Of a DNA stretch of 64,000 nucleotides, positions 1-64,000 are shown one piece after another; the stretch's first letter is position 1; each line of letters opens with the position of its first letter. Both the position numbers and the translations under genes were made by a program. The stretch is from Amoebophrya sp. A120 (Eukaryota > Protista > Dinoflagellata). The notes beneath the pieces were generated by a model, which saw only the letters and a program-made list of their open reading frames with translations, was not told the DNA's origin and did no database searches. The stretch covers positions 3,539,838 through 3,603,837 of the forward strand of contig CAJINV010000002.1 in NCBI GenBank assembly GCA_905178155.1, written 5' to 3'.

Positions 1-140
1 CAGAGAAAACCTGTCATGCGTGGCTTGTAAGGGAAAACACACCTGAAAAGAGGACTTCATGGCTGTCTGGCATGACAGGCGTAACTCTGTTGCATGTTCT
101 GCAACACAAATTTACACTTACACAGTTTTTTTCTTGCATA
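1..140. mobile_element. introner, family F (partial)
   Basis: 3' TIR ACACAGTTTTTTTCTTGCATA matches the 60667 element. Confidence 0.8.
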
Positions 141-144
141 GGCG

Positions 145-1158
145 GTCGCGGAGCGACCGCCCGTGGAGGAAGACGGTGGGGACTTGAAACTGCATCTACT
201 TCCACAGACTACGACTAATAGTGCTGCAACTGCTGGTGGAAAATCAAAAACCAAAAAAATCATCCGCGTTGCCCCCATCGCATATGGACTGCAAAAGTAT
301 CGTACTCGTATAAATGCATCACAAATTTTCTCAGCATGAGAAATAAAATTTGCCATGCGGATTTGCCTTAAGACAAAGATTTGTAATGCATATATACGAA
401 TACGATACTTTTGCACAGGATATCGCGGGACGAGTCGCGATTTTCCGAGCTGATCTCACCGAGCACGAGGTTTGTCCGGTATGCACTGCAAAAATGTCAG
501 GGTCTTGAAGGATGCGAGTCTGTCACGCTTGTCTGGCATGACTCTGAAATCTGTGTTGCACGAGCAGGAACAGGGCCTCTTGCCTGTCATGCAAAAACGC
601 AGTTTGTCATGCGGAAAATGAGACACGTAGCAGCTTAAAAACTTGTCATGCTTAGCTGCGTACTGCAGTCGTGTGCCTGTCATTCACAGATTTGCATCAC
701 AACTTTCCAGAGGACCCAGAGATATTTGCAGAGGATATCCGGTGCTGAACAGCAAGAAGAACCGGTATTCGTTCCTCGTCTGGTATTTCCAGAGGGAGGA
801 AAGAATGAAGAAATTGTTTGGCGACAAGGATGGTGGCCGTTCCGCGGAAATGAATCCTAGAAACACTGACTACTTGACGAAAAGTTCCGGGGTGTCAGAA
901 TCGGTCGAGAGGGAAGCGCGGGACCTGGTACAGAAAGTGTATAATAATAACGGCAGCAGTGGTGGAACAGCAGCCGCCTTGAATCAGCTTGCGTTTAAAA
1001 AGTACTCGCCGAAAGTACGGAAACTTGCGGGGGAGATTTTGATGCTGAAATCTGCATCTGCTACAGGAGCGGAAGCAAACAGTCATGACCTTTGGATTAC
1101 GGAGGAGGAGATTGTGAACGCCAGGGCAGGAATTGCCACGATGGGCAGGAAATCTTGA
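145..1158 (+). CDS. 2OG-Fe(II) oxygenase, EGLN/prolyl-4-hydroxylase-like (3' part; exons ~145-281, 427-478, 742-1158)
   Basis: Removing two introners gives GGDLKLH...IRVAPIAGRVAIFRADLTEHEVCPVLNSKKNRYSFLVWYF, the C-terminal HEVxP...R...W motif of this family. The 5' end lies outside the window. Confidence 0.8.
283..422. mobile_element. introner, family A (TGCAAAAGTATCG TIR)
   Basis: TAT..ATA ends; DR TCGCA/TCGCG. Confidence 0.92.
480..737. mobile_element. introner, family B (ATGTCTGGGTCTGGAA TIR)
   Basis: DR TCCGG/TCCGG. Confidence 0.9.
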
Positions 1159-2443
1159 AAAATTAATTGAACTCATCGATGAAGACATCAAATTATTTGT
1201 GCCAGACGTGTCTGTCTTGAATTTCCATTTTGAAACTCGTCTGATCTTTTGCTGCCACACAACCACGAGAACGGTTTTGCTACGCAACTGTAAATTAAGT
1301 ATAGTTTTACTTACTTTTTGCTTGATCGACGAGGACCTAGCGCACTGCGAATTGCGAATTGCGAGATGCAAAAAATTCCAAGTTATTTCTACCTCAATCC
1401 CGTTCCTTCACCCTGTTAGGAACAAAGAAGCGTTAGGATGTAATCATGATCCGTGACGCCCCGACGCGACAAGAAATATTGACACATAAAGCTCATCCAA
1501 GATCATCCGTTCTTTCCTTTTCCGTTCGACAGATTTTTTCGCAACATGCAATGATACTGATGCGAGCACGAAAAGCTCATTTATTCAGATCCTAACTACT
1601 CGAGTAAGGCTCTACTTCTGGTGGTAGGTTGCGCGTGGAGCAGCAGCTGCACTCCATAGGATCACAAAAATGGTCTACCTGCTCTAGTTGCATCTGATTT
1701 TTCCTCTCGATGTTGAAGCTCTTAGCGACTTATTTTCCTTTTTTCTCTTTTTGCAAACGATCGTCCGCAGCGATTTGATGTTTTAGTATTGCTTAGAAGT
1801 GAAAAAAAGACTTGTTATGCTCGATAATTGTTCATGATCTCGCGTATTAGAAACTGCAAGATCACTATACGAATTTGTTTTTAGATCTAGAAGTAGAATC
1901 CTTCCCCTGTGGTATTGTTTCTATTTGTGTTTCACCCTGCGCAAGATCGTGCATAGTTTTCCAGATCTGTTGTTTCACGTCGCATGAACATCACACGTGG
2001 TTCCTGATTAGTAAGTATTCGTTGGCTTCTCGAAGTCGAACAAAAATATTTTTAGATTTCACCCTAACACTCGCTGCTTGAGTTCTTCCTCAACATCGCA
2101 TGCCTGCCCGTACACCTAAAGTAGTACCTAGCCTGCAAAGCACAAGTATCATCAAATTTTCCTACCAAAAAAAAATCTAGTAGCTTTTGTACATGTACTA
2201 TTAGAGGAATTCAGAACTCTGGTAGCCAGATTTGAAGTTAAGTTTCGCCACGATTTCAGGCCTTGTCTGAAAGCAAATCAAAAACCAAAAAAACACATAA
2301 AAAAAAAAGAAAGTCAAAGTTCTTTGTTCATGGCGCATAAATATGAATGACGTTTGGGTCTAACAGTGCGTCGCTGTTCATAAAGAAGAAGAAGGAGAAT
2401 CTGGAATACGAAAAACAAGAAGCCATCTTCAACAAGTAGAACG

Positions 2444-2765
2444 TATCGAAAGGAAAAATCCCCCCTCCCCATATCGAAAACGAAATTTGTGATGCTGTAT
2501 TTGAGGTCACAAATCAGATTTGTCTTGCTGGCGAGGACTGCAGGCCCATATCAGGCCTGAGTAGACAAGTTTTGGCCTAGGCGCTTAGCATGGCAGACGT
2601 CTACGCTGTAGGAGCAACAGCATGACAAACCGCCTGTAGAATGTGGCGGAGCCTGTAGACTTGCCTTCATGCAATACGGCGACGATTTGTGGTCTCAAAT
2701 CTGCATCACAAATTTTCAGAAGTGTCCCGGTTTGGTATGGGGAGGGGGGATTTTTCCTCACAATA
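2444..2765. mobile_element. introner, family C (GGAAAAATCCCCCCTCCCC TIR), no clear host CDS
   Basis: DR GAACG/GAACG; inverted relative to the 15168 copy. Confidence 0.9.
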
Positions 2766-3272
2766 GAACGAGTAGAACAACTACACCAACACCTTCCGTT
2801 TTTACAAAGCGAGAGTTCTCAGCAGTAGGAGGGCAGCAAACACCATCTCCAACTTCCAGTTGTCAGTACCATCAGCATCGGGCTCCAGGGGAAGATTTCC
2901 GTACAAAGTATAGAAAAAAGCAGAAAACCAGTCACCGGTTTTGCAGTTGATAAAAAGACTCCGACAGCCGAAGACATAAATTCTCGTCCTCCGTAGCTCT
3001 ACTACCTAAGCGAGATGAGACGAGAACAAGCAAAATAAGCTAGCAGGCTGTATTTTCCTTTTATCGGTAATATCAACTACGAGTATAAAAACAAAGAGCT
3101 TTTTTTGGCGCAGCAGCTGCGGCGAAACCTTACGAAAAGCGGAAAATCACAAGGAAAGCCAGCACGATCATAAGAGCCGACGAAACAACACGAAGTCTAT
3201 CGAAAGCCGTCGAGCCCAACTCCAAATCCGGATCCGACCGATCACTTGGTGGAGCTGACCACAAGAACGACC

Positions 3273-5907
3273 ATGGCGGCCCAGCACGAATCTGTTCCAG
3301 TGAATCTGGAAGCAGCAGCAACTACTACCATAAAAGCGAGCATCAAGACGAGCGGCCCAAAAGCTAGCGAAGGTGGGCCCGCGTCGTTGAAAATGGAGGA
3401 CGACCTCAACATGGAGGATACGACAACGACCACCACCACGACGACCTCCACATCGTCTCCACAGTTACCCTTCTGCATCACGGAAAACACCGTGAATTTT
3501 CAAAAACGTTTCCCCAACTTCCCCGCCACCACTTGTCTCCACACGGTGATCGGCGGCCGGAAGTCGCAAGAAGACCGGTTCTGCGTCTGTCCGAATTTGA
3601 CGGAGCAGTTGGAGAATGTGCTCTTCATGGGGGTGTTCGACGGCACCGTCGGCCATTTCGCGTCCGACACGGTGAAGGATTTAGTGGTTCCTTTTTTGAA
3701 GCAGACCAGTGAGTACCAATTTCTGGAGCAAAACTGCATTTCAAATCCGGAGTACTGCGAGCAAAACCCGGACCAGGTGCTGAAACTGTTGTCCAAAGCG
3801 TTCAAAAAGATGTATTGGAAATCGGACGAGGAATTGCTGAAGCAAGCCGGAATCCACGAGAAGCACTACGCGAGTTGCACTTCGGTTACCTTGTTGCTAT
3901 TTCAGGATTACGTGTGCGTCGGCCACTTGGGCGATTCCCGGGTCTGTTTGATGTATATCAATGAGGATAATTTGAAACGGTTAGAGGGACTGGGGGTGAA
4001 GAAAGCGGTTTTGGAAGACGGAGAGGGAAAGGAAAACGGCAAAGGTAACAACGACGAAAACCAAAACATGACAGACGGCACTTCTAACAGTTTGACAACT
4101 TCCTCCGACGCCGCGGAGCTGAACAACCAGATGAAAAATTTGAACATCAGCGACAAGAGTTACAACGGGAAAATCCCTGCGCTGGACCCGAAATTTGCCG
4201 CGAAAGATTCGTTCCGAGTCGACACCATCCCGATCAGCAAAGTCGAGTACCTCGTGGAGGGGAATTTCATCACCTCGGACCACAAGCCGGACACGCCGGA
4301 AGAACTATGAAAGTGCACAACTCCCCCTCCCTCTCATTTGTCATGCAAAATACCCAATCCTGAGGATCCTGAGGATTGGATATTTTGCATGACAGGGAGG
4401 ATTCCTCCCTTTGCCTCCTGCTCTTGTTGGCACTGTTTGCATGACAAGTTCTGGTAGCCCAAATAGAACTACAGTCCAGTGCAAATTTGTCATGCAAAAC
4501 CGGCACTCTTGCTGATGCCTGTATTGCCTGCGTTCATGCTATACAAACGAAGGGGGGGGGAGCTGTGCACTTTCATAAGAACGCACAAGGATTGAGAACT
4601 CGGGGGGGTCGGTTGAATATTTACATAACCACCAACACAAGCCGTTCATCCGTGGTGGGGACTTCCAGCAGCGGAAGTTGTTGGGGGAATCTCCGATGCA
4701 ACTCCAGTACAGCAGGGCGTTTGGGGGGAAGGATCTGAAGCCGTTCGGCCTGTCCGGTGATCCGACGGTGAACGTCACCAAGCGGCAGCGGCAGTTTATG
4801 GGGTTCATCCTGGCGTCGGACGGTTTGTGGGACATATGAATTGCAAATATGTCTGGGTCTGTGTTTGTAATGCGAGATCTGAAGGGCAAGAAAATCTGTA
4901 ATTCATGAATACAATTGGCCAGTTTTTTTGTCGTGCTGGATGGCAGTTTGTAATGCTAAACGCGAATGAAGCCGCAATAAGCTGAGGAAAACTTCTCATG
5001 CTGTTTCGCCGTACAAGCAGCCAGTCTGCAATGCAAGTCTCAGCAACGCAAGTTTCTGTTTCCAGACCCAGACATATTTGCTATGCATAGGACGTGTTAG
5101 GGGCGGACTTCGCATCCCGACTCGCGATATCAAATGTAAAAATGTCTGGGTCTGGAATAATGCAAGTGAAGTTTGTCATGCTTGTCTGGCATGACTCGAG
5201 AACCTGTGTTGCATAGGCACGAAAAAGCCCTCTTATCTGTCATGCAAAAACGCAGTTTGCCATGCGCAATAGAATACGTAAGACATGGCAGCCAAAAAAT
5301 TTGTCATGCATAGCTGCGTACTGCAGTGCGTATTCATTCATTTTTAGCATTACAAGTTTCCAGACCCAGACATTTTTGCAGTTGATACGCGACGAAGACG
5401 TTTTTGGAATCGGTGCAGGAAAACGGGTATGCATTGCAAATACGTCTGGGTCTGGAAGGTCGCATCTTGTGATGCTGTCTCTGCATTCTGAAAAAATCTG
5501 TAATGCGTGACCAGCAAGAGGGGTGCAGTTTGTGCTATATGGACGAGAGGGAATTTCTCATGCGGAATAGGCATCAGCAACCCCTTTAAACATCTGTGAT
5601 GCGAGGTTATGCATTACAAGCGTCATGGGTCACGTAAAATCCACATGATAAGTCTTACACTCTTCCAGAGGACCCAGACATATTTGCATTTGATAACGGA
5701 AAAGTAAACACGACGTTCGAGGGGACGGGAGCGGGCTATCCCTGCAAAAACGCCTCCCAGGCGTTAGTTGAGGCGGCGCTCGCGGCGGGGTCGACGGACA
5801 ATATCACGGCGGTGTGCGTCTTCTACGATACGGTGGGAGGAGATATCGGGAAGAGTGGAACTTCGGGTGCTACGCGGGAAAACAAGATCCCCGAGCTATA
5901 CGATTGA
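3273..5907 (+). CDS. PP2C/PPM protein phosphatase (5 exons, 4 introners)
   Basis: Spliced product has GRKSQEDR, GVFDG, HLGDSR, DHKPDTPEERTRIE, SRAFG, ILASDGLWDV and GSTDNITAV in order and in frame. Confidence 0.93.
4306..4577. mobile_element. introner, family D (GTGCACAACTCCCC TIR)
   Basis: DR AGAAC/AGAAC. Confidence 0.92.
4835..5089. mobile_element. introner, family B
   Basis: DR GGACA/GGACG, inside DGLWD|V. Confidence 0.92.
5128..5387. mobile_element. introner, family B
   Basis: DR CGCGA/CGCGA. Confidence 0.92.
5428..5695. mobile_element. introner, family B
   Basis: DR ACGGG/ACGGA. Confidence 0.92.
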
Positions 5908-8900
5908 GGAGTGAATGAAATCAGACGGAACTTCAACTTGATTTTATTATTGCACACTACAGTATTGAAAACTACTTTATGTTTTATCTCGACAAAAAAT
6001 TTTCTATAACCTCCATTTTATCACAAGCTTGGCAAAAATCATGTGTGATCTTTTACTTCTACTTCTTCCCTTGTTAATGCCACTCCTGGGGTCCTTCCAG
6101 AACTTTTCTGGACAATATCGAAAACTTGTACTTGCCAGCAAAACAAATTGAAGCAGGAATGAAACTCTTCTCGCTGCTCAGAACTCTACTTCATTACACA
6201 GAAGGGACTAACAACTCGCTTCAATTCCACTGCAATTTGCCCACGTGTCCAGAATTTACAAAAATCGATGTTGAAAAAAAAAGCGGGACACTTTAGGGGA
6301 GTGAGACATCTTCTAGGGATCAAAACGAATTTCTACAAACTGCTACGTCTACTTCTGGTTGTCACTTCTTGATGATTTACAGAGAGTAGGCCTAGGCAAC
6401 GACATGAGATATAATTTCACGACAAAAACAGATATGTTTCAGCACCTCCACACAATAAAAGTACGACGCTATTGCAGTATGATAGCGCCGTTCTTTTGAC
6501 AACTCTGTCGTGGCAAGAAGAACAAACTCTATAATGCGAGCGACGAGCTTTACCACTTCTCAGAACACGACCTCAAAAAAAATGAAAATCACGCCTTTGC
6601 TATTTCGCCTCAACTGTAGTGACCCGTACGCCCTTTGAATAAACGCAGCTCGTTTTTTTTGCCGGATTTACTTTGAAACGCTACCTCAAACTTAGTTTAT
6701 TTTCTTTTCCTCGACAAGCGAAAGCGATCTCTTTTTCACGTGCAGGAAGGTCTCAACTTTTTCGCAAAAAGGAGAATGTGACAGACATTTATCAGTCACG
6801 TTCTTCGTCAAAAAAAAAAATAACGACTTATTTTCTTGTTGCCAATTATTATGCACTCTTCTCTTTTTCCGACCGTGGGAAAAATCAAGATTAAGATTGT
6901 TGTTGGCACAGGATCATTTCCTTCGTACGTAGTAACAATAGCGGAAGATGAAGCTGAGTACCGTACTGGTACTTGACTTTCATTTCAGTTATCTTCATTA
7001 TACGAAACTTTTCACCTCCAGCTACTAGACACCTGTCATCCGACAGGAAAATCAGAGGGCGAAGAAGAACCCCCGATGTCAACCGCCAAAGAAGAATGCA
7101 AGTACTATGAAGATGAATTTATTAGTCGAACTTTTTTTTATTGTTATTTCCTTCCCCCAATTTTAATCTCGAAATGTTGATCCCAAAAATATGAGAATAA
7201 AGCATCTGTAGTATAGTGCTGCACCCTTAATATTCACTGCTTGTCATGATGTCATGTCAAGCCTTGGAAATTATCGATCAATGATAGTTAGATGTTGAGG
7301 ACTGCTTCAGCAAAGATTGATCATTCACTTTGGGCGGCCGATAGAACAAGAAGAGACGCAAAATAGGAGTCGCGTCTTTTCTCCTTCGGTCCTCACGAAG
7401 ATGGAAGACCGAGGGACACCCACGAAATATGATAATGAACTGTCGATAAATACTCTTTTCTCCTACTCGTACAGCATTCAAGTCTACTAGTGTGCTAGAC
7501 CACGACACACAGCCGGAGCCCTAGTATGACGAGATTTATTTTCATCAATGGTTGATGCTGTAGTAACAACGCTAATCGCTCAATGGAGTGAAGGGATTAT
7601 TTTTATACCCCAATACAGAAATAACAACATAGCGAATGAAGCAGCGGCACAAGCCCAACAAGTCAACTTCTGTTGAACATTGATGAAAATCAGCTTGCAT
7701 TTTGAAAATCCCAAAGACAAAGCGACCACCCCCCCTTTCTGATGTATACAACCTTTCAATAAATGAGGCGAAAAATTGAAGATTGCTACGTACATCCCAG
7801 TCGCGGCGATAATTCTTGCAGGAGGTCCTATAATTTTTTCCACCAGGATCGATAACGACAAACAACACCATCTAAAAACACCGCAACGTGAAAAGAGAAA
7901 CTACCTCACAGTTATTTCTCTTGATCGTATTTGACACGGTACTACAAGCACAACTAGCGAAGCTCGAGCACAGTATTTGAGAACAAGGACAAAAAATAGT
8001 ACTGTATGCGACGATAACGACAGCACGTGTTTGATTTATCGTTCGACTATGATAAACGAGAAAAACAGGTCATCGTATCAGGAGGAGCGTACAGATATAA
8101 GATCCTAATACTAGACCAATCTATCATGCTTTATCTACCGAAAATTATCGGTAATGATTTCCGCATGATAGTATCAGTATCCGGGAAGAGGATACATCTC
8201 GGAGGAAGAGAAGCCAAGATGCAGATGAGGTCGACTTCGTCGATCTCACTGCAAGAAAACGATTGATGGCGTCAAATACGAAAATTGATGTCCTTTACGA
8301 TCAACTCCTCCATTTGTGATTTCACTTTATTTGAAAAATCAGCGAAGCAGCTTTTGCGCGGCAGGCAGGTCGCATTTACTTTGGCGGCACCGCGCGCTCC
8401 TGTGTTCATCATGCAATCAGTCTGATGTTCTGAGTCTCATAGCCAGACTCCTTGATCTCTCACTCTGTCTCTGCCTAATAGGCAAAAAATAAATCTGCTT
8501 GTACGAAGAGAGACTACTAAGAGAGGCGTTTTGATTTTGTTCCGATTATGGCTTTGAAAAATTACGAGCGAGATTGAACCACAATTCGGACATGTATAAT
8601 GTTGTGATTGAACCATTCGATTCATCCCAAGAGAGAGGGTGCCACGACATCCTGAACAGTCTGTCGGTCTTTATTTGTGTCCACTTTGATAGACTCGTGT
8701 TTGACTAGTACATTCGTGCGATTGCATGTAATTCTCAATTTCATGATGTACATTGTAAGTGCTTGCATATCATCAAAACAGCTCTACCCCGCCGAAATTA
8801 TCCCCTTGACCTAGCTACCCCCATCACGACCACCATTGTGCTTGTTCTGTGCCATTTCTCTCGACGAGAAGTCATGACGTGCTATTTAATGATATTGTAA

Positions 8901-8973
8901 AAGAGCTTGAGCTTAGTAAAGAAGTTGCACGGCACCACCCGTAGTTTATTTACCCGAGTAGAAATTTTATCAA

Positions 8974-11335
8974 ATGTCCGGTGGTGGCACTTCGGTCGCG
9001 GTCGTTGTCGCGACTTCCCGCCGCCGGGGCGGCCCCGACTCGGTGGCACCTATCGGTGCAAATAGCAGAAGTCTCTGCGGCTGCCTCCCCAAATGGCTGC
9101 TTCCAAGAAGACAGGTGGTGAAAAAGCAGAGTCTGCTACGGAGCAGTGCCGGGAGGGGGAGTGCGGAGGAAGCGGAATTAGTGCAAGTGGTTCCGGATTT
9201 TGCGGTAGCAGGGACGGTCGCGACGGTGTCGACCAACGCGGGAGAGGGAACTACGGTGCTGTCTACTACGGCTAGCGCAGACTCTACAACAGCAGGAGAT
9301 GGAGGAGCGACAAGACAACAAGCCGCAGGAGGTGGTGCGTCAGCATCTTCAACCACAGGAGCACGAGAATCCGCTGCAGAAAAAGTCGATGGAGCTAAAG
9401 ATGGAAAAATACAGGTTTTCAGGTTTCACTCCGCCGTCTCCGAAGATTTGTTCGCCGAAGCGCAGCAAGAGGGCGAGGCGAGGAAGTCAGACGGCAGGCA
9501 AGAACCAATTTCACCACCGCTAGTATCCTGTGCAAAAGTATCGCGCTCGTACTAATTGCAAACATGCATGACAAATCTTCTTCCTAAGGTAAAACAGCAT
9601 TACAAATTCCACTTTTCTTCTTGACAAAATTTGTATTGCAAATTTTCTACTGATGCGATACTTTTGCAATGCATAAACGCCAAAACCAGACGACATTTTA
9701 CTGAAAGCGGTGAAGAAATCTTCGACCAGAAACCGGCTATCCAGGACGGAAATGGAGAACCAAATCCCGTTTTTAACAGCAGAACAGCAAGGACTTTTCG
9801 AAAACGATCCGTATCCTGTGGAAAAACGTCCCCACACCAGAGTTGTGATGCAAATGCGCAATGACAGGAACATTTGTAATGTGCATCTCCATGAGAGGCA
9901 TTTGTTCCAATTGTGTTTTGGCATTTGTAATGCTGTAAACAGGTTGAGAAAATGGTTTTTTTATGCGGCTACCCTTGCTAACCCCAGCTACACACACTGT
10001 AGATGGAAACTTGTCATGTACAACTCCCAAAACTTGAACATTTGTGTTGCAGATTTAGCAACTTGACTATGGGGTGGGGACGTTTTTGCTTCGGATAATC
10101 CGTCAGTCATCTTCATTTTAACAAGAAGTAAGAACCTAAACACGATCGTTTACAGAGAACTTGACTGGAAGAGTACAGAGAAACAACCACCAGCATCAAG
10201 CACATCAGCGACAACTCCTTCTTCCTCCTCTTCCCCCAACAGGTATGGCAGCGTGAGAAAGAGCACAACCAGCACTAGTCCTCCGAGTTTTCTGAGAAAT
10301 CAAAACGCCGCGGCTTGGAACAGCAAGAACTACAAACCGTTGGAGGTTTTCTGGCAAAGATTTGCGGACGAAGGGCAGCGGAAGCCGTTGACGTTCGTCG
10401 AACGAACCGCCGCCTTTGGGATCAAATCGCAAACAAGGATAAAATACGCCGACACAGCAACATCCACGCCGGACGGAGGGGCGCTGACCTTCTGGGACAT
10501 CAGATTAGCCGCGAAAACGTCTATTCCTTTCACGCTGAGGCAAGTAATACCTCCCGGGGACGTGGGAGATAAAGATCTTAGTAGCGCTGGGAAAGCAACA
10601 ACAGCAACAGCAGGAACATCATCTTCTGAAGCATCTGCCCCGACCAGGACACTACTGTATACCACGGTGAATGACAGCACGGTGATCATTATCAACTGTA
10701 AAAATGTCTGGGTCTGGAAGAGTCATGCTGTTTTTGCATGACACAGAAGGTCTGGCATGGAAGCTGTAGCATCACAGGTTTCGAGAACCTTCCGCAATGC
10801 CGAATCCGCATGACAAGTCCCCTATTTTGCTGACAAAAAGTGGGAGCTTTTGCTGCGTATGCATGAGAGACACTTCCGTGTTCTGAAATACGCATTACAA
10901 GTTGCATTTTTCCAGACCCAGACATTTTTACATTTGATAATCATCTTTCGCATCCACGTGGTTGCGAACGGGTTTAAGGTACGCATGGCAAATATGTCTG
11001 GGTCTGGAATAAAAATGGAACCTGTATTGCGTGTCTTGCACGTCTGTCAAATCTGTATTGCATGACCAAGAAAATAAGCCCGATCTCTTTTGTCATGCAA
11101 AAACGCAGTTTCTGATGCGTGCTACGCATGAGGAAGTAGCGTCCTAAAAATTTGTCATGCTTGGCTGCACTCAGGGGTACGCTCAACCACCGCCACTCAG
11201 CATTACAAGTTTCCAGACCCAGACATATTTGCACATGCATATGAGGTTTCAAACGTCTTCCTATACGGGTATGATCCGGAAACAAGGCGAATAGAGGTCG
11301 AAGATGTTTATAACAGGAGGATCGTTTCTAAATAG
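8974..11335 (+). CDS. DUF4833-domain protein with low-complexity N-terminus (4 introners)
   Basis: Spliced product contains IFILTRSKNLNTIVY, PLEVFW...GQRKPLTFVERTAAFGI and VFLYGYDPET, which resemble DUF4833. The frame is continuous after introner removal. Confidence 0.7.
9524..9675. mobile_element. introner, family A (reverse orientation, DR lost)
   Basis: TIRs intact; flanks GCTAG/AACGC; frame restored by -1/+4 removal. Confidence 0.88.
9812..10097. mobile_element. introner, family E (AAAACGTCCCCAC TIR)
   Basis: DR ATCCG/ATCCG. Confidence 0.9.
10690..10939. mobile_element. introner, family B
   Basis: DR ATCAT/ATCAT. Confidence 0.92.
10980..11241. mobile_element. introner, family B (TAC start; predicted intron has GT-AG ends)
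   Basis: DR TAAGG/TGAGG. Confidence 0.88.
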
Positions 11336-12226
11336 TTATAAGTTTTTCAACAGAAATTTATCATGCCGTGCTAGTGTTACCACCACTTCTAGATGATCCT
11401 GGTACAGCAGCAGTCGGTTTGCTGTCATAGCGGGCTTTGTCGGACACTCGTTCGGTTCTCGCTACGCTGCTATCAACCAAATTTCGCCGTCGCGAACGCG
11501 CATTTATTAACAGCCGTGAGCATTGGTTCTGCTTCATGGTCATGGATTTTTTACTTCATCTCGAGAATCATGCAAAAATGCAAGATGTTGCTGCAGTTTC
11601 AGCAACGCCGCATACGAGTGACCGATTCCGTGTTCTCCGCTTTGTTATTGTTGATAACATTTCGAGACTGAAATTGCAATCTCCGCCGTGCGTAGGTATA
11701 TCTTTTTGCAGAAATGCGGTCGCTTGAAAAAAACATTCGGTCAGCAGTCGGTCTCTCGCTCCTTTTCAACTACGTGGTAGCGGATTTCATCACTACAGAA
11801 ACTTCATTTATTGTTCAACTCGGTCTAGATAGAAGCAGTGCTTGTTTCTATTGCAAATTGTATTGTATTGGATCCGGTTTCTGTTGCAAATAGAAATACA
11901 CAACATCAAAATCTTCGTGCCATTACGAAGCGTCTTCGCCAGGTCTTAGAGTTAATAGAGCCTCGATCTGCATAGTCTGTGCGCTCAGAGCTGCACAAGC
12001 AACCCGTAGCTCCGACTAGACTTGACAAAGTTTTATTTTGCGCGCATACGCACGACCCACGCAATTGACTTTTTTGCTTTACGCATACGCAGTACATGAA
12101 ATTCGAACTTCTCGTCTCTTCTGCTTATCGCTCTACAGCGAGTATTGTGGTTATGGTTATGGTTTGACTTTGCGCTACAATCACCTTCGTCGTACTTGAT
12201 CTTTATCCCAAGTAAAACTGCACACC

Positions 12227-13042
12227 ATGACGAGTTCTCCCCCAGAAGTAGAATGTTGCACAACTCTACGCCGGGCCGCGATACCCTACGCGCAACCAAA
12301 TCTAGTCATCAGACCGACTCCACTCATGCCAAAAAAAGTCCCGTACGTCTTCGCGACGTCCCGGAACATCCCCTTGACGAAAGACGAACTGGCCAAACTC
12401 CCAAAACTGGGTTCCATGCAGCCCGCCCACCCGCAGAGAGTGGACAATACCAAGCCGAAGACGAAGCAGCTGGCGGTCGTGCAGGAAATTCTGGCAGGAA
12501 GGGAGCACCATCAATCACTATCACAGGCGAAAAAGAAAGAAGGAGGTAAGGAGCAACAAGAATTGGGTGAATTGCTAAAAAAACGCGACGATACGGACTT
12601 ACTGCTTTGGTCGTTAGATTCCTCATTCGTTTCAGACAGGAGTTGCGGCGCGTGGACGGCAGACAAGATGCTAATGAAAGTTTGGCGGTCGAAAATGCTG
12701 AGAAATGACGCCAGCTGGGACATGCTGATGCTGCAAGGCAAGAATGTCGGAGTTGATAAAGTCACACCGGGTTGTAAGAGGGCCGCGCTGGTGGCGCAAA
12801 GGAACAAGGGGCAAGAGAGGGAGGATCAGGGCCGCCCCCTCTCTGGTGCGAAGCAAGCTACAGCACCGGCTTCTGCGGAAGCTGCAGCATCCTCTACAAC
12901 GATGGATGAGAACAGAACACAAATTGAGCGCTTGATTTATAAGCCGTTTACACGGACCAAAAGACCAGTCCATTACGATGAAAATTTCAAGGTACCCCGC
13001 TGCATTCATAATCAGTTCAAATGCTATAGGTGCGGGCTGTGA
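12227..13042 (+). CDS. hypothetical protein, C-terminal Cys/His cluster (CIH...CYRC)
   Basis: 271-aa intronless ORF with coding-like composition on the same strand as its neighbours. Confidence 0.6.
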   Translation: MTSSPPEVECCTTLRRAAIPYAQPNLVIRPTPLMPKKVPYVFATSRNIPLTKDELAKLPKLGSMQPAHPQRVDNTKPKTKQLAVVQEILAGREHHQSLSQAKKKEGGKEQQELGELLKKRDDTDLLLWSLDSSFVSDRSCGAWTADKMLMKVWRSKMLRNDASWDMLMLQGKNVGVDKVTPGCKRAALVAQRNKGQEREDQGRPLSGAKQATAPASAEAAASSTTMDENRTQIERLIYKPFTRTKRPVHYDENFKVPRCIHNQFKCYRCGL

Positions 13043-13633
13043 GTATCGGATTCCAACGCTCGTCCTGGTACAGGAAGAACACCGATTGCATGCTTATGTT
13101 CAGAATGAAAAACTGTGAAACGCATCGCTTCTGCACTCAACTTCGTGAGAAGCACATCGCCCTTCTGTTCTTCAAACTGTATGTTGTTTGAGCAGATCTG
13201 AAACACCAACACGCTGCTTAGTTGATACAGAAGTAGATCAGCTGCGGCTGCAGTCGTGTCTGTCCTGGACAAACTATTTTACCACGGTGCTTAACGTGAT
13301 AGAGAGTGGAGATGGAACTTTCAAGACAAAGCTCGCTTGCTTCCAAAGTACTAGCCGCCTTGATTATACCGGCAGCCAAAAAGAACGCGAAAAGTTATTC
13401 CCCGCGCAACAGTACTCACATACTAGTTCGACCGAAATAGAAAGAAGCAAGGATTTTCTCTTACATTCCTCTCTAGAGATACACTCACCTTCTGTCGTAG
13501 CTAGCTTCCCCTCGTAATAAAGTACCTTTTTCCAGTCCACTCATCAGTAGAGCTAGAGCTACTCCTTTTAGCGTTTCCCTTCATCTCGTCGAATAAACAC
13601 ATTTAGTACAGACAAAACAGCCTTACCAACAAA

Positions 13634-15967
13634 ATGTCGTCCCAACACAAGTTTGAGGTGGAATACGCCAAATCTGCCCGGGCCGGGTGCAAGCACTGCA
13701 AGGGCAAGATCGACAAAGACTACCTCCGGATCGGCCACTCCCAGGATATCCCAGCGGGGGACGACGGGGTTAAGAATTACGCCATGATGGGCACGAAATG
13801 GTACGAATATTCTTGATCCTGGTCACGATAAGCCCCTGCGCATGACAAACTCTCCTCCTCGCGCGGCTGCAGCATGAGGAATTTACTCGCCTCGCAAGGA
13901 GGTCGTGAACGTGATCGCCTCCGCATCAAAACAAACGCGACCGCGCGCCCGCTGCTTCACTCGTTGCCACAGCCCGCGCGCCCGCGCTTGCATTTCTTGC
14001 AAAACAGCTTTACGTCGACCATGGTAGATCGTGGTAGAAGTCCACAAGTTGTACATGATTTAATCATTTGCCGCGCATGATTATGTCCAGTATGGTCGGT
14101 TGTTCTTATGCACACAACCTGGATTTTATTCGCATGAACATGATGAGATGAAACTACTATGCTCGTGACAACTACTTGTGCAAAAATGCATTCAAAATCA
14201 TCAGGTACCACTGGGATTGCTTCCCAAAGTTCAAGGGCCAAAAGTTATCAAATGCAAATATGTCTGGGTCTGGAAGGTTGGAAAACTTGTCATGCAGGTT
14301 GTCCATGACACGTGAGGTCTGTCATACATGACCCGGCATGACAGATTCTGTCTCTGCATGAGAAACTCCCTCTCAGCTTGGTTTGGTCAAAAGGGGACAG
14401 CCTCTGGCAATCATGCAACACAGATTTTTGCACTATCCAGAATTAGCATGACAAGTTCCAACTTTCCAGACCCCGACATATTTGCGATGCACAAAAGTGG
14501 TTTCAGAACAACCTTTGCGCCGTCGACGACATCAAGGGGCTACAAGCACTCAAGTATCCTGTGCAAAAGTATCGTATTCGTATTGCAATCATGCATTACA
14601 AACTTTTTTCTCAAGGTAAATCCGCATTACAAATTTCATTTCTCATGCTGAGGGAATTTGTCATGCATTTATACGAGTACGATACTTTTGCAGTTCATAT
14701 CAAGCCGGAAGACGCGAAAAAGATCACGGACATGTGGGCACTGTTGAAGGCGGGTGGGAAGTTGGAAAACATCCCCAGTCCGGCGAAAGGCGGCGCGAGT
14801 AGCAGTGGCGCAGCTCCTGCAGGGGGAGTAAACCCACCAGCAGCTATCAACTGCAAATATGTCTGGGTCTGGAATGTTGCCGGGTTTGTCATGCATATTT
14901 TGCATGACCCAGGAACAGGATGTCTGTAATGCATGACCTAGCATCAAAGATTTTTAGAGCGCTTCCTGATGCCTATACCGCATGACAAATGCCCTCCCCG
15001 CGTACCGCGAACTAGACTCCTCTTGCTGATCGTGCAATACAGATTTTTTTAGAGTCCAAAGTTAGCATCACAAGCTCCAACCTTCCAGACCCAGACACTT
15101 TTGCATTTGATAGCAGCGGGAGGAGTGAAGCGACCAGCGGAGCAATCCCTTGCTGAGTTGATCGAGGTATTGTAAGGAAAAATCCCCCCTCCCCATATCG
15201 AAAAGGAGGGGGCCACAGAAAATTTGCAATGCTGATTTGTGACCACAAATCGTCTCTGTCTTGCAAGAAGGCAACCCCACAGGCTGCGCCGGTTTGTGAT
15301 GCGTGCGGTTTGTGATGCTGTTGGGCCTACACTTTGGACATTTGTAACGCTAGGGCTGCCCTCTGTCAGAACCTCGCTGCCCAGGGTTGGCATTATATGC
15401 CTGCAGTCCTCTACTGCAAGACAAATCTGATTTGTGTACGCAAATCCAGCATCAGAAGTTTCTGCCTTTGATGTGGGGAGGCGGGATTTTTCATTTTGAT
15501 ACGAGGTCCAGGGCGTTTTGTCCGATGCGGAGTTTGCGGCGATCAAAATCGTGAAAGAAGAGATCCGAAAGAAGACCGTTGCGCAACTAGGCGCTATGCT
15601 CGCGACCAACAAACTCGCGAAGTCGGGGCCAAAACAGGAATTAATCGATCGGGTAGCGGAGGGGAGGGTGTTAGGGGTGTTGCCGAAGTGCTTTGTGTGT
15701 GAGAAGGGGAGCTTGAAGTGGTCAAGGACGGATGGGAGCATACGGTGTGCGGGTATGTATAATTCATAGTACTTTGCGCATGGGTTGTAGAGGTGCTTTT
15801 TGTCATGCGAATTGTGCATGTTGTTCATCATGATAAGTGAAACTACTCGTGCATCTCATGCATTACAAACTTCAGGTTTCTTCGACGAGGCAGCTGGCCG
15901 GATGACGCGATGCAAGGGTCCGCCAAAGGACGAGAAGATCGAGCGGTTGGCGTGGAAAATGGACTGA
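13634..15967 (+). CDS. PARP-type zinc finger + PADR1 domain protein, no catalytic domain (GT-AG introns 13801-14204 and 15753-15875, plus 4 introners)
   Basis: EYAKSARAGCKHC...LRIG...WYHWDCF...IKGLQALKPED is zf-PARP. LATNKLAKSGPKQELIDRVAEGRVLGVLPKCFVC...CAG...C is PADR1. Stop at 15965-15967. Confidence 0.85.
14246..14493. mobile_element. introner, family B (ACA end)
   Basis: DR AAAGT/AAAGT. Confidence 0.9.
14555..14699. mobile_element. introner, family A (reverse orientation)
   Basis: DR TCAAG/TCAAG. Confidence 0.92.
14845..15112. mobile_element. introner, family B
   Basis: DR GCAGC/GCAGC. Confidence 0.92.
15168..15501. mobile_element. introner, family C
   Basis: DR CGAGG/CGAGG. Confidence 0.9.
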
Positions 15968-16655
15968 AGTTGAAATATCAAAATCGTTGACAAGACTACA
16001 ACAGTACTCACTCGCTTTTTGTTTTTCTACGCGACGCCTAGGCTTCACAGAAACAAGGCTTTCCAAAAGACAATGCGATCTCGATGTTCTGAAGAAAAAG
16101 TCAATAAAATCCAGAAAAGATGAAACACACACAGCAAGAAGCTCTTCTTGCTAGAGCACCAAATTCAAATGAGCACAAGAATCTCGAAAAACTGTTCTGA
16201 CAACCCTGGAAGATCAGTCGGATCCCTTGTTTATTCGCCTGGTCAGAAGCAGTAGTTCTGTGGTGGAATGAAATTGTAAGTTTTGTTGCTGATCCCAAAC
16301 AGAAAGTTCATCAATACGACGGCAAGCATCAGCTTCTTTGATCCTGGATCAGGTGGCCGTGATCTGCAGACGGAACAAATCTTCTGATCTGCGCTATGCA
16401 TGTGAGCGTGCGGCCCCGTTGAGGTTGTGTCTGAAGTTTGAAAGATGAAAATTAAAGTGTTTTTAAACCGATCACACAGGCAGAAATAATGGTCGCTGGT
16501 GTTAGGTTCTGGTATGTAAAGACGCGTGTAGTATTTTGGTGTCCTTAGGTCTTGCTGTATCAAGCTTCTGTTTCATGTTTAGCTTCATTTTTCGTTTCAT
16601 TTCCACGTAGAAATACTGGCAAAAACGCATACCTTCCTCACGCCCTACTTCTAAA

Positions 16656-18994
16656 ATGAAGCCTAACGACGACGACCCCGCAAGTAGCCTCCCCGCACCA
16701 GATAAAAAACCTTCCTGCTACCGGCTCCAGCCCCTCCCCAACGCCGGTATCGGGTGCGTCACAACAAAGTTTATCCCGAAAGGGACGGTCATTATTGAGG
16801 AAATTCCGGTGATTACCGTGTACGGCCATGAGTTCTCGCCCGAGGGACTCAAAGACCTGGACAGCGACAGAAATAATGACGAAAAGGAAGCCTTAGTCGA
16901 GGGGAAATTTCAGAAACTCTTGGTCGACAGCACGAGAACGAAGATAATATCAACAGCTGGTGGAACAAGCTCAAGCAGCAGCTGCGCAAGCAGTTACTAC
17001 AAGGACCTTTCTCGCCGGTTCAACTGCAATCTGTGCGAAAACGACACGGCTGACGAGTATTTCCCGGAGTGTTTGACCCCGGCGGAATATCCTGTGCAAA
17101 AGTATCGTACTCGTAGTATTGCAATACAAATTAGCTCAGCATGTGCATGACAAATCAATTTGTCATGCTGATTTACCTTAACATGTAGATTTGTAATGCA
17201 TAAGTGCGAATACTACGAGTACGATACTTTTGCACAGGATACGGAAAAGGTCAAACGCATGTACGACATGTTCGCAGAAGAAGATGCTGGTGATACTGAT
17301 GGTGATGCGAAACCGCATGAGAAATCCGATGGCGCCATCGCCAATGAAAATCCGCATGACAAAAAATCCGCCTACGGAATTTTCCTCTCCAACGCGTTTT
17401 CCTTCTACAGCGACCAGGTTTTAGGCTTGGGAGAAAACAACAACAACGGAACAACATCAAACGAAACTTGTCATGCAGAACAACACCAGCCAACGAGCAA
17501 AAACATATTCTGTAGCAAACACGGCAACACAAACAACGCGAGTAACAACGACAACTCGAAAGTGACGGTTGGATTGTACCCGCTTTGTGGGAAACTGAAC
17601 CACAGTATGAGAGTGCACAACTCCCCCTCCCCCTCATTTGTATTGCATGAACAGCAATACAAACACCAGCACACGTGGAGCCTGTGCATGACAAATTCAT
17701 GCGCCTCGTATAGTACTGTTTGGGCTTCCGAAATCTGTCATGCAAACAGTGCCACAGGGAAGCGCTTGGAAATGGAATTGGGGTTTTGCATGACAAATGA
17801 GGGGGAGGGGGAGTTGTGCACTGTCATACACAGCTGCAGTGCGAACTTGGACTTCACGCATGAGAAACTTCGGAATGTGGACCTGGAAGACCACTACGTG
17901 GAAGAGGATCCTGAAGTTTGTCATGCAGAAACACGACGACCAGATGAGCAGCAGCCCTGCTACCTGATGCGCGTTTTCACGACTAGGGATGTCCAACCCG
18001 GGGAGGAGCTGTGCATCTCGTACAACTACGAGCAGTGCTTTGAGCCGAGGAAACAAAGGCAAGAATTCTTCCGCTCGAATTTCAGATTCGATTGCAGTTG
18101 CGAGGCCTGCGGAAATAATGTCACCGGTTGCCGCGAGGGCGAAGTTTGTGATGCAGGCTGCGAACATACCGCCACACTAGCAGCAGCAGACGTACAGCAG
18201 CAGGAAAATAGATCAAACTACATGACAGAAAGCGACAGAAACCGGCGCACCTGCCGGGAAGCGCAGCGGCGTGTCATTGAGCTGCACAACAGCAATGCTT
18301 TGGACGACGAGAAATTACTCGAGCGGGGGGTTGCGAAAGAGATGATAGAATTGGTCGACGAGGTGATTTTCCCGTTATTAGTATCCTGAGTGAAAACGTC
18401 CCCACCCCAGAGTTGTCATGCAAATCTGCATGCCAAAAAAGTCTCTCATGCGGAGCCCCATGAGAGACATATCCTAGTCATGTTTTGGAATTTGTGCCGC
18501 TAGAATCAGCATGACGTGTTAGATCTGTGATGCTTCTGAACTAGCTAAAAAGGACTACTCTACAAGGACAAATTTGTCATGCGAAACAACCAAAGCTGGT
18601 TGATTTGTCTAGCAGATTTCCCATCTTGACTCTGGTGTGGGGACATTTTTGCTCAGGATAATTAGAGAAGGAGAAGCTGCTCAGGCCAGAAGACATTCGA
18701 GATTACGGGAGAATCGCCGCGGAGTGCTGCGATTTCTACTTCCGCGGGCCTTCCGAGGATGCGCGTGCAGACAATGCCGGAAGGTCAAGAAGTTCAAAGT
18801 CCACCGTCAACTACAAAGAGAAACTGAAATATGCCAAGCTCGGGTTGGAAGCCGCGAGGGTTATGGAAGCGAAACTACAGGACCGAGACGACTACGAAGA
18901 AGAAACTGGGCCTGTGTCGGTGCAGTCCTGGAAGAAGATGGTCAAGGCGATCGAGTATCGAATGAAAATGGCAAGGCGGTTTGGGGGAAAATGA
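16656..18994 (+). CDS. SET-domain lysine methyltransferase, SMYD/Set5-like (3 introners)
   Basis: GIGCVTTKFIPKGTVIIEE, GLYPLCGKLNHSCSAN (after splicing), RDVQPGEELCISY, and post-SET FDCSCEAC. Confidence 0.88.
17088..17241. mobile_element. introner, family A
   Basis: DR CGGAA/CGGAA. Confidence 0.92.
17606..17828. mobile_element. introner, family D (in-frame, stop-free)
   Basis: DR CACAG/CACAG; splits the SET motif NHS|C. Confidence 0.92.
18382..18660. mobile_element. introner, family E
   Basis: DR ATTAG/ATTAG. Confidence 0.9.
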
Positions 18995-19749
18995 GGTTTT
19001 CTGTCTATTTTGCGGACCCTACAACGAGTTGTAGAACTGCAACTGGTACATTACCCAACACAACGCAAAAGTACTACAACATGAAAGCGACAATAACTTG
19101 AGTTGTACAACAGCGACTGTCGATTGATTCCAAGCAGCAGAAGAACAAACTGAGTGCAGCGCTTGCTCTATTGTGGAGCCAACAGTGGTCCTGTCCCTTT
19201 GGGAGCAAATTCGTTCTACTTCTCGGCTGCAATACAACGATGTTCTTCACAACAAGCAAAGTGAAAATTTTCGAAAAAGAGTTCCAGTTCTTCCAAGATC
19301 CGCTACGAAAATCTTTTCCTGTCCTCTTTCTGGATCAGAATCGAGTGTTGGCTCCACTTCAAAAAGATCAACACGAATTTTTATTTTTGGCAGCGGGTAG
19401 TTCTTCTACCTCGACAAAAATTCTTGCCATGTTCCGCTGCAATGGCAATTTCCTGTGATCACGTGATGAATTTCAATCTGAGTTTTTGGACGTAAATTAT
19501 GATCCCACTCAAGCTTTTCGTCGAATCTGAAAATCTTCCCTTCCCACCGCAGCAATTTGGAACCAAATCTCGACAGGCACGATCAACATCTGCAAGGCGG
19601 TTTTTGGTGCAACGTAAAGAAACGTTACGAGCTCAGAAGGGAAAGTGTTTTTACTTCAGGTAGCGTGTAGCCTAGCACGTACTAAGTAGTTGCCTCAGCG
19701 ACTTCAAATCACTTCCTCGTTGTATTTTAGATTTCCAAACAGGAGCAAA

Positions 19750-20508
19750 ATGGCGAAGAAAAACAACCGCAACACGAAGCAGACGCATCTGCAGAAAACC
19801 TACCAGTTCGCGGAGGAGGAGAAGCAAAAGTTGGAAAAAAAGCGGCTCGCCAGGTTGGAGAATAAGGAGAAGAAACTAGCAGTCACCCAAGCTACTTCCG
19901 ACAAAGGCAGCAAGGAACAAAATGGTAACAAGGTAACCATCAAGCAAATCGGAAAGGAGAACGACATCTTCGCCGCCTTAGACGGCTGCTTGAACAAGCT
20001 CCCCGATCGGGAAAAGAACTTCAAAGCGCCAGAGCCGGTTAATATCGATGAGGATATGGAAAATAAAATTCTCCCCGACAAACCACGTACGATCATTCAC
20101 TCGCTGTTTGACCAGAAAAAAAGGATGAGCAAGCTCCGCCAGGTCCAGAAGAACGACGAGAAGAAGCGGGTGAAGAAGAAATTTTTGGCGAAAAAGAAAT
20201 TGGAGGAAGAGATGGAGAACATGCTGGACGGGGAAGACAGCGAGGAGGCGGAGAAAAAATTTAACGATAATGACGATGAAAACGAAAACTCCGAAGACTT
20301 AATCACCGTCCGGCCAACGGAGACGAGGCGGGATATTAAGGTCAGGAAAAGGATCGAGAAGAGGGAACGGAAAGGGTTGAAGTACGTGAATAATAGTACT
20401 GGTAAGAAGAAAGAGAAATTGTCCGTTCGAGACAAGCGGATGAAAAAAGCGAAAACGAACAAGAAAAAGCTGAACAAAGCATCGGTGATTAAGAAGGGGG
20501 ATAAGTGA
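19750..20508 (+). CDS. Lys/Glu-rich hypothetical protein (possibly nucleolar)
   Basis: Intronless, highly charged ORF from ATG 19750. The function is a guess from composition only. Confidence 0.7.
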   Translation: MAKKNNRNTKQTHLQKTYQFAEEEKQKLEKKRLARLENKEKKLAVTQATSDKGSKEQNGNKVTIKQIGKENDIFAALDGCLNKLPDREKNFKAPEPVNIDEDMENKILPDKPRTIIHSLFDQKKRMSKLRQVQKNDEKKRVKKKFLAKKKLEEEMENMLDGEDSEEAEKKFNDNDDENENSEDLITVRPTETRRDIKVRKRIEKRERKGLKYVNNSTGKKKEKLSVRDKRMKKAKTNKKKLNKASVIKKGDK

Positions 20509-21311
20509 TTGGTGAACAGATGAACCAGTATCAGGCGCAGTTGTCTGTAGGACATAAGGGCTTTTCAGATGATGGCCTTAGACATGACATTGCGACTCGT
20601 TTTCAACGCTGAACTCTACTTTTTCCTTCTCATGCCTATTCACTCCTGTGCTCTTGCAAACTCAGAAAATAAAAATCAGCTGTTGTTTCGCTTGGCAAGG
20701 GATCATTTCGAGGACCGAGCTTTGTCTATCCTTCCAGTGTTCTGTGCACGCACTCTGCTTTCGATGTTCCATTGTGACCGCGGTGACGTCGCACCAAAGA
20801 AGTGCTGAAAGATCCTTTCTATCATCTCCTGCTCACCATCTGTTATTTTCACTGATTCAGATCCGCGCGTTTGTTGAAGAAGCAAGTTGAAGCTCTTTGC
20901 CCTTGCTTTTTGTACTAGAGGTGACCTGGAAGTAAGGTATTTGATCGACAGCACCCGTAGTGTTTTCTTGTTTACAACACTTTTTTTTGCAAAGGAATTT
21001 TCCCGACATGATTTCTCCGTGAAGCAGCAGCGGACATAAGCCATACATGTGGCGTCGATCTTATGCGCACTTCTTCTAGCGAGTTTGATACTCTTCAAAA
21101 TTTTCACGGATTTTATGTTTTTATGTTTTCTCATGATCACCTTCTCCTCGCCACAAAACAGTAGGCCATGTGCGGGAACATTTTCTGAAAAACCTGCTTG
21201 GAGTGATCATATCCAATACAGCAAAGTACGCCTAGCTGCTTGTTAGCACGTTTTGTGAAAAATTCTGAATATTTGTTTCGGTTTTTCGGAACCAAAACCG
21301 CACATCGCAAG

Positions 21312-24300
21312 ATGAGGTCCTCAAAAGGATCGGCAAGAAGTGGCAGGAAGGCCGCCGCATGCTCGTCGGCCCTCTTGTTTCTCCAAGACCCGAGTTTTCA
21401 TTCGATGGTGACCCTTGTAGAAGGGTTAGGTCGCATCAAAGTCGGGAAAAAAACTTACCACGGAGCCTCCTGGGAGCAGCAGGCAGGACCTGCTTCAGCT
21501 CCGCACCAACAGCAACACCATCAATCGCGACAATCTACTACAGGACCCTCAGCTTCTGCACTTCCCGGCACGATCAGGTTCGCAGCACCCCAAGGTCCTG
21601 CAATGCACCCGCAGCACTACTACCAAAATCAACCGCGAGCTGCAGCTGCACCAAGCGAGACACCTATTGTTGCCCACCTTGACATGAACCCGGAGCCGCC
21701 GACAGCCGCTCCCTGGCCGCCATTTTCGGAGGTCGTCTCGCGGTATCCGCTATCAAATGCAACTATGTCTGAGTCTGGAAGGGTGGAACTTGTCATGCTA
21801 ACTTTGAACTCTAAAAAATCGGTATTGCATGACCAAGGCGATGGGTTACCCGGTCGGCAGAGCCGATCCACACGAACGAACGAATGACCAGCAAGAGGAG
21901 TCTAGAAGTCTGTGCTACGCGGAGAGGGCGTTTGTCATGCGGAGTAGGCATCAGGAAGTTCTCTAAAAATCTGTGATGCTAGGTCGTGCATATACAGACG
22001 TTCTGGGTCATGCAAAACATGCATGAAAAGTCTCAGAATCTTCCAGACCCAGACACTTTTGCATTTGATATCCGCAACCAAAGGCGCGGGAAGAGCAAGT
22101 AGAACAGGTTGCGGAATACTGGAGAAAAAACGTTGGCCACAACTACAACCAAGATCGGCAGGAGCGCGACGGCAACGAAAACCAATCTTGGGCGGCGTCG
22201 ATGCGGGCTATGCATTACAGAAGTATCGTACTAGTATAAATTGCATCACAAATTTTGGCAAGAAGAAAAGCGGAATTTGTAATGCTGTTCTACCATTATA
22301 TATAGGAAGAAGATTTGTCATGCATATTTGCAATTAGTACGAGTGCGATACTTTTGCACAGGATACAGGCCGAACATCAACAAGAACAACCGGGGGTCCG
22401 TGCGTTCGGAACAAATTATAACGGGTCGTATAAGACGACGAACCACTACTACACAACAGCAACACAAATGACCACTCCGGGCCCGAAACCCCACCCGTAC
22501 ACGACTTGGCGGAAATTCGGAAATAGTCAGCCCTACAATGACGACGACGAATTAGTGAGAGCCACGACTGCACCTGGTGGACCCTCTGCCACTGCAGCAG
22601 TAGCAGCTTCTGGATCATCACGAGCTGCGGCGACAGTCCCTGTTTCCGGCTTGCCCTTGCAATCCATCAATCGTCGACCGGAGTTTGACCATCCCCACTT
22701 TTATTCCCGGCAAGGGTCGTACAGTTACGACCCCGTGACAGCGATCGACGAGGAACAGCTGGAGGAGGGCAGGATGAGGATGACGGTCGGGAAGTACAAC
22801 AATGCTGGGTTTGGCAGTGGTGGTAGTGGTACGACGACGACCCCTGCTGGATTCAAGTGGAAGAAGAAGGAAGTCCAGAATGGTGGTCATAGTGGTACTT
22901 CTGCTGCGACTTCTTCTGCTGCGGAGCAGCAACAGAAAGATGAACATCAAGACGTAAATACCTGGAAGAGCTATGACGACGATTTTTGGACGGGATACAG
23001 CTGGGGCGGTACCTACAGATCCGATCAAAAAAATTATGACAAACAGCAACACGAACACCACAACGATCTTCTTCTTCCCTGGGTACAAAAAACATCTTCG
23101 AGGCCGTACGATTAATGGGCCCCCTTTTCGATACCGAAAAGGGGGGGGTAGGTACGGTCGGTCGTCTGGCCGTATCCAAAAGCGACCACTTCCACCCTCG
23201 GGACCCGACCAGTTTTCGAATTTCAAAAATCAAAATGTCAGCCCATGACCCCCTACACGCCCCGAAGTAGGTTTTTGCTTTGTTGACTAGTTGCGGCGCT
23301 TTATCAGCGTATAGCCCCTCTATTAATTGCGGTTTCTGGGGTGTGGTTAGAAGAGGAACAAGCACGCAACAAAATCCAGTTGCAAAGTTGATAAACTCAA
23401 CAGTTCCTACAGCAAGGCTGTCAGCAATTTCCCCACTCTAGTGTCATTCAAGTTGGCAAGCACTTGATTACTTCAACCGACAAGCCCCTCTAGTACTTCG
23501 CTGCTCTTTGCTTTCCAACCTTCACCTAGTGTGATCTTCTTTGGATCAGTCTCAAGTTTGCGAGTTCCTCAAAGTGCTTCATGTCAAGTTTAGGAGTTTC
23601 TAGTACTCGCATCATGAGTGATAACGAAGAGCCTGAACCTGAAGCCGCACCTCGATCAGGAACGGTCGGCGTTGACGTCGCGCAAGCATACACTGCTGCG
23701 CGGCAGCAGGAAGGGAATCAAGTGCATCAGATTGGCGTTGGCAGCGCTGGCACTACAAGTGTAAGAAACGCAAGCCCTTTCAGGGTGGTGGGCCCGATAA
23801 GTGCCCCATACGGGTCGACTCTTGCAACAATGCAATTCTTCAACATTTTTCAAGTCCTCCGGGCCAACTTGGTCCGGCGCAGTGTGGTCATTAGTCGAGT
23901 GCCTTCTCCTGTGAATTTGTTGATGATTTTCTCAGTTTCACATCGCAACGGCCAACCAACACGGTGGCAAGACCTCTGCCTGCGCCAAGAGCTATACAGA
24001 CTACAGATGCAGTTGCGGCCGCTTTTAGCGATGGCGCTACATCGTCAGAAGATTCGTGTACGTGAGTGAATCTACAAAAACTGCAAGTTACGTCATTGCC
24101 CCCGCGGTAGTAAGTCTCTGTCCGCGGCAGTGCCAAGGATTTTACAGATGGAAGTGTACTTACTTGAGCTTAGCCCGACACTGGGCCGTCCCATGTCCGA
24201 GATCCATCGCGTTATGCCGCGGCGTAGGCGAGTGGATCAGCATAGGGTGGTGCGGTAGCGGAGCTATCGCGCATGCAAACATTTTGCGCTGCGCATGGCA

Positions 24301-27300
24301 ACGTAACTCAGGATTGTAGCTATGTGCCTCGAGCAAGTTTTTCAACACGAACACCACAACGATCTTCACTGGGTACAAAAAACATCTTTGCAAAATACCG
24401 CTGCAGCTTCCTCTGCAACTCCAACCCGCGACGATCACTACGCTTCCTGGATCACCATGCAGCCACAAGGCGTGCACCAGCCGGCGCAGGCCACGAGCCA
24501 GCATGCTGATAGTGCTAGTGCAGCAGGAGGAGCGGCGACTTTCACTTCTCCCTGGGACAATTACCAGCCGACAGGAACAACGACAACTAGCGGTAGTTAT
24601 GATTACCAGCACAACACTGCCCCCTCGGCGGCCAACGCTGCCAGCATGGGAGCGACCGGCAGTGATACACAACAAGTGATGTCGACAGCGGCAACTGTCT
24701 CCAGCGGCGCAGCTATCAAATGCAAAAATGTCTGGGTCTGGAAGAATGCGCGATTTGTCATGCAGCTTTTCCATGGCCCGCGAGGTCTGGAATGCAGGAC
24801 CTACCATGACAGATTCTGTGCGATCTCTCTCATGCCTATCCTGCATGAGAAACTCCCTCCCGACTTGGTCAAAACTGGACGACTTTTGTGAATCATGCAA
24901 CGCAAATTTTTGCATGCTTCAGATTTAGCATGACAAGTTGCATTCTTCCAGACCCAGACACTTTTACATTTGATAGCAGCAGCAGCAGCCCAAGAAGTAG
25001 ACCAGCACCACGGAACGTACGCCTCTGAGGAGTCGGAAGACTCGGACCTGCGTCCCATATCCAGGAAAAAACACCCATCTCCATCCATTTTTTGTATGAC
25101 AAACACTGGGGCTGATGCATTTTTTGCATGACAAATTGGATGGGGATGGGTGTTTTCTCCTGGATATCCCAACGGCTTCGACGATTACTACCGATACGAC
25201 ACCCCGCCCGACTACTCGACGTCAAAGAAGACAAGCGGGCATTACTCCACGGCCAGTAAGAGCGGGCCCCCAGGCGTTTGGGTGACGAAAACCTCTACGG
25301 ATGCAAGCCATGCTAGTAGTGCTAGTGCTTCAGCTGAGACTACGACGACGAATGGGGGCAGATGGAACAAGAATCCGTCTTTTCCTACCGAAACAAACAG
25401 CGCAGCGGACCATGAATTAGACCTGAAGTTCGACCCCTGGGAGTATTGGGGCCACCGTGTTGACACACCAGAGGCGGATCTTCTCGATGATGACCCTTGG
25501 GCCGAGATGGTTGCGCAGAACAATGAACAAGCGGCCATGAAAGAAGCAGATCGGGTGGAAAGGAAGAACAGCGCGAAGATGATGTTGAAAAATGAAGCCC
25601 CTGCAGGTACTAGTTCTGGCTCTTCCTCTTCAAAAGAGCAAGAAAAGCCTGTTTCATCATCTTCCGCTGGCCGGCAACAGGTGCCGCCGTCCAAGACCCT
25701 CTCTGGGCCGAGCAGCGGTGCAACAAACCCCTTTGCAGATGTTTGGTACCCATCGGAAGGAGGACTTCCACCGGCTCGGGACCACACGACAACTCCTAGG
25801 TTGAAAAGTAAAGGGGCCGTCGACGCTTCTCGCCCAAAGTTTCTGGAAGAGGCGTTGCGGAGGAGCTCCGCAGACCTTTCTGAACAGGATGAAGAAATGC
25901 GGAAGAGGCAGCTGGAGAGGATCGAAAAGTCGAGGCAGGATTTTGCGACCGCACTGAATTTGATACAACAGCAGCAGATGGGAACTTCTGCTACTTCTGG
26001 CGTATAATGCTTTTACGACATATAATTTCAACATGTTGATGAATGTGTATGTTCTGCCTCGTTGTAACATTTTCCGCATAATGTTGCAACAGAGTCTCAG
26101 CACAGCTTTGACTTAGGAGAGTGGTTCTGATAGCCACTGAACCTTCCCTCCTGCATAACTTCACCATCAACCCTTCACAGGCTGCCGCTGCGGCTGCCTC
26201 GTCTCCTTCTGTCCCTACTACGCCGTCCGCGCCTACTGCCGCCGTCCCGTCCAGCCCAGCTGCAGAACTTCTACCAGCTTCCACCCAGAACAAGGGCCAA
26301 CAACTTCCCCCAGATTGGGTCTCTCTATTCGGTGACGGACGGCGTTTGCGTGGGCTGAGGAACAAAACCCTTTCTCCACCAACTGCGGGAAGGGTGACGT
26401 CCACCACTACAGCAAAAACCACGCACAAAGCGGACGAGGAAGGGAAAAGAGGAGAAATCGCGCAAGAAGCCGCGACGGAAACTACCCGTGCGGACGACCC
26501 GATGGACGTGGACGAGGAAGCAATTGATGTTACGGAGAGCCGCCGCCGTCAAGAGGAGGACAAAAGTACAGCTACAAGCACTTCTACTTCAACTGGGAAA
26601 AACATTAAAAAAAGCATGGAAACAGACACGAACCCGGACCACGGCCGAGAGATGTACGAAAAACAGCGGCTAAACGAGAGCCTCACGTATGCATTGCAAA
26701 AGTATCGTACTACTAGTAGAAACCGCATGACAAATTTCGTCAGCATGAAAAATGCAATTTGTAGTGCGGGCCTACCTTAAGATGTAAGATTTGTAATGCA
26801 TGCCTACGATTACTAGGGATACTTTTGCGATGCATATCACGACCACCACAACGACACCCCGGAACAAACCTGGCCCGATCCTGCCGAAAGCGAAACCCGA
26901 AGCGGAAAGAAGCCACAACTACATGGTCGTCACACCCCTCTCCCCCTCCGCCTCTTCGGCCAGTCCGAAAAGTTCATTATCCCGAGCTAGCACTTCTTCT
27001 TTGTCTCCCGAAATCTCCGTCCCGAGACCGACTTTCGTTTTGAGTAAGCAAACCGTGCAGGTGGCGAATAGCGACAGCAGCAACGCAAATAAGAATATTG
27101 AGTCCTCTGATAAGGACAAGAACGCTGTAGTGTTTCATCAGGCGGTACATCAACCGAAAGTTGTGGACAAAAGTGTTTACCCGTTCACCACGAAAAAGAA
27201 GTTTGTCTTTGCGGACAAGCACAACGAAGAAGTCGACGCGATGCGGTTACTTGCGAAACTGCAAGAGGAAAGTTCCGATAAGAAAACGACACTGATTCCG

Positions 27301-28412
27301 AAACCGGTAGTTGACAAAGACTTCCAAACAACGATTGTGATGACGAAAGCGTCGAAAACTACAACGGGAAACGTCGGGAGTCCGAAGAGCGAAGGCGGTT
27401 TATCGACAGCTGCGTCCTCCTCATCTCCTGCGACCACTTCCTCTGCCAGCACCTCTGGAACGAGCAGCGACAGCGAGAAGGAAAACAAGGAAAATGTATG
27501 AGAGTGCACAACCCCCCCTGCTCCCCCTCATTTGTCATGCAAAGTACCTAATTATACGCCTTGGCTCTTGGCACTGTTTGCATGACAAGTTCTGGCAACC
27601 CAAATAGCACTACGCTCCTGTCCAAACTTGTCATGCAAACCCTGCATTCTTTTTGACACTTGTTGCTGTTCATGCAACACAAATGAGGGGGAGGCGGACT
27701 TGTGCACTTTCATAAAAAGAGGCTGCGAACTACAAGACGGGGCTGCGGGTGTTGTTTGATATGTTGGATGAGGGGAATTGGAAAAATGTGGATGAAGTGG
27801 AACCGATTTTGTTAGATGAGGAGCCGGGTCTTGTCGGTGCGGAAGGAGTGCAGCAGGAGGGGGAGAAGATTGGTACAACTGCAACTCTTGAAGAGGGTCG
27901 AAACAAATAGAAAAGAACCTCGTTCGTTTGTTTCGAGGCGTTTATTGTTCCGTACAGAAGAACGAATGCATTTAGAATTAAGGAAGGTTATGCATGATCA
28001 CCTTCTGTGATGGTAGGTACAGCTACAGATGCATGCAGCTTATTTTCACCTCCTGATGATGGTTCACAGGTGCGATGAAAGCCGTCGACAGAGCAGCTAC
28101 TGCTGGCCCAGCGACGGAGGACCCAGCTTCCCCCTCCGACGATCTCGACGATCTCGACGCCGAGTGGAGTGAGTTGGGCGACAGTTTCGAGAAGTTGGGC
28201 TTGGAGGATCAGTATGAACTGCAAAAGTATCGTACTCGTATAAATGCATTGCAAATTTCCTCAGCATGAGAAATAAGATTTGCAATGCGGATTTACCTTG
28301 AGAAAAAAATTTGTAAATGCATGACTGCAATTACTACGAGTACGATACTTTTGCACAGGATAATCAGCGTGATTTGGAATTCGAGAAGCCCTGGGAACTG
28401 GTGCATGTATGA
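21312..28412 (+). CDS. large low-complexity (Q/S/T/A-rich) hypothetical protein, interrupted by 7 introners, probable GT-AG introns (26002-26180, ~27897-28069) and a 1.2-kb insertion
   Basis: Frames join across each introner. The join across 23099-24342 is unresolved, so this may be two genes or a disrupted gene. Confidence 0.55.
21751..22070. mobile_element. introner, family B
   Basis: DR TCCGC/TCCGC. Confidence 0.9.
22209..22365. mobile_element. introner, family A
   Basis: DR CGGGC/CAGGC. Confidence 0.88.
24714..24975. mobile_element. introner, family B
   Basis: DR GCAGC/GCAGC. Confidence 0.9.
25058..25166. mobile_element. minimal 109-bp introner (unique TIR TATCCAGGAAAAAACACCCATC)
   Basis: DR TCCCA/TCCCA. 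Confidence 0.9.
26688..26836. mobile_element. introner, family A
   Basis: DR TCACG/TCACG. Confidence 0.9.
27497..27714. mobile_element. introner, family D
   Basis: DR AAATG/AAAAG. Confidence 0.88.
28213..28362. mobile_element. introner, family A
   Basis: DR ATCAG/ATCAG. Confidence 0.9.
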
Positions 28413-30060
28413 AAGTGGAAACAGTGAAGCTTTAACAGTGCCTGTGATGAAGTGTGTCAACATGCTGGAGGCTCCTACACTCCCTGCGGGTTTGCATGAC
28501 AAACCGCTTTGTCATGCATAGTGGACTATGCAGAAAGGACACACAACCACACTTGCTGTGCGCTACAAGATGAACACAGGTCGTTGTATCGAGCAGCTTT
28601 CACTTCCACACAACGGGGCGCATTCCGAAGCGGCCTCCACGCAGGTGGAAGCCGAAGCATCGATGGGTGACAGCAACTGAGCTGTTAACCATCGTGTGTA
28701 AAAGCACAAACGACGGAACCAAGTCGTTCTAGATTCTCGTCTTTCTGTACATTATACAACTGGGTGCGAAAGTTTGTTGTTTCCAGCTTTATTCTCTCCT
28801 TTTGCAAGCGCGACAAAATGAACACTATAGTGGTTTTCTGTACAACTGCAGTTTTGGATAGAAAATGTTTGATTCGTAGAGGTCAGGTCGACGTCGACAA
28901 CGGTCGTCGGAAAAACCTTTACACCTTACAGCAAGATTGATGTTTTATTCACTCGTAACAAGTTCCGATTTTGGATTGCTCAAAACAAGACCACATGCTT
29001 TCACAACACGTAGTCAAAGTTGTTTATCGCACGAGAATACTTTGTCAAATCAAAACTCACTCTGAGAGCAGATTCAACGATTCATAATCGCCCTGGCAAA
29101 ATAATGATCACTAACGAGACAGTTCAAGTGATTGATTTCTACAGAAAAATGTGTTTATCATCTGCCGAAATCTCACTACTTCCGGCCGAACTTGTACTAG
29201 CAAATAATGATCCGCTTTTTACTTTTTTGCCAAAATCAAAGGCCACGACGAGCAGACAAGTTCGAATGCCCACGACGAGCAGAAAGCAGTTGCGGCTTGT
29301 TTGTCGCGACCGCTTTCTTGTTCCGTGCACAGTTCGTGAAGCGATCGCTGTGTGGTCCGCGTACATAAAAATCCATGCGATAATAGCCCTGTTCGTCGCG
29401 GTTTCGCATTGCGCAGGAAGTCCCGGAAGCGCACCTTCGCCTGATCCTCGATGCCCAGCCACGCCCACGCTTGTCCTCGTGTAGCGAATGCGTGAACAAG
29501 CACTGCAGGAGATCAGATGACGATGAAAAACAAGATCAGAAGATGCTGATCCATCTTCTCCGGTCGTGACGATTTGTGAACAATGTGATGCTGATTGATA
29601 TTGCATCGTCAAGTCATGATCTTCCCACGTTATGATCCGGATCCCGATCGAAGCCAAGAGTGGACACACACGACCGGCTGGCGAACGTGTTGCTATATCG
29701 AAAGATGTCCGTTCCCGAGGCTAGCTGGTCCTGATCGTAAGTACTTTGTAGCACAATTTCGATAGGTGGTGCACAACATTCGTTCCACTCGCTCTGCGTG
29801 TTTCAACAGCATTCTTGCCCAGTTTTCCTAGCAAGGCCCCCCCCGACAAGTAGAATTTCTTTCCCCCAAGCTAGTGCTCTGTCGAGTTCCCGCTTATATT
29901 TTTCCCTATTCCCCAAACATGGATGCAGCAGTTCTGAAATTCGAATTTCAGGCAGTCCCCCCTTAGCATTTTTAAGTAGCCTCGACAAGAATTTTAGAAA
30001 ACGGCAAGCTCCGACTTAGTAGAAAACACCCCGCGGCCCTTTGGGTTTGGGCAAGCAAAA

Positions 30061-33000
30061 ATGATGCAGAAGAAGAACCCAAGGAATAAACCAGTAATAA
30101 CATCTAGTAGGGAAGCCCCCGATCATGAAATGGACATGATCGACGACGACCAGCAAAAATTTCGCTGCGCCAAGTTCCACGCCTGGCTCCTCGAAAATGG
30201 CACGGACCCAGCAATGCTGGCCCAGACTCAGCCCCACGACTTCCCGGACACCGGTCGAGGTTTGCGAGCGAACCGAGCTTTTCGTCCGAACGAGGTGATG
30301 GTGCGGATCCCGGAAAAAGTGCTCTTGCGGACCGACGACTTTGACCACCCGGTAGTGCGGTTTTTCTACGGGAAGCTGATGGCGGCGGAGGGAGCAGATC
30401 ATCTTCAGGCGAATAAAGACAAAAAATTATCAGCGTCTCCTGGGTCCTCGTCCGCCGCTTCGACAACAAGTTCAGTGCGTCATGACGGGCAATTGTCGTG
30501 GCAAATGCGGTTGCAGAAGAGCTGCAGTTCTTCGTGTGGTTTGTCCGGAACATCGTCTTCCAGTTCTAGCTCCAGTGGAAGAAGCAAACACGGAGCTGCT
30601 GACGTCATGAACTGCACCGCGGAAGATGTGTTGCTGGTCTGTATGCTGTTGTACGAGACACGAGTTGATCAGTGGAGCTCTGATGGAAGAGGTTCCAGTA
30701 CTACTGCTTCTCATGGAGTCGTAGATGAAAGAGAAGTAAAGCATTCTTCCTTTTACCAGCCCTTCCTAAACATTTTGCCAAAATCCTATCCGGGCATTCC
30801 AGCGTGGACATTGTTTTCTACCTCGTCTTGTGAGGACGCAGCATATGCATTGCAAAAATGTCGCGGTCTGGAAACTTGTGATGCTAAAATGTGGATGACG
30901 GAAACAGTTCCGAATGCAAAACAGCATGACAACTTGTCAGAACACTTTCTCATACGCAATCCGCATGAGAAACTGCACTTTTGCATGTACAAAAGAGGCT
31001 GCGACTTTTGTTGGCTATGCAATACAGATTCCCTAGGTATGTTGGAGAGCTAGCATTACAAGTTCGAACCTTCCAGACCCAGACATATTTGTAGTGGATT
31101 CAGCAGCAGGCGGGTTGTTCATCCAGTCGTCGAGCAGCCACCTGGAGGTAGAAGTAGAGTCGAGCCCCCGCGAGAGTAGAAGTTGCCATAGCGAGGTGGA
31201 ACAAGATGATCAGAAGACGAGAACGTCCGCCAAGACTTCTGCTACTTCGCCGTTATCTCGAGCTTTATCTTCGCAATCACCTGAAAGTGAAATAACATCA
31301 TCGTCAAAGCGGGAGAATACAAGTACACGACAGCACATCCTCCCTCTGTGCGAAAAGCGGCAACAGAAGCTGCAGCGCGAATTCCAAACGGTTTTCACTG
31401 TATTTGAGATCGTCGAAGAAATTCTCCGGGATTTTTTCGAACAACATGGTGAACAAGGGGATCAACATTTAATACACGTCACAAAAGCTCCGCGACATCA
31501 AGCGGACGACTTCAATGCAGCAGCCGCAGCCGCGGCCTCGCCAGATGTTGCACATAAGATGAACAAAGCATCTTCCAAAACCTCACCTCGCTTAAACACC
31601 AACCGGTTCCTGTGGGCTTATGGCACGGTATGGACGCGCTCGTGTTTTCTTCGCGAAGAAACAGGTACAGCAGCAGCTTCAAAAAGCACTACAAAGAGCA
31701 GGAACCACACAACTTCATCTAATATTCTTGGCCAACATTCTTCGTCCAGAAAGCACCTCTGTCTCGTCCCCTACGGGGACTTCTTGAATAGCGACCTGAG
31801 ATTCGCGGAATTGCAGGCGGATGACGACGAAGATCTTGTTTCTCCAGAGCAGGGACCGCTGCAACAGGACAGGGAAAATCAAAATGCCGACGTTGCTATG
31901 GGCGATGCAATAACCGCAGACGAAGGTGGAACAACACCAGCAGGAGCTACTGTCGGTGCTTTGTGCGGCTACGAGAAGGGAAGCCGTTCCTACACGTTTC
32001 GCGCCGCGAGATGGATCAAACGAAACGACCAGTGTTTCATCTGTTACAGCACGAAAATGGACAACTTCGATTTCCTCTGCACCTACGGATTCACCTGTCT
32101 ACGCAAGGCGTTTTTCGACGTAGAAAAGTACCGGAAATTTGTCTTGCAGTTTGTGCTACAGGATCAGGCTCAGGATGAGGAACCACGAGATGCTGAAGTT
32201 TGTCCTCATGCGGGCCGCACTAGAGTCAACATGATCCTCTCGGTGTTGCAGTTGCACGGGTTGCTGTGCCAGGAGAACTGGTTTGTGGACTTGACACCAT
32301 CGTCTTCAAGAAAAACGCAGAAAAATAACGCGGTAACAGACGGAGAAGTAGTAGTGGAAGATACAACAAACCGGTTGGAAAGGTACTATCACGAGAAAAA
32401 AGTGTTACAGTTACACATTTGTTGGAGTTTCTGCATCACAAATTTTCTCTGTGTGGCAGAGAAAACTTGTAATGCGAAGATCATAAGGGAAAACAGCAAG
32501 GAAACGAGGCGCCGAAGCATTTCCTGCATGAGAAAGGTTGTCTCTGTTGCCAGTCTTGCATGACAATATGTAACTGTAACACTTTTTTCTTGCGATAGGT
32601 ACCGCTCGGTGTTTAGTCCGGCATTGTTCACTTTGTTCTTCTTGAATGCGCAGTACTACCAGCTGTGTCACCAAATAAACGGAGATGAACAAGATCATGT
32701 TGAAGGAGGTGGAACGTCTGTGTTGCCAACATTGCAGCACTCGCCAGATAGTGCAACATTATCTTCGTCGACGTCGAAGGCAACAACATCCAAGAAGCGC
32801 AAAAACTACGCTACAACCAACGGGACGCAGCAGCTCCTGCACGGAAAAAAGAGGCAGGAAAATAGAAGTTGCTCTCATGCGAAAATGGATACTAGATATG
32901 GCACAACAAGAAGGGCTCCAAGTTTTCCTTGCGGGGGTGGAGCTGCGCAGGTTCAGGATCTCGATCTCGAATCACAATTGGAAATAGCCTACGAGTTGGC

Positions 33001-33679
33001 AGCGGGATCAACATCTCGTTTCATCTCTAGAAGTACAGGATATCAAGTGTAAAAATGTCCGGGTTTGGAAGAATGCAACTTGTGATGCTGAATTTGGATT
33101 CCAAAAAAATCTGTATTGCATGAGCAGCAAAGGGAACGCATTTTTTGCTACGCGGAGAGGGCATTTGTCATGCCGAATAGGCATCGCGAAGCCCTCGAAA
33201 AATCGGTGATGCTAGGGCATGCATCACAGACATCAGGGCTCATGCAACACGTGCATGACAAGTCTCAGAATCTTCCAGACCCAGACATTTTTACAGTTGA
33301 TACAGGAGCCGGAGCTACTACTTCCTCTTCTACTACCCTGCTAGAGCAGGACTTCAACGTGGTCCCCACTTCAACCCCGAGCTCCTGTCTGGAAAAAATG
33401 GTGGAACACCAGGCGAAGAAATTGATACAAAAATTGCTCCGAGACGAGTACGACTACGAGGAGGGTCAAGTTCTGGTACGAGAAATTGAGAAGGAACAAA
33501 GTAGCCGTGGACTATTTTTTTTGTCCTCAAATAATATCAAATGTAAAGCCAGCATGCGTACTTTCACTTCTTACCAGCAAGAACGACAAGAACTCTTGAG
33601 CCGTTTTTACGGTCAATCCACAAGCTGCCAGGATTTGCTGAAACAGGAAAGGGAAGCGCTGGAAGAAATGATAAAATAG
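30061..33679 (+). CDS. SET-domain protein, SETD3/SETD4/Rubisco-LSMT-like (3 introners)
   Basis: FPDTGRGLRA...VRIPEKVLL, SFYQPFLNILP, FLWAYGTVWTRS, LVPYGDFLN, QCFICYS..DNFDFLCTYGF. Confidence 0.82.
30844..31100. mobile_element. introner, family B (ATT end)
   Basis: DR CAGCA/CAGCA. Confidence 0.88.
32387..32597. mobile_element. introner, family F
   Basis: DR GGTAC/GGTAC. Confidence 0.9.
33041..33302. mobile_element. introner, family B
   Basis: DR CAGGA/CAGGA. Confidence 0.9.
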
Positions 33680-34062
33680 AGATTAATGTGGATCATGACA
33701 TCTTGGAGCAGTCTATAAGGTAAGAAGAAGGCTCAAGGTGCAATAATGTTGCGTATCATTTTCTTTACTTATATGTGGCTGAAACAATTGCGCCACCCTC
33801 ATCGTGAGGAATTTTTTCTTTTTGGGGGTCACAAAATGATTGGGGTGTAATGGCAGAATGAGTGTTTTCGCATCGTCCCCCCTCACATCACCACCTCGCG
33901 GGTAAAAGGGAAGCGCGCCGTCTTTGTCTTTTCCGCTGCAAACTCCTACGCGACGACGGAGCGACGAACGATGTGAGGAGCTTCAAATAGACTGATTACC
34001 GAGGGCGCCCCGGCGTAGTAGACTCCGGATCCACCGGGCGCTTCATTGTCAGGTCCGCGAGC

Positions 34063-37000
34063 ATGCTGTTAGTCGTTATCTCTCTTTGCTTTCTTCTCGT
34101 GCAGCACCAGCGGGTCATGGGCGGTCGCAGAGACCCGACCAGGATCCGCAGACCCCACCGAGCCTGCAATCAACCGGTAGCACCAGGCGACTGGGTCTTT
34201 GTACTGACGCAGAACTGTCAACGGGCAAACTTTCGGTACTTGGAGGGTGTTGACCAGTCGGCACCCCTCCAGCAGGTGCAACAGGCGGAGAAAGTCCGCG
34301 GTGTGTTCCAACACATCGCGGCTAACAAGGCGAAGGTCGCGCTCCTTTCCGACGTTCAGTGGAGCGGCGCACGTGGTGCACACATCAAGCGGTACGAGTT
34401 CACCCACGGCCAGCACTACGTTTATGGAGGAGGTAGAGTGGCCATCGTCTTGCACAAGTCCATTCTGTTCGCAGCGGATGGAAAATCTCTCATCAGACCG
34501 GTCGTCAAATTCTTCGGCCCCCGCATTATGGCGCTCTTCATACGCGGGACGTGGTTTGCGGTGGGATACCAGCCAAGCGACACGGTTGCGGACTTCGCAG
34601 AACTGGACCAGTTCTTGCTTTGGCGCGAAAAACTTTTGTTTGCGACAGGTACCAGCAGCATCATCTTCGGCGGAGACTTCAACTCAGCAATTTCCCAGTT
34701 GCCCCGAGGTCCAGAGGATGAAGAGGCAGGCGCTGCAGCGGCGATCGGCTCGGCCCTGCTGTTGGAACCACCCGCGAACCCCCGTCCGGGACATAACAAC
34801 ATGCGTTTTGCAATCGATAACATGTTGTGTATTCCGGACACCTTTAAGTCCATCCACAGAAGAGGCACGTGGAGGCATCCCGCGACCGGGCGATGGTACG
34901 AGATTGACTATTTCTACACATCGCGACAGGTTCATTTTGGAAACGTGAAGACCATCCAGCCCAAATTTCTCACCGACCACCGCGGCAAGCGCATGGCTGT
35001 CAAGCTAGGGCTTTCGCAGAAGGACAAGCGCGAAATCCGACGCCGAGTAATGACAATTACGCCGTCCCCACCGTATGAAGCGCTTCGGCGCGACGAGACA
35101 GCGCAGACGGCTTTTGCAGCGGAGACGGATGCCAACCTTCGGAAGGAGCAGCAGAACGGAGGCAGCAGCCTTGCCAGCAGGTGGGAAAAGTTCACGACAG
35201 TAGTAGCGAACAGCGCGACGGCGGTCGTTCCGGCAAATCAGGAGAGGGGGGCGCAGCAGTATCCCCCGTGGCTGAATGTACGGAAATTCCGCGAATACAA
35301 GAACGAAAAAGAGGACCTACTGTACTCCCGATTTCTAGCAGCGGACGCGAACGAGCGGCAGCAGTACAACAGGAGACTGCGGGCGATCGAGAAAGACTAC
35401 CGAGCTGATGAGAAGTTGGACTTTGAGGACTACATCGACCGAATTGCAGACGAGTGCCAGGCGGAGTATGGACAGTGCGGTAGAATTGACTACGCAAGAC
35501 TACGGCGCACAGGTGTAATCTTCGAACCAACGGCGGGAGCAAGGGTGAGAAAGGCGATCCCGTTCACCGTAGAAGACGCGAAGAAGCACTTCAGCAAGCT
35601 GATGTTGCGAACGGCAGAGGTCCCGCAAGGATTTCAGGAGGCCCTGGAGAGAAACCTGGACCAACTCCCGGAATCTGTGGACCCGATGTGGGGCATACCC
35701 GACGAAGGCGAGATCGCTCACTGTGTCAAACAGATGAAAGACTGCGCGTTGGGAGTGGACCAGATTCACATTGCCCACATCAAGCACCTCGGCGACGACT
35801 CATGGGATTTCTTAGTGAACTTGGTGCAGGATTGTTTCAGAACGAGAACGATTCCGGACGCGGCGCACTTGGTGCGCATGAATGCCCTCCACAAGGGGAA
35901 GAACCTTAATCCGCGGCTGCTAGACAACTACCGCGCCATTGCGGTGGCGACCTTTCTCTCGAAATTGTGCGAGACCATTTTGCAGAAGAGGCTCAAGCAC
36001 TACCTCGAGCGGATCGGTTTCTACCGGGAGACAGCGACGCAGCGAGGATTTCGGTCAGATTGTTCGACGGCGGACTTGGTGATGATGTTGCAGTTCATAG
36101 CGGACCAGACGCGAACAGTAGTGCGGGAGTCGATACTGGATGAGCTAGTTCTAGTGTTGATCGACTTCAAGAAGGCATTTCCAAGCGTGATTCGGGAGCT
36201 TGTATACCGTATCCTGCGGCGTGCGGGCGTTCCTGGCACAAACGTGGAATTCCTGGCGCACTTACACGACAAGGCAACGTTTTACATCATGGTGGACCGC
36301 GAGCCATCTGAAGAGTGGAAAGCAACGCGCGGGATGAAAGAAGGAGGACCATCCAGCCCCGACGGTTACGGAATTCTGAGCGAGATCATGTATCGGGAAC
36401 TGGCGCGCAGGCTAAACGGCATCAAGTTGGCAACGACGGGCGATTTTTTGTCGAAGCTTGCGGCCTTTACGGATGAGCAGAACATCAACCCCGCAGCGGT
36501 GCGCAAGGTGGTCGCCTTGCTTTTTGCAGATGATGCAACGCTCCCGACGACACTGCGGGAGGCGCCAATGGTTGAAAGCACGATCAAGGACGTAGCGACT
36601 ACTTTCGGCCAAGAGGTGCACCCGGACAAGACGGAGCGGCTTCTACTGCAGGGACCACACTTCCACTACCCCGGCCCAAGACAGAAGGATGGGACCCCAC
36701 CAATACCACCCGGATTCGAGGAAAAAGTAAAAGTTGTAGGATGCGAACTGTCTACGTACCACAGCGCAGGAGTGTGCCTGGAGCGGCACTTGAAGAAGGC
36801 GCGCGGAGCGTGGGCGGAGTGGAAGCCGATTCTACTACGGGCGCGCGGACGGATCAACTACTTCAAGCGAGGCAGCCTGATCAAATCCAATGTCCTTTCG
36901 CATGTCTACTACAGCGCGGCAGTGCGGCTGTGGAACGAGCGCAGTTATCAGGAAATCAATGTCTTCATCAACAAGATGCTGCGCACCATCACAGGCACTG

Positions 37001-37911
37001 CGATTCCGGGAATGGTTGGCGTGGCGAACAACTACACGCTACGGAGAAAGTTCGGCATTCAAAGTGCGCGAACAGCAATCGAGAGAATCACTATCGACTA
37101 CCTAGGGCACAAGATCCGGATGGGGCGAGACGAGCCGGGCGAAGGAGTAGAAAAAGGGAACACGTACCGGGCTCGCTTCCCAGACGGGCGCACCGACCAC
37201 CACCTGATCTACGGCAGATTGATCACGGTCTCGGCGGGTGCGCAAGGCAACAGGCGGATGCAGCGCAGGACACTAGCCAAGCAGTGGCTCGAAATCATGG
37301 CGCGCGCGCAACTCCGGCCGGACATGACACGCAAGCAGTGGCACGAGGCGGCTACGCTCTACATTCGCAAGATTGAGGAGCAAGAGCGCCTGGCAGCGTA
37401 CGCTGCGGATGGAGCAGGAAACGTCGAGAAGCGGCGCGACGAGCTGCTTGCTAGTCATGGCGTCAACGCAGGTGCGAGCGAGATACGGCTGCGGAAGAAC
37501 GTACACGAAGAGGGCGAGCTGATCACCAGCCACGCTGTTATCTCGCAGTACCGATGCCCGCACTGTTTTGTGCGTTTTCCAGACGGGGGCAGTGGCTTCA
37601 AGTCACACAAGACTAGGTGCTCCAAGGTCGATTATAGTGGTGTAGACTTTGGCAATGTCATTTGTATAAGGACCTATGCAGCAGGACGAACCCAGTTGCC
37701 ATGGGGCAACCGTTGGCATTGTAAAAAGTGCGGCACTACTGGCACTGAAGGCAAGGCTACTAGTGGGCAGGGCGTTCAATGTGCATTGAAGTTGACGCAG
37801 CATGCTCAGACGTGTGACCCCGCCCAAAAGAAGGGGAGGCGGCAGGACGAGGTCCTGCAGTATATGGCTGACTTGCAGGCGTTTGATGCTGTCAACCCTA
37901 TTGCTGTCTAG
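34063..37911 (+). CDS. APE endonuclease + reverse transcriptase + C-terminal zinc fingers
   Basis: APE motifs: TQN, GGDFNS, IDYF, TDH. RT motifs: NYRAIAV, QRGFR, IDFKKAF, GMKEGGPSSP, LFADD. C-terminal CPHC...H...C and CKKC...H...C. Confidence 0.95.
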   Translation: MLLVVISLCFLLVQHQRVMGGRRDPTRIRRPHRACNQPVAPGDWVFVLTQNCQRANFRYLEGVDQSAPLQQVQQAEKVRGVFQHIAANKAKVALLSDVQWSGARGAHIKRYEFTHGQHYVYGGGRVAIVLHKSILFAADGKSLIRPVVKFFGPRIMALFIRGTWFAVGYQPSDTVADFAELDQFLLWREKLLFATGTSSIIFGGDFNSAISQLPRGPEDEEAGAAAAIGSALLLEPPANPRPGHNNMRFAIDNMLCIPDTFKSIHRRGTWRHPATGRWYEIDYFYTSRQVHFGNVKTIQPKFLTDHRGKRMAVKLGLSQKDKREIRRRVMTITPSPPYEALRRDETAQTAFAAETDANLRKEQQNGGSSLASRWEKFTTVVANSATAVVPANQERGAQQYPPWLNVRKFREYKNEKEDLLYSRFLAADANERQQYNRRLRAIEKDYRADEKLDFEDYIDRIADECQAEYGQCGRIDYARLRRTGVIFEPTAGARVRKAIPFTVEDAKKHFSKLMLRTAEVPQGFQEALERNLDQLPESVDPMWGIPDEGEIAHCVKQMKDCALGVDQIHIAHIKHLGDDSWDFLVNLVQDCFRTRTIPDAAHLVRMNALHKGKNLNPRLLDNYRAIAVATFLSKLCETILQKRLKHYLERIGFYRETATQRGFRSDCSTADLVMMLQFIADQTRTVVRESILDELVLVLIDFKKAFPSVIRELVYRILRRAGVPGTNVEFLAHLHDKATFYIMVDREPSEEWKATRGMKEGGPSSPDGYGILSEIMYRELARRLNGIKLATTGDFLSKLAAFTDEQNINPAAVRKVVALLFADDATLPTTLREAPMVESTIKDVATTFGQEVHPDKTERLLLQGPHFHYPGPRQKDGTPPIPPGFEEKVKVVGCELSTYHSAGVCLERHLKKARGAWAEWKPILLRARGRINYFKRGSLIKSNVLSHVYYSAAVRLWNERSYQEINVFINKMLRTITGTAIPGMVGVANNYTLRRKFGIQSARTAIERITIDYLGHKIRMGRDEPGEGVEKGNTYRARFPDGRTDHHLIYGRLITVSAGAQGNRRMQRRTLAKQWLEIMARAQLRPDMTRKQWHEAATLYIRKIEEQERLAAYAADGAGNVEKRRDELLASHGVNAGASEIRLRKNVHEEGELITSHAVISQYRCPHCFVRFPDGGSGFKSHKTRCSKVDYSGVDFGNVICIRTYAAGRTQLPWGNRWHCKKCGTTGTEGKATSGQGVQCALKLTQHAQTCDPAQKKGRRQDEVLQYMADLQAFDAVNPIAV

Positions 37912-38057
37912 TTCCTAAACACGATGCTAATGCAACTTTTTTGAAAAAACTTGCTTTCTCAGTTGTTCAGAAAAAATCTCCGGTGCGTGTGTTGTTGTTC
38001 AAAGAAAAAGATAGTTTGATGATTCCAATTTGTGCGCCCATTTAAGCAAGATCTGAC

Positions 38058-38140
38058 GCGTGGCGCACACACCCACGCTTGTAGTGGCGCACACACCCAC
38101 TACGACTACATAGTGGCGCAAATACCCACTCCCTGTAGTC
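38058..38140 (+). repeat. three tandem hairpins with conserved GTGG-CGCAMAYAC-CCAC core
   Basis: Stems are GCGTGG/CCACGC, GTAGTGG/CCACTAC and GACTACA-T-AGTGG/CCACT-CCC-TGTAGTC. Confidence 0.85.
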
Positions 38141-38328
38141 CGTCCATGGTTCTGCTCTTCTCTTGTTTCTTCTCTGTCACTGGCCTACTGCATGTTGTTT
38201 GTTGATCGCTTGTAAATCTCGTTTTCCTGCACCCTAGCTAAAATTATTGCTGTATCTTCACCTGCTGTTGTAAGTATCTATTCCCCACCGCTGCACGACA
38301 CGAAAAATCGTCTGCTCACCGTACGAAG

Positions 38329-38937
38329 ATGCAGCGTCGTGTTGAACGCATCGAGAAAGAACGATGCTTGATGGTGCAGTTCAACTCTCCGGAAATCCGC
38401 TGGCCGCGGAAAGACAACTCCCCAAATGGTGACTTTTTGACGAACTTCGACAAGGAGCAGAAGAAGACCTTCCTCCGCCTGATGGGTACGCACTTCCAGG
38501 GTGCCCAGCCATCTCCCAAGAAGATGGAGTACCAAACCAAGGACGACGGATCGTCCGAGCTCACGGAGCTGCAGGACGACTGGTCCGACGCCCAGAAAGC
38601 CGACTTCACCGAAAAGAAGAATGCTTTTGTCGAACTGTGGCGGTCGATTGCGGACGCCCCGGAGTTGGTCGAGTACATCAACTGGAAAAACAACAACTGG
38701 ATCCAGATCGTGTTTCACCTCGGCGAGCATCACAGTAAGGTGATGGATTTGGCCCGTGTTGTCGACAACAACCCCTACCGCAAGTACTTCAGTCGTGGTC
38801 TGAAGCTGAAGCCGATGCAGATGGGTAAGCCGAAGGATGGCGACAACGCTGGCAACGGCGGCGCCAATGGTAACGTCAAGAAGAAGGGCGGCAAGAAGGG
38901 CAAGGGGAAAAACGGGAAAAAGGGAAACGGAAAGTAA
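38329..38937 (+). CDS. 202-aa protein with Lys/Gly-rich basic tail, encoded inside the retrotransposon 3' of RT
   Basis: Intact ORF with strong C/G third-position bias, lying between the RT stop and the (AAATC)n tail/TSD. Confidence 0.85.
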   Translation: MQRRVERIEKERCLMVQFNSPEIRWPRKDNSPNGDFLTNFDKEQKKTFLRLMGTHFQGAQPSPKKMEYQTKDDGSSELTELQDDWSDAQKADFTEKKNAFVELWRSIADAPELVEYINWKNNNWIQIVFHLGEHHSKVMDLARVVDNNPYRKYFSRGLKLKPMQMGKPKDGDNAGNGGANGNVKKKGGKKGKGKNGKKGNGK

Positions 38938-39280
38938 TGACATGATGACGCTAATAATGTCTACCTGCCAGTGCGTGAATCTCATCTACACTTTCTCCGA
39001 CAAAATCAACCACGCGATAACGACTACCAGCAAGCACGACAGTCCTGTGCGTGATTTCGCTGGGGCGCATGTTTGAAGATTATGAAGATTGAGAACTGGA
39101 AGAAATACATGCGTTCACAAATGAACTCCAATCACGTAATGGAGTGATGCAAACACTGATGGTGCTGCCTGGCACCACTTCAGCCAGGAGCACAAGCTGC
39201 TTGACGCCTGCAGTCAAGAGCTACGACAGACAAACGTTTTGAATTACGTGCTACGCACGGCAAACAGACTGTATGTGTGC

Positions 39281-39300
39281 AAATCAAATCAAATCAAATC
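39281..39300 (+). repeat. (AAATC)4 retrotransposon 3' tail
   Basis: Abuts the right TSD and shares ATC microhomology with it. Confidence 0.9.
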
Positions 39301-39307
39301 ATGACAT

Positions 39308-39500
39308 CTTGATCTTCTTGTTATCGCGGCCCGAGATGAATTGTTGGTGGTCCGGATGTGTTCTTAGGTTTGTGCAACTGCATCAACATGTGGGTGGTCC
39401 GGAAATACAGCTCTGGCGAACAGAAAATCCGCCGTTTTACGGTTTTGATGAGGAAGAATAGCGCTACATTCTATATATTTTTCTTGGTCCTAGAAAAAAA
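39308..39500 (+). repeat. duplicated non-coding module upstream of DUF285 genes, copy 1
   Basis: CTTGATCTTCTTGT...CCGGAAATACAGCTC...TTCTTGGTCCT shared with 44008 and 58226. Confidence 0.8.
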
Positions 39501-39927
39501 TATGTACCTGAGATCAGAATGCACATCATGATCGAAGATCCCAAATCCAAATGCTCTCGTGATGAAAATGAAATGACATCATGAAAACCTGCGATCCCAA
39601 ATGTTGACATGATCCAGTATAAAACTACCACACTGCTGACACGGTGCACATAATTCACCGCGTTGAACATGAATCCTCATGCTGTTTCTCATTGTGGGCC
39701 TATCGGTCAAACAAGCACGCTACTCGGTATAAAGTTAGCAATTCAGAACGATGGCAAGAGATGACAAAGGACGAAGGACCAGCATCGATCTCCTACTAGC
39801 AGGGATTTAGTTCTTCTACTTCATCTTGCAAGTTACAGAAGAAACTTGTAGCAGTTTTTGTTGACATCATCTTCAAATCAGAAGTCTCTTTATTTACTCC
39901 GAACAAAGCCTAAGCAAAAGCACCATC

Positions 39928-42279
39928 ATGTTACGTTTTTCTTCCTCCTCGAGAGGTTTGATTATTGCCGCCTCCGCGGTACTAGCCCGCGTCTACAGGC
40001 CCTTGCTACCCCGGTCCTCTCTAGGCCCCGTCGACGAGCTGCAGGCCCGGGCTTTCCCGGGGAGCACGGAAAGGGTAAAGGCCCTGCCAGACGATGTACA
40101 GGAGCGTGTGTGGCAGTATGTTCCCCGTGGCGCAGAAATGCACCTGCGCACCCTGAATCGGCCGACAAAGGCGTTCGCCGACCGCGTGAAGAAACTACCC
40201 TGGAAGGTGTTTGAGAGCCGCGACGAATTAGAAGCGGCCCTTGCGCCCTGGCAGTCGTACAAAGTGCCGGGAACATATCGTATTCAAAAACGCCTCCACC
40301 CCATAGCTGTAAATGCAACTCTGCATGCTGAAAATGTTTCTCATCCGGAGCCCCATGTTGAGAGGCTTTTCTAGTTGTGTTTTGGAATTTGTCATGCTCC
40401 TCTGATCAGCATGATATACTAGATCTGTTACGCTGCTGAACTAGCTCAAACAGCACTACACTATGGGTCGTCCAAAATTGTCATGCAGAACAGCCAAAGC
40501 GTGTGGGTTTGTCTAGCCGATTCCCCATATTGACTATGGTCGTGTGGGGACGTTTTTACTCAGCATAGGACACACTACGTCATCACTGTCGGTAACGAGG
40601 ATTCGTACCTACGGTTACGCAGTATCCTGTGCAAAAGTATCGTGCTCGTAGTAATCGCAATCATGCATTACAAATCTCCATACCAAGGCAAAACAGCATG
40701 ACAAATTCCATTTGTCATGCTGAATTGCAATTACCACTGGTACGACACTTTTGCACTGCATACGCAGAACGGACATAACATATCCGCATGTTTTTCCGCA
40801 CTTGGAGTGGATCCGGACTGAAAAAAATCGGCGTCAGAAACTGCGCGAGGAAGTCGAGAGCACATACGGCCCGTCGCGCTTCTGGGATGTGTCAAACATT
40901 CTCTGCCTGAAATTCCTGTTCGGCAGCAGGGGCGAAAATAAATGTGACGAGCGCTGGGACTCTGGGCGTACTATTCCGCCTATCAACTGCAAACAGGTCT
41001 GGGAGGTTGTCTGGAAGATGATATTAATTGCAGGACAACTTGAACTTGTAATGCTAATGCTGAGCAACGAACTCTGAGGAGCATCGTCCCTCACCCTGAA
41101 GATGAGTCTACTGTCATGCATGTTGCGGATTTTTAGCGTTGCATTGCTCCTTTGATGTCATGCGCGAACACATTTTAATTATTCTCAGGGGCATCTTGTT
41201 CACACAAAAATGCTGTACTCTTAAATAAAGACCGCTTAAAGATCTTCATGTGATCTTTTGCTTGTCGTCGCAATACAAAAATGATGTCCTCACTATAGAC
41301 TACATCTACAACAACTATGACGTAGCATTAAATCAACTTTGCACGACCCCACCCAGATCGCTATTTGCAATGTGCATACCGGCGATAACCGATTGGAAAC
41401 TTTCCAACAAAGACCTTCGAGGGCGTCACACCATGCCGATCCGCGTGAAGTACATGCATGGCATGTTTCAAGGCTGTCACGCGTTCGACCAGCGTCTCTC
41501 TTGGGACCTCTCCACGGTTGCCGGCCTGTGGAACATGTTCGGTAGAGGAGATATTGAGGATGCCGCAGACGTCTTTGGCAGCAAGTACGATAAAAAATCC
41601 CGTTGGGCACTCGCACCATGGACGATGAGTGCAGAGGAGAAGTGGTCGTTGCGAAAAAATTATGGATTGCAAAAATGTCTGGGTCTGGAAGAGCGCCAGA
41701 CTTGGCATGCAGATTTTACATGACATATGACGTCGGTAATGCATAACCTGGCATCACAGATTTTTCGCGGGCTTTCTGATGCCTATCCGTGGTCCCGCAT
41801 GAGAAATACCCTCTCCATGTAACACAAGCTGGACCCCTCTTGCACTTGCTGGTTATGCAATACAGATTTATATTAGAATGCAGTGGGCGTAGCTACACCA
41901 ATCAATCAATGCAGAGACAGCATCACAAGTTTGGATTCTTCCCGACCCAGACATTTTTGCAATGCATAAGGATGCGGAATTCTTGGAAAGAGTGCAGATT
42001 GAGCTCTTCCGGAGATCCAAGTTTTGCACCTACGGCACCGCAGTAGATGGGCGCCACCAGATGATCTCTGTCGACCGTCTTCTGGAGTTTCATTCTCGAG
42101 GCGCATTTTCGGACACCTGGATCGGTCAGATGTTAGATGAAGGCTTCTTGCAGCTACCTAGCACGGATCCGCGTGTGAATGCGACGCGGCTCTTGACGCA
42201 CGATTTTCACAAGGGCGGCGCACTCACAATGGCGGCTCTTGACGCACTCACAATGGCGCCGGGACGCATGAATAGATGA
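39928..42279 (+). CDS. F-box-like + DUF285-repeat protein, short paralog (4 introners)
   Basis: LPDDVQERVWQYVP...LRTLNR, FESRDELEAAL, YGPSRFWDVSNI, MHGMFQGCHAFDQRLSWDLSTV. Confidence 0.7.
40276..40567. mobile_element. introner, family E
   Basis: DR GAACA/GGACA. Confidence 0.85.
40623..40762. mobile_element. introner, family A (reverse orientation)
   Basis: DR CGCAG/CGCAG. Confidence 0.88.
40981..41378. mobile_element. introner, degenerate family B
   Basis: DR CCGCC/CCGGC; removal restores IPPITDW. Confidence 0.8.
41661..41968. mobile_element. introner, family B
   Basis: DR AAAAT/AGGAT; frame restored. Confidence 0.85.
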
Positions 42280-43327
42280 AGAATAAGTACTTAACTCGTG
42301 CAACAAGAACTCGGGTGGCTAACTTCTTAAATTTTGTGCAGCTGTAGCTGTTGTACAAATGAAATCATTATTCTGCTCATCCCGTGGGCAGGGCCAATGA
42401 GAGCAGTGTCCCCCACCAGCGGGCGGAATTTTGCGGGGAGAGATCAGGTCGGATGGCCTCGACGGGGTCAGGGGTAGGCGGTTCTTGCGGAGCAGATATT
42501 TCCGACCGTTCGTGTATGAGTTCATATCTATTTTGCCGTTCGCTATCACTTTGTTACAGTGCAAAAATTGAAACGTCATCCCTTTGGGATTTTACTTTTC
42601 AATGTATGAAAATTTTGATATCTAACACACGACTGCTACTCAAAAGTATTCGTCCACCTGCTGGGCATGCTTGTAGTTTTTAAGGACCTACTATACTTCA
42701 ACTTCACCTAGACCACGCGGATTTTTGTGCAACAACCTCTTTTGAGTTGTGTGAAAACAAGGAGACAAAAATCACGAAAAGAACCGTCGTCCGGATAAGT
42801 ACAATTTTTGAACCGAAGCGGCCAACTAGTACACAGAGAATGTTGTCACACCTTCACGATCACGAGTGTTGCTGTTGGTGAGTGTAAGATGTACTCGGTA
42901 GTTGAACGACTACCTGTGCTTGCCGACGTTGACGTCCGGAAGATGTCCTCTCGTAAGTACAGGGGCGGGCGATGAAATGCTTAGAAAGTAGAACTTCGGG
43001 ATTGGTGGAAAAGGGAAAACCGTGAAAGTAGAGGACTTTCCTGGTTAACCTTGTGATGAACTCCTTCGAAGTAGAAGCAGTTCTCGTCAACAACATGCTG
43101 GGGCGAGTAGTAGTTTTGATATTTTTGTAGGGTGTTCATAGTGTTCTACTACCGAATCCGATCTTCAATCGTTCATCGTCGCATCTTTTTGTGCGTATGC
43201 AAATGATCTCGTCCTCAACAAGTACTCAATTTGGTCCTCGATGAAGGGTCTCGAAATATTTAATGTTTTGTCCGTGCTCCTCAAATCTGGGGCCGGTGGT
43301 CAAATTTCTCAAATGACTCGCACACGA

Positions 43328-43594
43328 GATTCACTGCAAAAATGTCGGGGTCTGGAAGAGAAGTCCTGCAACTTGTAATGCTGTCTGCGGATTCTAAAAA
43401 TATCTGTGTTGCATGAGCAGCAAGAAGAGTCCAGTTCTTGGCACGCGGAGAGGGTATTTCTCCTGCTTGATAAGCATCAAGAAGCTCTCAGAAAATCTGT
43501 AATGCTAGGACCTGCATCGCTGACCTCATGGGTAGTGCAAAATGTGCATGACAAACCCCGACTCTTCCAGACCCAGACATATTTGCACGAGATC
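43328..43594. mobile_element. introner, family B, intergenic, GAT..ATC ends
   Basis: Family B TIR and body; no host ORF. Confidence 0.8.
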
Positions 43595-44007
43595 GACGCA
43601 CACGACGAGGAGCAGGAACAACTTCAGCTCTGTCTGCCGCGTAGAAATGTTATGCAAAGTGTGCTGGATGAAGATATTTATAATAACAAGGCTTTTCCAC
43701 GATCGCAAATCGTGGATCCGCAACGATAAATACTTCGTGAAATAAGAACATCGTCTGCAGTGCAGCTGCACAGACCTGGTCGCACAAATCCAATCCTCCT
43801 TTCGTCATGCAGCTTGATGCATCCTTTCGTCATGCAGCTTGGTGTACCACCAAAAATGTCGCTCCCCCCCACCAGATCAAATCGTTTCCGAAGCAAGCGG
43901 TCCGTCGTCGTTCTACATCATTTAGCAACCAAAATGAGATGAATTATGTGAACGAAAAAATGGGCGTTGTCGCTATGGGATGATAAAAGTCGCTCTAGTA
44001 TATCGCT

Positions 44008-44399
44008 CTTGATCTTCTTGTCATCGAGGCCCGAGAATTGTTGGTGGTCCGGAAATGTTGCTTTTACCACGTTTGTGCAACTGCATCAAAATGCGGGTCC
44101 GGAAATACAGCTCTACCGAAAAGAAAATCCGCAGTTTTACGTTTTGATGAAGAAGAATAGCGCCACATTCTATAATTTTTCTTGGTCCTGGAAAAAAAAT
44201 ATAGAATACACGAGTTGTTCTAACCATAAAGGAAAGTAGACGTGCAAGTTATACATACTAAAGTAAAAAGTAGAAGTTTATACAAAAGTTTTGGTTTCAT
44301 TTTCGACCTATTTATTTATCGCTGGCTCTCGAATCTCTAACTCTATCTTAATTAAGCGAGTGTAATCTTCAGCTTTTAGAAGACCACAAGTAGAAGTAA
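44008..44399 (+). repeat. duplicated upstream module, copy 2
   Basis: Similarity to 58226-58599 continues through TTCAGCTTTTAGAAGACCACAAGTAGAAGTA-ATG. Confidence 0.8.
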
Positions 44400-47300
44400 T
44401 GTGGGCAACTATGGTCGAAAAGTCTCGGCTTCACGCCGAGATGAACATTGTGAATTATGTTGGCACGACTACAACTTCTCCCCCTGCGGTCAAGAAAATT
44501 TCTGTCCAGCACTCGAAGACGGGCTGGTCGAGCCTCCTCCGCAACTCCCTTTTCGTGTTGGCAGCCGGTCTTGGTCAAGGTATTTTTTCCGGTGGCAGCT
44601 TTGGTGGAACCGGGGCCTACGGTCTGCGGGCTTCAAGAATCCCGTCGGGAACGATAACGAACAACGACGGCTATCATGAGGCAGCTGACGCCGAAGATAG
44701 TGATAGCGAGAGCGACCATGATGCTATGAGGCCGCAAAAAAAAAACATCCTACGTAGTCGTCATTATTCTGCTTTCAGTATTTTTGCAGCTGATGCAACA
44801 CGTGCTTAAATAACACTTAAATCCTGACTTGGGAAATAATTCTTTGTATATCGTCCAAGGCACAGGCACACACACAACCTGCATCATGTGTGGTAAAAAA
44901 GGTCGACGAATTTACGAATTTCAATTTGGTGCAGGTCCTGCTGCACAACCTTATTTACGCATGACAGATCAAATGCGCAAGAGGAAAAGCGCAGCAGAGA
45001 GCTAGTTGTGATGTTTTTTTTTCCTCGGATATCTCTTCCACCAAGTCGCGAGAAACCATACACGTTTGATTGTTTTTCGTTAGGGTTACAAGAGGGGTGG
45101 TAAGGACAATGGTATTGACAAAAACGTCTGTCGTGAGTAGAGAAATTATACGCAGAGTGCTGGATCTTTATGTCTCACATTTTCCGCAATGCTGGAGGTC
45201 CTGGCATGATTATACACAGAAGGGATTCAGAATCAGATACCCAAATTGCAGCGTGTTTAGCATGACAGAAACAGATCTTAAGTGGTCTTTCCCTTTTCAT
45301 AGTACAAGTTCGCGTGCAAATAAAATTTGGCTCAGTGTTGACTGAGAAAGCACATCTTCACTTTTCATGCAAATAGAGAAGTGTCATAAAGTACATGACA
45401 ATGGCAAAGCATTCTCAATGCCAATGTCGATACCACGAATGTTGCACCTTCATATCCTGCAGTTGGCTTGGCGACCGAAACCACACAGCCCATAGTACAG
45501 ACACCAGTGCCTCCGTTTTGGCCCGTCGACCGCACGAGAGACGAAACCTGGGGGATCACATACGACGATGGCAAATTCGCCCACAGCCACTCAGCGGACG
45601 CTTGGGGCGGCCGTGATGTGATTTCTTGAGGAGAAAAAACGGCTTCTTGCATGGAAGGCAAATGTTGATCATGGTCTACTTCTCATGCTGCTGATCAGCC
45701 TAGACCCCGAGCCGTTACATGGACACTGTTCACACTAGACCACTTGTATCTATACAACGGCCACTAAATCTGCTTCCTTGATTCCACGATCATTATGTCC
45801 CTCTGTCCAAATGAGCTACCAACGACCCACATCGAGCATCCGCATCATGACCTTCCGTTGAGTGAGGTGACGGGCCGATTTTTTTCGCTTTGACAGCGCA
45901 GCGTCTTTCCTCCGACGAGTGGACACGGAACGCATTCGCAGCTTTGATAAACGGACAAAAACGCTTATGGCCTGCTCCTCGGGTGTTGATACATTCTCAA
46001 CTCTTGTATTTCTTTGATTTCTGCTCTTCTGTTTGTAGTTTGTCGGGAGCGAATAAAGCAAGAACCGAAATTGTTTGTATTCAACGCCTCCTCTACCACG
46101 ACCAGCTATCTTCATCTCTTTGGCAGGAATCTAGTAAAGAAAACTGGTTGTGGTTTTGCGATGATGCACAATAAAGGCGTACGTAGAGATAACTATTTGT
46201 ATGCACGGCAGAAGCGCAAGCTCGTCCTGCAACAAGAAATATAGAAACCGCTACTGCAAATGTACTTACCACCTGAGTGCGCCATAACCTTCGTGGACAG
46301 CGACGTCGCGGAGAAGTGGAAACCATTTGGGAGCCGGAAGGAGCTTGAGAACGTGCTCGGCTGGTGGAATCTGCAGGAGGGGCAGCTCTGCACCACTGGC
46401 ATGAGGCGCAACACACGATGGCATCTCAATCTCGACCAATTGAAATTGAGACAAGGGAAATGTCAGAAAGAAATGCAGGAGCGGTACGGCCCCATCCGTT
46501 TCTGGAATGTGTCCCGCGTCGGCGACTTGAGCGATTTGTTTCGCTGCGACATGAATTCGCCCGGTCGCAGCTGGGACAGACCACTCCGCTGGAGCAGTGA
46601 AGTAGCACCCATTCCGTATATTGCCGATTGGAATACCAAAGGCGTGCAGTCGATGAACGGTATGTTCTTCGGTTGTCGAGACTTCGATCAGCCCCTTCGG
46701 TGGGACGTCTCCACCGTGGAGACCATGCACGGCATGTTCACAGACAACGGCGTGCTCAACAGTCTCTCGGCCTTCGCTGCGTCAAATTTTTATCGAGGTG
46801 CCGCTGCTGGCGTAATGGGCCGGAACAGGTTTATGGAATTTCGCAGCCGAGGCGCCTTCCAGGAATTAGCCGCGCACTGGTTTTCTAGTAGCGCCATTGC
46901 ACAGACAGTACTGTGGTCACCTAGAGCAGGCGCGGAGCAGTCGTGGCTGCTCCCAGAGACCGCACCACACCCGACTTTTTTGGTCGTGGACCTATCGACA
47001 ACCGGCGAGACCATATATGCTGAAAATTGGGGGGACTGCCCAGTGAACCATGCAACCGACCTTTTCCGTAAACGAATTCGCGATGGCGGGTGGTGTGGAG
47101 ACTCAGGTATAGTCGGTGACAATGTATTCGACGGCCTTGAGGACTACAGGCTTCTTTACGAGGGCGAGGACATTTTGCCGCTGATGAATCCTTTTGGCCG
47201 GCTTCGTAAAGAGCTTGGGTTTCTTTTTCCTTTGGCGAAGCAAGGTGGTTCCACAGACCCGCGCAGCAGTTACGTTCCGCTTCAGATGTACGTAAAGGAG

Positions 47301-50300
47301 CGCAAATTCGTCTTTTGGCGCGACGTCCGGAATGTACTCGAAGGCCATTTCCTGCGGAGACCCGGTAAACTTTTCGCCGGAGAGACGAGGTTTTTGCCGG
47401 CCGCTGAGTTTGGCCCAGTAGACGAATGGGACCTTTCGCGCGCGCGACATTCTACTCGAGACTCAGACCCTCGGGAGCTCCTGTCTCGGAACGTGACATG
47501 GCAGCTGGGGTTTTATAGAGCGTGCGCGAACGCCCCAGACCGGCTACGCCCCTGGGCAAGTGTGTTTCGCCCAGATTTTCATATTAGTGACTGGACGTTA
47601 CCTGCGTTTTTCGACGCAAAGGGCCTCTTCTCGGGTTGCACGGATTTCGACCAGCCTCTCCGATGGAACTTTCACTTTGATGACAAGGAACGCCTGCGCA
47701 CCGACAAGGCAGGCTACCCTCTGCGGGGCATGTTTCAAGGGGTAGCGATTTTCGACGATGTGGAAGCCTTTGCAAGATCGAAATTTTTCACCGAGGACAC
47801 CAGATCCGCTAACGGCGAAACAACGCGAATGCCTCTTGCGAAGTTCCTGAACCTTCGCCGCAGCAGAGCATTTGATGCCCTTCCCGAGGCGACAGTTCTC
47901 GAAGGCAACCCTGCCACGGTCGCCACCTTCGGGGAACACAGTAAGGCCATGGCGAATAATTTTGCCAACCTTCCATGGCTCTGGGGAGACGCTTACGAGC
48001 AGGCCTGGAGCGAGGAGCACGAAGTCATGCTCGCGTCATTCCAGAAGAACGCTCCAGAAACCCGAATGCAGGTCAGGAGAGCTCGCGCTGCTGGCGCAGC
48101 AGGCGAAACGCAGCAGGCGCTGAAGGCCAGCGCGGCAGGCACTGAACAGAAAACAACCTTCGCGGTCAGCTCCGGTGGAGATGATAACTCATCTTTCCGA
48201 GCCTTCACAAGCCGACAAGAACTGGAGCTGGCATTGCGACCGTTTCTTGGCGAAGACGCAGGAATCCACGCCAACGCCCTCGGTTGGCCTTTGGCGGCGG
48301 GAGAAACTGTTGCGGATGTGGAGAACCGCCACGGCCCGGCTAGCTCATGGAATGTGGCGCGAATCCAAGACCTCAGCTTCTTGTTCGGAAAACTTTGCCG
48401 AAAATTCTCTGACAATCCCTGGCGCCGTATCTTCGGACCCGGAAGCACGCGCCGACTTAGCATAAAATATTGGGACGTGAGCGGTGTGGCCAATATGAAA
48501 GGGATGTTTGACGGGTGCAGCGATTTCAACGACCATATAGGGTCTTGGGATGTCGGGCAGGTTCGCAACATGGAGGCCATGTTTCGTGATGCTAAAAGTT
48601 TTGATCAGCCAATTCGCCTTTGGGATGTTTCGCTGGTCGCCGACATGGGACAAATGTTTCTGCGGGCGTATAGGTTCAACCAACGGATAGACCGCTGGGA
48701 CACCCGCCGCGTCACAAACATGGCGTGGATGTTTTCCGAGGCCAGGGCCTTCAATAGAGTCCTGCATTGGGATGTGAGCAGTGTGACAAACATGCACGGC
48801 ATGTTTTCGGTACCGAAGCAAAACCCTGAGGCAGACATAATCTCTTCTGGTGTCTAAGATTTCCCCAACAACTAGCAAAAAGACACAGCATTCGTATGCG
48901 TGCTGCTGCTGCCCTACTGGCGCATGACCATGAGACGAAATCAGAGTGGCCCCGTCTTTACCAGTCGCACCCTGCCAGCGAAAAAAATAATTCGATGCTG
49001 AGTTCGCGTTGCTGGTCAGTCAACATGTCACAGCGCAATGATGTCATAAACAAAGCACGCAACTATGTTGTGCTCACAACGCTATTTTCATAGTTTTGAA
49101 AAATTCCAAAGGTGTGTTTTGCCGAGGAGGGTTTTGTGCTTGCATACAGGCTGGCAGCTTCTTACAACCACCCACTGCACTTTTGGGACGTGCGTCGTGT
49201 CACCAGCATGACTGCTATGTTTTGGAGAGCGCGGGCTTTTAATCAGCCTCTGAGGCTGTGGCGAGTCGGGAATGTAACCAGCATGGAAGGGATGTTTTAC
49301 GGCGCCCGGGATTTCAATCAGCCTCTCGACGGCTGGGACGTTGCTTCCGTAACAAATACGAAACGAATGTTCGACCACGCAAAAGCATTATCCTGTGCAA
49401 AAACGCCCCCACCTCATAGTCACATTTGCTACACAAGGACAAGCCAAGGTGGTTTACCTGTTGCGCATTACAACTTTAGGCATCTATTGTGATCGTGATT
49501 AGCCACTGCAGTCGCGTCACATGATGAAATCCAATAATCTTATTCTGATTATCGCCTGGCACTCGAGACAGACAGGACTAGAAAATGCTTCTCATGTGGC
49601 TGCGCATGAGAAACAGTTCAAAAAGCATGTAGATCAGCACGAAAACAAATATGGGGCGGTGGCGCTTTTGCTGAGGATAAACATTCAACCAGGATTTGTC
49701 GTCGTGGAATCTGAACCTGCAAGACGGCGGCGTGCTCCTTTATGCCTAACAAATCCGTCTGGGTCTGGATTTGTGATGCGAGATTCGGAAGTAGGCAATA
49801 AGCATTAGAGAAGTAAATAACGCATGAATGTGATTGGCTAGCTCTTTTGTCGTGCTGGAAGCCAGTTTGTCATGCGTTTTTCGAATGAGTCTGCTCTGCA
49901 GTAGGCCTTGCAAAATTTTTGATGCTGCTATGCCGTACCAGAGGATAGTCAATCTGCGACGCAACTCTCAGCAACGCAATTTTTCAGACCCAGACAAATT
50001 TGCAATGCATATCCTCGCTGCAGATAACATGTTTGGAGATGCGGAGGCGTTTCGCGCGGCCGAAAGACTACGTCCCGACCAAGTTGTGGTGCTGGAAAAG
50101 ATGCAGGCCTTTGCCTCCCGAAAGCATTCTGAAACGGAAAGTGGCAGTGCGACCCGCGCGGGCCCGGAGAGTTGTATTACACCTGTTTCAAACATCCAAG
50201 CGAAAAAACAGGAGCAAGTGGTCGAGCAAGATCAGAGGCCGGAAAATGGCGTGGCTGCAGAAGTGCAATCCGAGCCAGCATTCCTCAAGGGCGAACACTA

Positions 50301-53300
50301 CGTAGAAAAAGCTCGTCCACCGGGTAAGGGGAACGACTACTCCTCGACACCATCTGTATTGCGGTGAAAACCCCCCTCCCCATACTTACCGAAAAAGTAC
50401 GCCTCGGAAAATTTGTAATGCTGATTTGTGGCTACAAAGCGTCTCTGTCTGGCATGCAAGCAACTCAACAGGCTGTGCGTTATGCATGCGGTTTGTGATG
50501 TTGTTGGGCGTACATCGTAGACGCTTCTCCTCCTGCTAGGCTCCTACGTAAAAAGCCTTTCACCTCTCAGGCCTGGTATAATATGCCTGCAGTCCTTTAC
50601 TGCAAGACAAATCTGAATTGTGTACGCAAGCCGAACATCAGAAGCCGCGTTTTGATATTATGAGGAGGGTGGAATTTTCCTTTTCATAGACTACTCAGGA
50701 AGAGTTCGTAGAGATGCCCACGAGGATGCAGCTGAACCTGCAAGACGAAACTGTGAAAAACAAGACGCCGCTCAATTTGCGAAAGAAAACTACCATCGGT
50801 GGTCGTCGAGGTTTGAAGAAAAAGGCTGCAGGATATCAAATGTAAAAATGTCTGGGTCTGGAAGATTCTGACACTTGTCACGCACGTTTTGCATGAGCCC
50901 TGATGTCTGTGATGCATGCCCTAGCATCACAGATTTTTTGAGAGCTTCTTGATGCCTGTTCCGCATGACAAATGCCCTCTCCGCGTAGCAGAAATTGCGT
51001 TCCTTGTTTTGGTACTCATGCAATACAGATTCTTCTGGGATCCAAATGCAGCATCACAAGTTGCATTCTTCCAGACCGAGACACTTTTACATTTGATACA
51101 GGAGGTGGCATCGCGACAAGCTCTTCCGTGGTCCTCCTCGGCACAAATAGGACGAACAAGACCTGCGGCGGGATGACGAGTCGCAGTGCATCATCAAAAA
51201 AGCCCGGAGGTGTGGTCGCTTCGTCGAAATTTTTGAAGACGGCGAAGAAGAAGAGCAGGGAAAAGAGCACTTCTGTCAGGCGGCCCCGGATGAATAAAAC
51301 GAAGATTTTTAGCGCAGCTGCTTCCGCGGAGCAAGCTTCGGAGAAAAAGGAAACGAACGATTATCAAATGCAAACAGGTCTGGGTCTGGTGGAAGACTGC
51401 AATTTGTCATGCTAAGTCGGGATCACAAAAATCTATGTTGCATGGACGCTAAAAAAAAGGAGGTGCTCCAGGCTGGCTAGGCAAAAGCACCAGGATTTCT
51501 CATGCGGAATAGGCATGAAGAAGGTCTCGCAGAATTCGTGTGCGTGGTCAGCGAGATGCATGGCAAATATTGCCTTCTTCCAGACCCAGACATAGTTGCA
51601 GTTGATATCGATGCGGGAACAACACCCACCACCGGAAGCTCTGCATCGGACGAAGATGACAGCGGTAGCAATCCGTCGTCCAGCACGCCGCGTTTTTCCA
51701 GCCCGAATGATCCATACCAGGATCTGTCGAAGCGAGCTTCGTCTGGTGACTCAGCGGAGGATGTTGAAGGACCACGAGAAGTAGCGCGGCCCGGCGCTGG
51801 AGGCGATCTGCTGAGGACCGCCCTGGAGCCGTGGGCACTGTACCTGACGCCCAAACAGAAGGAGGCTTTGCGCAACGTCGACCGCGCGACCCAACGGTTG
51901 GTTGACACGCACCGCCAGGAAGGAACCTGGAAGGCCTTCGAGAGCCGAGACGAACTCGTCCAAGCGCTCTGGGTTTGGAATATTGATACTATTAGAGCTA
52001 ATATGCCAAACCTAGAGCGCCGAAGAGCTCTATTAAATAATGGAGCCGATCCGTGGGGAGGTAAGTCCGCAATACAATTCAGACGGGAAATCCAAGGCAA
52101 GTATGGTCCAGTTCGGTTCTGGGACGTGTCTCGCGTCGCCAATCTAGACGGGTTGTTTTCGTGTGATGCCGGACGGGGAAGTTACGTCCCGTGGAACCTG
52201 GGATCCTTCATTCCGCCCATCTCTGACTGGAACACGCGTGGCGTGCGGAGCATGCGCTCCATGTTTAAGGACTGCCGCGACTTTGACCAGCCTCTGCACT
52301 GGGACCTCACCACCGTCGACGCAATGCAAGGTATTTTTGTCGGGGTGCACGCATTCCAGGATGTCGGCACGTTCGTGTCTTCGGCATTTTTCTCGGCAAG
52401 CTCTCCTGCTGGGGCGACCCGACAGGCCGCGGCAGAGGCGAGGCGCGAAAGGTTCATGGAGTTCCATCGCCATGGTGCCTTTGAGGGTATGCTCGCCTCC
52501 GATTTCCCCACGATTCCCCTGGCCAAGAACTTTTTGTTTGGAGTGGCACAAGACGCCGCGTTGGCTACCGAAGGGTGTGGCAATAAAAACGGTCTTCAGC
52601 TGCATCACGACCGTGCTGACCTAGCGTCGGAACAGCCTGAGTTGAGCGTATACACTGTTGGCGGCGCAGTTGTCAGAACATTCGACTTTGCCGAGTGGCA
52701 GCCGCTCTCGGCGCGAGAGATCGGAGAACAGATCGCAAATGCCATCATCGCATCTCAAAAGAAACGGCGCCAGCGCATTCTGAAGGAGTTAAGTCTCCTG
52801 TATGGATCTCAAGATCTCCTATCGCTTTTGGGCGAGACGAGAATCAGTGACGTATTGCTTTCTCCCGCGAATACGGCATGTCGATCGGTCGGCGCCAGCA
52901 TCTCTCTCCAGGCCGCTGTCAAGGGCTATGACTTTCAAAGCTGGCGTGAAGTTGCAGAGGCCATGAAATTCTGGCAGCGCGGTGAGATCCAAAAGAAACT
53001 TTGGACGCATCGAACAAGAGACTATTTTCGAGATCCGGAAATGGGTGACGACGAAGCTGCAGCGAAACGACAAGAAGTACGCACTTGCTCATTTATCTCT
53101 CTTCATCGACGTCGCGGCCCTTCGCAGAAGTACTAGCTCGATATTTTTTGCACGTCGTCCCGCGGCTCGATATTTTTTATTTTTTGTGTTTGTTGTAATT
53201 AATCACTGCGCTCAGCATTGGCATCACATCACACGCAGTGCCCAGCGGAGACCACAGCCGCGGCCTGGCGACTAGATTATGTATGAGTCCGCTACCCTTG

Positions 53301-54454
53301 CATCCCCAGGCCCAGAAGAACATGACAACGTGATGTGCCATCATGCAATTAGACCCGCGTGCTTTTGTATGAGAAAGCGGGAACAACGATCTGTCATTAC
53401 TATGCGCACTGCGACGAGAGAGAGATATGTCGATTCTCGGGCATATGTGGTCGAGGAACGCTACGGCCCAGTACACCAGTGGGACTTCTCGCTGATCAAA
53501 GGGAGTTATCACCAGATTTTCCACGGTCTGCCGTTTACGGCCCTCTGCCACGCCGTGCGTTTACCAGACCGTGGACCGAGACCGCTAGACAAACTCTCTG
53601 AACCGGCAACGACGACGCCCTGGTCTGATGTATTCCGAAACGATTTTCTTATCACCGACTGGAAGTTTCCCCTCGCCGGAAACAATTTTGAAAACCTGTT
53701 CACGGGTTGTACAGATTTCGACCAGCCGCTCCGGTGGAACTTTGACTTTTGTGACTCAAATTTGCCTACGCCGCGGAAGGACATTATAGCGGGCACATGC
53801 CTACTAGTTCGCAGGGGTTTTCTTAATGGAAGTATCGGCAGCGAATCAAAGCTCGGGCCTGAATTCTTGTGCTCTCATCTTGGCATGAACTACATAAAGC
53901 GTGTAGTAGCTCTACAACAAAGCCATCAAAAAGTACTTACATACCAAATGAAAATAGTAGGCATCAATCTACACGACCGGCAAGTAGTCCTGGGTACTAG
54001 ACGCCTTCGCGGGAAGTATAGTAGAACTCCAATTCGTTTCCCGTGGCGCAAAAATTGCGCTCGGGCGTCTCCCTTCTGAAAAGAAGAGCCGCTCTGGGAT
54101 CATTTTCCGCAGCAAGAGAATAAATGAATTTTACACAAAATAAACAAGAATTCCACGTGGCCTGCAGTTTTGCTCTTCACACCTTTGTTTACAAATGTGG
54201 CCATATTTGAAGACCTAGAGCGCTTTTGGAATTCCAAGTTTTTTCTCGAGGACATCGTCGAGGGCGACCAGAAAAAGCAAATGCCTTTCCGGAAATGGAT
54301 GCAGCTTAATATGTTCGGGGCGTTCGACTCCTATGGACCACATCGATATCTGGCGGTCAAGAGTGGCTTTGGCGATATGAGGTTCTGGAACCTGTGGCCG
54401 AAAGCAGATCGGGAGCAGGGGTGGAAGATGGCCGGTCTGCTAAGAAGTACATAG
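44400..54454 (+). CDS. giant multi-module DUF285/BspA-repeat protein (N-terminal exon 44400-~44755; main body 46260-54454)
   Basis: WDVxxVxxMxxMF...FNQPLxxW repeats. The frame is continuous from 46260 to 54454 after removing 8 introners. The link between 44755 and 46260 is unresolved and the 3' end may be truncated. Confidence 0.75.
48811..49146. mobile_element. degenerate introner (TAC..ATA)
   Basis: Residual TIR AAAACCCT/AGGGTTTT; removal restores MFS|LAASYNHPLHFWDV. Confidence 0.75.
49389..49679. mobile_element. introner, family E-like
   Basis: DR AGCAT/AACAT; removal restores AKAFNQDLSSW. Confidence 0.85.
49741..50011. mobile_element. introner, family B
   Basis: DR TCCTT/TCCTC. Confidence 0.85.
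50357..50688. mobile_element. introner, family C
   Basis: Body matches the 15168 element; DR decayed (ATCTG/GACTA). Confidence 0.82.
50834..51098. mobile_element. introner, family B
   Basis: DR CAGGA/CAGGA; empty site in the paralog at ~63870. Confidence 0.92.
51362..51607. mobile_element. introner, family B
   Basis: DR ACGAT/TCGAT; empty site in the paralog at ~59240. Confidence 0.9.
53078..53445. mobile_element. degenerate introner (TAC..ATA)
   Basis: Residual IR TATCTCTCT/AGAGAGATA; removal restores KRQE|VEERYGP. Confidence 0.7.
53785..54181. mobile_element. degenerate introner (TAT..ACA)
   Basis: -1/+4 removal restores DMFTNVAIF, as in the paralogs. Confidence 0.55.
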
Positions 54455-55603
54455 CCCCGTGCCCTCCTTGTAGATTTACTCCCAGTAAAACAGTATTGCT
54501 GTGCGGGAAAGTCTGCATGTTCTAAAACTTAAGATGTAAAATGCTCGGGTTTAGGGTTTTTTACATAAGTACTGGCGTCCGTAGAAGAAATTTACAGATC
54601 ATGATCTTGTAGAAACTGGTATATAGCTCAGGCTTTGGGGCAAAGGCGTGTTCTCACGTCAGAGAGACGACCACACTGCTCTCTCCTAGTCGTGTACCAG
54701 GTCGCGAAAAGATGTAAGCCCGCGCCTGTCTATCGAGGGTGAGACGAGTAAGAGGCAACGCCAGCCACCACTTCAGAAGCGAAGACCAAGGTGCTTGTGT
54801 AAGTCCTACGAAGCGAACTCGAAAAGCCACCATTGGAAGTAAAGTATGGTCTGCTGAGTATAGTAAATTTGTGTCTATGTAGTTGGTTGACGCGTGAAGA
54901 AAAGAAGTCAGTCATCCCATCTAGAACGTTGGCGTACAATGATGTGCAAATGATGATGTGCAAAACCCTTCTGACGGTGAGGATAAGGAGTAGAGATATT
55001 TATGTTGAGTCTCAACATTCTTCTCGCGTGGATAATACTTAGAAAGTCGATATCCTCACTTGTCTTCAAAGCACACAAATATCATTCTTCCCATGCAGCA
55101 CCTCTTCCCGTGTACAATATTTTTACAAGACGCAGGAGCTACATTGGTCACCCCTGTAGGTATGCAAACAAGCTTGCGCGCTGTTGAGCTCCGAAAACGT
55201 GGGGGCGGAGCCTACAGGTCTTTGCGCATTTATCTTCGTTTCTCAGATGAAACAGACCGAAGCCATGTTTTCTTAATCTAGAGGCCGTTTGGGATTTTAC
55301 TTTGCAATATACAAGAACTAGCGTGGTGTCACATTTATATTCTGCACGATGAAGTAACCAGTACTACAACACGCACAGATTATATACAGAACTTGATGCG
55401 TTGAGTAGGTACTTATCAGCAGTGGGCTGGCCTCGAGTTTTCTCACGTTCGTGTATGATGAAAAGTAGTACTCATATCTTGTGAACAAACGTGGAAAGAA
55501 TTGATGGAAGTAGGTCGCAACATTCACATTCTCCAGCACTGCTGAAGCTAAAGTAGACACCAGGCATAAGAAACATAGAGTGAAAAAGTTGGACTTTCGG
55601 CGT

Positions 55604-55728
55604 TTTCTCAAGCCGTGACAGAATCTCGACCGAACTGTGGTATGACCGTATGTATCCCGCTTGATAAAACCGCTTTCTCAAGCCGTGATAGAACCTCGAC
55701 TCAACTGCAGTGCCGTACTATCCCGCTT
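55604..55728. repeat. imperfect ~70-bp tandem duplication
   Basis: TTTCTCAAGCCGTGA...TATCCCGCTT occurs twice (55604 and 55674). Confidence 0.75.
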
Positions 55729-56039
55729 TTACTACGCCTTGGCGTAGTAGAAGCAAGGTGCCGTTGCGAGCTGTGATTTAGTTTTTTCACATGGTAGTTA
55801 GATCTCACGCACGCTAGCAGTCCGCTCAACAACTTTCAAGAGAGGCGAAAAACGAGTAGTTTATACAAATCCCCGGGCTGTATGGGGTGCCGCTCTTTTA
55901 GACACGGAAAGGAGGGCGGCGTGGCGCGGCAAAATTTGGCGTCTTTGATTCGACGACCAGGTTCGCCGATACCGAACAGTAGAAAGTCAAAAGAAGAGCA
56001 GACCTTTTTTTTATCGTTTAGCGCTTCATCCTCGTTCTC

Positions 56040-56444
56040 GTGTATGATAGGTACTTTGAAGTTCGCGGATTGTCGAAGACAGCAGAACGAAGTTCGCGGA
56101 TTGTCGTGAATGAACGGATCCTGTTCCTGCAGGGCAACAAGCCGGAGCTGCTCTTCGAGCTCAATGACGTGCTGAAGGACGACTACGAGGCGCTGACGAA
56201 GCGGGAGTTCAAGCTGAAACAGGTGCAGCAGGCGGCGACGAGCAGTAGTTCTTCCTCGGCGTCCTCGGGCAACAACGACAAAATGTGCAGCCTGCTGGAG
56301 AAACTGTGTACCCGGGTCGAAGGTTTGGAGAAAAGCCGCACCCCCAGCCCGGAGAAGAATGCCACCCAGTCCGCCGCCAAGACCGCCAAGGGGCTGAAGC
56401 TCAAGGGAGGGAAGAAGTTGACCCGGAAAACCACCACGGGGTGA
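56040..56444 (+). CDS. small hypothetical ORF with basic C-terminus (start uncertain)
   Basis: Stretch 56110-56444 has strong GC3 bias within AT-rich surroundings. Confidence 0.4.
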   Translation: MYDRYFEVRGLSKTAERSSRIVVNERILFLQGNKPELLFELNDVLKDDYEALTKREFKLKQVQQAATSSSSSSASSGNNDKMCSLLEKLCTRVEGLEKSRTPSPEKNATQSAAKTAKGLKLKGGKKLTRKTTTG

Positions 56445-57358
56445 GTGGAGTAGAACTACAACGAACTGGTGGTGAAGTGGAGGGTGAAGAGGTGTGATGG
56501 TGGAAAGTAATGAAGGAGTATTGCAAGACGAAATAAAAAATTCCTAGAAAATAGACTCAGCAAAACCGTTTTTCAAACAGAGTAGGACAGTCTAAAAAAA
56601 ATACCGAGCTATTGTTTGACAAATTTACAGATACTGTTACAATTACCGTTTACGTTTTTAGTTCTTGTTTGACAATTACAACTTACAAAAAATGTGACTT
56701 GCTAGGCTAAGTACTACGCAGTTGCTTCACCTTGATTTTTACTATGCTGTGGAACACTTACACTGCAGGACCGCATGCATTTGTGGAAGAGCAAGTGTTC
56801 CCAGCGTCTCTACTGCTTTTCGTATCGTACTACGTTCATCTGAATCGTACGGACTTTACGTTGTAGGGACTATTTTTGAATTTTTCCATCGTTATGTCGT
56901 TGAGTGACCTTGGGTACTCAATAGAAAAATGTTGCTTCTGTCGTTAATGCAAAGATGAATTTTTGTTTTACCAACTTGTCGTAGGGGAAAGGAAAGCGAC
57001 TGATCGTACGTGTTGAATTTGGCCTTCGTGATTCAGAAAGTCGTTGCTTTTGCTTTGAGTTTGCTCCACGCAAGAACCACGAAAATGTGTCACATGTCCA
57101 CCACAACACACAGTTTTTTGTTTTTACCTCGACAGTTGGGTGACATAGCAGTCTGAGGACGACGGGAAGGTCGGAAACAGCATGACAAATTGCTGATTTG
57201 CTTTTGTTTGTGTCTGTTCAAAAAATCAATCGGTCTAAATGCAGATGTCATTATCGAAAGAAGAAGAAAATGATCTCTACACCCGATATGATAGGTAGTT
57301 TGAAGTTCGCGGATTGTCGAAGACAGCAGAAAATGGGAAATTGTCTATCACAATTGAA

Positions 57359-57620
57359 TATCAAATGCAAAAATGTCTGGGTCTGGAAGATTGCCAGGTT
57401 TGTCATGCACATTTTGCATGACTCCTCATGTCTGTGATGCATGCCCTAGCATCACAGATTTTGTGAGGGCTTCCCGATGCTTATACCGCATGACAAATGC
57501 TCTTTCTGTGTAGCAAAACTTGGACTCTCTTTGCTGTTCATGCAATACAGATTTTTTTAGAATCCAAAATCAGCATGACAAGTTGGATTCTTCCAGACCC
57601 AGACATTTTTACAGTTGATA
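57359..57620. mobile_element. introner, family B, no clear host CDS
   Basis: DR TTGAA/TTGAA. Confidence 0.9.
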
Positions 57621-58225
57621 TTGAAGAAGTCAATCGCATGTTTATTCTCTCACCTAATCAGGGATAAAGCCCTGACGAGACCATTTCCAGAGGCAATGTA
57701 GAGAAATGACCACAGCCGAATTGTTCCCCATCCTATATTTATGCTCGTGATATGGAACGGATGGAACCGGTGCCGCGGCCTGCACATGAGTTCTTATAAT
57801 TTCTGGTTCAATACATAAGCTCAGTTCGCAGTACTAAAGTGCTCTATTTTTTCAAGCTTCCCTCTGGGATTTATCTACTCTTCAATACATAGTCACAAGA
57901 TTTTAAATCACGAGCTCCTCAAGGAAAAATGAAGGGTCCTCCACCGAAGACCTTCTGCTATTTTCACGACCGGATCTTCGACAAGAGCAACAAAGAGGAA
58001 TCTTCATGCCGGTCAAATTTTACGTCGTGCACTTCTTGGCTCCGTCAAATTTTAAGCGACCGCCTTTGATGCACCACCAAAAATGTCGCTCCCCCCACAA
58101 ATCGTTGCCGAGGCAGTTCTGCTGGGCTCATGACGCCATTAAAATTTATCAGGCGAATTTATGATGTCGATGGAAAAATCGTCGTGGTCGTCAGTATCGG
58201 ATGAAACTGTAAGTACTAGCTCGCT

Positions 58226-58599
58226 CTTGATCTTCTTGTCATCGGGGCTCGACAATTGTTCCTGATCCGGGAATATTGCTTTTAGGTTTGCATCAACATG
58301 CGGGTCCGAAGATACAGCTCTTTCGAATGAATGAAAAAATTCGCAGTTTTACGTTTTGATGACTAACAACTACGCCACATTGTATAATTTTTTCTTGGTC
58401 CTGGAAAAAAAGTAGAATACACAATCGCATTTGCTCTAACATAAAGGAAAGTAGAAGTGCATATACACAATAAAAGTAAGTAGAAATTATACAAGTTTTG
58501 GTTTTTTTTTCAATCTGTTTTATCGCTCTCGGATCTCTATATCAATTGAATCTGTGTTCTGGTTTTCTTTCAGCTTTTAGAAGACCACAAGTAGAAGTA
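58226..58599 (+). repeat. duplicated upstream module, copy 3
   Basis: Shares the same sequence blocks as 39308 and 44008. Confidence 0.8.

Positions 58600-64000: not shown

What the first reader, a model, noticed from the sequence alone, without database searches (positions are those of the whole stretch)
33692..39311. Non-LTR retrotransposon with reversed architecture: accessory ORF downstream of APE-RT
Seen: a perfect 14-bp TSD and an (AAATC)4 tail enclose the 1282-aa APE-RT-ZnF ORF and also an intact, codon-biased 202-aa ORF (38329-38937) ending in a K/G-rich basic tail. Only ~357 nt precede the RT ORF, so there is no room for an ORF1. Known: LINEs place the RNA-chaperone ORF1 5' of ORF2, and RTE-type elements usually have one ORF and a short 3' UTR. 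Inference: this is a bicistronic element whose 3' ORF is an ORF1-equivalent nucleic-acid-binding protein or a stably carried cargo gene. I know of no described LINE clade with this layout. Both ORFs lack introners, unlike most host genes here, which suggests a young insertion.
Basis: partly seen in the sequence, partly recalled or inferred. Interest (0 to 1): 0.88.

Follow-up and report, generated by a model that had tools for sequence, protein, structure and literature searches.

The report
LINE with ORF1-like gene behind RT
This is an intact jumping gene (a LINE retrotransposon) of a parasitic marine protist that has no gene in front of its copying enzyme but carries a conserved small gene behind it, whose product is predicted to fold like an RNA-binding domain and likely does the RNA-packaging job that other LINEs give to a gene placed in front.

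The parts
33692..33705 (+). 5' copy of the target-site duplication, 13 nt past the stop codon of a host gene
   Evidence: exact 14-mer found only twice in the window; null maximum 8 nt; junction bridged by a single-copy-depth contig 33278-33847 with 0 differences
33706..34116 (+). 5' UTR without an ORF; ends in a pyrimidine tract (25 of 30) and AG just before the likely RT start
34117..37911 (+). APE endonuclease - reverse transcriptase - two C2HC zinc fingers, 1264 aa (ORF is open from 34063)
   Evidence: Pfam, motifs, homologs P0001/P0005/P0002 at 40-48%; 16 of 21 listed variants synonymous
37912..38328 (+). 417-nt spacer: three 20-nt repeats (38058-38130) that each fold as a small hairpin, then a 99-nt AG-free pyrimidine-rich zone ending at AG 38236; inferred promoter or trans-splice acceptor of the 3' gene
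   Evidence: function inferred
38329..38937 (+). 202-aa accessory gene: N-terminal helix with RhxxhE motif, predicted RRM-like core with a hairpin-plus-helix insertion, disordered K/G-rich tail
38938..39280 (+). 3' UTR; the last 150 nt fold better than shuffles (z -3.1, best of 9 stretches tested)
39281..39300 (+). (AAATC)4 tail
   Evidence: a single-copy-depth contig begins at 39271, as expected if other copies share sequence up to the tail end (inference)
39298..39311 (+). 3' copy of the target-site duplication

Best explanation
This is an intact copy of a low-copy APE-type LINE family that has no gene upstream of its endonuclease/reverse-transcriptase ORF and stably carries a conserved 202-aa gene downstream, whose product is predicted to have an RRM-like fold and likely serves as the element's ORF1-type RNA-packaging protein. 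Shown: layout, TSD, tail, enzyme motifs, several copies covering both genes, a diverged protein family, adjacency to an RT gene in a second Amoebophrya genome. Inferred from LINE biology: full-length RNA is translated into APE-RT, which nicks the target and reverse-transcribes from the structured 3' end and (AAATC)n tail, leaving the TSD. Inferred (about 0.65): the small protein binds the element's RNA through its RRM-like core and basic tail and may trimerise through its RhxxhE helix. Inferred (about 0.5): it is made from its own shorter mRNA, started in the spacer or cut out by spliced-leader trans-splicing at AG 38236.
Confidence: 0.6

Rival explanations
1. The 3' gene is a stable passenger with another job, such as blocking host silencing or guiding target choice, and the element transposes without an ORF1, as single-ORF RTE elements do.
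For: Weak structural scores; large insertion in the core; ORF1 is absent in some RTE clades (PMC4120745 Background); dinoflagellate LINEs are known to carry unusual cargo, a DNMT in the ORF1 position (PMC5890265 passages).
Against: The best sheet-containing matches are RNA-binding RRMs including three L1 ORF1p entries; basic tail and RhxxhE motif; no conserved catalytic set among the five invariant residues (judged by eye).
Confidence: 0.25
2. The gene is an ordinary upstream ORF1 in most relatives, and only this subfamily has it behind the RT, for example after a head-to-tail pair was recut into a new unit.
For: AT5.2 ids show adjacency but not order; ORF1-like fold; the spacer looks like a separate 5' UTR.
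Against: Copies about 86% identical in this genome extend to near the same 5' end and into the spacer; consecutive numbering RT then accessory fits the same order if the element is on the + strand; unverified notes report the downstream layout in other genomes.
Confidence: 0.12
3. A one-off 3' transduction or chance neighbour: a host gene lies next to, or was dragged once by, a single-ORF LINE.
For: No listed contig of another copy spans both genes; most homologs have unknown context.
Against: Depth equal to the RT and 4-5 times the flanks, several variants, frame-keeping indel; adjacency in AT5.2 at 32-38% protein identity; unique TSD outside both genes.
Confidence: 0.03

Closest known systems
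Two-ORF APE LINEs with type II ORF1 (human L1: coiled coil, RRM, C-terminal domain; PMC4120745 Background, PMC5940361 passages)
   Different: The accessory gene is 3' of ORF2, behind a 417-nt spacer. It has about one heptad instead of a long coiled coil, a 45-residue insertion in the core, and a disordered K/G tail instead of a folded C-terminal domain.
RTE-group LINEs (ORF1 absent in some clades, PMC4120745; tandem-repeat tails and the TW-HP...W..IDY endonuclease motif recalled, from no call)
   Same: No upstream ORF, short 5' UTR, APE-RT, tail of short tandem repeats.
   Different: 1.4 kb follow the RT stop and hold a conserved gene. The RT forms its own long branch with two relatives; clade not established.
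SymbioLINE-Dnmt of Symbiodinium (PMC5890265 passages)
   Same: Dinoflagellate LINEs with an unusual second gene under selection and 3'-biased transcripts.
   Different: There the extra gene is a DNA methyltransferase upstream of the RT; here it is an RRM-like gene downstream.
Extra ORFs of L1: ORF0 and antisense r1/r2 ORFs (PMC5203782 passages)
   Same: Additional ORFs in LINEs.
   Different: Those are antisense, near or over ORF1, in elements that keep ORF1 upstream.
LTR retrotransposons with additional 3' ORFs (PMC5408684, search listing and abstract start only)
   Same: A stable extra gene downstream of the enzyme gene.
   Different: A different order of element, which keeps gag upstream.

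Membership tests
APE-type non-LTR retrotransposon (LINE) | Reverse transcriptase of the non-LTR type | tested here: met
   RVT_1 E 4e-11; profile hits R2 and L1 ORF2p structures; FADD
APE-type non-LTR retrotransposon (LINE) | N-terminal AP-like endonuclease | tested here: met
   Exo_endo_phos E 0.013, below cut-off, with similar weak hits in both homologs; GGDFN, EIDY, TDH conserved (motif roles recalled)
APE-type non-LTR retrotransposon (LINE) | No terminal repeats, simple-repeat 3' tail, TSD | tested here: met
APE-type non-LTR retrotransposon (LINE) | Dispersed copies under selection | tested here: met
   depth 4-5 times flanks, contigs at about 86-99% identity, 16 of 21 listed RT variants synonymous against 23% expected
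Two-ORF LINEs (L1, Jockey, I groups) | ORF1 upstream of ORF2 | tested here: not met
   stops in all three frames of the 5' region
RTE group | RT groups with named RTE elements | not testable with these tools
   no labelled reference RTs were available; the tree held only unlabelled LINEs
RTE group | No upstream ORF1 and tandem-repeat tail | tested here: met
RTE group | Short non-coding 3' end (recalled) | tested here: not met
   1.4 kb with a conserved gene
Type II ORF1 protein (L1 ORF1p) | Single RRM domain | tested here: inconclusive
Type II ORF1 protein (L1 ORF1p) | Coiled coil running up to the RRM, with RhxxhE motifs | tested here: inconclusive
   9-residue helix with RhxxhE in 5 of 10 members; far shorter than L1's seven heptads
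Type II ORF1 protein (L1 ORF1p) | Folded C-terminal domain after the RRM | tested here: not met
   residues 156-200 are low-complexity K/G/N with pLDDT under 50
Type II ORF1 protein (L1 ORF1p) | Homotrimer that binds the element's RNA | not testable with these tools
Type I ORF1 protein | CCHC zinc knuckle after the RRM | tested here: not met
   the protein has one cysteine

The most novel reading that the evidence does not exclude
A lineage of LINEs in parasitic dinoflagellate relatives has the gene order reversed across species. Its ORF1-type RRM protein is encoded behind the reverse transcriptase and made from a separate, spliced-leader-capped short mRNA, so it must load onto full-length element RNA in trans, unlike the cis packaging of L1.
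Probability: 0.35. Interest if true: 0.85.

Novelty: new variant of a known kind. Interest (0 to 1): 0.68.

Why it matters
LINEs are described as ORF1 first and ORF2 second, with ORF1p coating the RNA that encodes it. A family that works with the order reversed would show that neither position nor co-translation is required. It gives a natural test of the open idea that ORF1 proteins are interchangeable modules gained in a reticulate way (PMC4120745, PMC5940361). It also assigns a likely role to an unannotated protein family of marine protists, and suggests that trans-splicing hosts let retroelements rearrange their genes.

Tried and rejected
No whole genome was held, so full-length copies could not be extracted. 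The word-index search found no ORF202 homolog; the exhaustive search did. Metagenome scans with ORF202 and with the RT alignment found nothing. Viral contigs gave none for ORF202 and one distant RT; prokaryote genomes gave six distant LINE RTs at 21-28%, none with the accessory gene. ESM Atlas: only unnamed small clusters under the recognition bar, and no structural match above TM 0.4 for P0009. Rfam: one chance match below threshold. No RNA holder listed on record. Raw RNA runs X8 and X9 covered almost only introners, not the host gene, so they say nothing on expression. A finer read lay over the 3' part was not obtained, which leaves ORF202 dN/dS, other copies' 3' flanks and a spliced-leader end open. 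An HUH/relaxase reading (weak Foldseek row) was rejected: no conserved HUH or tyrosine. The antisense 235-aa ORF over ORF202 is treated as a shadow frame: the protein family matches the sense frame. My recalled precedent of an ORF3 in TRE5-A was not borne out by the passages read, which describe two ORFs (PMC5633606). Literature searches listed no LINE with an ORF1-like gene 3' of ORF2. Passages of PMC5718144, PMC5563155 and PMC11203168 added nothing; the one supplement held for PMC7789003 had no LINE terms. Repbase and most subscription journals were not searched.

Full report
Observation. The element runs from a 14-bp direct repeat at 33692 to its second copy at 39298; this 14-mer occurs only twice in the window, and random 716-nt windows never matched more than 8 nt (20,000 tries). 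An (AAATC)4 tail ends at 39300 and overlaps the second copy by 3 nt. Between them lie a long ORF (34063-37911) and a 202-aa ORF (38329-38937) on the same strand. The long ORF has RVT_1 (E 4e-11), a weak endonuclease hit, and conserved endonuclease, FADD and two C2HC motifs. The 5' region has stops in every sense frame. The RT probably starts at 34117, since homolog P0005 begins there and the preceding codons are a pyrimidine tract ending in AG.

Host. The window is rich in short dispersed repeats, one of which is missing from a contig of run X3, and the closest named homologs of both proteins are from Amoebophrya. I infer an Amoebophrya-like syndinian. Such genomes have introners, some non-LTR elements and spliced-leader trans-splicing (PMC7789003, passages). 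The element sits 13 nt past the stop of a host gene.

Is the 3' gene part of the element? No genome was held, so I used contigs of run X1, which may be the window's own sample. Mean depth is 28-30 on unique flanks, about 137 over the RT and about 131 over ORF202; the four bins from 38081 to 39124 range from 71 to 146. The tool warns that summed depth is no copy number, so I read it only as roughly 4-5 copies that include both genes. Contigs at about 86% and 99% identity lie on the RT. Three to four variant contigs cover the spacer and position 38364. One contig joins 37903 to 38041, one has a 30-nt in-frame duplication in the K/G tail, and one skips 38834-39017 with unknown sequence between. 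Of 22 listed substitutions in the ORFs (a subset of 759 rows), 16 of 21 in the RT are synonymous (23% expected, p 5e-7) and the single one in ORF202 is synonymous. The 5' junction is bridged by a unique contig; a unique contig also starts at 39271, 30 letters before the tail end, one short of the tool's bridging rule. No listed piece of another copy spans both genes.

The protein family. An exhaustive search found 8 homologs (31-38% identity) and a profile search one more. They share the core and most keep a basic K/G tail. P0007 is EukProt AT5.2 g4172.t1 and the RT homolog P0002 (42-46% identity) is g4171.t1. The two genes are therefore neighbours in a second, diverged genome, although ids do not give order. 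The other homologs come from 1.1-4.3 kb contigs of unknown context. The profile hits none of seven distant LINE loci.

Expression. Run X3 is guessed to be RNA and has a contig lacking a host introner. It covers ORF202 and the 3' UTR at depth 3-11, the spacer at 0.4-1.8, and only 2 of 14 RT bins. The spacer has three hairpin repeats and a 99-nt AG-free zone with one of the two strongest pyrimidine tracts of the + strand. This fits a separate mRNA from an internal start or by trans-splicing, but 3' bias explains the coverage equally well (seen for Symbiodinium LINEs, PMC5890265, passages), and contigs cannot show RNA ends.

Placement. The RT forms a fully supported long branch with its two relatives among unlabelled LINEs. 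Lack of an upstream ORF, the repeat tail and recalled motifs suggest RTE affinity; this was not testable.

Novelty. Ten literature searches listed no LINE with this order; Repbase was not available. Three earlier notes of this scan describe downstream or nested accessory genes in LINEs of other dinoflagellate-like genomes. Sequence look-ups did not link them to this element, and they are unverified. This case adds linkage in a named genome and a fold lead to ORF1p.

Verdict. The feature is real and stable. ORF1-equivalence is the best reading (0.6). New variant of a known kind; interest 0.68.

Noticed in passing
window 46245-63651, with repeats at 44003-44599, 58221-58806 and 39307-39500: Array of at least four DUF285 ORFs. 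A repeat found near two of them also forms the element's right flank, and its similarity begins within the 3' TSD.
   Followed up: partly
window 31037-33679: Host gene without Pfam match, with an introner at 33034-33300 that is absent from an X3 contig; that contig ends at 33711, 6 nt into the element. The element inserted 13 nt past the stop codon.
   Followed up: partly
whole window: About 38 dispersed repeat segments of 85-560 nt in several families, many with terminal inverted similarity; the one at 33035-33315 reaches contig depth of about 390,000 in X1 against 30 for unique DNA.
   Followed up: no
window 38058-38130: Three 20-nt repeats that each fold into a small hairpin; could be promoter boxes or binding sites for the accessory protein.
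   Followed up: partly
window 38956: Contigs of both X1 and X3 read another base here: an assembly error in the window or a near-identical sister copy.
   Followed up: no
window 39647-39907: X1 depth rises to 86 in the right flank: another low-copy repeat not seen within the window.
   Followed up: no
L002-L007: Six contigs of 5-7 kb in bacterial MAGs carry eukaryotic-type LINE ORFs of 880-1153 codons; likely contamination of those bins.
   Followed up: partly
P0001/P0004/P0005: A related RT (40-48% identity) lies on contigs of 5257, 5427 and 6912 nt, which leaves room for an accessory gene; the DNA could not be read.
   Followed up: no
window 3174-4307, 10067-10741, 17172-18389: Host ORFs with PP2C, DUF4833 and SET matches.
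   Followed up: no
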